Source: a virus
Length of the DNA stretch: 60,180 nt
Direction: 5' to 3' (one strand)
Virus record (IMG/VR): IMGVR_UViG_3300031965_000029
Location: 1 to 60,180 of that record
Below are positions 1 through 60,180 of the stretch, piece after piece (the stretch's first letter is position 1; the number at the start of each line of letters is the position of its first letter). Below the pieces are notes generated by a model. That model searched no databases. It was not told where the DNA came from and saw only the letters and a program-made list of their open reading frames with translations. The position numbers were made by a program, and so were the translations under genes.

Positions 1-119
1 ATACCGATTTTATACGGGTTCCGAAATTTAGGCGCCACGCGGGAGAGGGTAGGTACTCCTATACGAAGACGGGGGGGCGGTCCCCCCAAGGTGGGGGTGC
101 GGGCGCGCGGTGGGGTAAG
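1..119. repeat. Left copy of an exact 119-bp end duplication (identical to 60062-60180); circular-assembly overlap or terminal redundancy
   Basis: Direct comparison of both window ends: ATACCGATTTTATACGGG...GCGCGGTGGGGTAAG is present at both. Confidence 0.95.
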
Positions 120-234
120 AGTACCCCCCACCCCCCTGTATGTGTAGGCGGTAGGGATGGAATGCGCCCTGGCCTGAGACTGAGGGCAGATCGTGGGTGC
201 TACGGGTTAGGGCATGGTGTGTGGTGTGGCATGG

Positions 235-255
235 GCGCGGTGCGCGGTGCGCGGT
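235..255. repeat. Tandem heptamer GCGCGGT x3, immediately after TGGCATGG (227-234)
   Basis: Read directly: gcgcggt gcgcggt gcgcggt within a 400-bp non-coding GC-rich block. Confidence 0.9.
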
Positions 256-400
256 GTGCGTATCGAGTGCCTCACCTCACGGCATGGCACACCTCACTGC
301 ATCCCGGCCATACTACGATCTGGCATAGTGTTCCCATTTAGTTCGTTAATGTTCACGATTTGTCGTTGAGCGCGCGGTTGATAACGCGCACCATTGCACG

Positions 401-898
401 TCACGTTGACGATAGCGCACGTTGATCGTCCTTGTAATGCCAGCCACCCCAGCCACGGCGGCAACGTGTGGCAATGGCGGCGCGCGTCAAGCCAAGGATA
501 TCTGCGGCAACGGCGGCGCTTGGGTACTCAACACCATATGGGTCAATGACGGCGCGGCGCTTTGGATGGTTCTCTCTGTCTCTAAGGTGCGCATAGTCCC
601 CTGTCCTAGTCCATCCTTGTGCGATCTTGTCCTTGACGGTTTGGCGGCGCTTCTCAGTGACTTGATGCTGTGATAAATTTTCAGACGCCCTTATGATTTC
701 CACATTGTCCGGGCTGTATGGCCCCTCATCATTGAAGCGCGCCATGACATAGCCATTTCCCCTAAGCCCGCGCTCATGCAAATGGCCGCTCTTGCCCCAC
801 ACCTCAAGCCATTTCTCAAAGGTGAAGTCAAACTCGATTCCGCGCGCCCTGGCATTGGTGCGCTGGGTTTTGTATGCTTTCTTAAGGTTCTTGGTCAT
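401..898 (-). CDS. HNH-type homing-endonuclease-like protein (degenerate catalytic motif) with C-terminal HTH-like module
   Basis: 165-aa ORF. RGIEFDFTFEKW and GYVMARFNDEGPYSPDNVEII resemble HNH_3-type phage endonucleases, but no catalytic His is evident. The C-terminal GVEYPSAAVAADILGLTRAAIATRCRR looks like a NUMOD/HTH module. Similarity is from memory only. Confidence 0.5.
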   Translation of the reverse strand: MTKNLKKAYKTQRTNARARGIEFDFTFEKWLEVWGKSGHLHERGLRGNGYVMARFNDEGPYSPDNVEIIRASENLSQHQVTEKRRQTVKDKIAQGWTRTGDYAHLRDRENHPKRRAVIDPYGVEYPSAAVAADILGLTRAAIATRCRRGWGGWHYKDDQRALSST

Positions 899-914
899 TT
901 TATCGCCTCGTTTT

Positions 915-1079
915 GGTTTACATAACCATAAGCCCGCGCTCTCATTATGTAAACTAAAACAATCGCATAATCCATCTTCTGAATAATCGTGAATTGAGGA
1001 ATATCAAGGCGTTAGCATATTAGCGTGCGATTATATGAATATCCGCCTATCAGTTAGGAATACGTACTGGTTTACATCA
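915..1079. promoter_or_regulatory. Three copies of GGTTTACAT(A/C)A (915-925 direct, 945-955 inverted, 1069-1079 direct) in a divergent AT-rich intergenic region; candidate operator sites
   Basis: Read directly. The sites lie between the divergently oriented starts at 898 (-) and 1154 (+). Confidence 0.35.
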
Positions 1080-1153
1080 TGCACCATTACATATATATAT
1101 GTATGTATGGAAACTGAAAGGCGCGATCAAGCGCCAAGAGAGAGGATAAGATT

Positions 1154-1528
1154 ATGACTGATTTATGGGAAATGCAGAACCCGATTACAAGCTACCCCCA
1201 GTTTGAAGACGTTGAAGTCCCCGCATGGATTGAGCAGGACATTAGCCCGTATGATGTCGCGGGGATTGTTAAAGGCGGTTGTGCCAGTGGCGCTTACATG
1301 CCAGCGGTAACGTACTACAAGGCCCAGGAAACGATGAACGAACACGGCGACGATGTGCTGGATTACATTAATGACGTTGACCCGGCCATGCTGGTAATTC
1401 CGGGAGACGTGATTGAGGGCACGTCCTGGGCTGGTATCGCGGTTTACTACCTGTCAGTGGCGGTTGAATTGTGGGCAAGTGACGCCGAATCGGTTATGGC
1501 GAACGCGCCCGTTGACGGCGACGAGTAA
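1154..1528 (+). CDS. hypothetical protein (acidic, 124 aa)
   Basis: ORF track; GAGAGAGG SD-like sequence upstream of the ATG; first gene of a small rightward cassette. Confidence 0.65.
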   Translation: MTDLWEMQNPITSYPQFEDVEVPAWIEQDISPYDVAGIVKGGCASGAYMPAVTYYKAQETMNEHGDDVLDYINDVDPAMLVIPGDVIEGTSWAGIAVYYLSVAVELWASDAESVMANAPVDGDE

Positions 1529-1596
1529 CCTTCGCCCTTCCCCAGTGTGAGGCGCTGGGGAATAGTGAGAGTTAAACGAGAGAGAGGAGTCGAGTT

Positions 1597-1914
1597 ATGA
1601 AACGCCACATACACCTAAGCGGATTGAGCCTACAGGACGTAAAAGACATTCTTTCCAAAGGTCCGGGCTATAGAAAAGGCATTGACGCCAATGACAAGCG
1701 TTTAACGTTCCTTGAAAAGGCATATTCCGAAGACAAGCGCGACGATTACCGCATTGACAGGAAAACCTGGATTGAGCGCGATAATCAAGGCGAACGCTCT
1801 AGGCCTAGCAACCTTTCGGACTGGCCAGAATGCACGGTTGAAGACGCTGAATACACCCTGGCATGGGGTGTATGGTGTGATGCAGTACGATTTTATAATC
1901 TTGAAAATATGTGA
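1597..1914 (+). CDS. hypothetical protein (105 aa)
   Basis: ORF track; GAGAGAGGAG SD upstream of the ATG. Confidence 0.65.
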   Translation: MKRHIHLSGLSLQDVKDILSKGPGYRKGIDANDKRLTFLEKAYSEDKRDDYRIDRKTWIERDNQGERSRPSNLSDWPECTVEDAEYTLAWGVWCDAVRFYNLENM

Positions 1915-1928
1915 GAGAGGAAGCGAAA

Positions 1929-2261
1929 ATGAAAACGATGGAACAGATTACCAAATACATCAAATGTGGGGACCTTGTCGCGGCAAAACGTCTAGCAACG
2001 GCATACTTGGACGAGACAACGTCTAGCGGCGACAAAGCCCAGCGCCTTGTCAAGATGCAAAGCATTTTCGTCTATAGGCTAAAACATGACATCAGTAGAG
2101 AAGGCCTCGCGCGCATGGAAGCGGCGGCGCCTGAACTGTTGGCAGCGCTGAATACAGTAAATACATGGTTGATCGCGCCCGATACCGCACCCGAAACATG
2201 CGCGGAGATGCGGGCTATTACCCGCGCCGCAATCGCCAAGGCGAGAGGGGAGTCGCTATGA
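1929..2261 (+). CDS. hypothetical protein; C-terminal AAIAKARGE motif shared with the 9087-9725 product
   Basis: ORF opens at GTG 1911. ATG 1929 is preceded by GAGGAAG. Confidence 0.6.
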   Translation: MKTMEQITKYIKCGDLVAAKRLATAYLDETTSSGDKAQRLVKMQSIFVYRLKHDISREGLARMEAAAPELLAALNTVNTWLIAPDTAPETCAEMRAITRAAIAKARGESL

Positions 2262-2542
2262 AACTAGAAACAATTAGACGCAAAGCGCGTGCCCGATATA
2301 ACCGTCGTATCGTTTTAGGCGATTGCCCGGAGCGCGCCGCGTATAACGCCCTGCAATATATCAACGCTGAATTTGATACAGCGCTAAATGGGACTTATGG
2401 GGTTGAGACCATCAACTCCGAGTATCCCTTGAGTTACGTCAATACAGGCGATTCGTATCGTCCTACGATCTTGTGGGATTCCAAGACCAAGCTTTTTCAT
2501 GCAGTATCTTGGGGCGATCTTATTGAGCGCCATTACAAATGA
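2258..2542 (+). CDS. hypothetical protein (94 aa)
   Basis: ATG 2258 overlaps the upstream stop (ATGA). The ORF-track frame 2165-2542 has an implausible N-terminal extension. Confidence 0.6.
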   Translation: MKLETIRRKARARYNRRIVLGDCPERAAYNALQYINAEFDTALNGTYGVETINSEYPLSYVNTGDSYRPTILWDSKTKLFHAVSWGDLIERHYK

Positions 2543-2559
2543 TTCGAGGAGTCCTAACT

Positions 2560-2706
2560 ATGTCACACTATACCCAACGTTTTGAGCAAGCCTATATTGA
2601 AGCGCTTTATTTTACCAGTACTGGACCGGATACGGGTATCTCCCGGCGCGCTAAACTAAGCAAAGAAGCACGCCTTCATCGAGGGTGTACGCATGGCGGG
2701 GGATAA
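2560..2706 (+). CDS. small hypothetical protein (48 aa)
   Basis: Hand-translated, below the ORF-track cutoff: MSHYTQRFEQAYIEALYFTSTGPD...; GAGGAG lies 9 nt upstream. Confidence 0.4.
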   Translation: MSHYTQRFEQAYIEALYFTSTGPDTGISRRAKLSKEARLHRGCTHGGG

Positions 2707-2709
2707 GCC

Positions 2710-2799
2710 ATGAACCGCGCTCTACGAATCCTCAACACTGCCGCCCTGTATGTCGCGGCGTGGGCAATCGTCTGGTTTGCCCTGGTCATAACCGATTAA
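2710..2799 (+). CDS. small single-pass membrane peptide (29 aa)
   Basis: Hand-translated: MNRALRILNTAALYVAAWAIVWFALVITD. It is the last ORF before the terminator. Confidence 0.35.
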   Translation: MNRALRILNTAALYVAAWAIVWFALVITD

Positions 2800-2845
2800 C
2801 GCACCAGAGCAGCACCCGTGCCAGCCATACCCATCCTCTCAAACT

Positions 2846-2875
2846 CCCCCGGCCTAGCAAACCGGGGGCTTTTTG
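2846..2875 (+). terminator. Rho-independent terminator of the rightward cassette
   Basis: CCCCCGG (2846-2852), 9-nt loop, CCGGGGG (2862-2868), followed by CTTTTT. Confidence 0.8.
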
Positions 2876-2895
2876 TTGCCACTGAGGGGCGGGGC

Positions 2896-2916
2896 GGCGC
2901 ACGGCGCACGGCGCAC
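2896..2916. repeat. Tandem heptamer GGCGCAC x3. Its reverse complement is one mismatch per unit from the GCGCGGT repeat at 235-255
   Basis: Read directly. CCATGCCA (reverse complement of TGGCATGG) lies at 2945-2952. Confidence 0.9.
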
Positions 2917-3257
2917 GGCGGGCACACTCTCAGGCGCGCGCACGCCATGCCAGCATAAAAATACCCCGGCACCTACGAGAGGCCCCGGGGCAAGTCTGAG
3001 AGGGAATGTCGAAGTTTGGAGACTCGGACCGGGGGATTATACGCCATCGGCGCGCGCTGTCAACATACCCCGTGCGCGACGACAGGAATCGGGGTGCTGC
3101 CACGATACCCCGAACAACCATGACGCGGGCTGTACCGGGCCGACTCTACGGGTTTAAAATCCTAGCCCCCGCGTATGTGCACCTGCGTGGGACACGCCCC
3201 GAGCGGCGCCTGGGGTTAGAATTTCAGCAGAAATGGAAATTTATCCTAGCCTTGGAA

Positions 3258-3893
3258 TCAGTCCTGATCCGTGGGGCTATCAGGTTCAGCGGGCGATTCG
3301 GGGGGCGCCTCGTCCTCGACATCGATCACGTTACCATCGATCACCTTGGCACCGTCCCCAGGCTCCACGGGCGCTGCCAACGCCTCCTGGGACGCCTCCA
3401 AGATCGCGCCCAATATAGCGTTCAGGTTCAGTTCACCGTTTACCTCGACGTTCCTCTGGTCGCGCCATTCCTTCGGGCGCCGGTTCTTGAGCCAGAAAAT
3501 ACACGCGGTGGTGTCAGGGGGGACGTGCTCAACATAGGGCACGATAACCGGTTCTTCTGCACCAGCTGGCATGAAAATCTTAACCGCATCATACGAATAA
3601 CCCTTGGCTTTCTGGTAGAGCGAGCGGGCGATTTTATCATCAGCATGATTCTTGGAAATTTTTACGGCTGCGCAAAAGTCTTTATGCGTTGACTGCCATC
3701 TTACAACCGTTGAGACGTTTACCCCGAAGAATTCAGCGAGATCAACATCGGTTGCACCGAGTTTACACATGGCGCGGGCCTGCTCCACAAACTCAGGCTT
3801 GTAAACAGTTGGGCGTCCCATGACGGGCTTGGTTTGCGCGACTGCTGTATCCATGATGGTTTGATTATGTTGGATATGCAGGTGTGAGGTCAA
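3258..3893 (-). CDS. terS: Terminase small subunit (HTH type)
   Basis: GRPTVYKPEFVEQARAMCKLGATDVDLAEFFGVNVSTVVRWQ and FWLKNRRPKEWRDQ match the remembered signature of HTH-type small terminases. An alternative ATG is at 3854. Confidence 0.75.
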   Translation of the reverse strand: MTSHLHIQHNQTIMDTAVAQTKPVMGRPTVYKPEFVEQARAMCKLGATDVDLAEFFGVNVSTVVRWQSTHKDFCAAVKISKNHADDKIARSLYQKAKGYSYDAVKIFMPAGAEEPVIVPYVEHVPPDTTACIFWLKNRRPKEWRDQRNVEVNGELNLNAILGAILEASQEALAAPVEPGDGAKVIDGNVIDVEDEAPPESPAEPDSPTDQD

Positions 3894-3899
3894 GGGGGA

Positions 3900-4367
3900 T
3901 TATTTAACACGGGTTACGACGTAATACCGATACGGCTCGCCTTCGATCTTATCAGGTTCATGCAGGGAGAACATTTTTTCTGGATTATTTTTTTGGAACC
4001 TGAGCAGGGAGCAATACAGGGAGTGCTTAGTGCAACGCGGATAGGGGACGCGAAAGGCGGTTCCGACTTGGAGGCGTTTGAATGGGTATTGGGTTTGGGC
4101 TCCGGGTAGATGGGATGGGATATATGGGAGGGTGATGGTTTTGGGACGCTCCGTGATGGTTTTATTGATTTGCTGTAGCCGGTCGAGCAGTAGGTTTATG
4201 TTATCGACTTTTTCCTGAACCGGATGGATGAATTTTTCGTCTTCATCGCGGTTGTCGGTGATGACGATACCGGTGTCGGTTTTGGTGGCAACGATGGAAT
4301 CATCATCGGTTTTCCACCCCGTTGGTGTTGAGACCAGATTGTTAAATCGTTTGTGTTCTGTGGGCAT
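3900..4367 (-). CDS. hypothetical protein (155 aa)
   Basis: ORF track; GGAG SD before the ATG; lies immediately upstream of terS on the same strand. Confidence 0.65.
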   Translation of the reverse strand: MPTEHKRFNNLVSTPTGWKTDDDSIVATKTDTGIVITDNRDEDEKFIHPVQEKVDNINLLLDRLQQINKTITERPKTITLPYIPSHLPGAQTQYPFKRLQVGTAFRVPYPRCTKHSLYCSLLRFQKNNPEKMFSLHEPDKIEGEPYRYYVVTRVK

Positions 4368-4477
4368 AATTATCTCCGTTTTGGTGTTTCCTTGGTCAGC
4401 ATATCAGGCATGGAACAGGCGTCAACAAATTTCTAAATATCAGCAAAAAACCAACTTATATATAAGCAATTCATACC

Positions 4478-4666
4478 GTCTACACTTCAACTAGAATCGG
4501 TTTGGAACCCTAACCCTTAAGTGTGTATCAATATAGGTATAATATACTATTTTATATTACTTTATATAGTCCCACGCGTTTATATATAGATTATAGGGGT
4601 AGTTATACCATACATACTTAGACTTAAGACATAGCCTATTTTCCTGCATCTAGATGAAGTGTAGAC
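4478..4666. promoter_or_regulatory. 17-bp inverted repeat pair, GTCTACACTTCAACTAG (4478-4494) and CTAGATGAAGTGTAGAC (4650-4666), with one mismatch; candidate operators in an AT-rich divergent control region
   Basis: Read directly; 155 bp apart between the divergent genes at 4367 (-) and 4783/4876 (+). Confidence 0.4.
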
Positions 4667-4693
4667 ATTTAGACGGCCCTCAATCTATATATC

Positions 4694-4723
4694 TTGACTT
4701 ATATGGCATATTTAGCGTTTAAT
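4694..4723 (+). promoter_or_regulatory. Sigma70-like promoter for the rightward early operon
   Basis: TTGACT (4694-4699), 18-nt spacer, TTTAAT (4718-4723). Confidence 0.4.
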
Positions 4724-4875
4724 ATATTTTAGTATTGATTTTCAGGAATAAGTAGTGGTATGCATAACGATAGATTGGTGGTATGCCGAGAACAGGACCA
4801 GTGGACGATATATCATCGGACGCTAATATGATGCCACCTGACCACACCCTGACAACACGCCTGACGGAGAATAAA

Positions 4876-5553
4876 ATGGCCTATTATGCAGAAGGAAAAT
4901 CGACGCCCCTCGATGTCATCGGGCTTACCGATGAACAGTACAAAACGGGGGAGGAAGCGTTTGTGTGGCTACAAAACCATTTCTCGGCTTCGCGGGCCGC
5001 GCTGGAAGGGGCGTGGGATGGCACCGAGTTTGTTATCGCCTGCGCCGAGGATATGGGGGCCTTCTTGAAGGTGCTGAGATCGCCCGATGCGGAACGCCTG
5101 TTCCGGGGCCTGTTCGATGTGCGCCATGGCCGTTACCGCGCCCCGCGCCGCAGTCCTGATGCCGGGAAGCGGGCGCCGGTCCAGGTTATCCTGAAATACA
5201 CCGGCACCGATATGGAAACCTCCGAAATCTACGCCTCGGCGCGGCAAGCCGTGGGGTGGTCGCAGAACCAGTTGGCTCAGGCCGCTGGGGTGGCCGTGCT
5301 GACCGTCATCAACATCGAAAAAGGCCGCAGCAATGGACGCCCCGGTACCAGAATAGCCCTCACCGCTGCACTGGAGGCCGCTGGAGTGGTGTTCTCGCCG
5401 GGGATGGTGTCTTGGTACCCGCCGAGCGAAGATGACGCTGTAGACCCCCCGTATGGGGACAGTGGGCAGCGTGCCGACGATTACTCCGACGCCGACACTG
5501 GCGCCGGTCATGATAGCAGCCTTGGCGATGGCCTTGGCGAAGAACCGATTTAA
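4876..5553 (+). CDS. XRE-family HTH transcriptional regulator
   Basis: HTH_3-like WSQNQLAQAAGVAVLTVINIEKG. GGAG lies 7 nt before ATG 4876 (the ORF opens at 4783). Confidence 0.7.
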   Translation: MAYYAEGKSTPLDVIGLTDEQYKTGEEAFVWLQNHFSASRAALEGAWDGTEFVIACAEDMGAFLKVLRSPDAERLFRGLFDVRHGRYRAPRRSPDAGKRAPVQVILKYTGTDMETSEIYASARQAVGWSQNQLAQAAGVAVLTVINIEKGRSNGRPGTRIALTAALEAAGVVFSPGMVSWYPPSEDDAVDPPYGDSGQRADDYSDADTGAGHDSSLGDGLGEEPI

Positions 5554-5564
5554 AGGAGATCGAG

Positions 5565-5891
5565 ATGAATAAGAAACCGTACCGTCAAAACTTGCCGGGT
5601 ATTATATACCACAGCTTCCCCAACGATGAACCGCTGGTACAGGCCGAACTGATTAAGATGGGCCGCAAAACCCTGAAATGGTCCTGTGTGGATTTAGCCA
5701 TGGCTGCCGAGGTGGCGGAGCGTACCGTTAAGAAGGTCGAGGGCGACCCCTCCGGTCATCACAAGGATGAGATCGCCCTGCTCCGAGCCACGCTGGAGCG
5801 GCATGGGGTAAGATTTGAGCCCGGAATGGTGACAACATGGGGTGCGTCAGACATTGAGGCCCTGGAAAAGGCCACGAATAAGCCCCGCTGA
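5565..5891 (+). CDS. HTH DNA-binding protein, paralog of the preceding regulator
   Basis: LKWSCVDLAMAAEVAERTVKKVEG. The C-terminal HGVRFEPGMVTTW parallels AGVVFSPGMVSW in the upstream protein. AAAGGAG SD. Confidence 0.6.
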   Translation: MNKKPYRQNLPGIIYHSFPNDEPLVQAELIKMGRKTLKWSCVDLAMAAEVAERTVKKVEGDPSGHHKDEIALLRATLERHGVRFEPGMVTTWGASDIEALEKATNKPR

Positions 5892-5925
5892 CCCGTTGTA
5901 ACCGACCGCGTAACCGAGGAGATGA

Positions 5926-6114
5926 ATGATGACTGACACCGATGATACCAAGGGACCGTGGGTTCAGGGCGCCGGGAGAATGCTCCGGCGCAGAGCGGAA
6001 CTTGAAGCCTTGGAGGCCGTTCTTGCGGAGCGCGGAATTACGAAGGCGCAGGACGTTGACCCTAAGAAGGTTGCTGAACTGTATATGACTGGCTGGGAGA
6101 AAACCGATGACTGA
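5926..6114 (+). CDS. hypothetical protein (62 aa)
   Basis: ORF track; GAGGAG SD. Confidence 0.55.
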   Translation: MMTDTDDTKGPWVQGAGRMLRRRAELEALEAVLAERGITKAQDVDPKKVAELYMTGWEKTDD

Positions 6115-6805
6115 CCGCCCCCTGATCCTGACCGGCCCCGAAGTGCGGGCCGTCCTTGACTGCCGGAAGACGCAGTTCCGCCGCGTGTTGAAGCCGCAGC
6201 CGAACGCGCTGAACGGCGGGTTGCCCCTGAATAACGGGTACGGGGCATATTCCACCGAAGACGGCTGGAAAAAATATCCCTACGCCCCCGGTGACCGCCT
6301 CTGGGTCCGCGAGACTTGGCGTAGAGCGTGGCCAGCGTCATCGTATAGTGACGGAATTGTCTATATCGCCGATGCCCCAAAATCTTTAGGAATGGACGAG
6401 TATTCGACGCGCCACAAATGGAACCCCTCAACCCAAATGCCCCGCTGGGCCTCACGGCTAACGCTTGTTGTGACCGATGTCAAGGTGCAGCGTGTGGTGG
6501 ATATCTCCGAGGATGATGCCGTGGCGGAGGGCGTCACGTCGCGTCCCCGATGCAACGGGTTTAAGTCGGCTTACACTGGATGGTCAATGGACTGGTCCCG
6601 TGTCGGTCGGCATAGTAAGTATGCAGAAAGCGGCGTTTTGACAGAGCAAGACATTTCGCTTGGATCGGCTCGTCATGCATTTTTAAACTTTTTCAATGTT
6701 TTGTGCGGTGGTGATCGATGGAATGTCAGCGGCAAGCCTCCTGTTTGTGACGAGAACCCGTTGGTCGTCGCCGTGACGTTTGAAAAGGAGAGCCGTGATG
6801 ACTGA
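6107..6805 (+). CDS. ASCH-domain protein
   Basis: LILTGPEVRAVLDCRKTQFRRVLKPQP and RLWVRETW match remembered ASCH-domain phage proteins. Overlaps the upstream gene by 8 nt. Confidence 0.6.
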   Translation: MTDRPLILTGPEVRAVLDCRKTQFRRVLKPQPNALNGGLPLNNGYGAYSTEDGWKKYPYAPGDRLWVRETWRRAWPASSYSDGIVYIADAPKSLGMDEYSTRHKWNPSTQMPRWASRLTLVVTDVKVQRVVDISEDDAVAEGVTSRPRCNGFKSAYTGWSMDWSRVGRHSKYAESGVLTEQDISLGSARHAFLNFFNVLCGGDRWNVSGKPPVCDENPLVVAVTFEKESRDD

Positions 6806-7331
6806 TTTCTGGAATAAAAACACCGCGATCATATCGGAATGCGGTAAATACCGTTATCGGCTTTCCCGGCAATGGGACGGCGGGCATAAGCCGTGCCTGT
6901 TTATTATGCTCAATCCGTCCACCGCCGATGCCGATAAAGACGATCCAACGATTAGGCGCTGCATCAACTTCGCAAAATCATGGGGGCGGAACGAGTTGAT
7001 TGTGGTCAACCTGTTCGCGTATCGGGCGACGAGCCCAAAGGATATGATGGCCGCCGATGATCCTGTTGGCCCCGAAAACATGCAGCACGTCAAGGAAGCC
7101 GCCGATTATGTCATGCACGGCTGCGAATTGTTCCCGGATGGTGTCGGCCCCATCGTGTGCGCTTGGGGCGCTCATGGCACCTACATGGGCCAAGATCAAA
7201 CCGTTTTGGGATGGCTGGAGGACGTTTGTGCCACTCCGCTGGCGATGGCGCTTACCAAAGACGGGCAGCCCCGGCATCCGTTATATCTTGGGGCGCACCT
7301 CAGAGCGGTTCCGTACCTACCAGCGAAATAA
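6798..7331 (+). CDS. DUF1643-domain protein
   Basis: CGKYRYRLSRQW, LFIMLNPSTADADKDDPTIRRC, VVNLFAYRATSP and PRHPLYL are the DUF1643 signature. ATG 6798 overlaps the upstream stop. Confidence 0.75.
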   Translation: MTDFWNKNTAIISECGKYRYRLSRQWDGGHKPCLFIMLNPSTADADKDDPTIRRCINFAKSWGRNELIVVNLFAYRATSPKDMMAADDPVGPENMQHVKEAADYVMHGCELFPDGVGPIVCAWGAHGTYMGQDQTVLGWLEDVCATPLAMALTKDGQPRHPLYLGAHLRAVPYLPAK

Positions 7332-7398
7332 CCGGTTGACACGCCGCACCATGCGGGGTATTTATGGTGATATGTTGAAAGCTGAGATGGAGATTAAA

Positions 7399-7611
7399 AT
7401 GAAAGATTTCACGGGTGTTATAGTATTTATAGTATTGGGCATCATGGCAGCCTTCGCGGTGTTTGTGCCACTGATTACCCACGTCATGTGGTGCATCTCA
7501 AAAGCCGACCAAACCGGCTCCGCCATCGCCCTGTTAATTGTGGGGCTTGTTGTTCCTCCGGTCGGGTGGGTTCATGGGGTTGCTCTGTTTTTGGGGTACA
7601 CCTGGATTTAG
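7399..7611 (+). CDS. small two-pass membrane protein (70 aa)
   Basis: MKDFTGVIVFIVLGIMAAFAVFVPLI...ALLIVGLVVPPVGWVHGVALFLGY; GGAG SD. The long ORF-track frame from 7057 overlaps the DUF1643 gene. Confidence 0.6.
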   Translation: MKDFTGVIVFIVLGIMAAFAVFVPLITHVMWCISKADQTGSAIALLIVGLVVPPVGWVHGVALFLGYTWI

Positions 7612-7620
7612 GAGACCGAG

Positions 7621-7818
7621 ATGAAACACCCCGTCCTGAGCGATGAACCTGTCAAGCCGATTACGCCGTGCTGCGACACTTGGGATGCTGCGCTGAAAGA
7701 CGGAACTGGTGACTACGGTGACGGCGCTGCTATAGGTTACACCGTAACATCTGAGTTTGTGCTTGGTGTGGTCGGCGTACCGCTGAAATTCTGCCCCTGG
7801 TGTGGGCAGCCGAAATAA
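7621..7818 (+). CDS. small Cys-containing protein (CC...CPWC, possible zinc ribbon)
   Basis: ORF track; TAGGAG SD. Confidence 0.55.
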   Translation: MKHPVLSDEPVKPITPCCDTWDAALKDGTGDYGDGAAIGYTVTSEFVLGVVGVPLKFCPWCGQPK

Positions 7819-7879
7819 CCGCGCCCTGCGCCGTTGCCGCGTGGCCTGAGAGATAGAGAACCGTAGAGGGAGAACCGAA

Positions 7880-8596
7880 ATGAACGCATATCAGTATCTT
7901 GGAGGCTGGGAAGCGCAGCCCCGTAAGGCCGAGGAAAAATACGGCACCCCCGATGGTCGTGTTGTGATTATCGGAAAATACGAAGTTACCGTGCCTAATG
8001 ACACGGCAGCCGACGTGACGTTTCGCGCCCCTGAGAAAGGGTGGGACCAAAAAGACCCGCGTCAGGCAATCCCTGGCATGGAAGTCATCGACGGCGAGGT
8101 CCGAATCCCAATTGAAGGGCTCGTCCCTGTGATTTTGGAGCGCATGGAGCCGTTTGAAGTGGCGCGGGCGCTCTGGCAAGACGATGGCGTCCGCTGGGAG
8201 TTTGTGTCCTGTCTGGCGACGCGGTACTCGGACGAGGGCGTAACCGATACTGACCGCCGGAAATGGCTCCATGCCGTAAAGTCCGCCGTCCATGACAAGG
8301 CGTTGGATGATCTGGCCAGTGTGATGAACAAGCTGGAATACGCGGTATCCAAACAATCGTTTTTCTACCACGAAGTAAACCGCATCAATGACATGCTGCG
8401 CGACATGAACTGTTTGGCGCGTGACGGTTCCGTGATGCAGCTACGCCACGATACGGCGGATCGTGAGTTTGATGTCGGCAAGAAGTTCTGGAACGAAGCC
8501 CGCGAATACTGGCGGAAAGAGGTGCTGGGCCGGTTCCCCGCTCCTGATGCGCCGGTCACTGAAACGGTTGCGGCCGTGTTTGATGGGGAGGAATAA
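7880..8596 (+). CDS. hypothetical protein (238 aa)
   Basis: ORF track; GAGGGAG SD. Confidence 0.65.
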   Translation: MNAYQYLGGWEAQPRKAEEKYGTPDGRVVIIGKYEVTVPNDTAADVTFRAPEKGWDQKDPRQAIPGMEVIDGEVRIPIEGLVPVILERMEPFEVARALWQDDGVRWEFVSCLATRYSDEGVTDTDRRKWLHAVKSAVHDKALDDLASVMNKLEYAVSKQSFFYHEVNRINDMLRDMNCLARDGSVMQLRHDTADREFDVGKKFWNEAREYWRKEVLGRFPAPDAPVTETVAAVFDGEE

Positions 8597-8599
8597 CAG

Positions 8600-9103
8600 A
8601 TGCTCATAAAAATCCCATTCCTAAGCTGGACGGATAAGGCCGCGCTGGAAATCGAAGTCAGTGACGACTGCGAGGCACGTTGGCATCTAAAATCCGCGCT
8701 TGAGATTGCCGTTAAGCAACGCGCGAACCTGGAAGGCGCGAACCTGTATGGAGCGGACCTGCGAGGCGCGAACCTGGAAGGCGCGAACCTGTATGGAGCG
8801 GACCTGCGAGGCGCGGACCTGGAAGGCGCGAACCTGTATGGAGCGGACCTGGAAGGCATCAAGCTAATCGGCAAAACCCCGATTATCCAAATCGCGCCAA
8901 TCGGTTCCGATGGCGGCTGTTTACTGGCATATCGAACAGATCAAGGTGTTTACATGCAGCGGGGCTGTTTCTTCGGAATCCGCGATAAATTTGCGGCGGC
9001 GGTCGAGAAAAAACATGGCGATAACCAGCATGGCGTAGTTTACCGCTCCGCTCTGGTTATGATCGACGCATGGGCCAAGGGGAGTATTGATGATGACAGA
9101 TAA
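8600..9103 (+). CDS. Pentapeptide-repeat protein
   Basis: [45 protein letters not shown] (9 consecutive pentapeptides), encoded by a near-duplicated 45-nt DNA unit. Confidence 0.85.
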
Positions 9104-9725
9104 GCAGGGCGGACACAGTCGTAGGATGGAAGGGATCGAGGCCCGTAGGCGGTTGCGCGGATTTTACGTGCCGGAGGATAGTTCCTATTTAGACGAGGAA
9201 ATCGACCGGCTCAAGGCCATCAACGCTGAATTGTTGGATGCACTTAAAGCGGCGCGGCCAATTCTGGAGTTTGACCTTGAAGATGCCGAATACCTTTCGG
9301 ATATGGACCCTGACATTACCACGCAACCGAAGGCTTTGCTGGACAAAATCGACGCCGCAATCGCCAAGGCGAGAGGGGAAATCCTCCCCTGCCCACCGGC
9401 CACCACCCCATCAGCCGCCCCTAAAACGATCATGTATACCGGTAAATTTGAATCCGGTGCCGGACCCGTCATTTTGTCCTACAGAGGCGTTGAAGTCCGT
9501 GCAAACATGAAGGACCGCATCCCGGCGAAGTATTGGTACAGCGTTTATGGTCCCCTGACCGCAGAGGGCCGCAAGGCGGGGTGCAAACATGGACCGGAAT
9601 ATCATTTTGATGTCCGCAGCGTGCCCGATCATGGGCCCCTGGACGATCCTGCTGCCATACTGCTGGCGATTATGCGCGGCATCGACATCGGCGTAATAAC
9701 GACGCCAGAACCGGAGGCCGTATGA
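9087..9725 (+). CDS. hypothetical protein (212 aa)
   Basis: ORF track; overlaps the upstream gene; contains [10 protein letters not shown], as does the 1929-2261 product. Confidence 0.6.
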
Positions 9726-9994
9726 TGACCGGACCTGAGAAACTCCGCCGCCGCGAGACCGACCTCAAGGCAGAGCGCATCGAAGCAGCGCGTCAGCACA
9801 TCAATGATCTGGAGAGAGCGTGGATTCTTGAGGGTGGGCATCGACCTGAACCAGACCTCGACCTATTCAAACGGATCGACGACGACCTCAACCCGTCGGC
9901 ATGGGTGCGCTGGGGCGTCGGAGTCGGATGCGCCCTGATGGGGGCGTTTTTTGTTACCGCGTCCTGGCTGGCTTATGCCCTGTTCTGGGGGTAA
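9722..9994 (+). CDS. hypothetical protein with C-terminal transmembrane helix
   Basis: ATGA-coupled start; C-terminal VGVGCALMGAFFVTASWLAYALFW. Confidence 0.6.
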   Translation: MMTGPEKLRRRETDLKAERIEAARQHINDLERAWILEGGHRPEPDLDLFKRIDDDLNPSAWVRWGVGVGCALMGAFFVTASWLAYALFWG

Positions 9995-10035
9995 TCCATG
10001 GGGTGTCTAGGGCAAAATACTAGGAGGGAATAACG

Positions 10036-10191
10036 ATGAATACCGAAAAAACCAGCCGTGGGCTGGAAGCCGCCCGTTTATTGTGGCGCACCACCGCGCT
10101 CGACATCGTGTTTTGTCGGGTGCCGAGCACGGTAAGCCAGCGCCGGTTGGCGTGGGGGTATTTGAAGCAGCATAGGAGTGAACGAAAATGA
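10036..10191 (+). CDS. small hypothetical protein (51 aa)
   Basis: Hand-translated MNTEKTSRGLEAARLLWRTT...; TAGGAGGG SD; its stop overlaps the next ATG (ATGA). Confidence 0.45.
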   Translation: MNTEKTSRGLEAARLLWRTTALDIVFCRVPSTVSQRRLAWGYLKQHRSERK

Positions 10192-10478
10192 ATGAAGCTG
10201 AACGCCGCGCCTATGGCGAAATCAGGGCGCTATCAAAAACATACCCTGAAATTGCCCTACAGGCCGTCACAGACGGTCATGCCGACGCCATGCAGTCGCT
10301 TCGGGATCGCGCTGTATCTGCTGACAAGGCGCTACTGGCCGCGCTGGCCTTGGTGAAAATGAACAGGCTAAACGCCGCGACGTTGGATCAGTTAAACTCC
10401 ATCGTTGTCGAGAACATCAACCCCAACAATATGTGTGATTTGGAACGCGAGTTTATCGCGGGGAGTGAACGGAAATGA
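10188..10478 (+). CDS. hypothetical protein (96 aa)
   Basis: ORF track; coupled start. Confidence 0.6.
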   Translation: MNEAERRAYGEIRALSKTYPEIALQAVTDGHADAMQSLRDRAVSADKALLAALALVKMNRLNAATLDQLNSIVVENINPNNMCDLEREFIAGSERK

Positions 10479-10735
10479 CAGATAAAGACGACGGTGGATC
10501 AGCGTTCCCATTGCAATATGACCCATATATTGACCATCCCGCGCATGGCCGCGTGCATCGTACCAGCGTTGGTGAGAACGTACAGTCCGGGATGAGCCTA
10601 CGCGACTGGTTCGCTGGTCAGGCGTTGGCGGGGTTTATGGCGTCATATCCTCCAAACGAAAAAATAGATGCCGCCGTAGCCGCGATGTGGTCTTACGAAA
10701 TCGCAGACGCCATGATCGCGGATCGCGCGAAATGA
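10475..10735 (+). CDS. hypothetical protein (86 aa)
   Basis: ORF track; ATGA coupling at both ends. Confidence 0.6.
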   Translation: MTDKDDGGSAFPLQYDPYIDHPAHGRVHRTSVGENVQSGMSLRDWFAGQALAGFMASYPPNEKIDAAVAAMWSYEIADAMIADRAK

Positions 10736-11022
10736 CCACCCTAGCAGCCGTTCGCTCCGCCGTGGCCTTGGAATTTAATGTCTCCGAGGCCGACCTCAGA
10801 GGACTGTCGCGGCGTGCCGATATTGTCAGGGCGCGGCATGTCGCCATGTATCTGGCCCGATCCGAGACCGGCGCATCGTTTCCGAGAATCGCACGGGCAC
10901 TGGCCCGCGTAAACCATACCAGTGTCATCCACGGCATCAAGGCCACTGAAATCCGCATGGAGCGCGATCCTGCGCTGGTCCTGCGCGTTGAGAAACTGAG
11001 GGCGCAGTTACGGTATTCATAA
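10732..11022 (+). CDS. DnaA C-terminal (domain IV)-like HTH protein
   Basis: SRRADIVRARHVAMYLARSETGASFPRIARALARVNHTSVIHGIKATE resembles the DnaA-box-binding domain. ATG 10732 overlaps the upstream stop. Confidence 0.65.
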   Translation: MTTLAAVRSAVALEFNVSEADLRGLSRRADIVRARHVAMYLARSETGASFPRIARALARVNHTSVIHGIKATEIRMERDPALVLRVEKLRAQLRYS

Positions 11023-11091
11023 GGAATATACACTTGGTTGACGTAATGCAGCGTTATGGTAGTGTGGCTGAGTAACCACGGGAGATCAAAT

Positions 11092-11394
11092 ATGGGGCAC
11101 GTAATCAGACAGGGCGCCGCCGCGTACTTAATGACCCGCAAGCTGGGGGCGGATACGTTCATCAACATATATGATGATGGTGAACCGCTGCAATTCAGCG
11201 ACATTGACGAAGCCGCCGAAATGGCGCTTGAAAACGGCTATCTCTACACCGTCATGATCCGAGACGCGGTGCCGATCATGCTGGATTTGGAAAACCACGG
11301 CCAAGAGTTGGCCGACGAACGTCGCAGAGATGAAGCCGATGAGGCCGATTACGAGCGTTCGGTTTCATCTCTCGAACTGGCCGGGAGAGTGTGA
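11092..11394 (+). CDS. hypothetical acidic protein
   Basis: GGGAG SD 8 nt before ATG 11092 (the ORF opens at 11056). Confidence 0.55.
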   Translation: MGHVIRQGAAAYLMTRKLGADTFINIYDDGEPLQFSDIDEAAEMALENGYLYTVMIRDAVPIMLDLENHGQELADERRRDEADEADYERSVSSLELAGRV

Positions 11395-11663
11395 TGACCC
11401 ACTCGACCCGCCCCCTCCACGTCCCCCCGGAATGGCACCGCCAGCGTGTCGCCGAGTCCGTCGCCGAGTTCTGTGCCGGAAACCGTGCCGAGGCCATGAC
11501 TTTGGCGATGATGGCTGGTGTTGATGCCGCCGCGCTTGGGCTACCCGTTGTGGCCGTCCCCCATGAAATCGCGGCGCGGCCCGATCTGTTATCCGAATAC
11601 CGCTGGGGGTTTAAGATTGCCGAGTCCGGGAAGATTAAGCGGGAGCAGGGCGTGTTGATATGA
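11391..11663 (+). CDS. hypothetical protein (90 aa)
   Basis: ATGA-coupled start. Confidence 0.55.
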   Translation: MMTHSTRPLHVPPEWHRQRVAESVAEFCAGNRAEAMTLAMMAGVDAAALGLPVVAVPHEIAARPDLLSEYRWGFKIAESGKIKREQGVLI

Positions 11664-11704
11664 CGCCCGCGCCGAAGCCGAAATAAAAACCACGGGAGAC
11701 TGAG

Positions 11705-13012
11705 ATGAAAAAATTACATTTAACGCCAGAGCGCCAGAGGACAATCGACCAAGCCCATAAAGATTGGCGCCGGGTCGGATATTCAACGGAACCGGCCAAT
11801 TTTGAACTGGCCGCCCGCGCCATCGAAAATTTATATACCCGGATCGGGCGTGCTCGTCCGTATTTTGTGCGGCTGCCGTCGCCGATGGCTGCGGAACTTT
11901 ACATCAACCTGCTCGTTAAAGCTTGGCCGGAGATGAAGGACCAGCTTCCGGACCAGCTTTGGGACCAGCTTCGGGACCAGCTTGGGGACCAGCTTGGGCG
12001 CCAGCTTGGGGGCCAGCTTGGGGGCCAGCTTGGGGACCAGCTTGGGGGCCAGCTTCGGGGCCAGCTTTGGGACCAGCTTTGGGACCAGCTTGGGGACCAG
12101 CTTTGGGGCCAGCTTGGGGACCAGCTTCGGGACCAGCTTCGGGACCAGCTTGGGGACCAGCTTCGGGGCCAGCTTGGGGGCCAGCTTGGGGGCCAGCTTG
12201 GGGACCAGCTTCGGGACCAGCTTTGGGGCCAGCTTGGGGACCAGCTTGGGGACCAGCTTGGGGACCAGCTTTGGGACCAGCTTCCGGACCAGCTTTGGGA
12301 CCAGCTTCGGGACCAGCTTGGGGACCAGCTTCGGGACCAGCTTTGGGGCCAGCTTGGGGACCAGCAATTATGCTTTACGGGTACGTGGAATTATGGGTCA
12401 TGGGACGCCGGATATTGGGGTTTTTACGAAACTGGCAGACGCCTCGGCGCCGCTTACGATGACAAGTCCGAAGCCGCCCTTTTCGATCACTGCGAGATCG
12501 TTAAATCTTGCGGGTTCGTTTATCCGTTTGAAAAATTTTGCATTATCACGGATAGGCCAGAGATCATCAAAATTGATGATGCATCTGTTCTACACTGCGA
12601 AACAGGTCCGGCTGTTTGTTACCGCGACGGCTATTCGCTATTTTCATGGCGCGGGGTCCGTATCCCCGGTGAATGGATCGAGGACAAGGCTTCTCTGACG
12701 CCGGAGATCGCGCTACAATGGGAAAACATTGAACAGCGCCGTGCCGCATGTGAGATTCTGGGGTGGGCAAACATCCTGTCCCGGCTTGATGCAAAAACCG
12801 TCGATAAGGACGATGACCCTATGGTTGGAGAACTTATCGAGGTCACGCTTCCCGACAGTGGCCGCGAAAAGTTTCTGCGTGTTTTGTGCGGAACTGGCCG
12901 TGAGTTCGCGCTGCCGGTGCCACCTGAAATGACTACGGCGCTCCAGGCTAATGCTTGGACTTATGGATTTGACGACGTAACTGAATTTATTAAACCGGAG
13001 GTAAGAACATGA
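11705..13012 (+). CDS. Tetrapeptide-repeat protein, 35 x [DGR]QL[WRGP], with a DUF6745-like C-terminal domain
   Basis: 78-aa N-terminus, then the in-frame 12-nt array, then CIITDRPEIIKIDDASVLHCETGPAVCYRDGYSLFSWRGVRIP...IEQRRAACEILGW, which resembles the remembered DUF6745 family. GGGAG SD. Confidence 0.6.
   Translation: MKKLHLTPERQRTIDQAHKDWRRVGYSTEPANFELAARAIENLYTRIGRARPYFVRLPSPMAAELYINLLVKAWPEMKDQLPDQLWDQLRDQLGDQLGRQLGGQLGGQLGDQLGGQLRGQLWDQLWDQLGDQLWGQLGDQLRDQLRDQLGDQLRGQLGGQLGGQLGDQLRDQLWGQLGDQLGDQLGDQLWDQLPDQLWDQLRDQLGDQLRDQLWGQLGDQQLCFTGTWNYGSWDAGYWGFYETGRRLGAAYDDKSEAALFDHCEIVKSCGFVYPFEKFCIITDRPEIIKIDDASVLHCETGPAVCYRDGYSLFSWRGVRIPGEWIEDKASLTPEIALQWENIEQRRAACEILGWANILSRLDAKTVDKDDDPMVGELIEVTLPDSGREKFLRVLCGTGREFALPVPPEMTTALQANAWTYGFDDVTEFIKPEVRT
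11939..12358 (+). repeat. 35 phase-locked 12-nt tandem repeats (consensus GACCAGCTTGGG) inside the CDS
   Basis: Read directly. CCAGCTT is the invariant core. Variation is confined to unit positions 1-2 (GA/GG/CG) and positions 8-9 of the trailing codon (TGG/CGG/GGG/CCG). Confidence 0.95.
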
Positions 13013-13356
13013 AGACATTCAAAAAAGCTGCCGCACAAGGAGACGTTTATTTCCTGCGTGTGGGCGATCCGCCAATTGATGGGTTTTCGGAGCAGAAAAC
13101 CAACCAAGGAAACCACATCATCACGCATTCTGAAACCGGACATCACCACGTCATGCGTGCAGATCGCGTCCGTCGGTTTATTCCAGACGGTGATCGTGGC
13201 GGGATGGTGTCATATATCGCGGTCAAGGAACCGACGCAGATCACCCACCTCCGCCCTCACGACACCCATGCACCGATCATGTTTAGTCCCGGGAATTATG
13301 AAATTCGCCGCCAGCGTGAACACACCCCGCAGGGATGGCGCCGGGTTGAAGACTAA
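13009..13356 (+). CDS. hypothetical protein (115 aa, His-rich THSETGHHHVM)
   Basis: ORF track; GGAGG SD; last gene of the rightward operon. Confidence 0.6.
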   Translation: MKTFKKAAAQGDVYFLRVGDPPIDGFSEQKTNQGNHIITHSETGHHHVMRADRVRRFIPDGDRGGMVSYIAVKEPTQITHLRPHDTHAPIMFSPGNYEIRRQREHTPQGWRRVED

Positions 13357-13382
13357 TCGCGCGCACTCAGACACGTAACCGA

Positions 13383-13418
13383 CGCGGCCCCGTTTAACGA
13401 TGGGGCCGCGTTTCTATT
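13383..13418 (+). terminator. Rho-independent terminator between convergent operons
   Basis: Perfect 9-bp stem CGCGGCCCC / GGGGCCGCG with a 10-nt loop, followed by TTTCTATTT. Confidence 0.75.
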
Positions 13419-15690
13419 TCTGTTCCCGTGTCCAGCGGCCTCCGGTATCTGAAACCCATCCGGCACCACGGATGGCCTGAGCGATACGGCGCTGCGTCGG
13501 TTTGTCGAGGCGCTCCGGTTTCAACCCCAAGGCGTCACGGGCAATATCCGACATCGTGATAAACGATGATGTCTGCATCGACATATGGTTTGAGATCAAG
13601 GACTCCCATTCGTCTTTTTCGCGGCGCGATTCTTGGATGGCCTTGGTTTGCTCCACGGGCATTTCCCACCATGACTCGCCGCGCTTGAACCGCGCCACGG
13701 CTTCGGCGAATAGCTGGGCACGGTTTCGTTTAATCATTTCCAGATCAATTTTCCCGCACCGGATCGGAAAAAACCTGCGCCCCCCGGTGGCGTCTTCGAG
13801 ATATTTGTGTTCGTTGGTGGAGCCAACAAAAATACACTGCCTCAAAAAATCCATGGAATATCTACCATAACTCGGACGGTAGCGATCCACCCGGCGCGAT
13901 AAGACGCCTTTGATTCGTTTGTGGTCGGCCTTGGAAAACGAGTCTAGTTCAGCGATTTCGATAAGCATCTTGCCCGGAAGCTGCTGGAAAAAATCTTTGT
14001 CCGTGATCGAGGTGCCGGATTCTGCGAACCAGTCTCCACCGATTTCAAACAGGGCGCTTGATTTCTGGATGCCCTGCATACCTTCGAGGATGACCATGTT
14101 GTCTGCTTTGCATCCGGGTTCAAATATACGGGCCGCTAAACTGATCCAGAAATTCATGGATGCCATAGCCGAGTATTCTGATTCTTCGGCGCCAAGGGCT
14201 TCCATGAAAAAATATCTGATCCTGTCCTCGCCATCCCATGTCAGGGACTCCATCCAAGCCCTCGGAGCGTTGATGGTATTTTTCTTCGCCATCAGAACCA
14301 TGGCGGCGTTCGCGGCACTGTCCTTGAGAAGGCGGATTCCAAAATCGCGTTGCAGGAACAGCGTCAACCTCAGAGTATCATGGTCGTCCCATTCTTTTTC
14401 ATCGCAATCCCATGTCGTATAGACACGGTTAGAAAACTCGTCGTACCAGAAGGCGTCTTTAAAATCCGGCCATCGTTCGAGGACTCGGACAGCGTTATCC
14501 ATATTGGCTACGGGGGTTCCAGTGGTGTTGAGTTGCAGTCCGGTTTCATCCCATTTGGCTTCGAGCGTGACGGCACGTCCACCCGCACGCTCATATCGCG
14601 GCGCATCGGGTCCATCACCAGTCGCCCCAGCAGCCTTCTTCCGCTCCTCGCGCTCCTGTCCCAGGTTTACGACTTCCGCACCCTTCCACGGCTTTGCCAA
14701 GGGCTTGGCCCAGGCCACGAATTTCGTCCAGTCCATGCCATCGGATAGGGCGTCGGCTGCATCCCAACCGTCGGCGCGGTTGGTATCGATTCCGACATCG
14801 AGCATTTTAATATCGGGGCACTGCGGCCCCAGTATCGCCGCGATCTGGCGCATCGCCGATGGACCGGGCTGGTAATCGTAGGGCAAGATGTCGCCGATTT
14901 TTAGGCCATGTTTCTCGGCATCGGCTTCGGTCTTAATCAGGTGACGGTCGGCATCCGGCCATATCAGTATCTTGCGTCTAAACAGAGTCGAGAAATCAGT
15001 TTTCTTGATGGCTTGGGCGCCGCCGCACCATGTTGTCACATGATAGACGCGGCCAACAATCTTCATCGCGGCATCACGGGTCTTCTCACCCTCGACGAGC
15101 AAGATCGGTTTCTCCGGCTCCCCCATGATCTGCGGCAGCCCGACGACGGGGCGCGGGTACGGGTATCCGGCGCTGGCCCATGCCCGTTTCTCGACATCCC
15201 ATGACCATGGACGGATGATTTTACCATTATCGGTGTCGTGACGGGCGACGTAGAACAGCGCCAGCCCGTGGGCATCACGATACGGGGTCAGGATGGTTGG
15301 TTTGGCACCGTTCAGGATACAGCTAGGCGGCGGCGTATTCTCCGGTGGCCGCCCGATGGTCGGCTCCGGGGCGCGGGCGCGTGGTGGAGTCCCCGATGGA
15401 GCCGTCATCCCGGCCATGCCGGAGAGTTTCTCCACGGCTTGCGGGAACGTAAGGCGTTCGGCCTGTTGCAGCCATTCGATGTGGTCGCCGTGTGCGCCGC
15501 ACCCATAGCATCTGTAATGGTCATCATATACGGTAAAACTAGGAGTTTTTTCCTTATGAAACGGACACAGCCCATTAAGGTGCGCACCGTCCTTGGACAG
15601 CGAGACATGGGAGCCAATCAACCCGGCCAGCGAAACCCTGGCCTTGAGGTCGGCGATGAATTTATCATCGTATTTTGGATTATCAGCCAT
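13414..15690 (-). CDS. DNA primase/helicase (CHC2 zinc finger, Toprim, VirE/D5-type P-loop NTPase)
   Basis: CPFHKEKTPSFTVYDDHYRCYGCGAHGD (CHC2); LLVEGEKTRDA and IWPDADRH (Toprim); ILEGMQGIQKSS (Walker A) in a VirE-like C-terminal half. The ORF-track start at 15720 is TTG; the first ATG is at 15690. Confidence 0.85.
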   Translation of the reverse strand: MADNPKYDDKFIADLKARVSLAGLIGSHVSLSKDGAHLNGLCPFHKEKTPSFTVYDDHYRCYGCGAHGDHIEWLQQAERLTFPQAVEKLSGMAGMTAPSGTPPRARAPEPTIGRPPENTPPPSCILNGAKPTILTPYRDAHGLALFYVARHDTDNGKIIRPWSWDVEKRAWASAGYPYPRPVVGLPQIMGEPEKPILLVEGEKTRDAAMKIVGRVYHVTTWCGGAQAIKKTDFSTLFRRKILIWPDADRHLIKTEADAEKHGLKIGDILPYDYQPGPSAMRQIAAILGPQCPDIKMLDVGIDTNRADGWDAADALSDGMDWTKFVAWAKPLAKPWKGAEVVNLGQEREERKKAAGATGDGPDAPRYERAGGRAVTLEAKWDETGLQLNTTGTPVANMDNAVRVLERWPDFKDAFWYDEFSNRVYTTWDCDEKEWDDHDTLRLTLFLQRDFGIRLLKDSAANAAMVLMAKKNTINAPRAWMESLTWDGEDRIRYFFMEALGAEESEYSAMASMNFWISLAARIFEPGCKADNMVILEGMQGIQKSSALFEIGGDWFAESGTSITDKDFFQQLPGKMLIEIAELDSFSKADHKRIKGVLSRRVDRYRPSYGRYSMDFLRQCIFVGSTNEHKYLEDATGGRRFFPIRCGKIDLEMIKRNRAQLFAEAVARFKRGESWWEMPVEQTKAIQESRREKDEWESLISNHMSMQTSSFITMSDIARDALGLKPERLDKPTQRRIAQAIRGAGWVSDTGGRWTREQK

Positions 15691-15836
15691 GCCGCACCCG
15701 TAGCGCGGTGGCAACGCCAACCCAATATGAGTTCAGTAATTTTGCCACGGTCCCTCCCCGAAACTCCAAACCTACACCGTTATCGCGGCGATGGCATTGA
15801 GAAAAAATTCATGTATTCAGCGCAGCGCGGAAACCG

Positions 15837-16226
15837 TCACGTATTCATGGCAGCGATGGCTGCGGCGATTTTCTCCATAGCCTCGTCCGGCGATCTGGCG
15901 ATGATGCCGATTCCATGTGCCGCATTGACCTGTTCCATGAAGTTCTGTTGCTCCGCACTCACCCTCCCACGGGCGGTCTTGACCTCGATGGACCCAAACA
16001 ATGCCACCGGAACGTCGCGGATAATCGTCGGCACCCATCCGATTTGATCGCCTGACCCGGTGCAGAGACCGGCGCGTAGGGGATAGTAATTTTCCATCAC
16101 GATTCGATGCGCGTTCTTAGCCACGATGTCCCCGGTCCAGCCCATGCCTACGTTCTGCCGGAAAAAACGGTAGCCCTGTTTCGTCGCCTCGATCTGGATG
16201 GCGCGGGAGATGTCGGATTCTTTCAT
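15837..16226 (-). CDS. VRR-NUC domain nuclease
   Basis: ALFGSIEVKTARGRVSAEQQNFMEQVNAAHGIG fits the VRR-NUC ExK core. ATG 16226 lies 4 nt after the upstream stop. Confidence 0.7.
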   Translation of the reverse strand: MKESDISRAIQIEATKQGYRFFRQNVGMGWTGDIVAKNAHRIVMENYYPLRAGLCTGSGDQIGWVPTIIRDVPVALFGSIEVKTARGRVSAEQQNFMEQVNAAHGIGIIARSPDEAMEKIAAAIAAMNT

Positions 16227-16230
16227 GGCG

Positions 16231-16458
16231 TCAGTCCGTCTCGGTTGTAGATGGTTCCAGAACGGGGATTTCACCCCAAAGAACGTCGTCCAATTCGTTG
16301 AGACGCTTGGCAGCTTTATTGTAGTAACCAACGACACGATCATTTTTTTCGCGCAGAATATCGATCATGTCGGCAGCTTCATTCAAGGTCTTGCGTTGCG
16401 AATACAACGCAGACGTTTCTACAGCAGCCATACTTCTCAGTCGTTCAACAATATCCAT
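16231..16458 (-). CDS. hypothetical protein (75 aa), translationally coupled to the Fic gene
   Basis: ATG 16458 shares one base with the Fic stop (TGATG); GGGAGGAAG SD. Confidence 0.6.
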   Translation of the reverse strand: MDIVERLRSMAAVETSALYSQRKTLNEAADMIDILREKNDRVVGYYNKAAKRLNELDDVLWGEIPVLEPSTTETD

Positions 16459-16955
16459 CACTTCCTCCCGTCGCTGTTATCCAGCGTCTGATAATAAAAC
16501 GTATGCAGGAACCCCAGCGGCACGTTCTCAGGGCCGCCCATCATCCAGAGCCACAGCGCACGACCGGAACGGCCATTACCATCCATGAATGGATGCAGCG
16601 TTTCATAGAGGCAGTGGATTTCCCACGGTGTCATCCCGGCGTTGTTGACGTTCCAAAGAATTTCCCTCAGACGATGAACGACTTCGTTACCACCCAACGG
16701 CGGCGTATGCTTCCCGACTCGGCAGTTCATTCCGAGTTTATCACGCAACGGTTTTCCGGGGGCGACGACGGCAACAAATTCAGTCAGCGTCAGAACCGTG
16801 ATCTGCGTCCGCGACAACAGACGTTCATGCGCCGCGATTTCCTGCGGCGTCGGTTCGCGCAGGATGCCCTCGATACGGTTGCTCTCACGGACGAACGAGC
16901 GTAGCCCCTCCGTCGTGGCGTATTCGTCGAACAGTCTATCTAACTCGTCACTCAT
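16458..16955 (-). CDS. Fic-domain protein (putative AMP-transferase)
   Basis: Intact Fic motif HPFMDGNGRSGR. N-terminal SNRIEG fits the [ST]xxxE[GN] inhibitory-helix motif. ATG 16955 overlaps the helicase stop. Confidence 0.85.
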   Translation of the reverse strand: MSDELDRLFDEYATTEGLRSFVRESNRIEGILREPTPQEIAAHERLLSRTQITVLTLTEFVAVVAPGKPLRDKLGMNCRVGKHTPPLGGNEVVHRLREILWNVNNAGMTPWEIHCLYETLHPFMDGNGRSGRALWLWMMGGPENVPLGFLHTFYYQTLDNSDGRK

Positions 16956-19441
16956 CACACTCTCCCTTCCTTCTTCGCGTTTCGTTTCTGCATCTTGGCG
17001 ACGAAGACGTGCGCCGCCCAAGACGGTTTCTTATTCGTCTTCTTCGCCATCCTCAACAGGTATTCAAGTTCCTCGACGTTTCCGCCCAGCCGATTCGCTA
17101 AATCGTAGGCTGCCTCGACGGGCTGCATCCCAGCACCAAGACTTGCCTTAAACGCATCGACGTGTTGGCGCTTAAATACGGCTGGATCAATCTGCTGCAA
17201 CTCGCCTTCGACGTAATCCACGGCGCGGCCTTCGACGACAAACGGGGTGCCGCAGAACCGGCACACCGAACCGCCCGGTCGTTGGGCGGCGTAACAGCCC
17301 GGACAGAGTTTAAGCTTTACCTGTGAGGCTGCACCTTTTTTCTGACGCCCCTCACGACCTTCAAGCGACCACACCCGTTCCTCGTCGGGTAGGCCGTGGC
17401 GCTGCACGTTCCCGGCGTGGTCCAGAATGATCGCGGTCTTCCCCGGAATGTACCGCAGCGCCCGTCCACAGAATTGAAGCCACAGCGTCAGCGATTGCGT
17501 CGGTCTGCCGTCGATGACGCACTCCACGGTTGGAACATCGACTCCTTCGGAAAATAAATCTACGTTTGTCAAGACCTTTATGTTACCGGCGCGAAAATTC
17601 TCCATCGCCGATTCGCGTTCGTTAGTCGGGGTGTCGCCGTCAACATGAACCGCAACGATCCCGGCGGCGCAGAACTGAGCCGCAATATGTTTTGAATGTT
17701 CAACCGAAACCGCCCGCAGGATGGCGCGTTTTCCGGCGGCATGTTTCTGATAATGCCGGATCATGTCTCCGGTCACAGTGGGCTTGTCCATTTCGGCGGC
17801 GAGTTCGGCTTGAACATAATCGCCCATGCGGGTATGGGCCTTTCTGAGATCAGGTGCGCCCGGTGCGTACAGTGTGTATGGGGACAAATAATTATTGTCG
17901 ATCAGCCAGCGCACAGATGGCCCCTGAATGATGCGCTGGAAATATTTACCAAGCCCCTTACCATCCGTCCGTTCCGGTGTCGCCGTCAGCCCGATCAGCC
18001 ATGCGTCTGGGAATGCCTGTATCAGTGCTTCCCATGTCTTCGCCGCCAAGTGATGGGCTTCATCAATAACGATCAGCTTCGGCCTCCGCAGCCTGTCCCG
18101 TCGCCGTGATAGCGTCTGTATCGAACCGATCTGTATCGGATGGATGGAGTCTGGAGCAAACCCTGGAGCGATTATGCCGTGGGGGATGCCTCCGAAATTA
18201 AATGTGTTCGTACTCTGCGAAAGCAACTCACGTCTATGTACGCAAAAGAGCGATGGCGTCCCGCGTTCTGCTGCGGTGCCGAGCATGTTGGCCGTCATCA
18301 CGGTATTGTGAGTTACCGTGAAATCACCGAGAAGAAATAAACGATCTGGCCCCTCTAACTCAAACCCAAAATATTCTCCCAATCCGACTGGTTCAGCCTT
18401 TAACCCAGTTACCAGATGGTCTTTTTTTTGTGCGCGCAGTGGAATATTTAAATGGCGCTTACGCAAAAACGGAATCTCTGAAAAATCTCCGGTGATATAG
18501 CACCGATAATAGGTTCCAGTTGCATTGGTATTGGTGCATGTTTTTTGCGTTTCTTTTTTATATGCAGCAAAACCAAGTGATCGCGCAAGAAACAAAAGAT
18601 CATCAAAGAGTTTCTCTACCTTAAATGTGACTTCAAAGCCACCCTTAGACAGATACCCATCAGAATCCAACATTCCTGCTAGTAGAATTTGGCGGTTTGC
18701 GCGTGATGCTGTCTTATAAATATGTGGTATGTGTTTATTTCCCAACAGATTGTGCGATCGCATCAACGCCTGCAAAGATGAAGAACGTGGTTTATCCATT
18801 TGACTAACCGTATTAACTCCAATGCAATTTCCGCGTTGCTCACGAAAACTAATCCGCATACCGATACGTTCTGCATGTCCGCATATCCATTCCACAATCT
18901 CTTTATCGCCAGTGGTTATTTCTGTTGTCCTAGACGTTCCATCACCAAGCCAGAGGCCAAGAAAATATGGGTCTATAGGAAGATCGCATTCGCCTTGAAA
19001 ATTAATCGGAGCCCGCCATCCTTTGTGAACGTGCCGAAACCAAGTGTTAGTTTCATAAAAATCACGAACACAAATATTAACAATAGTTCCTTTGCGCGTG
19101 TCTCCGGCCTTCTCAGCAGTACGTTTTAAGCTGAGAATATGGGCATCGTTGACGATATAGGAATCGCCTTTGACAGGGGTAATCTTGAAAAGCGGACCAA
19201 CCCCTTTGGTGACTCCCTTCACAGTTCTTGGTGTGCTATCTGGCCCCATCACCAAGTCGCCGTTCCTGATTTCTTCCACGGGCACGATTTTCCCATCGGA
19301 CATCATCACGGGAGTTCCTTTTCCAAGGCACTTTCCCGACCCTGTCGGCGCAACAATACATTGAGCACGAATCCCGGCTTTCATACCTGATCGGACCTCG
19401 TTTATGATGTCGGCCTGAAATGGGTGCAGATTCACGGTCAT
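16955..19441 (-). CDS. SF2 DEAH-box DNA helicase with C-terminal zinc ribbon; intein-containing precursor
   Basis: Walker A APTGSGK / T is interrupted by 342 aa. DEAH box LIVIDEAHHL. Helicase C-domain QFCGRALR. CPGC...CRFC ribbon. Confidence 0.85.
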   Translation of the reverse strand: MTVNLHPFQADIINEVRSGMKAGIRAQCIVAPTGSGKCLGKGTPVMMSDGKIVPVEEIRNGDLVMGPDSTPRTVKGVTKGVGPLFKITPVKGDSYIVNDAHILSLKRTAEKAGDTRKGTIVNICVRDFYETNTWFRHVHKGWRAPINFQGECDLPIDPYFLGLWLGDGTSRTTEITTGDKEIVEWICGHAERIGMRISFREQRGNCIGVNTVSQMDKPRSSSLQALMRSHNLLGNKHIPHIYKTASRANRQILLAGMLDSDGYLSKGGFEVTFKVEKLFDDLLFLARSLGFAAYKKETQKTCTNTNATGTYYRCYITGDFSEIPFLRKRHLNIPLRAQKKDHLVTGLKAEPVGLGEYFGFELEGPDRLFLLGDFTVTHNTVMTANMLGTAAERGTPSLFCVHRRELLSQSTNTFNFGGIPHGIIAPGFAPDSIHPIQIGSIQTLSRRRDRLRRPKLIVIDEAHHLAAKTWEALIQAFPDAWLIGLTATPERTDGKGLGKYFQRIIQGPSVRWLIDNNYLSPYTLYAPGAPDLRKAHTRMGDYVQAELAAEMDKPTVTGDMIRHYQKHAAGKRAILRAVSVEHSKHIAAQFCAAGIVAVHVDGDTPTNERESAMENFRAGNIKVLTNVDLFSEGVDVPTVECVIDGRPTQSLTLWLQFCGRALRYIPGKTAIILDHAGNVQRHGLPDEERVWSLEGREGRQKKGAASQVKLKLCPGCYAAQRPGGSVCRFCGTPFVVEGRAVDYVEGELQQIDPAVFKRQHVDAFKASLGAGMQPVEAAYDLANRLGGNVEELEYLLRMAKKTNKKPSWAAHVFVAKMQKRNAKKEGRV
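18305..19330 (-). mobile_element. Class-1 intein with LAGLIDADG homing-endonuclease domain, inserted in the helicase P-loop
   Basis: Starts CLGKGTPVMMSDG directly after GSGK and ends GDFTVTHN before +1 Thr. Block B reads GDSYIVNDAH. LAGLIDADG motifs are FLGLWLGDGTS and LLAGMLDSDGYL. Boundaries were checked at the codon level. Confidence 0.85.
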
Positions 19442-19917
19442 TCAACGCCCCCTACGAAGTCGCGCCAGTGCTTCCAGCCAGCCTTGGTCCAGAACCCCCA
19501 CTCGCGGACGTGCGGCCCGGTGATGAACAGGGTCCAGGCGTCTAGGTAAAGGTATGTTTCCACCCGATGCGGCTCCGCAGCCGTCCGAATCACGACATCT
19601 CCAGCAACGCGGTTGATACGAAATGGCGGCGCGTCGTAGGGAGCCGGAGTGCTGGGCCACGGCATAACCTCAACGTACCCACCGGACAGCACCACGGACA
19701 TATTTGCCCAAGGATGGTCGTGCAGTTCAAAGGTGTCGTCGCTGCGCTGGAAGTGGTGGAGATAAATGTTGAGGAATCTATTCCGTGGAATCAGCCACCA
19801 TCTTTTTAAGTAAGGCACCGGAGTCTCGGCCCCGATAATCCAGTCCGGTTCGCGGCGGTCGGCGATACGCAGCAGGCGATCCCGCATAAATGCGGTTATA
19901 CGGGTGGGGAGTTTCAT
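19438..19917 (-). CDS. hypothetical protein with HDHPW motif (possibly cupin-like)
   Basis: ATG 19917 lies 4 nt after the upstream stop; YLKRWWLIPRN...LHDHPWANMSVVLSGGYVE. Confidence 0.6.
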   Translation of the reverse strand: MKLPTRITAFMRDRLLRIADRREPDWIIGAETPVPYLKRWWLIPRNRFLNIYLHHFQRSDDTFELHDHPWANMSVVLSGGYVEVMPWPSTPAPYDAPPFRINRVAGDVVIRTAAEPHRVETYLYLDAWTLFITGPHVREWGFWTKAGWKHWRDFVGGVE

Positions 19918-19921
19918 GGCG

Positions 19922-20164
19922 TCACTCCACCGGCACGTCGCGGCCAAGGATCAAATCGGAGGCGGTGATGTCCCATCCCTGTTTCGTGGCCTCGGTCAAA
20001 ATAAGTATCTGCGAATCCGGCGGTATGACACCCATCTTCCGCCACCTGATAACCGATGAATGACAGCGGCCAACGAAGCGCCCCGTGGCGCGGGGGCCGC
20101 CGAGGAAGTCGATGACGTATTCCGGTGGTGTCAGGTGTCGTGTACGGGTGGGTTTCTTCGGCAT
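19922..20164 (-). CDS. Cro/YdaS-like HTH regulator; first gene of the leftward replication operon
   Basis: 80 aa, GGPRATGRFVGRCHSSVIRWRK; AGGAGG SD; directly downstream of a near-consensus promoter. Confidence 0.55.
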   Translation of the reverse strand: MPKKPTRTRHLTPPEYVIDFLGGPRATGRFVGRCHSSVIRWRKMGVIPPDSQILILTEATKQGWDITASDLILGRDVPVE

Positions 20165-20194
20165 GGGGTTCCTCCTGAAAAAATATCTGGCCCA

Positions 20195-20223
20195 ATCATA
20201 CGGTGCATATTGACAACCGTCAA
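20195..20223 (-). promoter_or_regulatory. Leftward sigma70-like promoter
   Basis: On the minus strand: TTGACG (20223-20218), 17-nt spacer, TATGAT (20200-20195). Confidence 0.7.
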
Positions 20224-20238
20224 GACGGTATATATAGT
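20210..20238 (+). promoter_or_regulatory. Rightward sigma70-like promoter, interdigitated with the leftward one
   Basis: TTGACA (20210-20215), 17-nt spacer, TATAGT (20233-20238). Confidence 0.7.
20216..20229. promoter_or_regulatory. Perfect palindrome ACCGTC-AA-GACGGT; candidate operator shared by both promoters
   Basis: Read directly. It occupies the spacer of the rightward promoter and covers the -35 of the leftward promoter. Confidence 0.5.
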
Positions 20239-20271
20239 GATCGTGAAATTTGTTTGGAGGAACCCGTTGAG

Positions 20272-20490
20272 ATGAAAAAATACATGCTCCATCCAGGCCA
20301 TGTGATAAGCCGATATGACGGTGACGTGCATTACATTTCAGCAGCGCAGCTTCGTGTCCTGTATGGTGTGCCTGAGTCTGAATGCGTAATTTGTGCTGAC
20401 AGAAAATACAGCAATGGAGAAAATGAGGCTGATGACCAAAGATTTATTCATTTATCTCCGAGCAGCAGCGGAACATATAAATTACCGTAA
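20272..20490 (+). CDS. hypothetical protein (72 aa)
   Basis: GGAGG SD before ATG 20272 (the ORF-track frame opens at GTG 20203, inside the promoter). Confidence 0.6.
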   Translation: MKKYMLHPGHVISRYDGDVHYISAAQLRVLYGVPESECVICADRKYSNGENEADDQRFIHLSPSSSGTYKLP

Positions 20491-20496
20491 TTTGTC

Positions 20497-21558
20497 GTGG
20501 AGGACAATCGAGTGACCGAGAACATAAAATTCATCACCCCCCGCGACGAGGCCCACTGGCTCGATCTGAGAACTACGGTACTGACATCAACCGAAGTCGC
20601 GGCGCTGTTCGATCAGTCGCCGTATATGACGGCGTTTGAACTCTGGCACCGCAAGGCTGGTCGCCTCGATTCGGCGTTCGAGGAATCGGAGCGCACCCGT
20701 TGGGGGACGCGGCTGCAAGACGCCATTGCCATGGGTGTTGCCGAGGACAACGGCTGGAAGGTCCTCCGCATGGACGAGTTCGCCATCCTCGGCGATCTGC
20801 GGGCCGGGTCGAGTTTCGATTTCTGCATCGGAGACGAACACGAAACCTGCGTCTGCGGCCATCCGAAATCAGACCACATCCATGAGGAGGGTGCCTGTCG
20901 CCCCGGCGCTGAGTGTGCGTGCGACGGCTACCGTCTGCGCCCCACGGCCCTGCTCGAAATCAAGAACGTCGATCACTGGATCGCCAAGGAAGGCTGGATC
21001 GTCGAACGAGACGGCACCGATGATTACATCGAAGCACCGGTCCATATCGAGATGCAGATTCAGCATCAGATGTTGGTGTCCGGTGTTGATAAATGTTATC
21101 TTGCAGCCCTCGTCGGCGGCAATCGTATCCTGTTATCGGAGCGCACCCCTGACCCAGTGGTACAGGACGCCATTAAACAGGCGATCACCGAGTTCTGGCG
21201 CAGCGTTGATGCCGGTGAAGAACCGGTTCCGAATTTCGAGCGTGATGCCGAGGTTATTTTCAGACTTCACGGGTTCGCCGAATCCGGTAAACTCGTCGAG
21301 GCCAGCGATCACGTCTCCGCCTTGGCCGTTGAACAGGCCAATCTGGGCCGCGCGATAAAAGAACTGGAAACCAAACGTGATGCCCTGAAAGCAGAAATCC
21401 TCACCGAAATCGGGGATGCCGAAAAGGTCACATGGGAAGGCGGCTCCATCAGCGCCGGAATGGTTGCCGAAGCAGAAATCGCATACACCCGCAAACCGTA
21501 TCGCGGGTTCCGCGTCACGTTGAAGAAACCGAAACCCCCTGCGGACGCCGCCGATTAA
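20497..21558 (+). CDS. YqaJ-type (lambda Exo-like) recombination exonuclease with a Cys/His-rich insertion
   Basis: LTSTEVAALFDQSPYMTAFELWHRKAG and LEIKNV (ExK). The insertion is ETCVCGHPKSDHIHEEGACRPGAECACDGY. GTG start. Confidence 0.75.
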   Translation: MEDNRVTENIKFITPRDEAHWLDLRTTVLTSTEVAALFDQSPYMTAFELWHRKAGRLDSAFEESERTRWGTRLQDAIAMGVAEDNGWKVLRMDEFAILGDLRAGSSFDFCIGDEHETCVCGHPKSDHIHEEGACRPGAECACDGYRLRPTALLEIKNVDHWIAKEGWIVERDGTDDYIEAPVHIEMQIQHQMLVSGVDKCYLAALVGGNRILLSERTPDPVVQDAIKQAITEFWRSVDAGEEPVPNFERDAEVIFRLHGFAESGKLVEASDHVSALAVEQANLGRAIKELETKRDALKAEILTEIGDAEKVTWEGGSISAGMVAEAEIAYTRKPYRGFRVTLKKPKPPADAAD

Positions 21559-21617
21559 CTCGCCGCGTGACGCCTGACCACAACCGATTAACCGATATCT
21601 AACACTTAGGAGGAACC

Positions 21618-22592
21618 ATGAATACCACAGCCAAACAGATCACCCCATTCGAGGAAATTAGGCACTCCCTTACCAAGATGGAATCGCAGTTTCAGGCCGC
21701 ACTTCCGGCGCATATCAAGCCGGAGAAATTCATCCGTGTCGCCTGCACCGCGATTCAGACCAACCCAAACCTGCTCAAGGCAAATCGCACCTCTCTCTAC
21801 GCATCCTGTACCAAGGCCGCTCAAGACGGCTTGCTCCCCGATGGTCGCGAAGCCGCGCTGGTGACGTTCGGAGATCAGGTCCAGTACATGCCGATGATTG
21901 CCGGTGTCCTGAAAAAACTCCGCAACAGTGGCGAGTTATCGAGCATTGCGACTCAGATTATCTACGAAAAAGACGTGAAGGAAGGAAAATTCAATTATTG
22001 GATCGACAGCGACGGAGAACACATCGACTACCGTCCAGATATGTTCGCTGATCGAGGCCAGATCATTGGCGCATTTGCTATGGCAAAACTGACCGATGGC
22101 GCCCTCTATGTGTCTGTTATGACCAAGGCCGAAATCGAGAAGGTCCGCAATGTGAGCCGCGCCAAGTCGAGTGGACCTTGGGTTCAATGGTGGGACCAGA
22201 TGGCCGAGAAAACCGTTCTTAGGCGCCTGTCCAAGCGTCTCCCGATGTCCACGGATATTGATGGCTTATTCGGCGATGACCATCATGACGAGGAAGTGGT
22301 TGGCGTCGGGCAGCAGCAAGCACCGCGCACGGCACCTGAGATGCGCGACGTAACGCCTGAGCCTGAACCGGAGCAGCCGAAGAAGCGCCAGAGCCGCGCC
22401 CAAGCCGCTGTGGCTGCCAAGAAAACGCCGCCGCCGCCTGCTGCCGAAGAACCGCCGCTGTATGACGGCCCCGGAAACGGAGAGATTATTGACGGTGAAA
22501 CAGGCGAAGTCTATGGTGGCGTCGGTTGCGCTGGGGATGGAGTTGACGGCTCGGTTGGCGGACCCGTTGGCGACGACGAAATCCCGATTTAA
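21618..22592 (+). CDS. recT: RecT-family single-strand annealing protein
   Basis: IQTNPNLLKANRTSLYASCTKAAQDGLLPDGREAALVTFGDQVQYMPMIAGVLKKL is RecT-like; low-complexity C-terminal tail; TAGGAGG SD. Confidence 0.8.
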   Translation: MNTTAKQITPFEEIRHSLTKMESQFQAALPAHIKPEKFIRVACTAIQTNPNLLKANRTSLYASCTKAAQDGLLPDGREAALVTFGDQVQYMPMIAGVLKKLRNSGELSSIATQIIYEKDVKEGKFNYWIDSDGEHIDYRPDMFADRGQIIGAFAMAKLTDGALYVSVMTKAEIEKVRNVSRAKSSGPWVQWWDQMAEKTVLRRLSKRLPMSTDIDGLFGDDHHDEEVVGVGQQQAPRTAPEMRDVTPEPEPEQPKKRQSRAQAAVAAKKTPPPPAAEEPPLYDGPGNGEIIDGETGEVYGGVGCAGDGVDGSVGGPVGDDEIPI

Positions 22593-22710
22593 TACCGCGC
22601 GGAGTGGCCCGGATATCCGCATGAATACAGTTGGGCCTAAAAAGTAAAGATGCGGCGGATTCGTGCCCCATGCACGGTCCAGATGGCGGGGCGATAATCC
22701 CGCCAACATC

Positions 22711-22787
22711 CTGAGCGTAGATCAGTCTGGTAGATCGCCTGCCTTGGGTGCAGGAGGCCGTTGGTTCAAATCCAGCCGCTCAGACCA
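22711..22787 (+). tRNA. tRNA-Pro (anticodon UGG), CCA encoded
   Basis: Hand-folded cloverleaf. Acceptor CTGAGCG/CGCTCAG with the C1-G72 pair typical of bacterial tRNA-Pro. D arm GATC-AGTCTGGTA-GATC. Anticodon arm CCTGC-CTTGGGT-GCAGG. T arm GTTGG-TTCAAAT-CCAGC. Confidence 0.85.
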
Positions 22788-22793
22788 CAACGA

Positions 22794-22827
22794 AACCCGC
22801 GTCTGAAATATGGCGCGGGTTTTTGTT
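22794..22827 (+). terminator. Rho-independent terminator after tRNA-Pro
   Basis: AACCCGCG, 12-nt loop, CGCGGGTT, followed by TTTTGTTT. Confidence 0.75.
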
Positions 22828-22990
22828 TGATTGCATAATGGTTATGAAATAAAATATAAGCGGGCGCCGTAAGCGTTAGGACTCGTTGAAGCCAATTGAT
22901 TGTCAACGTCATAGTCTCAATGCGGTTATGTCTGGCAGCGTAAGGTGGGGTTCGCTCCCGTCCGTCCAAACAATTTTCTGGAGACAGCAA

Positions 22991-23179
22991 ATGAAAACAC
23001 TGGTTATCATCTGGGCATTTGTCACGCCGGGGCAGAATTTCAGCGGGCTCGTCGAACGTATTCAAATCCCCGCCGCTCTATGCGCCGAGGCGATGCGCGA
23101 CCTAAACCGGGCATCACCGATGATATTGGAAGACCCGGACAACGGATATTATAATGCCGTTTCGTCTTGGTGTGAGTGA
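22991..23179 (+). CDS. small protein with hydrophobic N-terminus (62 aa)
   Basis: GGAG lies 7 nt before ATG 22991; MKTLVIIWAFVTPG... Confidence 0.45.
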   Translation: MKTLVIIWAFVTPGQNFSGLVERIQIPAALCAEAMRDLNRASPMILEDPDNGYYNAVSSWCE

Positions 23180-23198
23180 ACCGAGGCCGTCTGGTATA

Positions 23199-23450
23199 TC
23201 ACCGCGTCACCTCCTGATAAAACGTATGCCCGCAATTGAACCCGATCTTGACGATGTTCGGCCCCCACGATGCGGGCTTAACACGGCCTTCATGGAAGTG
23301 CGTAACTCCCCGCGCCCAATCAGGAACCTTGACCAGCCCGGAGTACACCATAACAGCAGCTTCGGCGGCTTGCAGCGCGGCGCGTACTTCTAGTTCCAGT
23401 TTCACATCTGCGTATGAACGCTTGCGAAATCTCTTTAGAAAATCAAACAT
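23199..23450 (-). CDS. hypothetical protein (83 aa)
   Basis: GAGGGGG SD before ATG 23450 (the ORF-track start at 23465 is TTG). Confidence 0.55.
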   Translation of the reverse strand: MFDFLKRFRKRSYADVKLELEVRAALQAAEAAVMVYSGLVKVPDWARGVTHFHEGRVKPASWGPNIVKIGFNCGHTFYQEVTR

Positions 23451-23474
23451 TGATAACCCCCTCAATCGTGCGTT

Positions 23475-23615
23475 TCATTTTAGCACCCTCTCCAACCAGA
23501 CCAGCAGCACTCCCGCTATCAATGCCCCGGAAATGATGTTTGAATGTACGCCATAGCGCGGAGCATACCGACGCTTGGCCTCTCGCTCGCTGATAAATGT
23601 CTCAAGCATTGCCAT
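23475..23615 (-). CDS. small membrane protein (46 aa)
   Basis: Hand-translated MAMLETFISEREAKRRYAPRYGVHSNIISGALIAGVLLVWLERVLK; GAGG SD. Confidence 0.45.
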   Translation of the reverse strand: MAMLETFISEREAKRRYAPRYGVHSNIISGALIAGVLLVWLERVLK

Positions 23616-23622
23616 GTTTTCC

Positions 23623-23994
23623 TCAATTCAACGTCGCCAGATATTTCTGGGCGTGTTCCTCTTTAACCTGTTCCATCGTCGGGCGGCGCTCGATCATTTC
23701 CTTGGCCGCCGCGATAACCTCCAGCAGATTGGCGGCGAGGTTCTTCGCATCGTTGTTATCTGCACCGTCTTGGATGGCGCCCATTTCTTCAAATGCCACG
23801 GCGAAAATCTCCGCCGTTTTTAGGGGGAACACTTTACGATATGTATCCCCGGCGTTCAGCATGATGTGGCAGTCCGAGAATTTATCGTCGGCATCCCACA
23901 TCGGGACAATCCCGGTATCGTAGGCTCCATTTTCAATGATGGCATCAACGATGTCGTTCAAGATGTCCGCCAAGTTTTCGCTTCTGGTTTTCAT
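23623..23994 (-). CDS. hypothetical acidic protein (123 aa)
   Basis: ORF track; coupled gene array. Confidence 0.6.
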   Translation of the reverse strand: MKTRSENLADILNDIVDAIIENGAYDTGIVPMWDADDKFSDCHIMLNAGDTYRKVFPLKTAEIFAVAFEEMGAIQDGADNNDAKNLAANLLEVIAAAKEMIERRPTMEQVKEEHAQKYLATLN

Positions 23995-24233
23995 TTCTTG
24001 TCTTCCTTAGCGTGGGCTATGGCGGATGCGGCGATTCCGCAGCGTATGTTAAATACTTCGTCGTCGTCTATGTAGCCGGTGGCCGCGCTCAACACTTCTA
24101 ATGCCTCCAGCAGAGTTGTGTTGAGTACTTGGGAATGACAAATTTCGATAGCTGCTTCCCGGCAGCGGAAAGCAAGTTCGTGCGAACTTTCTGTCTGGTT
24201 GCTTTTTGTTAAACGACTTACAAGGTCGCTCAT
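23991..24233 (-). CDS. hypothetical protein (80 aa)
   Basis: ORF track; 4-nt overlaps at both ends. Confidence 0.55.
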   Translation of the reverse strand: MSDLVSRLTKSNQTESSHELAFRCREAAIEICHSQVLNTTLLEALEVLSAATGYIDDDEVFNIRCGIAASAIAHAKEDKK

Positions 24234-24463
24234 TTCGTTTGCTCCGATTTTAGTAATTCCCTGCGGCGTATAATTGAGAGCGCCCTGCCAATAAGCGGCT
24301 GCACCAAAAGTTCCGTTAATTTGTTATCCGTATCAACAACAAGTTCTTCTATACGGCGCAGATCGGATTCACTGATTAGTATCCCGCACTTACCAATAAT
24401 TATTTGGTGGTCCAACACAGGAGGTTCTATTTTATCAGGCGTCTCAATCTTCTTGCTCATCAC
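24230..24463 (-). CDS. hypothetical protein (77 aa)
   Basis: ORF track; coupled. Confidence 0.55.
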   Translation of the reverse strand: MMSKKIETPDKIEPPVLDHQIIIGKCGILISESDLRRIEELVVDTDNKLTELLVQPLIGRALSIIRRRELLKSEQTK

Positions 24464-24475
24464 TGACCCTCCAAA

Positions 24476-25039
24476 TTAATCAAACAATCCCGGATGCCCA
24501 TCCGGCTTAGGCCAGACCTGAAATTCACACGTCGCCGCACATGGGCTGCCCCAGATGCCGACGGCTAGGGCGCGATCCGGCGAACCGCCCTTACCAAGAT
24601 AATCTTCGCGCCAGTCCATGTTGGCCCAGACCGAGGGACGGTGGCGCTCGAACTGGCAACGGCCAACACGGGATGCCCATAATCGCTCCGGTCCGACCAA
24701 GGCCATCTCCTGTACGCCAATGGCAAAGGCGTGGTCGATGAACTTCCTGATATGCTGAAACGGTGGGTTCGTCACGATTACGGGTGCCGGTGCCTTCGAT
24801 GTGGTAAAAAAATTGTCCCCGGTCTGGATGTCGCCGTGGACGACTTCGATACCAGCACCGCGCAGGGCTTCAACGAAGCGGCCATCCCCTGAGCATGGCT
24901 CCCATACGAGGCCGCGCATTGGACGCCAGCGCGATAACAGCACCTTGATGATGCTCTGCGGCGTCGGGTAGAAATCGAATGCCGCCCGTGAATATGCGGG
25001 GTCGGAGTCGAGATCATCGGTGAACATCTGTTTTGTCAT
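24476..25039 (-). CDS. Small orphan N6-adenine DNA methyltransferase
   Basis: Motif I WEPCSGDGRF, followed about 45 aa later by motif IV VTNPPF; 187 aa; no adjacent restriction endonuclease. Confidence 0.7.
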   Translation of the reverse strand: MTKQMFTDDLDSDPAYSRAAFDFYPTPQSIIKVLLSRWRPMRGLVWEPCSGDGRFVEALRGAGIEVVHGDIQTGDNFFTTSKAPAPVIVTNPPFQHIRKFIDHAFAIGVQEMALVGPERLWASRVGRCQFERHRPSVWANMDWREDYLGKGGSPDRALAVGIWGSPCAATCEFQVWPKPDGHPGLFD

Positions 25040-25130
25040 TTATTATCCTGAGTTCTATATCACGATGATTACCGATACGGTGCATTACGTCAACACCTTT
25101 TTTTATTATCCCGTTATGGTACAATATGCC

Positions 25131-25739
25131 ATGACCGACGAAGCAGAAACCGCCGCCGATTTAATTCAATCCGTCTACGACGCGGAAATTAAACCTATCG
25201 AGATCGGAGACTTGGAGTGCGCGGTTCAAGATGTTGACGGCACCCGGTACGTCGCCATCGGCGGCTCCGACGAGGCCGAGGATTGGGTCAGGAACCTCCG
25301 CACGCTACCGTGGCGCTCCGCTGAACTGAAATGTTTCTGCCACATCGGGTTCTTCAAGTCCGCCCGTGCCGCCTATCCAGCCATCCTTCAACGGGTATAC
25401 GCCGCCGAACGTGTCATCGTCTGCGGCCACTCCAAGGGTGCTGCCGAGGCCACCATCTTGGCTGCGTTATTAAAAACTGCTGGGGTCAACGTCGTCAAAC
25501 TGATTACGTTTGGATCGCCGCGCGCCGGGTTCTCGGCCTTGGCTAATCGGTGCAGGTTCCCCGTGGAGCGGTACGTCAACGGCCACGATCCGGTTCCGCA
25601 TGTTCCGCCGAGTGCTCTCTTGATCCTGCGTTACCGTCATGTCGGCGACGAAATACGTCTATCCCACCCCGACAATCCGGGTGGTATCATGGATCATTTC
25701 TTGTACAGATACCGCGCCGCGCTACGACACCACGAATAA
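25131..25739 (+). CDS. Class-3 lipase-like alpha/beta hydrolase
   Basis: VIVCGHSKGAAEA (GxSxG nucleophile elbow), ITFGSPR and NGHDPVPHVP fit the Lipase_3 pattern. Alternative ATG at 25116. An extended -10 (TGgTACAAT, 25117-25125) ends 5 nt (25126-25130) before ATG 25131, so the transcript may be leaderless. Confidence 0.65.
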   Translation: MTDEAETAADLIQSVYDAEIKPIEIGDLECAVQDVDGTRYVAIGGSDEAEDWVRNLRTLPWRSAELKCFCHIGFFKSARAAYPAILQRVYAAERVIVCGHSKGAAEATILAALLKTAGVNVVKLITFGSPRAGFSALANRCRFPVERYVNGHDPVPHVPPSALLILRYRHVGDEIRLSHPDNPGGIMDHFLYRYRAALRHHE

Positions 25740-25742
25740 CCG

Positions 25743-26210
25743 TTACGGTTTCCGCGCCGCCGCCCCGGCTTGGATACGGGCACCTTCCAATGCCGTGTCG
25801 GCCTTGATCTGAGCACCCTGTAGCGCCGCCTTGGCACCGACGGCACCAGTGATGGCCTCCAGCCCTGCAACCCCCAGCACGGCCCGCGTAACGGCGCTGA
25901 CGACTTCGGGAACAGCCTTACCCGTGGTTTCGATCAGCGCGTTTTCCACGGCTCCCCGGATTTCAAATGCACGGAACGCCTTAACATCGGTGGCCGAATA
26001 CTCCACGACGGCACCATCAGGGAACGCTACCTTTAGGCCGACGACGGCTTTCTCCTTGCCGTCGATGATTTCGGCACCACAGATATGACCGTCGCACCAC
26101 GTCACCTTGGCCCTGGTTAGGCCAGCATCGTTCTGGGCGCAGCCGCCGAGTAACAGCGCCGCCGCTGCCAGCACCACGAACCCACCGCCACCACCATTCG
26201 TCATATTCAT
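25743..26210 (-). CDS. Lipoprotein (155 aa) at the end of the lysis cassette; possible spanin component
   Basis: Signal peptide plus lipobox FVVLAAAALLLGG|C. Coupled to the upstream holin-like gene. Confidence 0.6.
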   Translation of the reverse strand: MNMTNGGGGGFVVLAAAALLLGGCAQNDAGLTRAKVTWCDGHICGAEIIDGKEKAVVGLKVAFPDGAVVEYSATDVKAFRAFEIRGAVENALIETTGKAVPEVVSAVTRAVLGVAGLEAITGAVGAKAALQGAQIKADTALEGARIQAGAAARKP

Positions 26211-26446
26211 GTGGTGCTTCCTTCTTTATCGGCCACAGCATCACGTTTCGATTTCAGTGCCGCCAAGATAACATCCTTGAACGCGGCTACGATTTCATCG
26301 AAGAACCCGTACACCACGGATAGGCCCGTCGCCAGCGCAGCGGTTTGTTCCGCCGTGGCTTGGATTCCAAATTCGCTGCTCAACCACCAAATCAATAAAA
26401 CAGCAGACGCGCCGCCGGTGCCAGGGGCCATCAATTTTGAGTTCAT
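26207..26446 (-). CDS. Holin-like two-helix membrane protein
   Basis: GGASAVLLIWWLSS and TAALATGLSVVYGFF hydrophobic segments. ATG 26446 overlaps the endolysin stop (ATGA). Confidence 0.5.
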   Translation of the reverse strand: MNSKLMAPGTGGASAVLLIWWLSSEFGIQATAEQTAALATGLSVVYGFFDEIVAAFKDVILAALKSKRDAVADKEGSTT

Positions 26447-26835
26447 GGGTATCTCCATACTGCGGGGCGTGGGGCGTGGTCGTGGCCGGAATCAAGATGG
26501 ATGAAGGTTTCCCCGATACCGACCCCCCGCATCCCGACCTCAAATGCAAGATTTAGGATAACATACCTCTTTGCTCCAGCCAAGACGCTTAGATCGGCGG
26601 CTTTGCCTTGGGCATGGGAACCTGGGGATGATTTCTTGCGTTCTTCGGGATGTTGGGGGCACCTGAACCCGCTGGTAACAGCGAGGGGTCCGCTGCGGTC
26701 GCGCATGGCCTGTAGCTTCGCCATGAAGTCGGCGTCCATATCGGCGCGGCCATCGCAGTGCCCGCACTTGCAGGCCATTTCTTCACGACTAAACGACGGT
26801 GTATCCGCTGGATTCCATTTCGCTAGATCAGTCAT
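26443..26835 (-). CDS. Endolysin, peptidase M15 (zinc D-Ala-D-Ala carboxypeptidase fold)
   Basis: SHAQGKAADL and IHLDSGHD supply the H..D...H zinc ligands typical of M15 peptidases. Confidence 0.8.
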   Translation of the reverse strand: MTDLAKWNPADTPSFSREEMACKCGHCDGRADMDADFMAKLQAMRDRSGPLAVTSGFRCPQHPEERKKSSPGSHAQGKAADLSVLAGAKRYVILNLAFEVGMRGVGIGETFIHLDSGHDHAPRPAVWRYP

Positions 26836-27176
26836 TTAGCCGTCACCCTATCCGGCATGATGGTCCCCCCAACCCTCGGAACCTGTCTCTCCAAGGCCCC
26901 GACACGGCCACCAAGGATGGCGACTTCTTTTTCCAGTTCGCGCCCATCGGCCATCGGATAAACCGGACCCCTCCCATCTGCCATGTTCTCCAGCCGATCA
27001 ATCCTCGGCTTCAAGGTTTCCAGAACCGCCAGCCGCTCATTCGCCTCAACCGTCGTCAATAACGTCCACCCCGAAATCCCCAATATAATCGGCAACCCGA
27101 TAACCGTTAATATCTGATGCGCGGCGCGGAGTCCGACGCTATCGGCAATGGAGCGGGCGGAGATGTTTTCGTTCAT
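26832..27176 (-). CDS. Membrane-anchored coiled-coil protein (i-spanin- or holin-like)
   Basis: N-terminal TM helix ILTVIGLPIILGISGWTLLTTV, then a helical region. First gene of the lysis cassette. Confidence 0.45.
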   Translation of the reverse strand: MNENISARSIADSVGLRAAHQILTVIGLPIILGISGWTLLTTVEANERLAVLETLKPRIDRLENMADGRGPVYPMADGRELEKEVAILGGRVGALERQVPRVGGTIMPDRVTAK

Positions 27177-27186
27177 GGCTGGTTCC

Positions 27187-30100
27187 TTACTTGGCCTTCA
27201 TCGGCACACCTAATGCGTTATTTGCTCCTTCCTCAAGAGCATCAAACCCGCGCCTAAATCCAATCGCATTTTGAAGCGGAAACATTCTGCGCGCGGCCCT
27301 CATATCTGATTCCTTTATATCTCCCGAAGTCACCGATCCTATGATCGTTGCAGCATCCGTAGCAAGCCCTGATGTCGGTCCCAAAAAACTCTCCACAAGA
27401 TTACGGCTAGCATAGCGGCTCATCGGCGGGGCACCAACCAAACGGCTTACGCCAATAGAACCACGGGTTCCTTTTTCAATCATGTTATTGGCATCAAATA
27501 ACCAGCCCGTTACACCTGATCTATCAATTCCCTCAGCAACCCATACGGCAGGATCATTGGAAAGTTTTTCATTTGGCGTCTTCAAATAATAAGCCAGCAT
27601 ACCTAGACCAACCATCATCGTAACGCCTGCTACAGCCTTAGCATCGCGTTGCTGAATTGCAGCCATCGTCACTCGCTGCATTGATGACATTGAAAATGAT
27701 CTGAACTGCATAACAGTTCTTCCAAGTTCAGTTGACAGCAGCAAAGGTTTCTCCTGACCCGGAGTAACAATGACTTTGTTTATTTCCTTAGACATCGCGG
27801 CGCGATATACCCGTGCCGCATTTACGTCTGTCCAATCATTCGTATTCGCCCACCATATATTGCTATGTTTTACACCATGCTTTGAAAATTGACCATAGAT
27901 TGCACGCGCATCATCATCGTTAATCCCGAATAGAGCAAGGCGCGCTCGTTCGGCGTTATCAATGGTTCCATTTATCAAATTCTCAATGGCTTGCAGCGAT
28001 CTGGTCTGTCCAACGATACCAACGAATTGTTTCAACGCCGTATTCCACGGGGTAATCAGTGTGAGGTATCCAAACGCATTGGTCGCTTTTTTCAGTCCTC
28101 TTTCAAATTTTGAATGTCTTCCGAAATCGTCAAAAACTTCCCCTAAATTCATGGCATAGCTATTGATAATCATATCAATACCTTCACCGCTCGTCTTCAC
28201 GTCCTCTGCGGCAAGACGATATGTTTTCCAATCCTTAATCATTGGAACAATGCCATTTGTAAAATTTCTCATTCCATGCTGAACCACAACATGCCCAATA
28301 TCAGGAATGGACGAAAAAGTCTGCTGACCAAGAAGACGAAGATAATTCAAGTCGCGGGCTACTGCGAATGATCGGCTCAACAAACCATCTGGATTTTTAG
28401 GTAGCGCATACGTTCCCCGCAATCTTTCCCAGATTGCCTTAATCATTTCGATGTCTTCGCCCATGTGGTCATGTAATTTTGTTTGTTCTTCTGGCGTGGT
28501 TGCTTTTGCCTTTTTATTGGAATAGGCATCGTCGATCTGTTTCAGTTTTGAATCCAGATCAAGCCATCCGCGCCCAGCCATTTCAAGATCGGGGGCCATC
28601 GTTCGCGTATAAGCCTTAGCCAATACTGAAATGTCTGTTTCAAGATAATCGACGATTAACTTGGTGGGTATCATAAGCTGGATACCCTTAAGCGGCTTTG
28701 CTTTTAGGTCAGGTGTATCATCATCTAATGCACGCATGAACCCCGGAGCAGATATTTCAACATCATATGGCAACCGTCCTGCCGGAGTTCCAAGAATGCG
28801 GCTTACGGTTTGGGCCGCGATATTATCGAGGTCTCCACGTTCCAGACGTGTGTTCGCTGCCATGATGCGCTTGGCGGCAGCCATGACGGCGCGGTCGGCC
28901 TGAGACAGGCGACCAAACTCACCTTCCTCCCCTTTAGCTAAGGCAGCATCCTTACGCTTTGTGTCGTAATCCGCCCGTCGTTTCACGGCACCCTTAGCAG
29001 CAGCGGATGATTTTCCCTGCCAAGATAAGACTTGTTCTTCCAGAGTATCCCTAAGTCTGACATACTCGTTTTCAAGTTCTGCGATGCGTGCGGGGTCTCC
29101 AATCTTTCCGCCATCAATTTTGGCTCTGGTGCGGCTCATATCATCGGAAATCGTCTGCACACGCCCCTGAATTTCAGCCTTCATAGCCTGCTCGGACTCA
29201 TACCAGTCCGTGATGATCTTTCTGAACCCATTACCATCCGATACAATCTTGTCGTGATTATACATACGCATCATGTATGAAGCGGCTACCTTTGAATCCA
29301 CATCGGCATCCAGAATGCCACGTTCAATGGCTCTGTCTTTCATGGGATCAAACACGGTTTTACGCATCAGTTTTGCTGCTTCGGCCACCTCTATTATGTC
29401 TGAGGCATCATCCTCCCACATGGCACGGCCAACAGCTTTAAGAAAATCATCGTGTGTCAATGCGTTTGGAGTGGACAAAACATCCCCGGCTCTAATGCGC
29501 GCAAGGTCTCCCATTTTCGCTGCATTTCCTGTGCGATACTTTACAAAAATATCATCAACCCCAACCAACGCTGTATAGAGCGGGTAGTTCCATTGTCTCA
29601 TTAAGGATTCAATGGCAACAGGCGAAGCCTTACCCTCAAGATTACCCTTGGTCATCAGGGGGTTCTCAGCCAATTCTTGACCTTGAATCCGCGACACCAC
29701 TTCGGGGCTTGTTTGCAGCCGCAGGGTAGGCGAAGTCTTGCGAATCCATTTAGGCAATTTCCCTAGGCCAGCGATTGTTTCTTCTTCCAGAGTCGGCAAC
29801 GCGCTCTTGGCACCAACCGTACTGCCTCCAGAAATAGGGCCACCGCTGTTTGGGATATTCGATGCTATATCGTCGGCCATACCTTCGCTCTGATCCAAGA
29901 ACCCCTTGGCAAGAGTATCCAGAGCATCCGGGCTTTTGCCGAATACGGCACCGACGCCACCGCCAAGAACCCCACCTAACAGAACACTTCCCGCTACATT
30001 CAGCGCCGATTCCTGAGCCGTCCTTGTTTCCTGTGTCGCCTGTAGAACACCCTCGGTCGCCAGCCCAGAACCGCCAGCAACGGCACCCACACTTAGAGCG

Positions 30101-30543
30101 CCAGCTACGGCACGCTCTCCCAAGCGGCCTACGCGGATCATCTGGCCACCAACGGGTATCAGATTGATTGGGTCTGCAATACCAGCAATCAGTTCCGCAA
30201 CGGTTCCCATCGCGCCACCAGATTGCAGCATCTCAGCGCGGGACCGTTCATTATCAATACGAGATTTTACGCGGGCCACATCTTCAAAGCTGTTGGCGTC
30301 GATGAAGCTGCCAAGATAATCTTCGTATCCTTTGACATCAGACCACGGATCGAACGAACTATCGTATGGTGTGGATGGGTTATCGTAGCCTTCTGAAATA
30401 GCCGTAATGGCCGAACCAACCGTATTTTCTCTCTGGAACGCGGCACCCAACAACGACCCAAACGAAGGATCGGAAGCCGCATCGACTTCATCTATTCCTG
30501 CCGGGGCCAGCCCCGCTGGCTGTGCGTCATCAAGGAACGGCAT
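27187..30543 (-). CDS. Large internal virion/ejection protein (1118 aa)
   Basis: Size and position after the SLT-containing protein, analogous to T7 gp15/gp16. No domain recognised. Confidence 0.5.
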   Translation of the reverse strand: MPFLDDAQPAGLAPAGIDEVDAASDPSFGSLLGAAFQRENTVGSAITAISEGYDNPSTPYDSSFDPWSDVKGYEDYLGSFIDANSFEDVARVKSRIDNERSRAEMLQSGGAMGTVAELIAGIADPINLIPVGGQMIRVGRLGERAVAGALSVGAVAGGSGLATEGVLQATQETRTAQESALNVAGSVLLGGVLGGGVGAVFGKSPDALDTLAKGFLDQSEGMADDIASNIPNSGGPISGGSTVGAKSALPTLEEETIAGLGKLPKWIRKTSPTLRLQTSPEVVSRIQGQELAENPLMTKGNLEGKASPVAIESLMRQWNYPLYTALVGVDDIFVKYRTGNAAKMGDLARIRAGDVLSTPNALTHDDFLKAVGRAMWEDDASDIIEVAEAAKLMRKTVFDPMKDRAIERGILDADVDSKVAASYMMRMYNHDKIVSDGNGFRKIITDWYESEQAMKAEIQGRVQTISDDMSRTRAKIDGGKIGDPARIAELENEYVRLRDTLEEQVLSWQGKSSAAAKGAVKRRADYDTKRKDAALAKGEEGEFGRLSQADRAVMAAAKRIMAANTRLERGDLDNIAAQTVSRILGTPAGRLPYDVEISAPGFMRALDDDTPDLKAKPLKGIQLMIPTKLIVDYLETDISVLAKAYTRTMAPDLEMAGRGWLDLDSKLKQIDDAYSNKKAKATTPEEQTKLHDHMGEDIEMIKAIWERLRGTYALPKNPDGLLSRSFAVARDLNYLRLLGQQTFSSIPDIGHVVVQHGMRNFTNGIVPMIKDWKTYRLAAEDVKTSGEGIDMIINSYAMNLGEVFDDFGRHSKFERGLKKATNAFGYLTLITPWNTALKQFVGIVGQTRSLQAIENLINGTIDNAERARLALFGINDDDARAIYGQFSKHGVKHSNIWWANTNDWTDVNAARVYRAAMSKEINKVIVTPGQEKPLLLSTELGRTVMQFRSFSMSSMQRVTMAAIQQRDAKAVAGVTMMVGLGMLAYYLKTPNEKLSNDPAVWVAEGIDRSGVTGWLFDANNMIEKGTRGSIGVSRLVGAPPMSRYASRNLVESFLGPTSGLATDAATIIGSVTSGDIKESDMRAARRMFPLQNAIGFRRGFDALEEGANNALGVPMKAK

Positions 30544-33500
30544 CAGGGAGCACTCCCCGGAATCATTTCAGGAACCCGTTCGTATTGATCTCTTCGCTCC
30601 CCTCTCAACGATTCGATTTCTTCTGTTACACGTTGCGAAGCGGCAATTCTTTGTTTCGACGTTCCCCATGACGGCACCCATGAAATAGGTGCGCCGTCAG
30701 GTTTCCGTATAGTACTAAGGACGCCATCATTCCCCATGATGGAAACCTGATAAGTCGGACGCCCATCGGCGCCAATTTTAGTTGGGTCTGGGGTCAGATG
30801 AAGCCGTTCCAGCGTAATCGGATTTTCTGGATCAACGAACGTACCGACGGTCACATCATCCAGCAATTGCTGGTTCATCCATTCCGCATCGGAAGCGGGA
30901 TCGTTCGGGAAAACGCCATAGAATTTCTCCGGCGCATATTTCATGTAACGGGATGATCCACCGACTTCTGTGCTTCCCCAAGTGCTGCTGATTTTATCCA
31001 GCGCAAATGTCATGGCCGCATCCATGTTTCCTGTTTTTTCAAATTCCAGACGAGACAAGTTCTGGAACTCAGCCGACATGATGGGATCAAATGTTGGGTT
31101 CGTAAACCACCCCGTACTCATCTTGTCTTCCAGCCAAGACCGCACCTTGGCTTCCCGTGATTTTGTGTCCGACCCAAGTTGTAGATCAAACTCAGCACGT
31201 CGAGCATTGCGAACTGTATCAGTCACCTTCATGGATTCGTGGGCCGTGGTGAACGCATCTTGTGGTTTCATGCCGTATTCGGTATAGGTGCCGATAAGAT
31301 TCGCCAGCGTCAAATCCTGTTCGTTAAAATCGTTCAGCAATTGAGGATTTGAATTTCTCATCTGCCCAACGATGTCGGCACTGAGAACTGCCTGTTGCGG
31401 GTCCATGCTCCGCAAGCCACCTCGCACGATCTGCCTCAATGGTGTCGGCACGATACCGACATTGACGGCGTATTGAACGCTACGGCTGACGACTTCATCA
31501 CGCGGAATTTTTCCCCATGCCTGAGAAGTCATCTCAAAATGAAGGTCAACGTCATTTTTGTCCTGATCCGTCTTTGGATCGAGGACGCCGCCATCATTCA
31601 AAATACTCTGAACCCGCGCTATGGAGCCGGTAACGGAGTCCTGTTTTTCCCTATTTTTATCCAGTAGCAGCGTGAACTGCGTCCTATTGGCATCGCTGAT
31701 GTCGCCGCGCGCCCATGCGGATTCAATGTCCATGTAATTTTTCTGACCACGATTTAGTTCAATCTCAAATGTGGACGTAAACTCGGATTGGCGCTGTACC
31801 TGTGCGCGTTTTTCTTCGGCCTCAATAGCCGCCTGTGTTTCATAATATGTTTTTATTGTGGCGCGGCCTGCGACTTTTTGGTTTGCATTCAAATCGGTTC
31901 GGGCATCAAGACGCTGCAACGCACCAGCGCGGCCCATGCGCGCCGTTTCACCAACGGACTGCGGCTGATTATCAGTTCCAGCGGAGAGGACCATGCCGCC
32001 ATCCGGCACATCTACACCAGCCTTTTGAAGTTTTTCCATAGCTTCGGAGACGTATTCGGAGACTCGTTTTCCAGTACCATCGGCGCGATCTTCCTTCCAA
32101 GGAGTTTCGCTTCCGGTTTCGGCGACGTTACCAGCACCAGAGAAGTAGCCAACGAAAGCCCTTCTGGCATCATTATTGTAGCGCCCCATGTAATCTTCGA
32201 TGATACGCTTGCTGACGGCGCGATTATCTGCTGCATTTTTAATATCTTCGCCTTCTCTGGCGTACATCTTGAAAGTATCAGGCGTGATCTGTCCGGGGCC
32301 AACGGCACCATCAACGCTGGTCTCCGCATCATCATTGTTGCTGGATTCCTGCTGCAAGATAACATCGGCCACTTGATCTACCGTGGGAGCGGTATAATAA
32401 CGCTCCTGTTCCTTGTGCAGCCGCTCCGCATAAGCATCCGCTTCCTGTGGGGTGTTAAATTTCCCCAGGTGGTTCCCGGTATCTTCGTACAGCTTAATGG
32501 CGTCCTCATTGGAGAGAATTTTTCCATCATCGCTTACGGTTGGAATAAGAACTTCTTGTTTCCCATCATTGAAGGAAATGGAGCGAACCGTGCTAATTGA
32601 GCCGTCTTCATTTTTTACGCGCGGGCGATTAAATAGGTCGATGTTTCCTTTTTCGACGAGACCCTTAACTTCCTGCCCCTGCCGCTGCATCGGAGCGGGG
32701 CGCTGGTCGAATATCGCAGCCATTCCAGCCTCTGCACCAACCTCTTGGTCGTATCTAGAACGAATAGGATTCGCGATTTCGTCATACGATGCACCAAGAA
32801 TTTTACGGTTCTCAGGGGTGTTGATAACATCCCACGCCACCGCTGGGTTTTCTACCGACATGGCATCAACGTAGGTCGCCAAAGAATCCCGTGCGGCATT
32901 ATCCACGGCCTCCATCCACACCGGATCACCGGGTTGTGCACCCTTCGTCAGTTGAGCCAGTTTTGTATAGGCGTCCGTCAAATTTTGGGACGCCTTATAA
33001 ACCATGTTTGGATTTTGCCAGTTGGCACCGATCTCATGGATGCTGGTAGCCGCACGGGATTTATTGGAGTCCACACCCCATGCCGTCGTCTGCTTGCTGG
33101 CATGGCTACCGATCAGCAGGTCTACATCGCTTCCATACATGGCGGCTTTGCGCCCAAACAGGTTCTTCTGACGGTCGTTTTGAAGCCCCTGAGATGTTTG
33201 CTCCATCAATGCCTTGATCTTGTTTTGAACCTCTGGGCGCGCATCCAAAGCGGCGCGGCCTTGAAGCGACGTATATCCTGTCGCCCCTGTCGTGGCGTCA
33301 CCATGTAGCAGCGCATTGACTTGGTTCTTGAACTGCAATTCAGCATCATCTGCCGCAATGGTGTCGAAATGATCCGCCGCTTTGAAACCAGCCATCGCCA
33401 TGTTTTCTAGACCAGCCGCGAACGTCTGGAGGCCACGGCCCGCGCTACCGCCGCCGAAATCTTCCGGGGACGCCTGTTGGCGTTGATAGGCAGACGGCGC

Positions 33501-33563
33501 GTTGCTGACCCCACCGGGATCAACCGAGGCAAGTCCCATTGCGAGTGATGGCATGTCGGTCAT
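30543..33563 (-). CDS. Internal virion protein with lytic transglycosylase (SLT) domain (1006 aa)
   Basis: ILQQESSNND...GPGQITPDTFKMY fits the SLT catalytic E-S and GLMQ-type motifs. Start and stop are coupled with neighbours. Confidence 0.7.
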   Translation of the reverse strand: MTDMPSLAMGLASVDPGGVSNAPSAYQRQQASPEDFGGGSAGRGLQTFAAGLENMAMAGFKAADHFDTIAADDAELQFKNQVNALLHGDATTGATGYTSLQGRAALDARPEVQNKIKALMEQTSQGLQNDRQKNLFGRKAAMYGSDVDLLIGSHASKQTTAWGVDSNKSRAATSIHEIGANWQNPNMVYKASQNLTDAYTKLAQLTKGAQPGDPVWMEAVDNAARDSLATYVDAMSVENPAVAWDVINTPENRKILGASYDEIANPIRSRYDQEVGAEAGMAAIFDQRPAPMQRQGQEVKGLVEKGNIDLFNRPRVKNEDGSISTVRSISFNDGKQEVLIPTVSDDGKILSNEDAIKLYEDTGNHLGKFNTPQEADAYAERLHKEQERYYTAPTVDQVADVILQQESSNNDDAETSVDGAVGPGQITPDTFKMYAREGEDIKNAADNRAVSKRIIEDYMGRYNNDARRAFVGYFSGAGNVAETGSETPWKEDRADGTGKRVSEYVSEAMEKLQKAGVDVPDGGMVLSAGTDNQPQSVGETARMGRAGALQRLDARTDLNANQKVAGRATIKTYYETQAAIEAEEKRAQVQRQSEFTSTFEIELNRGQKNYMDIESAWARGDISDANRTQFTLLLDKNREKQDSVTGSIARVQSILNDGGVLDPKTDQDKNDVDLHFEMTSQAWGKIPRDEVVSRSVQYAVNVGIVPTPLRQIVRGGLRSMDPQQAVLSADIVGQMRNSNPQLLNDFNEQDLTLANLIGTYTEYGMKPQDAFTTAHESMKVTDTVRNARRAEFDLQLGSDTKSREAKVRSWLEDKMSTGWFTNPTFDPIMSAEFQNLSRLEFEKTGNMDAAMTFALDKISSTWGSTEVGGSSRYMKYAPEKFYGVFPNDPASDAEWMNQQLLDDVTVGTFVDPENPITLERLHLTPDPTKIGADGRPTYQVSIMGNDGVLSTIRKPDGAPISWVPSWGTSKQRIAASQRVTEEIESLRGERRDQYERVPEMIPGSAP

Positions 33564-33570
33564 TTAAGAC

Positions 33571-34185
33571 TCACCCAACATCTAAGTTATAGAAGTCACC
33601 GACAGCCTTCTGCGGCGATCCTGATCCACTTGATTTTCCGCCAAAACCGTCAAATCCAGACGCCATGGCATATTTTCCACCAAGCGATCCGGCCCCCGAT
33701 AACAGCGTTCCAAGCGCCCCCGCTGTGCCTTCGGACTCCGCCGAATCGGCGCGCATCTTAGACAATCCTGCTTCGGCCTCAAACCCAGCAGCCTGACTAC
33801 GATAGCCATAGGCTTCGAGTTGGGCCTTCTGAATGACGTTGGCGACATCAAGGACATTCGCTTCCCGCGCACCTTCCTCGACATCGGCAAACGAGTCCGA
33901 TCCAACGGTGACGCCACTCGACGCCTGTGCGGCGCGGATTTTACCCATCGCGGCACGGCCCTGTAGGGATTCCTGTTCGGCCCTAGCCATCCCGGCGCGT
34001 GTAGCGTATTCGGCGTTCTGTTCCGCGATTTTACGGTTATTCTCTGCGACTTGGGCATTATAGGATGCCGCCGCCGATGCGGCCTTACCTTGCTGCATCG
34101 CGCCCATGGCAGATACGGCGGTGCCGACGGCGCTCATCGCCATCGACCCCATCATCATCTGTGCAGCAGTCAACTCAAGACCCAT
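33571..34185 (-). CDS. Internal virion protein (204 aa, Ala/Gly-rich)
   Basis: Position between nozzle and SLT protein; N-terminal hydrophobic segment. Confidence 0.45.
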   Translation of the reverse strand: MGLELTAAQMMMGSMAMSAVGTAVSAMGAMQQGKAASAAASYNAQVAENNRKIAEQNAEYATRAGMARAEQESLQGRAAMGKIRAAQASSGVTVGSDSFADVEEGAREANVLDVANVIQKAQLEAYGYRSQAAGFEAEAGLSKMRADSAESEGTAGALGTLLSGAGSLGGKYAMASGFDGFGGKSSGSGSPQKAVGDFYNLDVG

Positions 34186-34194
34186 TTGGCACCC

Positions 34195-34725
34195 TCACAA
34201 TTCGTTCCTCTTATATCCTAACGGAACACAAGTTCCCTTTCCACTATTCATTCTTAGGTCTTGATTTTCTTTGAGATATTTCGCCAAGTCGCGCCGTCCG
34301 ATTCGGCTATACGCCTGAGCGCCTTGACCGTCATGTTCGCAATGGAATCCTAAGAAAACAGCCAGTTTCAATGCCGCATCATCTTCGGGGATCACAACCG
34401 TCGCCAGTTCACGTCTGGTCTCCATGATTTCATCCAGCAGATCACGTAGAATCCGCGCCGTTGCAATGGGGTGTTTGCGGACTTCATCGGACAGCGCCAT
34501 CCAGACAAACCCAATCGAATTGATGCCTGAACCCATGACGCCACCAAGCCCAACTAAACGGCCATCAATCAACCCGGCGCGCCGCCAGAACGAGCCATCG
34601 AAACTGGACTTTATTTCACGGTGAATATTAACCCCGGCATGGGTCAGTTCGCGCTGATGCTCATGCCGCAAGATTCGTGCCATCTGCCCACAGTGCCAAG
34701 GTTTACCTTCGACGATCTCAATCAT
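34195..34725 (-). CDS. hypothetical protein, possible GNAT-fold acetyltransferase
   Basis: 176 aa; GRLVGLGGVMG...FVWMALSDEVRKHP...LKLAVFLGF loosely fits the GNAT pattern. Weak. Confidence 0.3.
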   Translation of the reverse strand: MIEIVEGKPWHCGQMARILRHEHQRELTHAGVNIHREIKSSFDGSFWRRAGLIDGRLVGLGGVMGSGINSIGFVWMALSDEVRKHPIATARILRDLLDEIMETRRELATVVIPEDDAALKLAVFLGFHCEHDGQGAQAYSRIGRRDLAKYLKENQDLRMNSGKGTCVPLGYKRNEL

Positions 34726-37700
34726 TCTCCACCACCGCCTTGAACCTTTAGCTGCGGCGTATCGCCGGGGAAAATCTCTGGGATAATCGCGGATACGTTC
34801 AACGGCAACGGCAACGTCTGTTGGATCGCCACCTGCCCCTTACGGTCATACCCGCCCGGTAGTGGCACCCTCAGATCGCCTGTATAGAGCGGTAGCACCG
34901 AACTCCCAAATGGAGCCTCGCTCTCAATGGGGGCGTCCTTCATGTCGTTCCATTCTGGGGCAACCCGTATCGGACTCTGTGCCGCGCCATCAGGCTGGTT
35001 CGCCCCGATCTGGAACCCGGCGCTGGCCTGTACCCGAACCGTTGCGGCTGGAAGTTTCTTACGCTGGCCTTGGACCGTTGGCGAATCTCCGGCGTTCAGA
35101 TAGACGCTCTGCATCTGCGCCGTGAACGGAAGCCCGACCACGACCGAAGTGCTGGCCTGTGGTAACGTGATCGTGCCTGTTGCTGGCACCACCACGGGAT
35201 CAATAACCACACCATCTGCCAGCCCCGTCACCGTGGCCCCGATCAAATGATTCAACCCGCTCACGGTGGAAACAGGTTCCGTCATCGTCCACTGCCCCTC
35301 AATCTGCGGAGCCGGAGTTGTCGTATTCGGGATCAAGTCGATAATCGGAACCGTGATGTTGGCATCGACTTCTGTGCCGCTGGTGTAGGCCGTGATCGTG
35401 GCAACACCGCCCCCGGTCCTGATGATGTCTCCGACATTCCCCGCCGCGAACACCGAGGCCGAAGCCGTGAACGTCGCCGTATTGTCTAACGTCACCGAAA
35501 TCGTGGCACCGGAGCCGCCCGCCGATCCAGCCGGATCATCGATGACCACCACCGGATTGACGTACCCGGTTCCAGCCACGGAAACCGCGACACCCGTAAT
35601 CACACCGCCCGCGATGGTCAGCGTCAGGGCGGCATTTATGCCGGGGCCGGAGCCGTTATCATCCACCACGGTCGCCGTAGTGGCCGAACTGTAGCCGGTG
35701 CCTCCGGCATCAACCGTGGCCGTATCGATGGCCCCAAGCCCTGTTGCGCTCGATACCGTCAACGTCGCCGCTGGTTCCGTCTGGGTCAGTGCTAGGCCGC
35801 AATCCACGGCCCAGACATCATCCAAGGTATCCCACTGCCGATCATTCATTAACTCAACGGTGTATGCCTCGTTGTCTCCAATCGGCCTCCAGCACGCGAA
35901 ATATGTAAAATCTGTGCCACCATGATGCGACTCCGGGGGCTGCACAACGGTGCAAACAGATTTAAAATATCCCAATGTATCGTGGCGCGTCCAGCCCGCG
36001 ACTTCATCGGACTTGACAAACGTCATGCTGAGAAGAATTCCATCCTCTCGAACCGCCCACACCAGTTTGTAGGGTTCCTCGGTCCATGCGTTTTCGCGCA
36101 TGAAAAACCCGTTGAACAGGTGCGAAGAATTGAGCGTCAAATCGCGCCCGGTATAGATGTTTGAGTAAATTTCGTAGCTAAGGTTACGATAAATCGAACC
36201 GCTGGCTTGGACGTAGATGATGTCGTTTTCCACCCGGAGCGGTGGCACATGGACGTAGACGCCATTGAACGCCTGCTGCTGCGCCTGTTGGCCGCTTGGC
36301 GTAATTGATTGCGGCGTCAGCGACGAACCGCCGTTGCCCGTCAGTTGCCATGCCGATGCACCCGTCATCACGACCAGCCCACCAGGCATGGGGATCATCC
36401 ACTGGATACCGTTGACCTGCAACGACCACGGAGAACCGATGATGGCGTCGGAATCAATGCTTGGTATCCGACTGTCGAAATTACTGAACGCGCTGGGCTG
36501 CGACATGAAATACGTGTCTGGTTCATTGATCGTTGACGCATAGACGCGGCGCTGCTGAAAATACGTCACCGCGCCGGGATAGGTGCCGCTCTGGGCACCA
36601 ATATCAAGAACCGCCGTGGCACCCACACCGTCACCGCCGATGGTGACAGTATCGGTGGCGGCGTAACCGCTGCCCTCGGTGACGAGGATGAACGCCACCA
36701 CACCGCCGCTGACGATGATCGGGTCAAGTTCTGCGCCCGACCCAGTTGACGTGTTGATTGTTACCGTGGCCGTGGTGTAGCCGCTGCCCTGATTAACCGT
36801 TGATGCGCCAAGGATGCGCCCCGGAGAGAACGGGTTCTTCGCCAACGGAGGAACCTGAGTGAAATCAGCGGTGATGTTGGAATCGATGAACTGTGCACCA
36901 AATGCATACCCAGCAAACCCGAACAACGCCCCAACGGGCGGATTCGTGTTGAACTGTGGCGTGGCCTTGTAAACCATGTACTGCGAAATGCCGGATTGCG
37001 GAGTCCAGGTCAACGTGATGTTTCCAGCCGTGGCCGCGATATTAACCGCGCTCCCGATGAACGCGGTATCCGATGCTGCGCTCTCCGATCCGTCATCGGG
37101 GCTTACCGACGTGATCTGATAGGCGTAGTTGGTCGATCCAGCAGAACTCGCGGACCCGCTCAGGGCCGTAGGTGCCGTCACAGATGGCGTCGTATCCAAG
37201 GCGTCGAATTGCCAATCCGTATTCGATACCCGCGTCAGATCGTAGGGAATATATTCAGTTCCAGTATCCTGGTTGACGCAGCAAATCGACAGGGTATTTC
37301 TGGATTGGGCGAATTTTAAAAATTCTAGGTCTTGTTCGGAATACGGTGACGATACCGTGTAAATCCGCGCTACCGTGCCGGAACCAGAATAGGTTCCGAA
37401 TCCTGTGGTATCGATGTTGTTCCCATAGACATCGTTCAGTTCAAATGAAGTCGGCCCTGCATTAGCCACGACATAAACCTGTCCGTTGACTTCAGTCATG
37501 CCGGAAACACCGGCGACATAAACCCAATCCCCGTCGCTGAACGCGCCGACCGAAGCCGTTGTCAGCGTGAATGTCGCCCCGGTGCCAGACCCGGTACTGG
37601 AGTCCTGCGCCGCTGGATTCGACGGAACAACCGAGTAAACACCTGGGGTATCGACGGTTACGGCATTTGGCCCAAGGATGGCCTGCTGGAACGTCGCCCC

Positions 37701-38639
37701 GGCTCCTGCCCCGGAAGTCGAACCCTGCGTAAACGTCCCGCCGCTGGGGTTGGCGGTAAACACGCCTGCATTGGTGATGGCAAACGTATCTACGCCCATG
37801 ACGACGGTAAGTTCAGCACCCGTAAGACCTCCGCCAGTAACGGGTTCCGCCGCTATGGATGTTGGGTTGGCGGTATAAGAACCAGCCACCGTCAGAGAAT
37901 CAACGGACGAAATCGTTCCGCCAGCCTCGATGGTCACTTCGGCCTGAAACTTCGTTCCCGTCCCCGTAGTCCCTGTGACCGTCGCCGTTCCCGGTGTTCC
38001 ACCGGTTCCAGCATCAGAAACAGTTGGAACCGCAGAAACCTTGGTCGTCGAAACCGTCATAACCGGAGTCGTCGTCGTCGTGCCGCCGGTCAGATTGATT
38101 GTATCCGCAGGGACGTATCCGCTGCCCGAAGCGTTGAGCAGAAGGCTTACCAGCTTCGTGTTGGTCACGGCCAGCACGGCTTGCGTCAGATACGTTCCGC
38201 CCGCGACGGTAATAAGATCGCCGGGAGCATACGTCGTCACCACCCCCGTAACGATGGGAGATGCCGCCGTGACGCCGCTGCCGCTGGACGAAACAACACC
38301 GGGGTCAGCGTTCGTGATCCCCGAAATACTCAGCGCCGGTTCGGTGACGTATTCACCAGCCGAAATAACCCTCATATAGAGGTTGCCAAACTCCAGAACG
38401 AAACCTTCGCTGGCAGAGTATTGAAACGTGATGATCCGAGGCGCATATGCGCGGCCAGTCTGTTTCGAGAACCCGACGAACTTGGTCCCCGCCCGCGATG
38501 ATAGGCCACCCTGATAACGGATGAACATGTTACGCGCCGTTGACGCCGCCACGCTCATGCGGGCAAGGTCGGTGCGCCCATAGAGGGTAGGCGATACCTC
38601 TCCTAGCGTGAACGCATTTTGTATTTTAGGAACCGACAT
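34722..38639 (-). CDS. Tail nozzle protein (T7 gp12-like tubular protein B) with large insertions (1305 aa)
   Basis: Directly follows the gp11-like genes. N-terminal GGLSSRAGTKFVGF...FQYSASEGFVLEFG and C-terminal QTLPLPLNVSAIIPEI recall gp12-type proteins. Multiple G[ST]GY repeat modules. Confidence 0.5.
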   Translation of the reverse strand: MSVPKIQNAFTLGEVSPTLYGRTDLARMSVAASTARNMFIRYQGGLSSRAGTKFVGFSKQTGRAYAPRIITFQYSASEGFVLEFGNLYMRVISAGEYVTEPALSISGITNADPGVVSSSGSGVTAASPIVTGVVTTYAPGDLITVAGGTYLTQAVLAVTNTKLVSLLLNASGSGYVPADTINLTGGTTTTTPVMTVSTTKVSAVPTVSDAGTGGTPGTATVTGTTGTGTKFQAEVTIEAGGTISSVDSLTVAGSYTANPTSIAAEPVTGGGLTGAELTVVMGVDTFAITNAGVFTANPSGGTFTQGSTSGAGAGATFQQAILGPNAVTVDTPGVYSVVPSNPAAQDSSTGSGTGATFTLTTASVGAFSDGDWVYVAGVSGMTEVNGQVYVVANAGPTSFELNDVYGNNIDTTGFGTYSGSGTVARIYTVSSPYSEQDLEFLKFAQSRNTLSICCVNQDTGTEYIPYDLTRVSNTDWQFDALDTTPSVTAPTALSGSASSAGSTNYAYQITSVSPDDGSESAASDTAFIGSAVNIAATAGNITLTWTPQSGISQYMVYKATPQFNTNPPVGALFGFAGYAFGAQFIDSNITADFTQVPPLAKNPFSPGRILGASTVNQGSGYTTATVTINTSTGSGAELDPIIVSGGVVAFILVTEGSGYAATDTVTIGGDGVGATAVLDIGAQSGTYPGAVTYFQQRRVYASTINEPDTYFMSQPSAFSNFDSRIPSIDSDAIIGSPWSLQVNGIQWMIPMPGGLVVMTGASAWQLTGNGGSSLTPQSITPSGQQAQQQAFNGVYVHVPPLRVENDIIYVQASGSIYRNLSYEIYSNIYTGRDLTLNSSHLFNGFFMRENAWTEEPYKLVWAVREDGILLSMTFVKSDEVAGWTRHDTLGYFKSVCTVVQPPESHHGGTDFTYFACWRPIGDNEAYTVELMNDRQWDTLDDVWAVDCGLALTQTEPAATLTVSSATGLGAIDTATVDAGGTGYSSATTATVVDDNGSGPGINAALTLTIAGGVITGVAVSVAGTGYVNPVVVIDDPAGSAGGSGATISVTLDNTATFTASASVFAAGNVGDIIRTGGGVATITAYTSGTEVDANITVPIIDLIPNTTTPAPQIEGQWTMTEPVSTVSGLNHLIGATVTGLADGVVIDPVVVPATGTITLPQASTSVVVGLPFTAQMQSVYLNAGDSPTVQGQRKKLPAATVRVQASAGFQIGANQPDGAAQSPIRVAPEWNDMKDAPIESEAPFGSSVLPLYTGDLRVPLPGGYDRKGQVAIQQTLPLPLNVSAIIPEIFPGDTPQLKVQGGGGE

Positions 38640-38655
38640 GAACGCCCCTTAGCGA

Positions 38656-39558
38656 TTAGAATGCCGACGAGTTTCCGCCGCCACCCCATCCTATATTATC
38701 CCACGCGCAGGACCAATCCCCCATATTCTGGCCGAACGACCCATAAAAACCAGCCCCACCTGATTTACGCATCTTCATCCAATCCACGGCAAGATCAGAC
38801 GAATGCCAGCCCTCTTGGCCGTCCGTGATCCGCGCCGACTTGATCTTCTCCTGAGCGATGGCGATGTTGTGTTGGCGCATCGTCATACCCATGCGGGGGT
38901 CTTTATCAGACCACAGCGGTAGGGCAATCATAGACGCCATGTAAGCCACCATCGCGGCGCGAAACTGAGAGTCCCATTGGTTAGGATAATAAGCCTTGTA
39001 GCTGTAAATTCCTATGGCGTCCTTGACGTTGGTGCAGATGATGGTGCGCCCAATCGGGGTGCTTCCCGGCGTTTCGTTCCCGGCCCCGGCTTCGATGAAA
39101 TTCACGTCACTGGTTACGAGAAACCGCGACGGGATCAAGCGTAGCCCGGCATACGGACTCTGCCCCAGATTTGCCATCAATGATGCGCTGCTGTCGTCGG
39201 GCACGATATTACCCTCTGGAACCGAAGCCGACACATACGGGTTCCACGGAATATACCGGATTCTGGCGCAGTCCGTTGGGTAGGCGTAGGCGTAAATCCA
39301 CGGTGCCGGAACGTCGGTCGAAACCAACGGGTCCGTGGTCTGGCCGGTGGCATCACCGATCAGTTGCAGCGGAATCTGTTTGCGGGTCGTGTTCCACGGC
39401 GCGGCGCGGAACAGTTGATCCAAGCAGGTATAGTATTGGCGGAGGCATACCTGCGCTTCCTTGGTTCCTGATTCAATATCGTCCAACGTGAAGTTCAAAC
39501 CGCACGCATCAATGGCTTCTCCAGCGACGGCTGTGGGGGTGTAATAATCAATACTCAT
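38656..39558 (-). CDS. T7 gp11-like tail adaptor paralog 3 (300 aa)
   Basis: Shares with its two upstream neighbours the pattern AxxAIxxxG...W.F/W.T...PW.YAYxYPTD...TNVxxA...W...F. Confidence 0.45.
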   Translation of the reverse strand: MSIDYYTPTAVAGEAIDACGLNFTLDDIESGTKEAQVCLRQYYTCLDQLFRAAPWNTTRKQIPLQLIGDATGQTTDPLVSTDVPAPWIYAYAYPTDCARIRYIPWNPYVSASVPEGNIVPDDSSASLMANLGQSPYAGLRLIPSRFLVTSDVNFIEAGAGNETPGSTPIGRTIICTNVKDAIGIYSYKAYYPNQWDSQFRAAMVAYMASMIALPLWSDKDPRMGMTMRQHNIAIAQEKIKSARITDGQEGWHSSDLAVDWMKMRKSGGAGFYGSFGQNMGDWSCAWDNIGWGGGGNSSAF

Positions 39559-40670
39559 CAGCCCTGCTCCCCTTGCGCCGCAGCGTTGGCTACGGACTCA
39601 TCCTGAGCCGCCGATTGCAGTGCATTCATGCCGACAAGAACAGGCACCAAACGCCGCCCCAAGGCCGCTGCAAGGGCTTCCGTGAAGTCAGGGGGCCATT
39701 GCGTCGGGTCCGTCACCTGACCGGCGTATGTCAGCATGGCGTCGGCCACGTTGCAGGCGATGACACGGCGCGATTTTGTCGTCGTCGTAAACGTCGCCGT
39801 ATTGAACGACGCAGCGACACCGGAACCGGAAGTCGAACCCTGCGTAAATGTCGTTGAGGTTGCCGTGAAAACGCCAGCATAAACGATGGTGATGGACTGG
39901 ATGCCCATCGACACCGATAACTGCGCTCCAGACAAGGACGCCCCCGTTACGGGTTCTGCCGCCAGTGTTGTCGGATTTACGGTATAAACGCCGCCCGTGG
40001 CGATGGCGTCAACGGATGAAATCGCGCCCGCTCCAGAAATAGTAACCGTCGCCGTGAACTTGGTTCCTGTTCCAGTTGTTCCAGTGACGGTCGCGCTGCC
40101 CGGTGTGCCGCCGGTTCCAGCCGCAGCGATGGTGGCTGAAACGACCTTCGTCGTCATGGCCTGCAAAACAGGCTGTGCGGTTTGGGTGCCGCCCGTCGGA
40201 TAGATGAAATCTCCGGGCACATACCCAGACGTTCCTGGGCTGTTGATCGCCAACGTAGCCAGCGTCGAAACCGTATCCAGCACGTTCGTAATCGTATACT
40301 GATTCGGCAACGGCGTCATATTGACGAGGAATCCGGTAGACGCCTTCAAGACACGGGCCTTGAGGCAATCCGTCGGGTACTCATAGGCATACAGCCACGG
40401 CAACGGCGGGTTTGTTGCAGCATCCCATGACGAACCACCGGGCCAGTATCCTCCTACCGGAGCGCTACGGAGCAGTGTGGCCACCACGTTACGTTGGCAG
40501 AACTGCCACTCCCCGGTACGCATCAAATCATCGCGGGTCTGTCCGTAGATGTTCAGTGCAGCCTGAGACGCCTCGGAGCCATCATAGAGGTTCGAGATAC
40601 GGAGTCGGTAGCCGATCCGCGTCAATGCCAGATTCACGATGTCGGCAACGGTCGTGATGGTGGTCGCCAT
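39558..40670 (-). CDS. T7 gp11-like tail adaptor paralog 2 with a 150-aa inserted module (370 aa)
   Basis: IVNLALTRIG...GEWQFCQRN...PWLYAYEYPTDC. Residues 146-293 are homologous to residues 171-320 of the nozzle protein. Confidence 0.45.
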   Translation of the reverse strand: MATTITTVADIVNLALTRIGYRLRISNLYDGSEASQAALNIYGQTRDDLMRTGEWQFCQRNVVATLLRSAPVGGYWPGGSSWDAATNPPLPWLYAYEYPTDCLKARVLKASTGFLVNMTPLPNQYTITNVLDTVSTLATLAINSPGTSGYVPGDFIYPTGGTQTAQPVLQAMTTKVVSATIAAAGTGGTPGSATVTGTTGTGTKFTATVTISGAGAISSVDAIATGGVYTVNPTTLAAEPVTGASLSGAQLSVSMGIQSITIVYAGVFTATSTTFTQGSTSGSGVAASFNTATFTTTTKSRRVIACNVADAMLTYAGQVTDPTQWPPDFTEALAAALGRRLVPVLVGMNALQSAAQDESVANAAAQGEQG

Positions 40671-40675
40671 ATTTT

Positions 40676-41245
40676 TCAGCCCTCACGCGTTTTCCCGATA
40701 TTAACAAATCCCATCGCGGAATCCTGCATCATTTTTGAAGTCTCCGGGGCACCGCCAATAGCCATAGCCAGTTCAGAGGCCAGCAACCTGACCACGGCTT
40801 CACGGAACAGCGCATCCCATGCTTCCGGCCCTGGAGCGTTGTTGAATACCGCCTTTGCGCTCTGGACGTTGGTGTGGATTACGCGCTGCTGTGTCCCGTT
40901 GACAACGGCGTTGGCAGGATTCCAATTCGTCGGCGACGGATTGTTCGAATCATCCTCACTGGACGGCATCAAAGTCCAGACATCGACGCCGTTCGTAGGA
41001 TAGACATATTCGTAAGTCCACGGGTACGGTGCCGCATTTGGGCTCAGGGTGAGCGTGACGGTGTTGCGCGCAAAATCCCATCCCCACTGCCGCGCCACGG
41101 TCTGAACGCATGGCGTATAGAGAGACTGCAACGCCACCCCAGCAGCGGAATCATCAAACGTCGGAGCCTCGCCCGTCACGGCGGGCTGGTTGTCCCCGAT
41201 CATCTGGATTGCTTGGTTGACGATGGTATTGCTGGTGATGGTCAC
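40676..41245 (-). CDS. T7 gp11-like tail adaptor (tubular protein A) paralog 1 (189 aa)
   Basis: IVNQAIQMIGDNQPAVTGE...RQWGWDFARN parallels the remembered T7 gp11 sequence VNDILASIGEPPVSTLE...SRGWTFN. Size matches gp11. Confidence 0.5.
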   Translation of the reverse strand: MTITSNTIVNQAIQMIGDNQPAVTGEAPTFDDSAAGVALQSLYTPCVQTVARQWGWDFARNTVTLTLSPNAAPYPWTYEYVYPTNGVDVWTLMPSSEDDSNNPSPTNWNPANAVVNGTQQRVIHTNVQSAKAVFNNAPGPEAWDALFREAVVRLLASELAMAIGGAPETSKMMQDSAMGFVNIGKTREG

Positions 41246-41261
41246 ACGTCACTCCATGCGG

Positions 41262-41639
41262 TCAAAGAGTTTTTGCTGTCTCGAACAATGCGTCGATCTG
41301 TGCATCGGTTAGGCCAAGAATAGCTGAGAAAGTCGCGATCAACGGATCATCGCGCCTAATCTCAAGCGCATATTCCCATGTGATTTTTGCGGCTTTGTTT
41401 TCCGGTTTTGCAAGTTCTGATTCAACTGTGTCGAGAAGTCCGGCACCGTGCAACGCCAAACGCGCTTGACGAGGTGTAATAACAGCGGCATCAACCACCG
41501 GATTAATATCGGGACTAGAAAAAACTCCCCCATCAAAAAGCATACCACAAACAATGCTATTTGGGGCCTCGATAAATCCGGGTGCCTCATAAGGCTGCTT
41601 TTGGGCAACAACACCGTCGATAATTTTTACATAAGTCAT
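41262..41639 (-). CDS. hypothetical protein (possible fibre assembly/accessory protein)
   Basis: ATG 41639 follows the upstream stop by 2 nt (41640-41641; the ORF-track start is an upstream alternative codon). Confidence 0.5.
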   Translation of the reverse strand: MTYVKIIDGVVAQKQPYEAPGFIEAPNSIVCGMLFDGGVFSSPDINPVVDAAVITPRQARLALHGAGLLDTVESELAKPENKAAKITWEYALEIRRDDPLIATFSAILGLTDAQIDALFETAKTL

Positions 41640-41641
41640 AA

Positions 41642-42595
41642 TTAAGCAACCTTCCAAATCATCACATCTGCGTAAATCTCAGTCACCCCGAAATTGGATG
41701 CGACACCGAACCCATCAGTACCTTTCGTCGAACTGCATCGATGCTGCAATTCAAAAACTTTCTCCGCTGAGATTGTAAATTTACCAGTAATGAATGACCT
41801 TGTTGAAATGGCGGAGGCACTAGTGGTTTTTTCCGACGTTCCCTGCAACTCAAACGCCGTATCTGATGTATTATATAGCGCCCCCTTGTGTAGATCACAC
41901 CTATAACCCGGCAATGATGCTTCAATTATGTATGTTCCCGCAGGAAGCGTGATCTGATTAGACCCCAACGATGCCCCTGAAATTTCATTAGTTACAACAG
42001 TATTTAGTGTCCTCGTTTGCCACGACCCCGAAGTAAACGTCCCCGCATCGGTGCCTGCTGATTGCTGCTCCTGGACGTGCAGCAATGCCCGCGCAAACGA
42101 GTCGCCGCCGACCAACGCCTCACCGCTTGCGAGCGTGTAATTCTTAATCCGGCATGTAGTCGATGTAATCATTTCCACATCAAACGTATCGCCAGCCGCC
42201 GTGGTGATCGTCGCCCCGGTTTGAGTGATAATTAAACCGGCACCAGCCACAATGGTTCCAGCGCCAAGCGCGCGGCATGAATAGGTGACGCCCGCAACAC
42301 CGTTGAACGTGTCGATGTCGTCGCTCGTATCGCTCAGGGTATGGTTTAGCGTTGTCCCCAACACCGTAGTCGTGTCGCGTGTCGTTGCCGTTACTGCCTG
42401 ATCGACTTGGACCACATTTCCAGCCGTTACGCCGATGTCGGCAGCAGCAGCCGTTCCGAGGTCGGCGTCAACGACAACATCCGCTATGGCTACACCGCTA
42501 TCGTCTACCGAGTTACCAGTCGTATTGTTGAACGACGGCAGGTTTCCAGATGTCGATGATGCCGGTCCTGAAATTGCATTTGGCGTGTAAGCCAT
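41642..42595 (-). CDS. Tail fibre-like protein (317 aa)
   Basis: Ser/Thr/Gly/Ala-rich, with a beta-rich C-terminal domain; position in the tail module. Confidence 0.5.
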   Translation of the reverse strand: MAYTPNAISGPASSTSGNLPSFNNTTGNSVDDSGVAIADVVVDADLGTAAAADIGVTAGNVVQVDQAVTATTRDTTTVLGTTLNHTLSDTSDDIDTFNGVAGVTYSCRALGAGTIVAGAGLIITQTGATITTAAGDTFDVEMITSTTCRIKNYTLASGEALVGGDSFARALLHVQEQQSAGTDAGTFTSGSWQTRTLNTVVTNEISGASLGSNQITLPAGTYIIEASLPGYRCDLHKGALYNTSDTAFELQGTSEKTTSASAISTRSFITGKFTISAEKVFELQHRCSSTKGTDGFGVASNFGVTEIYADVMIWKVA

Positions 42596-42634
42596 TTCTA
42601 AATCTCCAATCCGATATGACCGCGTTCGACGATG

Positions 42635-43813
42635 TTACCAGACATTCCACTGTGTTCCATTCCACGCGAAGTTCAAGGCCTGATAATTCAGATTCATCAC
42701 AACTGTTGCCGCCCCATCCATGTTGTTTCCGTTGCCATCGATGGTGATGTTATTGCTTGCTGCATCGCCTTTTCCATCCTTGACGACGGCAAGGAAGTTC
42801 GCCGACGGAACTGCTGGCAAATAAATCGTTGTCGCACCACCAATCGTCTTGTTAACGACCAACATGAAATCAGTTGAGAGCAACGTATCGGAAGCACCAG
42901 AAGTTAAAACCCGAACATCGCCAAGGGTGGCGACCAATGGAGTTCCCCACGTCAGATTTGCGCCAGCGCCTTGAGACTTCAAGAATGTCCCGGATGCCCC
43001 AGGTCCAAGAGCAACCCAAGTCGTCGCGTTACGATAGGCAATCGACCCCTGTGTGTCGTCTACGGCCTGATCCAGCAATGCAGTCAACGTCGTTCCCGTA
43101 GGTTCGGCCGATCCAGACGTTGAATTGGCAACCAGAGAACCTGATGCGATATCTGACAACGCCAGACTTCCAGCGTCATTGGTGAAATTGGCGTCATAAT
43201 CCAGAGGATATAGATCACCCGGTGCGACACCGCCAATGGTATCAACCGTAATGGCCCCAGTATTCGCCATCGTAGCGTCCCCGGACATGGCGACATCCGT
43301 GGCGACATTCGATCCGTTACCAACAAGAATATGCGTGTCTGTAAGCGTATCAGAAACAAACCCGCTGATGGCACCGGCAGAACTGATGGAGAGTGCAGTG
43401 ACACCGTTTACCGTGATGTCTAGGCCCTGTGCGGAACCGGTTCCGCCAACCCCCGTCGAAATTAGGGCATTAGAACCTACATTCGGGTCCAAGCAAACCC
43501 AATGATATCCCGTCGAGTTCGTCGTCGGGGCGTCGTACATGCAGAAGTTTTCGCCGTTAGGACCAGCGCCATCAGCATCATACGGGGCCGTCCCGGTTCC
43601 GCGCGCCGTGATCCCAAGCGTGGACAGATTAACGCCTGCCGCACCCCCTCCAGCACCACCGCCATCCGTAACAATGGGCTGTGTCCCACCGGTCTGGTTG
43701 TATTTTGGCACATGGCCCGTGGTCCACGTTCCGCCCTGGACCACGGCGGACTGCGCCATCACAACGGACGGGAAAATCAGCAGTAGGAGTACAAATATGA
43801 CGCGGTTAATCAT
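42635..43813 (-). CDS. Gly/Thr-rich fibre- or spike-like protein with an N-terminal Sec-type signal peptide (392 aa)
   Basis: MINRVIFVLLLLIFPSVVMA|QS, followed by Gly-rich repeats. Confidence 0.5.
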   Translation of the reverse strand: MINRVIFVLLLLIFPSVVMAQSAVVQGGTWTTGHVPKYNQTGGTQPIVTDGGGAGGGAAGVNLSTLGITARGTGTAPYDADGAGPNGENFCMYDAPTTNSTGYHWVCLDPNVGSNALISTGVGGTGSAQGLDITVNGVTALSISSAGAISGFVSDTLTDTHILVGNGSNVATDVAMSGDATMANTGAITVDTIGGVAPGDLYPLDYDANFTNDAGSLALSDIASGSLVANSTSGSAEPTGTTLTALLDQAVDDTQGSIAYRNATTWVALGPGASGTFLKSQGAGANLTWGTPLVATLGDVRVLTSGASDTLLSTDFMLVVNKTIGGATTIYLPAVPSANFLAVVKDGKGDAASNNITIDGNGNNMDGAATVVMNLNYQALNFAWNGTQWNVW

Positions 43814-44196
43814 GATTTCCCCATCATCTTATCGTAAAGAACACGCATCCCCAGAGCCGGGTCTGCTTCGACCATTTCGTTTTCTTCGTCTTCGGATTCG
43901 ATGGATAGCGCCACGATCTGAATTTCGATACGGCAATCTTGCTTTGCTTCGCCTTCTTGGTTTTCGACTTCGTTGTTGGAAATCGATGTGATCTTTCCCA
44001 ATGCATGAAGATGGCAGATACCGCCGACAAACGCATCAGCCGTATCAAGTTTCATTTTTTCAAGTTCGTCTTGCGTCAAAGAAATCCGAAGCCCATAGGG
44101 GTATCGTGGCCGCATAGAAACAACCTCGCCAACAGAAGGACCATCATCATTATCTTCGGCTGCCTGAGCCATATCTACCATCGCATACATCATCAA
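43810..44196 (-). CDS. hypothetical acidic protein (ends RVLYDKMMGKS)
   Basis: ORF track; coupled. Confidence 0.55.
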   Translation of the reverse strand: MMMYAMVDMAQAAEDNDDGPSVGEVVSMRPRYPYGLRISLTQDELEKMKLDTADAFVGGICHLHALGKITSISNNEVENQEGEAKQDCRIEIQIVALSIESEDEENEMVEADPALGMRVLYDKMMGKS

Positions 44197-44582
44197 ACCT
44201 CCATCTCAAGTGCGGCGGCTGGCATCTCTGCCGCCATCGCGGTATCAACAGCAGCCATATCTTCGGCACCAACAGCAGCTTCTTCCGCATCAGCGGTTTC
44301 CATGCCATCCAGCATATCGCGGAATGCCTTTTCATGTCGTGACGCCATGGTGCGGAACTGCTCACGCATGTTGCCGTGGAAATCGCGGCGTTCGGACTCA
44401 TGGGATTTGTGCAACCCCTTAATGGCCTCCAAGAACTTATCGCTTGATTTTTTGACCTCGGAAACGGCCTTTTTCTCGCCCTTCGGTTCGGCGGAGGTTT
44501 CCGGCGCTGGAGCAGATTCCCGTTTCGGGCTGCTTTCGTTATCGTACAGCGCCTCTGCGCCTTTCTTGGTATCGTCGGCCAT
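44193..44582 (-). CDS. hypothetical protein (N-terminal ALYDNESSPK)
   Basis: ORF track; coupled. Confidence 0.55.
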   Translation of the reverse strand: MADDTKKGAEALYDNESSPKRESAPAPETSAEPKGEKKAVSEVKKSSDKFLEAIKGLHKSHESERRDFHGNMREQFRTMASRHEKAFRDMLDGMETADAEEAAVGAEDMAAVDTAMAAEMPAAALEMEV

Positions 44583-44594
44583 CTCGCGGTCCTT

Positions 44595-44876
44595 CTATTT
44601 CGGTGAACGGGGGTTGTCGTGCAGAACGCGCTTCTTCGCCCCAAATGCCAGGGCATCGCTTACGGTATTAGCCAGATCACCGGCCTCGCTGCCTTTAAAC
44701 CCCTGCTTCATAATTGGCTCCAGCGCGGCACCATAAGCCGTATCCTTGCGTTCCTTGTCGATCTTAATTTTCTTCTTCTCACCATTGCGGCGTGCGACAC
44801 GCTCCGCCATGCTGGCAAGTTCTTCGATCTTGCTCAACTGGTCGCCGGTGAGTTTGATTTCTTTATCGTCAGGCAT
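44595..44876 (-). CDS. hypothetical protein ending RVLHDNPRSPK
   Basis: ATG 44876 lies 22 nt after the KTSC stop (the ORF-track start at 44930 overlaps the KTSC gene). Confidence 0.55.
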   Translation of the reverse strand: MPDDKEIKLTGDQLSKIEELASMAERVARRNGEKKKIKIDKERKDTAYGAALEPIMKQGFKGSEAGDLANTVSDALAFGAKKRVLHDNPRSPK

Positions 44877-44898
44877 CTTCGTCGTCCTCGATGATAAG

Positions 44899-45138
44899 TC
44901 AGCTAGGGTTAGATTCGGCATTAGGATCAACCTTACGATATGAAAACTTTCCCTTGATCGTCTCCCGAAACCACTTCCCCGGAGATGGGCTTAACAACCC
45001 AACGGCAAAAACATCCTCTGGAACACCGTTATAGGCATAGATACCACCGCTTTTGAACGACACAAACATGGTCCGACCATCATGGCCGATGGCCTTCAAG
45101 TTCTTGGAAATCACGCTGGTCATCTGGGGTATCGTCAT
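44899..45138 (-). CDS. KTSC-domain protein
   Basis: LKAIGHDGRTMFVSFKSGGIYAYNGVPEDVFAVGLLSPSPGKWF fits the KTSC pattern. Confidence 0.7.
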   Translation of the reverse strand: MTIPQMTSVISKNLKAIGHDGRTMFVSFKSGGIYAYNGVPEDVFAVGLLSPSPGKWFRETIKGKFSYRKVDPNAESNPS

Positions 45139-45407
45139 TTCGACCTCGGATGATCGTATAGGGGAGATGGTTTTGGCTTTTCTCTATTTAAAGAAACTTC
45201 CCTTATTTCATCGTCCGTCAGCATCAACTTGGGGTCATTTTTGTATTTTGTTCTGTTTTTGATGATGTTGACGTAGGCGTTGTTGCGCTCAATATCCGAG
45301 ACTGAGCCTCCTTTGCCAAGTTCAGGGAATACTCTCCTCAATGATTTCATATCCTCTTTGGTTATTTCCTCCGAGTCGTCGGACAACATTTTCTTATCAG
45401 CCATCAC
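45135..45407 (-). CDS. hypothetical protein ending [10 protein letters not shown]
   Basis: ORF track; ATGA coupling. Confidence 0.55.
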
Positions 45408-45574
45408 TTGCTCCTTGGATGATCGTGTAACGGACTGCGTTTTCGTTCCGGCAGCTTACCACCTTTGTCCGCAGCCATGAAATCTTTTCCTACCGATTTA
45501 GGAATTTTTAGCGTCGATTTTCCACTGGCCGCCGATGCCATTGCTCGTCTCTGCTGTTCACTGACCGGTGGCAT
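45404..45574 (-). CDS. DUF3008-like small protein ending [10 protein letters not shown]
   Basis: [33 protein letters not shown] resembles DUF3008. The ORF-track frame extends to 45640. Confidence 0.5.
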
Positions 45575-45722
45575 TTTCCGCTTCCGCTCTATTGATGTTG
45601 TAGCGCACATAATCCCTGGCACCACGCAGGTATGGATCAAATGGGAACCGTCGTACCGCTTCCTCGGCGTCCGCCAATACTTCGTTCGCTGGTCTCAGTT
45701 CCCCTGAATACACCTCGGCCAT
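45558..45722 (-). CDS. small hypothetical protein (54 aa) overlapping the 3' tail of the ligase-like ORF
   Basis: GGCGGAGA SD 8 nt before ATG 45722. [42 protein letters not shown] looks more protein-like than the overlapping ligase tail. Confidence 0.4.
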
Positions 45723-46758
45723 GATGATCTCCGCCGAGATCGACGCCCACGCGAACCACATCCCGGCGGCGCAGCAGATAACCCGCAACCAAGGCCAAGA
45801 CAAAACCGGCGGCAGGGAAGTGAATCGGGAACGACACCACAAACTGAACAGATGCCCCACAAAAGACAGACATAATCGCAAGGTCTTGTTCCTTCCTCTT
45901 GAATATGGACCAAGGAATATATAGCACGGCCAACGCCGGGATGCCAATCTCTGCAAACATCTGGAGCGCATCGGAATGAACGAACCGTTCTACGGGGAAT
46001 GCCACCTGCGCCCAGCCAATTCCATTGCCAAGCGGCGTCAAAAACATCCCGGCTGTAATCCATAATGTCACACGATGGAATGCCGATGCGATTTTACCAT
46101 CACCGATGATGAATACTGCCGCCACCGCCGCCACAGCGAGCGCCGCCACAGCAACAGCCGTGATCCAGCGCGGCAACCGAACCCATGCAACATACAGCAG
46201 CCCAACGGCTACCGTAAGCACCGCTATTCTTGAATGGCACAGCAGCAAGGGAGCAACGCATAACGCAGCGAGTGCCCATTTTTTACGCACCACGGCCCAA
46301 ACAAATACCAGAGCGGAAAACTCTGAAACTACCTCGGAATTAAAAAACAACCCACCAAAACCGCCGCCCTGCGCGATGCGTCCGAACCCTGCATATTCCG
46401 CAATTATTAATGCCGACGATGCGGCCAGCCCAATCGCCATGCCGGAGAAAATATCGTCAAGCGATTCCATCGATGCCGCAGCCAGAAACGGCAGCACCAA
46501 GATCGCAGCCAGCATGAGGTCGTGGGTTCCTGTGAGCGCATCAGGTGACAGCATCAACGAAAACCCGGCGCACCCAAACAAAAACAAAAGCACCCCCAAC
46601 ACGGATGCGGGAAGGCGCTTAGGTTCGATTGCACAAAAAAGAGGCACAAGAACTGCAATAGCCGCCCAACGGGGGACAAAACCTGCCGAAAGGATACCGG
46701 CCCAGTAAGCCACGGATACCATAAATCCGATCAGGTAATGCCTCCAGTTGAGCGCCAT
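45637..46758 (-). CDS. O-antigen ligase/polymerase-like (Wzy_C-type) polytopic membrane protein
   Basis: At least 9 hydrophobic helices. [18 protein letters not shown] resembles the Wzy_C/WaaL periplasmic-loop motif. ATG 46758 lies 13 nt after the upstream stop. Confidence 0.6.
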
Positions 46759-46771
46759 TGCATATCTGGCC

Positions 46772-47254
46772 TTACTGAGACCGTTTCCACGTCGCCGAGG
46801 ACAGGGCATAAACGTAGCAATTGCGCGCATTAGCTGCCAACGTGGTCACGCCATCGGCCAAGGTCTGACCGGTATTTGCGGCAAGATAAATGTAGGTTAA
46901 TTCAGCCGTGGAGAAAATACAGGCTTCGGTGCCGTCGCTCGGATTTGGAGCCAAGGTGATATACCCATAAGCTAGAGTACCCGCAGGATCAAATGCAGCC
47001 AAAGCAACGGCGTTTCCGAAGGTATAGGTGAACAGGTTTGTTGGAATGGAGGTGTAATACCCCTTGGTGGCCGTGATCTGCGCCGGAGAGGCGTAAACAG
47101 ACTGTGCCGACGGCTGGCCGGATGGGATGACCTGGATACGGTCGGCGGTCGGGCTGATGGTGGAAACCTGCGGCAACGAGACCTGCGCCATAACGGCACC
47201 ACCGAAGGCAAGGACCATCACCAGAGAAATGGCAATAATGTGACGTTTATTCAT
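46772..47254 (-). CDS. Secreted protein (160 aa) with Sec-type signal peptide
   Basis: MNKRHIIAISLVMVLAFGGAVMA|QV. Confidence 0.6.
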   Translation of the reverse strand: MNKRHIIAISLVMVLAFGGAVMAQVSLPQVSTISPTADRIQVIPSGQPSAQSVYASPAQITATKGYYTSIPTNLFTYTFGNAVALAAFDPAGTLAYGYITLAPNPSDGTEACIFSTAELTYIYLAANTGQTLADGVTTLAANARNCYVYALSSATWKRSQ

Positions 47255-47266
47255 GGCGTGGACTCC

Positions 47267-47575
47267 TTAGCCAATGATGAGGTATGTATAAATGGATGTA
47301 TCGCCGGAAGTACCGGTGACATTAAACCCAGTTCCTGCGGTGAGGGACTGAACTGCTGGAACCGCACCAACGGTTCCACCAACAGTTTTGAGCCCGATCA
47401 GGATCAAAGAATCAGCGGTAACGGCGGTATCTGCAACATCTAACGGCGTGTCTTCCGTGAGAGTGAAGGTGCCACCCTGCGCCGCTACAGCGACAGCCTG
47501 CGGGCCTGCGGTCGCAACCAAAAACTGAAATGCGGTCGCAACATTGGAAAGTAGTTTCTGGCCGGACGGAAACAT
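47267..47575 (-). CDS. hypothetical structural-module protein (102 aa)
   Basis: ORF track. Confidence 0.55.
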   Translation of the reverse strand: MFPSGQKLLSNVATAFQFLVATAGPQAVAVAAQGGTFTLTEDTPLDVADTAVTADSLILIGLKTVGGTVGAVPAVQSLTAGTGFNVTGTSGDTSIYTYLIIG

Positions 47576-47595
47576 TTTTGGTTCTCCTTAAACGA

Positions 47596-47892
47596 TTAAG
47601 TGGCTACCGAGATTTTGTAGCCGTGCGGAACGCCCAGCAACCTTACCGTATTTGCCGGAAGATATTCAGTAGTCGCGGCGGCAGTCGGGTCTGCCCCAAC
47701 GGAAAAATGACAGGCTCCATCGGCGACAATTGCAATCATCTTGGTCTTGTCATTGAACGCCGACGACTGAGTGGCCGCCCCGATGGTGATCTTCTGGACA
47801 GCCAGCGAGGGTGCCGGGGGAACTCCCCCAGCAAAATACGTTCCCCCACCGGAGCCTACGTTTTCATATTCCTCGATGTAGCAGGAGGCCAT
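47596..47892 (-). CDS. hypothetical structural-module protein (98 aa)
   Basis: ORF track. Confidence 0.55.
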   Translation of the reverse strand: MASCYIEEYENVGSGGGTYFAGGVPPAPSLAVQKITIGAATQSSAFNDKTKMIAIVADGACHFSVGADPTAAATTEYLPANTVRLLGVPHGYKISVAT

Positions 47893-47898
47893 TTTTTA

Positions 47899-48696
47899 TT
47901 ACCCGTTCCGAACGATTGGTTCATGCACATCAAACCGGGAGCCGAACGTCGGCGCCATCGGTGCCGCCACGGTGCCCAGAACATTGATCGGTTTAGAATA
48001 ATCAATCGGTTCGACACCGGGGATCATCTTGCGAGGATCAGCGGCGCCAGAATTACCGACCTGTTCAAATTCCACCGGGGCCATGCGAAGAACCTTGGAC
48101 CCATCCAAAACGAAACTTGGGGCCGTGTTCTTGTTCATGTTGATGCCCAAGAGGCTGCCCATAAACGCGGCATGGATTTTCTTCGCCACGTCGTTGATGG
48201 GGTGCATCGCTTCGCTGGGAATACCCGGCCAATTGATTTCTTGCGGCATCATGCGCTCGGTGTGTTTGTCGAAATACTGCGGCTCGATCTTCCGTTCGGC
48301 CAAATAAACCTTGGCCTTGAGAGCGTAAACCGGCATTGCGTTTGCATCGCCAGCTTCACGGCGTTCGTGCGCCTCTACGATTAGACGGATCATGTTTTCC
48401 CGCGCGGATTCCATCTGACGCATTTCCTCCGGGGAGAAAACGCGCTTCTGAGATTGCGGGTCCATCATCTTCTTCATGTTCATGACGAGATCACTCAGAA
48501 GATTGCCCATGCCGTCATTCGACGACGCCACGGCCTGAGCCGGAGCAGAGATTGCTCCGGGTTCAAGCTGTGCCTTCAACTCCGCGAATAGAGCGTTTAC
48601 GCGCTCGTCAACGCGGGCGTTGATTTCTTGTTCACGACGATCAGATTCTGCATCGACTTGAACGCGAGGTTTCCTACCCATTTCATTGTCCTCCAT
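47899..48696 (-). CDS. hypothetical head-module protein (265 aa)
   Basis: AGGAG SD 9 nt before ATG 48696. Confidence 0.6.
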   Translation of the reverse strand: MEDNEMGRKPRVQVDAESDRREQEINARVDERVNALFAELKAQLEPGAISAPAQAVASSNDGMGNLLSDLVMNMKKMMDPQSQKRVFSPEEMRQMESARENMIRLIVEAHERREAGDANAMPVYALKAKVYLAERKIEPQYFDKHTERMMPQEINWPGIPSEAMHPINDVAKKIHAAFMGSLLGINMNKNTAPSFVLDGSKVLRMAPVEFEQVGNSGAADPRKMIPGVEPIDYSKPINVLGTVAAPMAPTFGSRFDVHEPIVRNG

Positions 48697-48711
48697 TTAT
48701 TTGACTCCTAG

Positions 48712-49287
48712 TTAAGCAACGCCGGAGAGATCGTAGTTCTTCGCTGCTTGGCGTCCAAACCAATCATCACGAACGCTCGTGACGATTGCCGAGGCGATGG
48801 TGCCAGCAGAGAAATTCGTACCCGCCGGAATGGCGAAGTTCAACCGCAAGAAACGCGGACGAAGATTCTCAGGGAACGGCGGCAGATACGGCAGGCGTGC
48901 GACCACCGTATTGGCAGTCCCCTGGGCGACAGAGATTTCACCGGATTCGCCGATGGTCTGCCACGTATCCGGGTTGCCGGTGCCGTCGTCTTCGGCGGCC
49001 TGCAACTGGACGTTCAGAGTCGGGGTGCCGGTGTCAGCCACCAGAGCAGTCCCGATGGTGACGTTCAGTTCAGGACGGATGGAGCCTACGCCCATGCCGT
49101 CGGCCTGACCGAAGTTCGTGGTGTTGCCGATGATGGGGTTGCCCGTGGTCGTGTTCGGGGCCACCACACCGACGCCAAGACCCAAGAAGTCAATGACGTT
49201 GGTGGAGGCAACATCCACGCCCGCAGCGGCGACCAAGGACAGGTTGCCGCCAATCGCCACAAAGGCTAGAAGTGCATCGTTACGCAT
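48712..49287 (-). CDS. Putative capsid decoration/cement protein (191 aa)
   Basis: Lies immediately downstream of the major capsid gene and is beta-rich. Assignment is by position only. Confidence 0.35.
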   Translation of the reverse strand: MRNDALLAFVAIGGNLSLVAAAGVDVASTNVIDFLGLGVGVVAPNTTTGNPIIGNTTNFGQADGMGVGSIRPELNVTIGTALVADTGTPTLNVQLQAAEDDGTGNPDTWQTIGESGEISVAQGTANTVVARLPYLPPFPENLRPRFLRLNFAIPAGTNFSAGTIASAIVTSVRDDWFGRQAAKNYDLSGVA

Positions 49288-49315
49288 GTTTTATTTCCTT
49301 CTTCTAAAGGCGCGA

Positions 49316-50365
49316 TTAGGAAACCGCAGCTTCGTTAATTAGCAGACGATCCGAAACCTTCACCGGGATACCACGGAACACGTCTTGCGGCTTGCCAGCG
49401 GCATCATTCACGGTCAGCAAGACGTTACGGTTACGCATACCTTGGGCATCCATCCAGAACCGAACAGTACGGTTGCAGTAGAACACCGGGCGCACGCCGG
49501 GGGAAGGATCGGTCGGAGCATCGACCTTGCCGAGGCCGGAGATGGTCTGGCCCAACGTCGGCGGCAGCAACACGGCCTGCGACATCAGCAGGAACAGGTC
49601 GGGGCCGCTGGCACCGGCTAGACCAGCCGTGGTCACGTCGAGGTTGGCGACACGCGCTGCGAAGCGCCAGTCTTCCGGCACGATGGCTGCCTGATGGCGG
49701 AACCAAGTCGTGTAGGCTTCAAAACGGTTGCCGACGCTATCCAGACCAGGAACCACGTCACCCTTGTCTTCGGAGGTCAGGCCAGCCTTGGAGCCGCGAG
49801 GATAGACGCCATAAACAGAGCGTTCGCCCCAGCACACCAACCACAGCGAGGCGTTCGAGGAACCAGTGCCGCCGCCATCGATGACGTTCTGCGCGTTCTG
49901 AGCCGAAGCCTGAGTCAGGGTGTTGTAGAACGGCGACAGGCCCATGAACTCGGACGGGTTCGTGGTGGTATTACCGTACCAAGCCGTTTCTTCCATGGTC
50001 TGACCCATGCCTTCGATGAAGGCAACATCTTCGTTCATACGGAACTGAGCGACGTTGCCGGAGTCTTCGGCCAACATACGGTCGATCTGGCTGTAGCCTT
50101 CAAGAGCGCCGATACCAACCTGCGCCTTGCCGGTGGTGGACTTGCCATACGGCGTGCCCATGTTATACGAACGCCAAGCGCCCGTCGGAATCGAGGTGCG
50201 GAACACGAAGCTGTGTCCGCCGATTTCGCTGCCTTCCTTCATCGGCATGTCGTCGAACATGACAACGGATTGGGAAAGCATTTCCGCGATATAAGCCTGC
50301 TTACCAGCGCCATCCATGCGCGAGGTAAGGTCCGCCAGTGTGCTCCATTGGCCGGTCGCCATCAT
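49316..50365 (-). CDS. Major capsid protein
   Basis: 349 aa; follows the scaffold gene as in T7-like head modules. Sequence looks HK97-fold-like from memory. Confidence 0.7.
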   Translation of the reverse strand: MMATGQWSTLADLTSRMDGAGKQAYIAEMLSQSVVMFDDMPMKEGSEIGGHSFVFRTSIPTGAWRSYNMGTPYGKSTTGKAQVGIGALEGYSQIDRMLAEDSGNVAQFRMNEDVAFIEGMGQTMEETAWYGNTTTNPSEFMGLSPFYNTLTQASAQNAQNVIDGGGTGSSNASLWLVCWGERSVYGVYPRGSKAGLTSEDKGDVVPGLDSVGNRFEAYTTWFRHQAAIVPEDWRFAARVANLDVTTAGLAGASGPDLFLLMSQAVLLPPTLGQTISGLGKVDAPTDPSPGVRPVFYCNRTVRFWMDAQGMRNRNVLLTVNDAAGKPQDVFRGIPVKVSDRLLINEAAVS

Positions 50366-50420
50366 AGTTCTCCTTGTTCAGTATGGGCGCCACTGGCCCG
50401 TTCGGTGGAATAAAAAAACA

Positions 50421-51329
50421 TCATTGCCTCGCCGAACGTGGGTTGTCGTAGAGGACTTTAGCGCCGCCCTTTTGACGTGACGGCGTTACATTGGTTGGCC
50501 CCATCGGGGCTTCGTCATAGACCTGAGCGATGCGGTGCATCATTTTCAGGAAGATCGGATGGTTGCCGACGCCAGTGGCTTCGAGCATCCCGTTGAACGC
50601 CTGCAAGTCGGCATCGTAACTCTTGGTGCCGGGACGTTCCGAAGACGCGAAGTTATCGCGCATACGGGCGATGGCCTGCATTGCGGTGTTGTGTCCGCTG
50701 CCACCAATTTCGTTGTCGGACAGGACTTCCTGACGCCACTGCTTCTTGGTTTCGTTGAACACATCCCACTGTTGCTGACGAACGGCGGCATCGTATTTCT
50801 GCATCATTTCATGGTGCAGGTCGATCAATGGCTGCGGATTGGTAGGATCGGCGCGGAACGCATCGAGCGCGGTGTGAGTCGCCGTTTTCGTGGCGTCATC
50901 CATCTTAAGCGTTTCGGGGAGTTCGTATTTGTACTCTACTGGTTCCGGCGCGGCAGGCGTCTCAGCAGCCGCTTCATCGGCGGCGGGTTCCTCGGCAGCA
51001 GCGGCATCGGCAGGCTTCTCAGCATCGGCCTTAGCTTCTGGATCGGCAGATACAGTGCCGGGTTTTCCTTCCTCAGCGTCTGCGGGTTTTTCTTCGGTCG
51101 CAGCAGCAGCCTCAGCAGGTTCTGCTGGCTTCTCGGTGCCCGGAGTTTCGATGCCACCGAGCAACGTGGTTTCAGCGCCCGTATCGGCCACAGTTTCAGC
51201 AGCAGCAGTCTCCGGCGCAGCAGCGGCGGAATCGGTCACAACGGTTTCAGGCGCAGCAACGGCCTCAGCCGGAGCAGTAGCCCCGGCATCAAACAGTTCA
51301 TTCTGTGCGGTTACATCAGCCATGTTCAA
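50421..51329 (-). CDS. Scaffolding protein (Ala/Glu/Pro-rich, acidic)
   Basis: Low-complexity acidic N-terminal half and helical C-terminal half; position between portal region and capsid; ends KVLYDNPRSARQ. Confidence 0.65.
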   Translation of the reverse strand: MNMADVTAQNELFDAGATAPAEAVAAPETVVTDSAAAAPETAAAETVADTGAETTLLGGIETPGTEKPAEPAEAAAATEEKPADAEEGKPGTVSADPEAKADAEKPADAAAAEEPAADEAAAETPAAPEPVEYKYELPETLKMDDATKTATHTALDAFRADPTNPQPLIDLHHEMMQKYDAAVRQQQWDVFNETKKQWRQEVLSDNEIGGSGHNTAMQAIARMRDNFASSERPGTKSYDADLQAFNGMLEATGVGNHPIFLKMMHRIAQVYDEAPMGPTNVTPSRQKGGAKVLYDNPRSARQ

Positions 51330-51721
51330 TTCGCTCCCTTTTTGAACGCTGGATCATTTTCTTGTCGCATAAGCATGACAAATTCTGGGTGCCTGCCGAA
51401 CCACTCCTGAAAAATGTGCTGCCCAACAAGCTGTTCGGCCAGGAACATCCAAGTCGTGCGCTCGTCAGGTGCGCCTGATGGTGTCGTCCCCATGCGGGCA
51501 TTAAACGGGTGGAGCCTCGCCAGAAGCCCCCACATTTCGCGGCGTCCGATTTCAGTCGAGAATATGGCGCGCCAAAATTCATCACGCTCCATTGCTTCCC
51601 GCTTCTTGCGGTTGCGGATTTTACGATGGGCCTCTGGATCAACAGCACTGGGCTGGGCATCTTCACCAGATTCGTCTGATACTGGCTCAGGGACTGGAGG
51701 CTCGTCGTATTCATCGCTCAT
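51326..51721 (-). CDS. hypothetical head-module protein (131 aa)
   Basis: ORF track; ATGA coupling. Confidence 0.55.
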   Translation of the reverse strand: MSDEYDEPPVPEPVSDESGEDAQPSAVDPEAHRKIRNRKKREAMERDEFWRAIFSTEIGRREMWGLLARLHPFNARMGTTPSGAPDERTTWMFLAEQLVGQHIFQEWFGRHPEFVMLMRQENDPAFKKGAN

Positions 51722-52164
51722 ACCGACCCTCCCGGCATCAAGATGCCGCCCTTAGAGGGGGACCAGCCAACAGGATGAACGGAACGGCTCGGCAGGGGAG
51801 GAACCACCGGGAGGATTGCCCCCATACGCCCCGTCGGCTGGGTCTTCAAACGCTCGGTGCTGAGGTGCAACTGGCGCATCGCGGAAGCCAACTTGTCAAA
51901 ATAGACGCGCGGCGCGTGGGAGCGCAGCCAATCGCCTGCCTTCTGATGACACTGGGCGGCATTCAATCCAATTTTCAGCCAGCGCGTATCTTCGCGCCAA
52001 TGGGCGGCCTGACGTGCGGCACCCTCGATCATCCTGAGATGTTCACGAAGCCGCATATAGTTCGGACCCGTCTTCGGGTCCGAGGATAATTTGTCACAGC
52101 ACTCCGCCGCAGCCTTGAAGCTGTCGGATAAACGCTGGAAAATTTCTTGCTCTGTCGTTGCCAT
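51718..52164 (-). CDS. hypothetical protein (148 aa)
   Basis: First ATG with a plausible N-terminus (MATTEQEIFQRL). The ORF-track frame extends to 52335, through the intergenic region. Confidence 0.55.
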   Translation of the reverse strand: MATTEQEIFQRLSDSFKAAAECCDKLSSDPKTGPNYMRLREHLRMIEGAARQAAHWREDTRWLKIGLNAAQCHQKAGDWLRSHAPRVYFDKLASAMRQLHLSTERLKTQPTGRMGAILPVVPPLPSRSVHPVGWSPSKGGILMPGGSV

Positions 52165-52280
52165 GGGAAAACATTCATGGATATTTTTCCGCCATGCAAC
52201 TAGATATTGACATCCCGGTATGTATGAGGATAACTTATTTGAATGGTGATTAACAAACGGGGTGCGAACGGGGTATCTGA

Positions 52281-52517
52281 ATGGCGAAAGAACAATTCTA
52301 CACTCGGAAAGAGGCCGCGATATACCTGACCTCAATAGGCTGTCCGGTGTCCCGGTTCACCTTGGCAAACAAAGCCGCGAACAACAACAAAGGTAACGGT
52401 CCGGAATTCATCGCGGCTGGCTGGAAGACGGTGCGGTATTCTAAAACCGCGCTCGATGAATGGGCGGCTCAGAAGGTTGTCAGGTTTCATCCTCCGGTTC
52501 GTCAGATGAATAAATAA
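52281..52517 (+). CDS. Excisionase/AlpA-like HTH (MerR-superfamily HTH_17) protein
   Basis: FYTRKEAAIYLTSIGCPVSRFTLANKA...YSKTALDEWA fits the excisionase-family HTH pattern. Confidence 0.6.
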   Translation: MAKEQFYTRKEAAIYLTSIGCPVSRFTLANKAANNNKGNGPEFIAAGWKTVRYSKTALDEWAAQKVVRFHPPVRQMNK

Positions 52518-52693
52518 TTCGCCCAGTGTGGCGTACGAGGCATATTAGGGTCGCTCCCTAGTCGGGCGATCGGTTGCCTGAAATTGACCGACAAGCTGGG
52601 GTGGGAAGCCCCGCACATAATTCGCCCGATTGGGAAACGAGTTGATGTAGCAGCACGGAAGGACGTGTTAATCAGTGGAGCGAGAATCCTGGG

Positions 52694-52763
52694 CGGGCGG
52701 TGGTGTAATGTTAGCACGCCGTGGGGGCCACGGAAGGCGGGGGTTCAATTCCTCCCTGCCCGC
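52694..52763 (+). ncRNA. tRNA-like element: canonical acceptor, D and T arms but a 5-nt anticodon loop (tRNA pseudogene, decoy or att remnant)
   Basis: Hand-folded. Acceptor CGGGCGG/CTGCCCG (C1-G72). U8. D arm GTGT-AATGTTA-GCAC. Anticodon stem CCGTG/CACGG enclosing only GGGGC. Variable loop AAGGC. T arm GGGGG-TTCAATT-CCTCC. No CCA. Confidence 0.5.
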
Positions 52764-52859
52764 ACATAAAACGAGGCATCCTTGTACACGCCTATCGCCC
52801 ACATAGTCGGTATCGAGTCCGGCCTACATCATTCACTACACCGCTCCTGGGGGGACGAA

Positions 52860-53336
52860 ATGAACGACGGCAAAAACTTCTGGACACCGGATAAAATCGA
52901 AGAACTGATCCGGCTGCACAAAAACACTGATCTGACGGCCCGCGAAATCGGAGACCGATTCGGCGTTTCCAAATCAGCCATCATCGGAAAACTGAACCGG
53001 CTCGGCATCAACAGTTCGCACCGGACTCCTGATGACATCGAGGCGGCACGGGAGCAGAAAATCGCTGGACAGCGGGAACGCCGCGCAGAAGCGGCTGCTG
53101 CCCGCGCCAAACTCGAAGCCGATTATGCGAAATCGATTCCGTTGCAGGATCATCCCGCTGGTGGCGGCTGCCGGTTTATCAGCATCGACCCGCGAGACCG
53201 TCCAGAAGGCGTCAGCATCGAAGAAATGTTCTGTGGTCGGCATACGGTTAACGGCACTGATTGGTGCCAGCACCACTACGACCGTGTTTATCAGAAGAAA
53301 CAGCAGCCGACGGTTGCTCATACGGAGGCGGCGTGA
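52860..53336 (+). CDS. gcrA: GcrA-like cell-cycle transcription regulator
   Basis: N-terminal WTPDKIEELIRLHKNTDLTAREIGDRFGVSKSAIIGKLNRLG and C-terminal CRF...FCGRHTVNGTDWCQHHYDRVY match the GcrA family layout. Confidence 0.8.
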   Translation: MNDGKNFWTPDKIEELIRLHKNTDLTAREIGDRFGVSKSAIIGKLNRLGINSSHRTPDDIEAAREQKIAGQRERRAEAAAARAKLEADYAKSIPLQDHPAGGGCRFISIDPRDRPEGVSIEEMFCGRHTVNGTDWCQHHYDRVYQKKQQPTVAHTEAA

Positions 53337-53563
53337 TGGCGAAGAAGAATAAGGAGTGCGCGGTGGACCAGCCAAGATTGAGCGGTCCGATGCCGTTAGA
53401 TGTGGAATTTCAGGCGCTACACAGCCCAATGGTGATACTGGACAATAAAACCGCTGCTATGTGGGACGCGCCGGATACCTACACCCCAGTCGATCCCTTC
53501 GCCAACCCCAACCGTGTCGGGCTGCTGACGCTGGCGCGGTCTATCCTTGGCACGGCACGATGA
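53336..53563 (+). CDS. hypothetical protein (75 aa)
   Basis: ATG shares one base with the gcrA-like stop (TGATG). Confidence 0.5.
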   Translation: MAKKNKECAVDQPRLSGPMPLDVEFQALHSPMVILDNKTAAMWDAPDTYTPVDPFANPNRVGLLTLARSILGTAR

Positions 53564-53796
53564 GCGAAGCCATCCAAAACATCAACGAACACCTATCTGA
53601 AATCTGCGACCGTCTCGATTCCGACATCAAGGATGTTGCCGGTGTTCCCATGAACTTCACGCTGTTTGTTTGGGATAAGGAACAGTGGACTTATCTCTCG
53701 ACATCTCCGGATAAAAACGTGATCGACGCGCTTCGCATGATGATCGATCATTGGGAGAAATCAGAAGCCGATGCTCCTGAACTTAAATACCTGTGA
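53560..53796 (+). CDS. hypothetical protein (78 aa)
   Basis: ATGA-coupled start at 53560. Confidence 0.5.
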   Translation: MSEAIQNINEHLSEICDRLDSDIKDVAGVPMNFTLFVWDKEQWTYLSTSPDKNVIDALRMMIDHWEKSEADAPELKYL

Positions 53797-53807
53797 TGCA
53801 ACCGCGC

Positions 53808-55634
53808 TTACTGCCCACCACCAAGAATCGAACTCAACAGGGTATCGCCGCCCACGGGAGTATCCGAGGCGATCTTCGCGGCTTGAACACCGGCCATCGT
53901 CGTCGGCAACACCTGGGCCTGCGCCTTCCCGCTCTGTGCGGCCTGATCGTTGTCCGCAATTTCCTGATCCGTGAACAGGGCGCTCTCCGGGAAGTCCAAC
54001 GACTGAGCATACAGCCTGATCGACTTATCCAGATTCAAGATACGCATCGGGTCCGGCAACCCTGCCGCCTTAGCCGCTGCCGACATCGAACCCGCCGTTG
54101 CCAGCACATCCTTCATGGCGACACCCTCGGACGCGGCCTGCGCGATACGCATAATCGAGACATACGCGATTTTCAGCGGCGTCCTACGGATGGACTCCGG
54201 CATCGGTTTCAGCAACCGACGGCGCTCCATGATCGCCAAGGAACGCTTAATCGCTGGGGCCGCGAACTCATTCTCGAACCGATCAATAAACGGACCCAGA
54301 ACCTGTAGCTTCTCCAGATCGCGCTTCGTGATCTCCATTTCGTTGCGGGGCTGGATACCCTGCATTCTGGTGATCGCCATGAACGCATCGACGAACAGGG
54401 CGCGGTTGATCCGTTCCGAAACACCGGCGATGTCCTGAATCAATCCCTGGAGCCACTGAGCATGGACCTCGATCAGAGGCCAGAACCCCTTTTTCCCCTG
54501 ATCCTGCGAGACGTATGTAATCATCCCCGGCATGATCGATGCCGGTTCGTTCTTCAATTCAGGATCGGCACCCATCGGTGGGCGGACGCCCTTCTCAATG
54601 AACTCGGCCTTCCGAAACGTCTCCTGCTGAATCTGTTTGGTATCGCCCAAGGCATCCATGCAGGGGCTGCGGCCATAGGCGTCATTCGACACCGTTGACC
54701 AACGGGCCACAAAGAACGGACGCTCCTTGAACCCGCGCTTCGATAACGGACGCTCCGACTTCCGGCCCTTGAGCCAGTAAATCTCGCGGTACGTGAACTC
54801 AGCAGGCAGAATATCAAGCTGCTTCGCCGTTCCTTTGGCCCTGGTCTTAATCGGGAAATTCGGCTCAATGGCATGGGCCACCACAAACTCAGAGTCCAGC
54901 GAACCGCCGCCCTGTTCCCACAACGTCTGGACTTCTTTGGGACAGCTTTCCAAGCCGAACTGCTCCACAATCTGCAACACCGTCAGCGTGAACTCGCGGT
55001 ACAGGGTATCGACATCGAGACGGGATGACGCGCCCAAGAAATACTCCCCGGCGCAGGGCAGGTAGCAGCGCAGCGCATCCTCCGAGTCCTCATACATAAT
55101 AACCGGGGCGGTTCCGAAAACGGTCACATCCTCGAACGCCTGCGCCATGATTGTATAAAAATTCGATTGGTGCAGCACCGTTGCCAGACGGCGTTGCGTA
55201 TCCTCCAGCCATTCCTTGCCCTCGGCGTCAATCTCCATCCACGGCAGCGCCGGTTCCAGACCGAACCAAGGCCGTGATGGGTTCGTCAGTCCCGAATACA
55301 TCCCGGTGGCGCAGATACGAACGGCAAGCTGGCCCGTGGAATCAATAATTGAGTCGTTAATCGGGCGCCCACGGTTCATGTTGTTGGCAACTACGAACCA
55401 TTTGTACCGCCTCGGCACGAAAAACTCGGCCAGCACCGCCCAGTGCGCCCACCACGTCCAGCGCCAGTTTCTCAGATTGTTCATCCGTGATTCCAGATGA
55501 ACGAATGTCGGGTTCCAGGCTTCTTCGTCGGCATACTTACGGGGGCTGACCGTCAGCGGTTGCGCCGCCAGAAATGATGCACCCATTTCTTCATAGGCGG
55601 CTGTATCAAACTTAGCGGCAGAACCGTCGGCCAT
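53808..55634 (-). CDS. Portal protein (T7 gp8-like head-to-tail connector)
   Basis: 608 aa. AYGRSPCMDALGDTKQIQQETFRKAEFIEKG parallels the remembered T7 gp8 sequence SYGRSYIEEYLGDLRSLENLQEAIVKMS. Confidence 0.8.
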   Translation of the reverse strand: MADGSAAKFDTAAYEEMGASFLAAQPLTVSPRKYADEEAWNPTFVHLESRMNNLRNWRWTWWAHWAVLAEFFVPRRYKWFVVANNMNRGRPINDSIIDSTGQLAVRICATGMYSGLTNPSRPWFGLEPALPWMEIDAEGKEWLEDTQRRLATVLHQSNFYTIMAQAFEDVTVFGTAPVIMYEDSEDALRCYLPCAGEYFLGASSRLDVDTLYREFTLTVLQIVEQFGLESCPKEVQTLWEQGGGSLDSEFVVAHAIEPNFPIKTRAKGTAKQLDILPAEFTYREIYWLKGRKSERPLSKRGFKERPFFVARWSTVSNDAYGRSPCMDALGDTKQIQQETFRKAEFIEKGVRPPMGADPELKNEPASIMPGMITYVSQDQGKKGFWPLIEVHAQWLQGLIQDIAGVSERINRALFVDAFMAITRMQGIQPRNEMEITKRDLEKLQVLGPFIDRFENEFAAPAIKRSLAIMERRRLLKPMPESIRRTPLKIAYVSIMRIAQAASEGVAMKDVLATAGSMSAAAKAAGLPDPMRILNLDKSIRLYAQSLDFPESALFTDQEIADNDQAAQSGKAQAQVLPTTMAGVQAAKIASDTPVGGDTLLSSILGGGQ

Positions 55635-55870
55635 TACTTCTCACCGCTCAGGAGAGATTTCCCGGCGGTCTGGAAGTCCTTGCCCATACCACCAGATTTC
55701 GATTTCAAGGTATCCGAATAGGAACCAGCCGCCGCAGCCTGAGCCGCGCGTTGCTGTGCTGAACCAGCCTGTTTAACGAGACCAGACGCCATTACCGGGG
55801 GATTAGCTGGAGCCAAAGGAGGTGGCGGCGGTGGCGGCGCAGCAGTGGTACTGGGTGCCATAAATCCCAT
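55634..55870 (-). CDS. hypothetical Pro/Ala-rich protein (78 aa)
   Basis: ORF track; its stop overlaps the portal ATG. Confidence 0.5.
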   Translation of the reverse strand: MGFMAPSTTAAPPPPPPPLAPANPPVMASGLVKQAGSAQQRAAQAAAAGSYSDTLKSKSGGMGKDFQTAGKSLLSGEK

Positions 55871-56179
55871 TTAAGATACTCCGTTCCAGATCAATGAAAA
55901 ACCAGCAAGAACACCAATGATCTGGGATGCCAGCATGACCCCAGACGTGAATCGGTTGGCGCCAAACTGCATATACCACGCATACCCAAGGAATGTGATG
56001 CCCATAGCGGCAATGGACAGGACCATAGGGATAAAATACCCCAGCATCAAACCAGCGATGGCCGTGAACGACAGGTACAGAGCGGAATTGATAATCGCTC
56101 CAACAGCCATGACAACCTGACTTTTGGTCCAATCTTCCATTATTTCAGCACTCCGTTTGGAAAACAGTCCTATAAACAT
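55871..56179 (-). CDS. small three-helix membrane protein
   Basis: VVMAVGAIINSALYLSFTAIAGLMLGYFIPMVLSIAAMGITFLGYAW... The ORF-track start at 56203 is TTG; ATGs are at 56179 and 56140. Confidence 0.5.
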   Translation of the reverse strand: MFIGLFSKRSAEIMEDWTKSQVVMAVGAIINSALYLSFTAIAGLMLGYFIPMVLSIAAMGITFLGYAWYMQFGANRFTSGVMLASQIIGVLAGFSLIWNGVS

Positions 56180-56213
56180 GCCCCCAACCCGTTGGCGTGT
56201 CAAGACCTAGAGA

Positions 56214-56289
56214 TGGAGCCCCCGGCAGGAATCGAACCCGCGACTTCCTGATTACAAATCAGGCGCTCTTCCAACTAAGCTACGAGGGC
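56214..56289 (-). tRNA. tRNA-Thr (anticodon UGU), CCA encoded
   Basis: Reverse complement folds as GCCCTCG-TA-GCTT-AGTTGGAA-GAGC-G-CCTGA-TTTGTAA-TCAGG-AAGTC-GCGGG-TTCGATT-CCTGC-CGGGGGC-T-CCA. Confidence 0.85.
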
Positions 56290-56456
56290 AATAATTCTCC
56301 GGTTTCGTATTTTTCCCGGAAATCCATGGCGTTATGGACGAAGACGCCTTCATCGTCAACAGGCCTGCACCAGCAATCAGGCCGAGCCTCATGGTCCCGC
56401 AGGTCGGCCACGGGCATGACGTGATAATTGAGGCAGATCGTTTTATCGGTCATCAT
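56280..56456 (-). CDS. small Cys/His protein (58 aa)
   Basis: GGAGG SD before ATG 56456. MMTDKTICLNYHVMPVADLRDHEARPDCWCRP... The last 10 nt overlap the 5' end of tRNA-Thr. Confidence 0.45.
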   Translation of the reverse strand: MMTDKTICLNYHVMPVADLRDHEARPDCWCRPVDDEGVFVHNAMDFREKYETGELLPS

Positions 56457-56781
56457 GAGCCTCCGTCTCCATCCACGACGCAACCGACGCCAAGTACCCA
56501 AGCGCCGAGGCGTATCCTTCTTCGCCGTCGTGGCCCTCGCGGCCAAGCCGCTCCATCACATCCGCAACACCATACCCGGATTGCAGCAGCAACGACAGCA
56601 TGACGCAGGCATCATCCATCAAGCTATCCATCGCGGAGCCAATTTTCAGGCCCCTGACGAATATCTCGCGCGCCCTGGCGGCATCATCGAACCCAACCGA
56701 TACGATCCATGCAGCACCGCCCCATTCGGCGGTCTGGCTGATCTGGCGTCGGCGGTTCGGCAACTTCACACGGGTCGTCAT
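56443..56781 (-). CDS. hypothetical protein resembling a C-terminal segment of class II ribonucleotide reductases
   Basis: KLPNRRRQISQTAEW...IVSVGFDD...REIFVRGLKIGSAMDSLMDDACVMLSLLLQSG follows the remembered NrdJ pattern LPxRRxxxT...vG...GEIF...K.GS....l..DA...iSl.LQ.G. GGAGGG SD; ATG lies 1 nt after the terL stop. Confidence 0.35.
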   Translation of the reverse strand: MTTRVKLPNRRRQISQTAEWGGAAWIVSVGFDDAARAREIFVRGLKIGSAMDSLMDDACVMLSLLLQSGYGVADVMERLGREGHDGEEGYASALGYLASVASWMETEAHDDR

Positions 56782-56782
56782 A

Positions 56783-59374
56783 TCACCACCCTCCATTCCC
56801 TGTTGGCGTCTCCATTTCCCGAAACGGGTTGTAATCGTCGGAGACGGCCTTGTTCCCGTAACGACGCACCTTATCCGTCTTCGGCGCCACCGGGGCCGCG
56901 AACGTCAGAATCGCCGCATCCATCTCGTCGGGGCTGTACCCGATCTTCCTCTTGACATTATCCTTCGGCTCGATCAGAACCCGGTCCTTACGGAAAATAT
57001 ATGTGGTCTGCGTCAGCGCCGCCGCCAAACGATCATCGTTCGGGATGGCCCCGCCGCGCTTAATCCAGTCCACCATCTCGAACATCATCTCGGTGCGCTT
57101 ATTAACGTACCGTTCCGTTTTCAGAGCCGTCTCGTTGAAATGTATCCCCACCGGGGCGTGGCCCAGCACCTTCAACTGGTCGATCCATCCCGCACCAAAC
57201 CCGCCGGTGCTATCCACAAACGTCGCATCGGCCTTGAACTCGGTCCATTCCCGCGCCACCAGTGACGCACCTTGGATGCTGTCGATATTCCTGTATTTCG
57301 AGAACGGGTACATCTGGAGCCCACGACGCCGCGAGATAATCGAGAAATCCAGCCCATCACGGGCGACATCAACACCCAATATCCGCGCCGTATTCACCAA
57401 CTCAAATTCCCGGTACATCCGGTTCATCGAGGCCCTGACTTCATCCATCGAGATCAGGGAGTTGAAATTCTGTGACGGGAACTGTCCAAGGATGTTCACC
57501 ATGACATACGGATCGTCGCGGCCATACTGTTCGATCTGCTGTCTAGCATATTCCACGGGAATACGCGGCGTCCGCAACGGGTCATCTGGATCAGCCGTGA
57601 TCCTGGCGACATGCCACAAATCCTTAGCCACCGTACAGGCCCGATACAGTGGACCGTCCAGTTTCAACGGGTTCCCCGCCATCACGATATGGGCTTCCTT
57701 CGGAGACGACGCGAAAATGTTCTCGCACACCGGCAGCACCGAGTTCGGGTAATCGCCGGTTTCATCCAGCACCCACATGATGTAATCCGTATGCGGGCCG
57801 CGCAGGGCACTACCAATCGCGGTTGGATCAGCATCCTTCGCCCATGTCCGGGCCTCCAGCTTCCACGTCGCCGGGGACTGACGATACGCTATATACGTCT
57901 TCGTCATGTCGAACAGTTTCTTCAATAACTCCGACTTCTCGTAGAGACGAGCCAGTTCCGTCCACAGCCCCGATGCAAGGTTGTCCTTCGTAATCGAGGT
58001 TACGCCGATCCAGCAATTTGGCCGCGTCAACAGGAAGTTCCAGCACAGAACGGCGAGCGTCCAGCTATTATGGGTAACAATAAAATCGTTGGTCAGGTAG
58101 CAGTGCGACGGATGCTCAACCGTAATACACATCGCGTCTGAGGGATCAACAGCCGTGATGTTATCAATATAACGCGTTAAATATCGTTCCTGGGGATAAC
58201 TCCACCGCACTGCTTTACGGGTGACATAAAACGGATTAAATGGCAGCGTCACCGTGACACGATGGCACGGCAGGCCAGCAATTTTTTCGCGGGTCTGAGG
58301 GTGACGGTAAAACGGCATCTTGATCTTACGCCGTCTCGCTACACCACCAAGCGACCGAACCAGCCATTCGACATCTTCAACCAATCGTTCCGAGGTCACG
58401 TCAAACGACATGCTGCCATCATCGGCAATTGATCCATCGGTGTCCATGAGCCCGCGCAGCACGTCCATTCTGACCTGCTCCGGCGCCCGCTTATATTCAT
58501 CGGGGACGAATCGGTACGGACTACCAAGATGCACCAAGTCCATGGCGCGCAACTTAGCCACCAGACCGTACATGGTTACAGTCTTTCCGCTGGGCGATCT
58601 GCGGACCTTAAAACCACGGCGCTGAATCTCGGCATCAATCTCACGGTCTTGCCACGATCCCGTCGCATTTAGGCGGCAGCCGTCGCCAAGCCATACACCA
58701 AGAACATACGGGTCCAGAGGCAGATCACGGTAGGGATAAAATACCACACCCTGACGCGGTATCTCGAACTGACGGCGGTTTCCGTCTTTCAGCTTGTTGC
58801 GCTCAATGATTTGTTCCGTGTTCAGAACCGAATAACCGTCCCTGGGCGTTGGTGTATAACCACGCTCGATACAGCGTTTTTCGCCAACCGCGCTCCAGGT
58901 TCCGTTCTCATATGCCTTGAAGTGTCTCCGCTCCGTTCTCCCCCTAACCTTCCAGAGATGTTCGCCACAGGCCAGCGTCGAGGTGCCGTCGCAAAACTCC
59001 ACCCTATACATCGGTCTCACACCACGGGGATGGACCGCGACAACCCGCGTCGGCATCCCGTCATCGGCAAATACCCGGTCTCCGACACAGATATCTCCGA
59101 ACCGGCGTTTTCCGTCCGGGGTTTCGATGACCAAATCTACGGGCTGGGCTTTACCCGGCCCAGCACATGCCGCCATCGCGATCCTCGGAGAGGTCCGAAA
59201 TACCCGGAAAACCTCCATCTGCCACGCATCAGGTTCGGTCTGCCACAGATCACGGCACATATCCGATGGATCAAGATACCAGCGACGGAATATCTCGATC
59301 TGCTGCGCCTGCACCGCCGCTGGGTCAGCAGCGCGCGCCATTCGGGCCGGTTTTTTAGCGGGTTTCTTCGTCAT
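56783..59374 (-). CDS. terL: Terminase large subunit, intein-containing precursor
   Basis: Walker A CAGPGK / S is interrupted by 361 aa. Walker B DYIMWVLDETG. A nuclease-type C-terminal half follows. Confidence 0.85.
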   Translation of the reverse strand: MTKKPAKKPARMARAADPAAVQAQQIEIFRRWYLDPSDMCRDLWQTEPDAWQMEVFRVFRTSPRIAMAACAGPGKAQPVDLVIETPDGKRRFGDICVGDRVFADDGMPTRVVAVHPRGVRPMYRVEFCDGTSTLACGEHLWKVRGRTERRHFKAYENGTWSAVGEKRCIERGYTPTPRDGYSVLNTEQIIERNKLKDGNRRQFEIPRQGVVFYPYRDLPLDPYVLGVWLGDGCRLNATGSWQDREIDAEIQRRGFKVRRSPSGKTVTMYGLVAKLRAMDLVHLGSPYRFVPDEYKRAPEQVRMDVLRGLMDTDGSIADDGSMSFDVTSERLVEDVEWLVRSLGGVARRRKIKMPFYRHPQTREKIAGLPCHRVTVTLPFNPFYVTRKAVRWSYPQERYLTRYIDNITAVDPSDAMCITVEHPSHCYLTNDFIVTHNSWTLAVLCWNFLLTRPNCWIGVTSITKDNLASGLWTELARLYEKSELLKKLFDMTKTYIAYRQSPATWKLEARTWAKDADPTAIGSALRGPHTDYIMWVLDETGDYPNSVLPVCENIFASSPKEAHIVMAGNPLKLDGPLYRACTVAKDLWHVARITADPDDPLRTPRIPVEYARQQIEQYGRDDPYVMVNILGQFPSQNFNSLISMDEVRASMNRMYREFELVNTARILGVDVARDGLDFSIISRRRGLQMYPFSKYRNIDSIQGASLVAREWTEFKADATFVDSTGGFGAGWIDQLKVLGHAPVGIHFNETALKTERYVNKRTEMMFEMVDWIKRGGAIPNDDRLAAALTQTTYIFRKDRVLIEPKDNVKRKIGYSPDEMDAAILTFAAPVAPKTDKVRRYGNKAVSDDYNPFREMETPTGNGGW
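58067..59149 (-). mobile_element. Intein with LAGLIDADG homing-endonuclease domain and class-3 hallmarks (Ala1, Trp-B12, Cys-F4, Thr-G5) in the TerL P-loop
   Basis: Starts AQPVDLVIETPDG after GPGK and ends NDFIVTHN before +1 Ser. Block B GTSTLACGEHLW. Block F DAMCITVE. LAGLIDADG motifs VLGVWLGDGCR and LRGLMDTDGSI. Boundaries were checked at the codon level. Confidence 0.8.
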
Positions 59375-59450
59375 CAGTCCGCGATCATATCTATGTCAAC
59401 ACATCATTATATCCGGGGCGCGCGCGGCGTCAATCCGGGCACTTTCAGCG

Positions 59451-59792
59451 TCACCGGGAACCCCCGACACGCCCTGCCCGAACCATCGCAGCGTACAGCC
59501 CTGCCCAACCCAGAATCGGGTCACGCTCCGACGACAGACGGCCTGCATCAATAATCCCCTCCGTCGCATCAACCGGCACCACGGCAAGGCCGCGCGCAGC
59601 CAGCGCAGCGAACACCGCAACGGCCTCAGAGTGGGCAACCCAGACATGCTCGGTGTCAACCTGTTCGTTAAACTCACCCAGAGAGCCATACATATCTGGA
59701 TCGCAGTCGTAGAACCGGGCTTTCAGTATCGCACGGGCTACAGCCTCGATGGCAGCGTCAGCCTGCTTCGCAGCGTCATTCATCCCAACCAT
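59451..59792 (-). CDS. hypothetical protein (113 aa)
   Basis: ORF track; alternative ATG at 59783. Confidence 0.55.
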   Translation of the reverse strand: MVGMNDAAKQADAAIEAVARAILKARFYDCDPDMYGSLGEFNEQVDTEHVWVAHSEAVAVFAALAARGLAVVPVDATEGIIDAGRLSSERDPILGWAGLYAAMVRAGRVGGSR

Positions 59793-59991
59793 CCGCCTTG
59801 CACTCCGCGATCAACGCCGCTGTGTCCTGCTTCAACTCAGCCTTATCATCCGCATAACGAACCGCGTTCCACGCACCGCCGTCCAGTGCGCCCCATCTCT
59901 TTACCAGCGCCAGCAACTCGCCGTTCAGCGCACGCAGCCGCTCGATTTCAGCCAGATCAGCCGCCCAACCCGTATTGCTACCATCTTCCAT
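59776..59991 (-). CDS. hypothetical protein (71 aa)
   Basis: AAGGAGGG SD before ATG 59991. The ORF-track extension to 60150 runs into the terminal duplication. Confidence 0.55.
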   Translation of the reverse strand: MEDGSNTGWAADLAEIERLRALNGELLALVKRWGALDGGAWNAVRYADDKAELKQDTAALIAECKADGWDE

Positions 59992-60061
59992 GAGACCCTC
60001 CTTAATCCATTCCACCAACACTACCACCGCTCCAGGTGCTGTCAACACATATTCACCATAA

Positions 60062-60180
60062 ATACCGATTTTATACGGGTTCCGAAATTTAGGCGCCACG
60101 CGGGAGAGGGTAGGTACTCCTATACGAAGACGGGGGGGCGGTCCCCCCAAGGTGGGGGTGCGGGCGCGCGGTGGGGTAAG
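60062..60180. repeat. Right copy of the exact 119-bp end duplication
   Basis: Identical to bases 1-119. Confidence 0.95.

Follow-up and report, generated by a model that had tools for sequence, protein, structure and literature searches.

The window examined here, a 60,180-nucleotide stretch of viral DNA, carries a gene whose product holds 35 tandem tetrapeptide units between an N-terminal domain of about 80 residues and a C-terminal DUF6745 domain (Table 1). On balance, we think it probable that these units are a real, translated repeat module, maintained by selection and inserted into a non-structural phage protein of the replication/recombination block. DUF6745 is a catalogued, uncharacterised family, and the window gene adds a member with three handles: a two-gene cassette, composed of the DUF6745 protein and a His-rich 115-residue partner, in replication modules; an optional, fast-evolving tetrapeptide array at a fixed insertion site; and a population-genetic signature in which heterogeneity at two positions appears to be actively maintained while all else is homogenised.

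Table 1. Features of the array gene and its surroundings (positions in the window)
Feature	Position	Strand	Basis
Protein-coding gene, 435 aa: N-terminal domain, tetrapeptide array, DUF6745 domain	11705..13012	+	ORF list, Pfam, homologs
N-terminal domain, 78 aa, family-conserved, consensus LTPEQ...W..IGLSTEPAD...SP	11705..11938	+	Alignment consensus
Tetrapeptide array, 35 units G[A/G]C CAG CTT [T/C/G]GG = [D/G/R]-Q-L-[W/R/G/P]	11939..12358	+	Parsing, repeat search, pattern count
Degenerate 36th unit GACCAGCAATTA (GAC CAG CAA TTA = DQQL), array end	12359..12370	+	Sequence, parsing
DUF6745 (PF20530) match, residues 249-424	12449..12976	+	Pfam HMM
Conserved partner gene, 115 aa, all-beta, His-rich	13009..13356	+	tblastn, homologs, AF2
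Intrinsic-terminator-like hairpin, 14-bp stem, 9 G-C pairs, between partner gene and convergent primase gene	13381..13412	+	Sequence
Spurious ORF, not a gene	11831-12367	-	ORF list
Spurious ORF, not a gene	11923-12462	+	ORF list
Spurious ORF, not a gene	11982-12698	+	ORF list

A tetrapeptide array in the DUF6745 family

An initial annotation, made from the sequence of the window, had described 35 phase-locked 12-nt repeats, and codon-phased parsing indeed gave exactly 35 in-frame units; Tandem Repeats Finder called a tract at 11938-12365 (period 12, 35.7 copies, 90% matches). The core CCAGCTT (unit nucleotides 3-9), said to be invariant, is the same in all 35 units, as is nucleotide 12. Variation, which had been placed at two positions, falls mainly at nucleotide 2 (A in 24 units, G in 11) and nucleotide 10 (G in 17, C in 10, T in 8), but rare variants also occur at nucleotide 1 (one C) and nucleotide 11 (two C), both within the same codons. 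Eight unit types result: DQLG and GQLG (8 each), DQLW and DQLR (7 each), DQLP (2), and RQLG, GQLR and GQLW (1 each). A two-unit pattern matched 35 times, where 0.01 matches would be expected by chance, and every match lay within the array. The array region has no stop codon in any of the six frames, and the annotation was therefore also right that the three other ORFs running across it are spurious. A match of the array to DUF2939 was rejected as compositional.

The arrangement proposed at the outset, a 78-residue N-terminus joined by the array to a C-terminal domain resembling DUF6745, held up equally well. The Pfam match scored 103.3 bits against a gathering threshold of 27 (E=1.4e-29) and spanned profile positions 19-197 of 206. 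The domain carries the conserved motifs DRP, RLHxExGP, YRDG, WHG, NxEQRRAACEI and CGTGRxFALPVPP. In an alignment of 92 sequences, H297 and G317 are invariant and conservation reaches at least 90% at R284, D291, D308, G309, P321, N341, E343, R345 and C395; the window protein has every one of these residues. The N-terminal domain matched no Pfam model even at E<=10; tblastn with residues 1-78 found matches in 23 loci, some of them array-less. Inspection of the sequence upstream of the gene shows a likely ribosome-binding site, GGGAGA (11694-11699). The full protein has at least 1351 homologs, the best full-length one being just 58% identical, and the exact protein was absent from the records searched. 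Searches of PADLOC and NCBIfam gave no match, and comparison with PDB sequences returned low-complexity matches alone. No mention of DUF6745, PF20530 or the repeat peptides was found in the literature, nor any experiment on the family, and a general literature search for tetrapeptide repeats in phages yielded nothing useful.

The annotation had further stated that DUF6745 proteins often carry xQ[LV]W-type arrays, as the homologs confirm. Arrays are present in most of the 120 top homologs, in about 45 of the 98 loci that a search with the C-domain alone recovered (using a profile built from a 7-sequence C-domain alignment) and in 43 of 150 representatives retrieved with a C-domain-only query. 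Overall, the site that follows the N-terminal domain (about 80 residues) is occupied by a period-4 array in some 30-45% of DUF6745 relatives; in 149 array proteins the median start is residue 80 and the arrays comprise 9-65 units. Their cores read xxQL, xxQV, xxSV or xAAT, and the fixed positions follow the pattern [Q/S/A/N][L/V/T/A] at a period of exactly 4 across genomes. The peptide period persists while the unit DNA differs between genomes (CTT, CTC, TTG, GTC, GCC and others). Two PF20530 proteins that share the architecture of N-domain, insert and C-domain with the window protein are gp38 of the Mycobacterium prophage prophiGD102-1 (QSM05137.1), in which the identical [D/G]QL[W/R/G] motif is repeated in about 50 units, and gp174 of the Microcystis phage Ma-LMM01, which has no array. 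In array-less relatives of about 290 residues the two domains are joined by a short linker. Other relatives have a non-repeat or degenerate insert at the array site, and long inserts lacking clean repeats keep their autocorrelation at lag 4 and lag 8 only. Clustering at 50% identity divides the family into at least 7,674 clusters, and its members occur in phages of Proteobacteria, Actinobacteria, Cyanobacteria and other phyla. As far as sequence comparison goes, the tetrapeptide array is a trait of the DUF6745 family at a fixed, permissive insertion site. Since about half of the family or more lives without it, the core activity cannot require the array.

Homogenised DNA and variable residues

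In the window array none of the 140 third codon positions varies, and all 29 differences from the unit consensus are nonsynonymous; in the large genes of this phage, 18% of Leu codons are CTT and 34% of Asp codons are GAC. When 32 arrays (822 units) were each compared with their own consensus, 4 differences were synonymous and 762 nonsynonymous, where about 188 synonymous ones were expected (p=6e-86, a value that overstates the number of independent events because units are copied by duplication and hence are non-independent). At the level of DNA comparison, these counts show that the units of one array are homogenised, by concerted evolution via slippage or unequal recombination. Each unit nevertheless has two variable positions, one hypervariable (mostly W, R or G) and one binary (D as against G, A or S). 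No array is homogeneous, since the entropy at the hypervariable position reaches a minimum of 1.3 bits across arrays. Because synonymous differences are almost absent while the mixtures persist, the substitution pattern indicates selection for amino-acid heterogeneity at the two positions, or, less likely, targeted mutation. Comparable signatures have singled out recognition surfaces before, TALE RVDs and DGR targets among them; should the precedent hold here, the array would be a fast-evolving interaction module in phage-host conflict.

The near absence of synonymous variation between units, like the conserved partner gene described below, lay outside the initial annotation.

A rival account is a neutral low-complexity linker, a disordered and functionless by-product of slippage in a tolerant loop, in which variation reflects drift. 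Such a linker fits the lack of an array in many family members, the wide range of unit numbers, the low confidence of AF2 over the array (see below) and the order of unit types, which is near random, with composition even along arrays. Drift, however, predicts that about one quarter of the differences should be synonymous, against the 4 of 766 observed. Moreover, the same two residue positions vary in lineages whose unit DNA is unrelated, the same motif recurs in actinobacterial and proteobacterial phages, degenerate inserts retain the period of 4, and every array is a mixture. We consequently regard a neutral linker as unlikely, while giving it some weight.

A target of a diversity-generating retroelement (DGR) was considered and rejected. 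The likeness lies in variability at a few codon positions that gives residues often met in binding sites (W, R, G, D, Y, S). However, the genome has no template copy elsewhere, all 35 pattern matches being within the array, and the variable bases do not coincide with adenines: the A at unit nucleotide 5 is invariant and nucleotide 10 is T, C or G. In addition, DGR variation is between a template and a variable region, whereas here it is between units of one array.

The perfect periodicity had led to the proposal that this is a slippage-prone contingency locus. The slippage part of that proposal is supported by two relatives, contigs L094 and L096, which are 99.92% identical over 15,474 bp and differ solely by one 12-nt unit. 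In these aligned genomes the array is thus shown to grow or shrink in steps of 12 nt, that is of one tetrapeptide, with the frame always kept. A perfect intragenic repeat whose unit number differs between near-identical genomes does recall the simple-sequence contingency loci of bacteria and phages. The contingency part did not survive, since a 12-nt unit is a multiple of three within an ORF and any change of unit number is in frame; a classical on/off switch is excluded. Slippage here alters length rather than expression state, and, unlike the repeats of contingency loci, the units are heterogeneous at the protein level.

Turnover is also apparent in a sister phage, whose flanks are 80-93% identical to those of the window and whose array is differently composed; the array is where its assembly breaks into two contigs. 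The phage of the window is also represented by two further assemblies (100% identical over 4 kb), but both stop within the array, and the figure of 35 units therefore depends on the assembly of the window itself. It is resolvable in principle because all array k-mers of at least 59 nt are unique. A contig with a 97%-identical partner gene is cut before the array, and many related contigs end inside their own arrays. Near relatives at the DNA level were sought among phage records without a match; exact junction patterns were found in the broken sister contig alone, with no match among metagenome contigs. These breaks might suggest an artefact of assembly, affecting either the whole array or at least its length and the order of its units. 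We find this hardly credible, given that similar arrays are present in hundreds of assemblies made independently, in chromosome-scale records and in a bacterial isolate's prophage (prophiGD102-1). The unique k-mers would allow a long-k-mer assembler to resolve the array; the 119-nt terminal overlap of the window may reflect assembly at k=119, and the ENA contig is just 99 nt shorter than the unique genome length. Since arrays break short-read phage assemblies, metagenomic catalogues probably under-represent the family and contain truncated versions of it.

Predicted structure and candidate roles of the array

AF2 modelled residues 1-75 and 225-430 at pLDDT >90 (90-98 within the N-terminal domain), with a pTM of 0.66. 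For the array, the initial annotation had suggested a solenoid or fibrous spacer on the strength of a Leu at every fourth residue; AF2 modelled it as two helices, 83-156 and 164-218, forming a helix-turn-helix excursion or hairpin at low confidence (pLDDT 52-68). Compared with PDB folds, the full-length model gave nothing significant (best E=1.8), and a BFVD fold search returned other DUF6745 proteins only. A test of hairpin packing about a central turn (W opposite G, W-W avoidance), run on 47-83 arrays, returned z-scores near 0, and no residue, Gly included, was enriched at array centres. The array has neither the features of a coiled coil nor those of a single alpha-helix (ER/K): its period is 4.0, a spacing that misfits canonical coiled-coil packing, and it has about 0.47 Gly per unit. 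Acidic residues number 0.48 and basic residues 0.32 per unit, giving a net charge of -0.16; 74% of arrays are net negative.

Under the explanation that we favour, a selected module, the N- and C-domains would pack as one globular body, a reading taken from pTM and the array-less relatives. The array would project from this body with freely variable length, most likely as a helix-turn-helix stalk. Its two variable positions would be solvent-exposed and could present a patterned aromatic and charged surface to a host or phage target in DNA replication, with the His-rich partner perhaps acting as a metal-binding cofactor or enzyme subunit.

An alternative fold is a beta-solenoid akin to the pentapeptide-repeat proteins (PF00805; MfpA and Qnr type), with [A/D/G/S]-[Q/N]-[L/V]-x corresponding to A(D/N)LXX minus one residue; such a rod could mimic DNA. 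The residues agree with the pentapeptide consensus position by position (small residue, amide or acidic residue, Leu or Val, variable residue), down to [A/D]NLx arrays in one related locus (L065), and the fixed hydrophobic position is frequently V or T. Pentapeptide-repeat proteins also occur in phages, this one included (ORF 8600-9103), and the mostly negative charge of the arrays would suit a DNA mimic. However, Pfam pentapeptide models match ORF 8600-9103 at 90.8 bits yet miss the array protein (no PF00805 match at E<=0.01). The period is 4 rather than 5, inward-facing Asp would be unfavourable, and AF2 predicts helices where a beta-helix would require strands. A solenoid would also hold the array ends tens of angstroms apart, against the short linker of array-less relatives. 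We consider this fold quite unlikely.

The signature described above can also be read as a modular code in the manner of TAL effectors (Xanthomonas, Ralstonia), in which each near-identical unit touches a single element of a periodic polymer (a nucleic-acid strand, for instance) and the hypervariable and binary residues are the specificity positions. TALE arrays consist of units that are near-identical in DNA, with variability in one or two codons and with unit number differing between alleles. The arrays studied here likewise combine homogenised unit DNA with variability in one or two codons (0/140; 4 against 762). Their patterns turn over quickly between related phages, their genes lie in a replication/recombination context, and W and R are typical nucleic-acid contact residues. 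In contrast, TAL effector units are 33-35 residues long, with a helical repeat fold, whereas those here are of 4 residues, very small for base-specific reading, and neither homology nor fold similarity to TAL effectors or other known nucleic-acid-binding repeats appeared in the searches run. The mildly negative charge also argues against such contacts, and the array is an insert inside a globular protein. A code of this kind is very unlikely. More speculative still is a programmable recognition module, in which each unit would contact one element of a periodic target and W/R/G with D/G/A would form a two-letter code rewritten rapidly by unit shuffling. Its target might be, for example, single-stranded nucleic acid at one nucleotide per unit, with a spacing of roughly 6-7 angstroms that fits the 6-angstrom rise of four helical residues. 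Were this long shot true, the array would be the shortest-unit analogue of the TALE or PPR codes, which thousands of phages would use alongside a small metalloprotein partner, in replication or against host defence.

Partner gene and genomic context

The start codon of the partner gene overlaps the stop codon of the array gene (ATGA), an arrangement that suggests that the two are translationally coupled. Among 99 related loci, tblastn found relatives of the partner in 91. The partner is an adjacent same-strand gene in 54 loci, and in about 16 it lies directly upstream. By comparison, the next commonest neighbour cluster was present at 17 loci only, and none of the window's other flanking ORFs recurs at related loci. 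The partner has 921 homologs, with the invariant motifs AQGD, HSETGHxH, HxRxxDTH and RRQRE. It matched nothing in Pfam (even at E<=10), NCBIfam or PADLOC, and its AF2 model (pLDDT 84) resembled no PDB fold significantly (best E 0.42). The gene following prophiGD102-1 gp38 is not the partner. Taken together, the gene-order and homology data show that a DUF6745 gene and a 115-residue His-rich beta protein form a conserved pair.

The array gene stands at the end of the plus-strand early/replication block, beside the primase-helicase gene. Its neighbourhood includes a DnaA_C-like HTH protein, a primase/VapE helicase and RecE/RecT, and in other phages DUF6745 genes neighbour gp32, gp59, ERF, RepA, DNA polymerase and UDG. 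The position in this block, away from the structural genes, makes the virion association that had been suggested for the protein unlikely.

The same setting raises a role at the level of DNA, the repeats being replication-origin iterons or another protein-binding array that lies inside a gene by chance. Phage origins are sometimes intragenic, and the array lies in a replication module near the DnaA_C-like protein and the primase. However, iteron DNA is conserved among related replicons, whereas the unit DNA here differs freely between relatives, which instead conserve the period of the peptide, the frame in which it is read and its place within the protein. Up to 65 units and a 12-nt period are atypical for iterons, and many array-less relatives keep the same neighbours. 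We therefore consider a DNA-level role extremely unlikely and retain the selected protein module as our reading.

The pairing extends to Ma-LMM01, where the partner homolog gp175 (hhalign probability 98.9%) adjoins the DUF6745 gene gp174. In supplementary file 4 of PMC5780444, both are listed as middle genes, in the same transcription subclass as UDG, UvsW and UvsX.

The 12-nt array and its assembly

Tandem Repeats Finder reported a single array (period 12, 35.7 copies, 90% matches), which resolved into exactly 35 units once phased to the frame of the 435-amino-acid ORF and is directly followed by a degenerate DQQL unit. The unit consensus is G[A/G]C CAG CTT [T/C/G]GG, with positions 3-9 (CCAGCTT) and position 12 constant throughout. 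Nucleotide 2 is A in 24 units and G in 11, and nucleotide 10 is G in 17, C in 10 and T in 8; rare variants comprise one C at nucleotide 1 and two C at nucleotide 11. Eight unit types are encoded: DQLG and GQLG (8 each), DQLW and DQLR (7 each), DQLP (2), and RQLG, GQLR and GQLW (1 each). A two-unit pattern gave 35 matches, every one inside the array (chance expectation 0.01). Since the array has no stop codon in any frame of either strand, it generates three spurious ORFs. The initial annotation had described these features (35 units, CCAGCTT core, six open frames, three spurious ORFs) accurately.

An assembly artefact is one rival explanation for such a structure. Two other assemblies of this genotype, 100% identical over 4 kb, both stop within the array, and no relatives were found beyond these and a sister phage. 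Every k-mer of at least 59 nt in the array occurs once, so that a count of 35 is plausible. Many contigs with DUF6745 genes (e.g. comparison loci L020, L021, L023, L032, L034, L036 and L063) stop inside the array, within some hundreds of bases before the C-domain begins; DUF6745 arrays systematically break short-read metagenome assemblies. The repeat at the window ends may be terminal redundancy or a circular-assembly overlap, and would fit circular assembly at k=119. With a unique length of 60,061 nt (the window less one end repeat), the phage genome is probably complete here.

Features of the window
Feature	Position	Strand	Remarks
Perfect direct repeat	1-119 and 60062-60180		119 nt
Pentapeptide-repeat protein	8600-9103	+	PF00805, 90.8 bits; ~3 kb upstream of array gene
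Tandem repeat (15/45 nt)	8721-8857		within pentapeptide ORF
DnaA C-terminal helix-turn-helix protein	10687-11022	+	111 aa, essentially this domain only; PF08299, 72.5 bits
Array gene	11705-13012	+	435 aa
Array (Tandem Repeats Finder)	11938-12365
Array (phased)	11939-12358
Spurious ORF	11831-12367	-
Spurious ORF	11923-12462	+
Spurious ORF	11982-12698	+
Partner ORF	13009-13356	+	115 aa; overlaps array-gene stop codon (ATGA)
Strong terminator-like hairpin	13381-13412		after partner ORF
ORF between primase and helicase genes	16458-17021	-	187 aa; weak Fic/DOC match, 28.5 bits (cutoff 24)
Large ORF	16955-19441	-	terminase-large-subunit PHROGs; mainly DNA helicase (phrog_16, E=4.6e-97)
tRNA-Pro(TGG)	22711-22787	+
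49-nt direct repeat	37569-37737 and 39804-39852	-	three diverged copies (65-82% identity), in tail-protein genes 34722-38639 and 39558-40670
tRNA-Thr(TGT)	56214-56289	-
Large ORF	56783-59374	-	terminase-large-subunit PHROGs; also helicase-loader and primase-like N-terminal hits

Codon-level variation and unit turnover

None of the 140 third-codon positions in the array varies, although CTT accounts for only 18% of the Leu codons in the large genes of the phage, and GAC for 34% of those for Asp. The pattern recurs in 37 other arrays: each has its own fixed codons, and most of the variability falls on the first base, or first two bases, of the 'x' codon and on the middle base of the D/A/G codon. 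When 32 independent arrays (822 units) were compared with their own consensus codons, 4 synonymous and 762 nonsynonymous differences were found. Under random single-base change ~188 synonymous differences would be expected (binomial p=6e-86, with units copied by duplication representing fewer independent events); the direction of the deficit is unambiguous despite the duplicated units. The array is translated sequence, constrained at the protein level. In a rival reading the repeat would act at the DNA level, as iterons. A context-specific mutational hotspot would be an unlikely source of the variation, because the variable bases lie in different DNA contexts in different array types.

Across 149 arrays, median entropies by unit position were 1.85, 1.0, 0.21 and 0.23 bits. 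The hypervariable position was mostly G (27%), R (26%) or W (20%), followed by D (7%), Y (4%) and E (3%), and the second position D (33%), S (19%), A (17%) or G (16%). Not one of the 149 arrays is homogeneous at the hypervariable position (minimum entropy 1.3 bits). Residue composition per unit changes little, with acidic residues at 0.48, basic at 0.32, aromatic at 0.27 and Gly at 0.47, for a net charge of -0.16. Neighbouring units are slightly more unlike than random (lag-1 z=-0.44) and unit order is otherwise near random. Within an array, then, the DNA of the units is kept uniform and two residues per unit stay mixed. In our reading, slippage or unequal recombination homogenises the units, selection maintains the residue mixture, and the two variable positions may form an exposed interaction surface. 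A neutral linker and a TALE-like recognition code are rival explanations.

Loci L094 and L096, from two different metagenomes, are 99.92% identical over 15,474 bp and differ solely by one 12-nt gap in the array, where a single unit has been duplicated in tandem; the array evolves by 12-nt steps. The sister phage has flanks 80-93% identical to those of the window (primase protein 93%), and its assembly breaks precisely at the array, leaving at least 22 units on one contig and ~10 on the other. Its units are mostly GQLx, not DQLx, and include a GGA/GGC synonymous variant. Arrays therefore turn over faster than the sequence around them. The earlier proposal of a contingency locus fails in its classical form, because slippage cannot turn the gene off, and a DGR target was ruled out since there is no template copy.

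The array in the DUF6745 family

Residues 249-424 match DUF6745 (PF20530; 103.3 bits, gathering score 27). PHROGs returned only a family of unknown function, and PADLOC and NCBIfam searches gave no match. The gene is a further member of a catalogued family of unknown function; the literature searched mentions neither the family nor its repeat, and the partner cassette, fixed insertion site and near-absent synonymous variation appear to be undescribed.

Nearly all of the top 120 homologs (240-516 aa, identity at most 58%) carry an x-[D/G/A/S]-Q-[L/V] array directly after an ~80-aa N-terminal domain. Because the repeat itself biased this full-length search, it was rerun with the C-domain alone. 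C-domain motifs retrieved 98 loci, of which ~45 had arrays, with cores xxQL, xxQV, xxSV, xAAT, xNAV, xSAV and [A/D]NLx, and ~50 encoded a protein of ~290 aa with a short linker between the two domains. Exhaustive phmmer (E<=0.001) matched the C-domain in at least 7,674 cluster representatives, and among the best 150, 43 had clean arrays of 8 or more units. Where long inserts lack a clean repeat, autocorrelation appears at just two lags, 4 (mean z 2.0) and 8 (mean z 1.3), and these inserts look like degenerate arrays. In a C-domain neighbour-joining tree, core types follow the clades, and array-less members form clusters but also occur scattered through the tree; the array is therefore old and was lost or gained several times. 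The [D/G]QL[W/R/G] motif of the window recurs in ~50 units of gp38 of the Mycobacterium prophage prophiGD102-1.

In the 880-aa homolog P0380, a C-domain phmmer match, a long N-terminal run of different ~30-aa repeats (ALQFVPEEFRTPELCLAAV...) is fused to the C-domain, which therefore combines with repeat modules of more than one type. In L003 (Reyranella sp. MAG chromosome NZ_OZ257242.1), the array upstream of locus position 8001 runs through two frames within one ORF, PALQ/PARQ units and then xSQL units, and the conserved N-domain is no longer encoded in the upstream frame; this frameshift reflects either an error in sequencing or a genuine slip that inactivates the gene.

An AlphaFold2 model built with a 92-sequence alignment (pTM 0.66) had pLDDT >90 for residues 1-75 and 225-430. 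In the array, two long helices (83-156 and 164-218) meet at a Gly-rich patch (157-163), at pLDDT 52-68 only; a pentapeptide-like beta-solenoid is a rival fold. Foldseek found no relative in the PDB (best E 1.8) and only other DUF6745 proteins in a viral library. We infer that the two flanking domains make up a single body, from which the array departs as an excursion of any length. A helical hairpin would tentatively be its most likely form; tests for hairpin complementarity and a central turn were negative.

The partner gene and genomic setting

Of 99 related loci, 91 encode a relative of the His-rich partner; in 90 it shares the strand of the DUF6745 gene and lies directly downstream (54), directly upstream (~16) or 0.2-1.7 kb downstream (~19). 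It accompanies array-bearing and array-less DUF6745 genes alike, and no other conserved neighbour was found in these loci. The partner family (921 homologs) has invariant AQGD, HSETGHxH, HxRxxDTH and RRQRE..P.G motifs and a predicted all-beta fold (pLDDT 84), with no relative in Pfam, PDB sequences or PDB folds; it may bind metal.

The array gene is second-to-last in a + strand block of small early genes (~1.1-13.4 kb), preceded by the DnaA_C-like gene and opposed by a primase/VapE helicase, with RecE/RecT and a second helicase nearby; structural genes occupy the - strand from ~24 to 60 kb. In other phages the neighbours include gp32, gp59, a late-transcription coactivator, ERF, DUF932, RepA, DNA polymerase and UDG. 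The insertion site of the array in this conserved phage protein is fixed, and the protein forms a cassette with its partner in replication modules. The partner in Microcystis phage Ma-LMM01 is gp175 (hhalign probability 98.9%), and gp174 is a DUF6745 protein without an array; published RNA-seq places both in middle-gene subclass B5 with UDG, UvsW, UvsX and a RecD-like helicase (PMC5780444).

Among the other genes of the window, the 111-aa DnaA-like protein could be a phage DnaA-box binder or competitor, and the Fic/DOC-like ORF a host-modifying enzyme. A Logan assembly of the same phage also breaks at the tandem repeat in the pentapeptide ORF.

Follow-up and report, generated by a model that had tools for sequence, protein, structure and literature searches.

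The gene of the large terminase subunit (TerL) of an uncultivated podovirus contains, in frame within its Walker A motif, a complete class-3 intein with a LAGLIDADG homing endonuclease, and this element is very probably functional. The window (the whole stretch of 60,180 nucleotides analysed here, IMG/VR record IMGVR_UViG_3300031965_000029) corresponds to a genome of about 60 kb and displays at its end a 120-nt terminal repeat that is consistent with a complete genome. The host of the phage is probably alphaproteobacterial. Exactly the same precursor protein is present on two contigs.

The TerL precursor is encoded on the minus strand, as are all the features of this gene given below, by an ORF of 863 amino acids plus stop (56783..59374) with an uninterrupted translation. 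The N-extein (residues 1-75; 59150..59374) contains the first part of the Walker A motif and ends with the residues AMAACAGPGK. The C-extein (residues 437-863 and the stop codon; 56783..58066) starts at Ser+1 with the sequence SWTLAVLCWNFLL and includes the Walker B motif YIMWVLDETGD, in which the residues Asp537 and Glu538 of the VLDE core are invariant in our alignment A1. When the whole precursor and the spliced protein were scanned with Pfam, no terminase family was detected at threshold. Pfam being uninformative, the identity of TerL was established with PHROGs and with direct homologues. The spliced protein matches phrog_2, annotated as "terminase large subunit", with an E-value of 1.3e-22, and displays 47.8% identity with the annotated TerL of the Xanthomonas phages SAC and CP2. 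A gene encoding a T7-type head-tail connector is localized about 1.1 kb downstream, with small ORFs in between. The N-terminal Walker A and Walker B motifs of an ASCE ATPase, the homology to TerL proteins and the nearby connector gene are those of a terminase. The mature TerL should be considered as the spliced product of 502 amino acids, and the ORF of 863 amino acids should best be annotated as a TerL precursor plus an intein. The two ORFs called mechanically on the plus strand in this region (58811..59554 and 58917..59993) lie, in DNA of high GC content, on the strand opposite to a region for which the coding evidence is strong.

The intein is composed of 361 amino acids (Ala1 to Asn361, precursor residues 76-436) and extends over 58067..59149, the exact coordinates proposed by the initial annotation, which are borne out by the translation and by an intein-free sibling. 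It is inserted between the Lys and the Ser of the Walker A motif (CAGPGK/AQPV…IVTHN/SWTLAV, where the slashes indicate the junctions); it starts with AQPVDLVIETPDG and ends with DFIVTHN. The sibling TerL (P0001 from the contig L005, 503 amino acids), which is 99% identical to the window exteins at the amino acid level and about 93% at the nucleotide level, is devoid of precisely these 361 residues, its sequence at the site being CAGPGKSWTLAV. This absence indicates that the insert is a precisely delimited intein. In the BLASTN comparison of L005 with the window, the alignment breaks exactly at the insert (positions 10228/10225 of L005 correspond to 59150/58070 of the window), and the intein-free junction reads GCATGTGCTGGGCCGGGTAAA/AGCTGGACACTCGCC in nucleotides. 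The equivalent of residues 76-436 is also absent from the TerL of the Xanthomonas phage SAC, where GPGK/T is continuous. The Walker A motif is GPGKS or GPGKT in the intein-free alleles, and removing the insert restores GPGKS; this restoration, anticipated from the window alone, is what P0001 displays. The window and its intein-free allele, which diverge by about 7% overall, differ at positions -30, -27, +9 and +37 from the junction, and their comparison revealed no obvious tract of elevated divergence (co-conversion) flanking the insert.

The N-terminal HINT lobe (intein residues 1-71; 58937..59149), recognized by alignment with the class-3 DnaB inteins 6bs8 and 6rix, contains block A (59111..59149) and block B, GTSTLACGEHLWKV (58946..58987). 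The latter includes His64 at position B:10 and Trp66 at position B:12 (codon 58952..58954), the W of the Trp-Cys-Thr triplet (WCT), which aligns with Trp67 of the prototype MP-Be DnaB and with the corresponding Trp of 6bs8 and 6rix. The C-terminal splicing lobe (residues 327-361; 58067..58171), defined from sequence alignments, contains block F, DAMCITVEHPSHCYL (58094..58138), and block G (58067..58087). In block F, Cys341 at position F:4 (codon 58127..58129) aligns with Cys320 of MP-Be and with the catalytic Cys of 6bs8 and 6rix. Block G ends with Thr359-His360-Asn361 (G:5-7; 58067..58075), and cyclisation of Asn361 is predicted to release the intein. The first residue is Ala (codon GCC), so that there is no N-terminal Cys, Ser or Thr nucleophile, and Ser+1 (Ser437) is both the Ser of Walker A and the predicted splice nucleophile. 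Blocks A, B, F and G, the C-terminal Asn, Ser+1 and the HINT fold characterize the insert as an intein.

Class-3 inteins are defined by the absence of a nucleophile at residue 1, the WCT triplet (B:12, F:4 and G:5), a His at B:10 and Ser or Thr at +1 (PMC2807308). Ala1, His64, Trp66, Cys341, Thr359-His360-Asn361 and Ser+1 are all present here, and the residues His64, Trp66, Cys341, Thr359, His360 and Asn361 are invariant in an alignment of 86 same-site homologues, which confirms the class-3 hallmarks (Ala1 and WCT) reported in the initial annotation. A class-1 intein is excluded because residue 1 is Ala. A class-2 (KlbA-like) intein does not fit either: class-2 inteins possess neither an N-terminal nucleophile nor the WCT triplet and use Cys+1 to attack the N-terminal junction directly (PMC2807308), whereas the triplet is present in the window intein and residue +1 is Ser. 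In a phmmer search of the PDB sequences, the best matches are the class-3 DnaB inteins (6bs8, E-value 3e-12; 6rix, E-value 6e-12), and the residues W, C and THN fall in the same columns. The Pfam Hint models gave scores below the cut-off on the precursor and on the spliced TerL, as is usual for divergent inteins. A second intein, of class-1, was observed elsewhere in the window within the P-loop of a helicase (18305..19330, minus strand).

Between the two splicing lobes, the region from about residue 72 to 326 (58172..58936) comprises a two-motif LAGLIDADG domain and a PI-SceI-like DNA-recognition region; its limits are approximate and were taken from the mini-intein alignment and from the secondary structure of the model. 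The two LAGLIDADG motifs initially noticed are confirmed: motif 1 (block C), YVLGVWLGDGC, at residues 148-158 (58676..58708) contains the predicted catalytic Asp156, and motif 2 (block E), VLRGLMDTDGS, at residues 230-240 (58430..58462) contains the predicted catalytic Asp238. Both catalytic Asp residues are intact. In the alignment of 86 sequences, Gly155, Asp156, Gly157, Asp236 and Asp238 are invariant and Gly239 is conserved in at least 90% of sequences. The Pfam family LAGLIDADG_3 is detected with 24.6 bits for a cut-off of 22.5. The AlphaFold (AF2) model of the intein has a pLDDT of 96.9 and a pTM of 0.93. With Foldseek, its top match is PI-SceI (TMq 0.66-0.72), endonuclease-bearing inteins are matched over the full length, and the endonuclease fold matches PI-SceI, PI-PfuI and I-DmoI. 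The HINT N-lobe superimposes on the class-3 DnaB inteins 6bs8 and 6rix with an rmsd of 1.4-1.7 Å and 42-43% identity over 69 columns. Motifs, acidic residues and fold are thus those of a two-motif LAGLIDADG endonuclease.

The following account of how this intein would splice, act as an endonuclease and select its target is inferred. The precursor of 863 amino acids would be made with a split P-loop, and for this reason ATP should be neither bound nor hydrolysed. Because residue 1 is Ala, splicing would be initiated by Cys341, which would attack the Lys75-Ala76 peptide bond with activation by His64, Trp66 and Thr359, and a branched intermediate linked to the intein by a thioester would form. 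Cyclisation of Asn361, assisted by His360, would then release the intein, and an O-to-N acyl shift would rebuild GPGK-S, giving an active TerL of 502 amino acids with the predicted junction AACAGPGK-SWTLAVLCWNFLLTR. In a co-infection, the excised intein (or the precursor) may act as a site-specific endonuclease on the intein-free TerL gene of a related phage, with a cut at about GGGCCGGGTAAA/AGCTGGAC whose repair would copy the intein into this allele (homing). For the class-3 TerL inteins of mycobacteriophages, both splicing and in vitro cleavage of intein-free alleles have been reported (Kelley et al. 2016, PMC5050341).

Position B:7, where Thr, Ser or Asn is usual and which is dispensable in the class-3 prototype (PMC2807308), is occupied by Cys61, one of the eight cysteines of the intein. 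Ala1 and a Cys at B:7 are found together in dozens of class-3 inteins localized in the P-loops of TerL and PhoH proteins. This pairing might be functional, with Cys61 placed beside Cys341 and the two residues forming a reversible disulfide that would render the maturation of TerL redox-conditional, a proposal that we regard as unlikely. If it were true, the production of virions would depend on redox conditions inside the infected cell, and the "cysteine toggle" described for the Mycobacterium smegmatis intein DnaBi1 would be extended to a phage motor protein with a different partner cysteine. Cys61 could also suggest a splicing route other than class-3, in which Ser+1 would attack directly (class-2-like) or a residue such as Cys61 would be the first nucleophile, Cys341 only assisting. 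From the role of B:7 elsewhere, this residue is expected near the N-terminal scissile bond (PMC2807308), and its pairing with Ala1 is found again in many homologues. In addition, a class-1 intein that had received WCT by grafting was not converted into a working class-3 intein (PMC7664689), so that the triplet alone is insufficient proof of the mechanism. However, the combination of WCT with Ser+1 is not that of class-2. In many same-site relatives B:7 is occupied by Gly, Thr, Ser or Asp, but the Cys at F:4 is invariant, hence a Cys at B:7 cannot be the general nucleophile, and in the class-3 prototype C320 is absolutely required (PMC2807308). Such a route is therefore very unlikely, and initiation by Cys341 is the reading that we retain.

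A same-site insert is present in 117 of the 120 best database matches to the precursor, all with the arrangement H-W...C...THN and with a residue 1 that is not Cys, Ser or Thr; in the same-site homologues whose N-terminal junction is aligned, this residue is A, L, G, E, M, Q, D, V or P. When the nearest homologues of TerL itself are considered, the intein is absent from 116 of 120. The identities of inteins and exteins are decoupled, as illustrated by P0023 (63% for the intein and 37% for the exteins). The overall GC content of the intein (54.8%) is similar to that of the exteins (57.2%), but their GC3 values differ (0.59 versus 0.71, respectively; p=0.00015 by permutation). The sporadic presence and the difference in GC3 indicate a mobile and fairly recent occupant. 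That the association may be old had initially been suggested from a base composition similar to that of the host gene, a suggestion that is not supported in view of GC3 and of the nearest TerL proteins. The nearest sampled relative of the intein is 62-64% identical, and neither an intein-only word-index search nor an exhaustive search of the representatives found a closer donor above about 64% identity. Judging from their sequences, class-3 inteins in the P-loop of TerL are abundant in metagenomes, well beyond the actinobacteriophages.

This distribution also bears on the proposal that the intein is a domesticated regulatory module, whose gated splicing (e.g. by redox) would time TerL activation and packaging to the physiology of the host. 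DnaBi1 of M. smegmatis, the closest solved relative and itself a class-3 P-loop intein, is reversibly inhibited by oxidation through a disulfide of its F:4 Cys (PMC6195587), N-cleavage by MchDnaB1 is inhibited by H2O2 (PMC7664689), and the window intein has eight cysteines, Cys61 included. Nevertheless, the absence of the intein from the 99%-identical sibling and from nearly all the nearest TerL proteins argues that it is dispensable, the active site of the endonuclease has remained intact and is conserved, in agreement with a selection for mobility, and the residue equivalent to Cys48, the partner cysteine of DnaBi1, is Met; we consider this proposal highly improbable. That the insert is a degenerate remnant unable to splice, TerL being either dead in a defective phage or working with 361 additional residues in its P-loop, is scarcely credible: although the closest sampled intein is rather distant, the Pfam Hint scores are sub-threshold and this genome of metagenomic origin might not be viable, the ORF is open through 863 codons, the residues important in the mutagenesis of the prototype are all present and invariant in the 86 homologues, the model is confidently folded, the identical protein occurs on two contigs, the terminal repeat fits a complete genome, and an insertion between the Lys and Ser of Walker A is incompatible with ATPase function (P-loop knowledge; discussion in PMC6195587).

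The functional class-3 intein proposed here is not without precedent. The paper that defined the class already counts the large terminase subunit of phages among the host proteins, most of the inteins being localized in ATPase P-loops (Tori et al. 2010, PMC2807308). Class-3 inteins have been known since 2010 both in phage TerL and in the P-loops of ATPases, and their chemistry, this association and their proposed phage origin were described from 2010 to 2016. The initial annotation had insisted on the unusual chemistry in a packaging ATPase; the class-3 signature is indeed found there, but the implied rarity was overstated. The window intein joins a large family described since 2010 and reveals no new mechanism. 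Its interest resides rather in a natural pair of intein-plus and intein-minus phages, with about 93% nucleotide identity, that is usable for a study of class-3 homing in a probably alphaproteobacterial phage. Neither the terminase nor the Hint domain is recognized here by Pfam, and genes of this kind are therefore annotated automatically as "hypothetical", as seen for the gene of the Microcystis phage Mwe-JY05 and in the Bethlehem record.

The class-3 prototype MP-Be DnaB (Bethlehem TerL1-c) contains 341 residues versus 361 for the window intein; both are hosted by a phage TerL and both possess a two-motif LAGLIDADG endonuclease. Despite its name, no intein was detected by hmmsearch with an intein profile in the replication arm of the Bethlehem genome (AY500153), where the annotated DnaB-like gene encodes only 273 amino acids; the intein interrupts the ORF of TerL, which precedes the portal gene, and the MP-Be residue numbering was reproduced from this ORF. 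The alignment of the two inteins, suggested by the initial annotation, covers their full length with 29% identity, and the signature residues match column for column: H65, W67, C320, T339, H340, N341 and T+1 of MP-Be correspond to His64, Trp66, Cys341, Thr359, His360, Asn361 and Ser+1, respectively. Moreover, Tyr351 aligns with Phe330 of MP-Be (F:15) and His349 with His328. Splicing, the requirement for the Cys at F:4 and the endonuclease activity of MP-Be have been shown experimentally (PMC2807308; PMC5050341). The two inteins differ in their insertion sites, which are a poorly conserved helix for MP-Be (SQDQ/P...HN/T) and Walker A for the window intein (GPGK/A...HN/S), in residue 1 (Pro versus Ala) and in B:7 (Ser versus Cys). 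The host of the Bethlehem phage is actinobacterial, whereas that of the window phage is probably alphaproteobacterial.

The DnaB-1 mini-inteins of Mycobacterium smegmatis (6BS8) and M. chimaera (6RIX/6RIY) are the top sequence matches in the PDB, with E-values from about 1e-12 to 1e-11. They are likewise inserted in an ATPase P-loop and their WCT residues align with those of the window intein. Contrary to the latter, they are devoid of endonuclease, their host protein is a cellular DnaB helicase instead of TerL, and they have Asp at B:7 (DxxH motif) instead of Cys.

Among deposited phages, same-site TerL inteins are found in the Salmonella phages 66FD, 65FD and PAT1 (Uetakevirus), the Microcystis phage Mwe-JY05 and the Clavibacter phage CN1A, and only the CN1A record states "contains intein". 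These inteins lie between the GK and the S of Walker A and begin with Ala, Ala and Asp, respectively. They share H-x-W, the Cys at F:4, THN/S and the LAGLIDADG endonuclease. Their identity with the window intein is 31-35%, and the overall identity of the exteins is only 25-29%. No record or paper assigning the inteins of these phages to class-3 was found. The uncharacterised metagenomic TerL proteins (P0002-P0120) represent more than 110 alleles with an identical insertion site, an intein identity of 34-63% and invariant H-W-C-THN residues. The uncharacterised P-loop inteins of the PhoH family (P0382 onward) share Ala1, the Cys at B:7 and H-W-C-THN but reside in a different host protein. Finally, PI-SceI, the yeast VMA1 intein (1EF0/1LWS), displays the same architecture, combining HINT, DNA-recognition and two-motif LAGLIDADG regions; it differs, however, in belonging to class-1 (Cys1 and an Asp-type F:4) and is only 13-17% identical to the window intein.

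The TerL precursor is encoded by an ORF located at positions 56783..59374 of the window (minus strand), which translates without interruption into 863 amino acids. The N-extein ends with ...RIAMAACAGPGK, the intein (58067..59149, minus strand, from the translation of this ORF) comprises 361 residues running from AQPVDLVIETPDG through DFIVTHN, and the C-extein opens with SWTLAVLCWNFLL... The same coordinates had been proposed in the initial annotation, and every motif quoted there was found in the translated intein. The host protein is identified as TerL because it matches phrog_2 (PHROG), is homologous to annotated TerLs and is accompanied downstream by a T7-type head-tail connector gene; no terminase model in Pfam matches it. 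A small ORF of 117 amino acids (56443..56796, minus strand) overlaps the TerL stop codon. It displays a weak precomputed match with the TSCPD domain (PF12637) and no PHROG match, and is kept in the sibling contig L005.

The intein is a real insertion with exact bounds, for which a naturally occurring empty site is the strongest support. A database search that used the precursor as query detected the protein P0001, of 503 amino acids, whose sequence is 99% identical to the exteins and reads CAGPGKSWTLAV at the junction. It is encoded by the metagenomic phage contig L005 (JGI 3300037483, Ga0395805_0002041), where TerL occupies positions 10001..11512 and contains no intein. The structural module of this contig shares 93-95% nucleotide identity with the window, the early region being less similar or unaligned, and the blastn alignment is interrupted exactly at both ends of the insert. 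Intein-free cultured relatives read ACKGPGK followed by TAVLAWLCWNFLL; one of them is Xanthomonas phage SAC, with 47.8% identity (tblastn) between its annotated terminase large subunit and the window TerL. From the junctions of these intein-free alleles, deletion of the 361 residues restores the canonical Walker A motif GxxGK[S/T]. The window phage and L005 thus constitute a natural pair with and without the intein, and homing would presumably target the junction between GGGCCGGGTAAA and AGCTGGACAC in the L005 TerL.

The residues characteristic of class-3 inteins are found in block B (GTSTLACGEHLWKV, with His64 at B:10 and Trp66 at B:12), in block F (DAMCITVEHPSHCYL, with Cys341 at F:4) and in block G (FIVTHN, followed by Ser+1). 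A phmmer search against all PDB sequences gave as top matches the class-3 DnaB inteins 6BS8 (M. smegmatis DnaBi1) and 6RIX/6RIY (M. chimaera), with which the Trp, the block-F Cys and the THN are all aligned. The same-site intein is present in 117 of the 120 best matches to the precursor, all 117 displaying H-W...C...THN; among those whose N-terminal junction is present, the first position holds A, L, G, E, M, Q, D, V or P, with no case of C, S or T. In an alignment of 86 same-site homologues, H64, W66, C341, T359, H360 and N361 are invariant. Class 2, which lacks the WCT triad and uses Cys+1, and class 1, which would need a nucleophile at residue 1, were both excluded on sequence. Together with this exclusion, the aligned and invariant signature and the class-3 PDB matches support the initial class-3 assignment.

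The prototype of the class was reconstructed from the mycobacteriophage Bethlehem genome. Its intein sits in TerL, a 903-amino-acid ORF directly preceding the portal gene (AY500153 7260..9971, plus strand, corresponding to 4261..6972 of the extracted sequence L008), and the annotated DnaB-like helicase of this genome (gp62, 273 amino acids) contains no intein. For these reasons, the historical name "Bethlehem DnaB intein" is a misnomer. The ORF is labelled "hypothetical protein gp11" in AY500153; Kelley et al. name the intein TerL1-c, Bethlehem gp10 (PMC5050341). Cut as PLALNTEV...ILTHN, the intein has 341 residues and matches the published numbering His65, Trp67, Cys320, Thr339, His340, Asn341 and Thr+1 (PMC2807308). 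The alignment with Bethlehem suggested in the initial annotation extends end to end with 29% identity, and these seven residues, as well as the aromatic residue at F:15, fall in columns shared with the window intein.

An AlphaFold2 model of the intein, built on the 86-sequence alignment, is of very high confidence, with a mean pLDDT of 96.9 and a pTM of 0.93. Foldseek comparison of this model with the PDB retrieved PI-SceI (TMq 0.66-0.72) at full length along with further inteins that bear an endonuclease, I-DmoI at the domain level, and class-3 DnaB inteins for the N-lobe (1.4-1.7 A rmsd). The architecture is therefore that of a HINT splicing domain split by a LAGLIDADG endonuclease that has two motifs and a DNA-recognition region. 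The motifs are YVLGVWLGDGC and VLRGLMDTDGS, which retain an intact, conserved pair of catalytic Asp residues; G155, D156, G157, D236 and D238 are invariant in the same 86 sequences.

The mechanism can be proposed with high confidence from the published biochemistry of this well-studied family (PMC2807308, PMC5222942, PMC7664689). In the precursor the P-loop is split and the ATPase should be inactive. Cys341, in a catalytic environment formed by His64, Trp66 and Thr359, would attack the Lys75-Ala76 bond to give a block-F thioester branch; Ser+1 would then receive the N-extein, Asn361 would cyclise, and an O-to-N shift would yield GPGK-S and a TerL of 502 amino acids. The endonuclease should cut alleles that lack the intein, for instance the one in L005, leading to homing in co-infection. 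Both splicing and allele-specific cleavage have been demonstrated for mycobacteriophage TerL inteins, including the class-3 Bethlehem intein (Kelley et al., PMC5050341).

Position B:7, usually a Thr, Ser or Asn, is occupied by Cys61 (codon at 58967..58969, minus strand). This Cys is nearly always paired with Ala1 in the signature A...C..H.W...C...THN (homologues P0002-P0120, P0382-P0446). About 45 of the 117 inteins in the TerL P-loop display it, as do most of the homologous inteins of PhoH-family ATPase P-loops (AGTSK/A...HN/T, slashes marking the splice junctions); the pairing may be functional or may simply mark a subclade. DnaBi1, the closest solved relative, is redox-gated by a disulfide on the catalytic Cys with Cys48 as partner (PMC6195587), whereas this partner is a Met in the window intein. 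Control of packaging by a redox switch between Cys61 and Cys341 can be imagined but is very improbable. Sibling phages can dispense with the intein.

The initial annotation suggested a possibly old association from the similar composition of intein and host gene; for this lineage, the evidence indicates the opposite. The nearest TerL (P0001) has no intein, and 116 of the 120 nearest TerLs in an extein-only search are likewise intein-free. Intein and extein identities are uncoupled (63% and 37%, respectively, for P0023), and the GC3 of the intein (0.59) is lower than that of the exteins (0.71; permutation p=0.00015). The genome mean is 0.62±0.06, near the intein value, and in their high GC3 the TerL exteins resemble the portal and capsid genes. 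No close intein donor was found by word-index and exhaustive searches, the best relative being about 64% identical. The intein clade is broadly and diversely associated with the site, with more than 110 same-site TerL P-loop alleles of 34-63% identity, and the wider family is very large, 3,451 cluster representatives passing E≤1e-30. The relationship between site and family is probably old, although individual occupancy turns over.

A second intein (18305..19330, minus strand, 342 amino acids) was detected in the ORF 16955..19441 (minus strand), which encodes an SF2 DNA helicase (PHROG phrog_16). It likewise splits a Walker A motif, separating the Lys from the Thr (APTGSGK/CLGKGTPV...FTVTHN/TVMTANML), and contains the LAGLIDADG motifs LGLWLGDGT and LLAGMLDSDGY. 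It matches the TerL-intein profile (115.7 bits, E=5e-35) and shares 26% identity with the TerL intein. Its signature is of class 1 (Cys1, block B NDAHIL lacking Trp at B:12, Gly instead of Cys at F:4), and one phage therefore carries class-1 and class-3 inteins in two P-loops. The first 40 nt of the window are found again at 60061, so the last 120 nt (60061..60180) apparently repeat the first 120 (1..120). Such a terminal direct repeat arises when a circular or terminally redundant genome is assembled, and it implies that the genome is complete at about 60,060 bp. A 59,962-bp ENA contig encodes an identical TerL and is circularly permuted relative to the window.

The host is probably alphaproteobacterial, because a GcrA-like cell-cycle regulator gene (52782..53336, plus strand, PF07750, 184 amino acids) lies between the portal and capsid modules and a Rhizobium sp. 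BK313 prophage TerL (P0185) is 57% identical. Inteins without an N-terminal nucleophile were described in DnaB, RecG, SNF2 and phage terminase large subunits, most of them in ATPase P-loops (Tori et al. 2010, PMC2807308), and hundreds of actinobacteriophage TerL inteins, class 3 among them, have been catalogued (Kelley et al. 2016, PMC5050341; 2025 preprint). Same-site inteins with the same signature occur in deposited genomes of phages from other hosts, namely Salmonella 66FD and PAT1, Microcystis Mwe-JY05 and Clavibacter CN1A. They are unflagged in the TerL ORFs of Mwe-JY05 (L003 1387..4047, annotated "hypothetical protein") and 66FD (L002 1363..3813, annotated "terminase large subunit"). 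The window intein therefore adds to a known type, and its additions are modest: a host context that is probably alphaproteobacterial, a natural pair of phages with and without the intein, and a Cys that recurs at block B:7.
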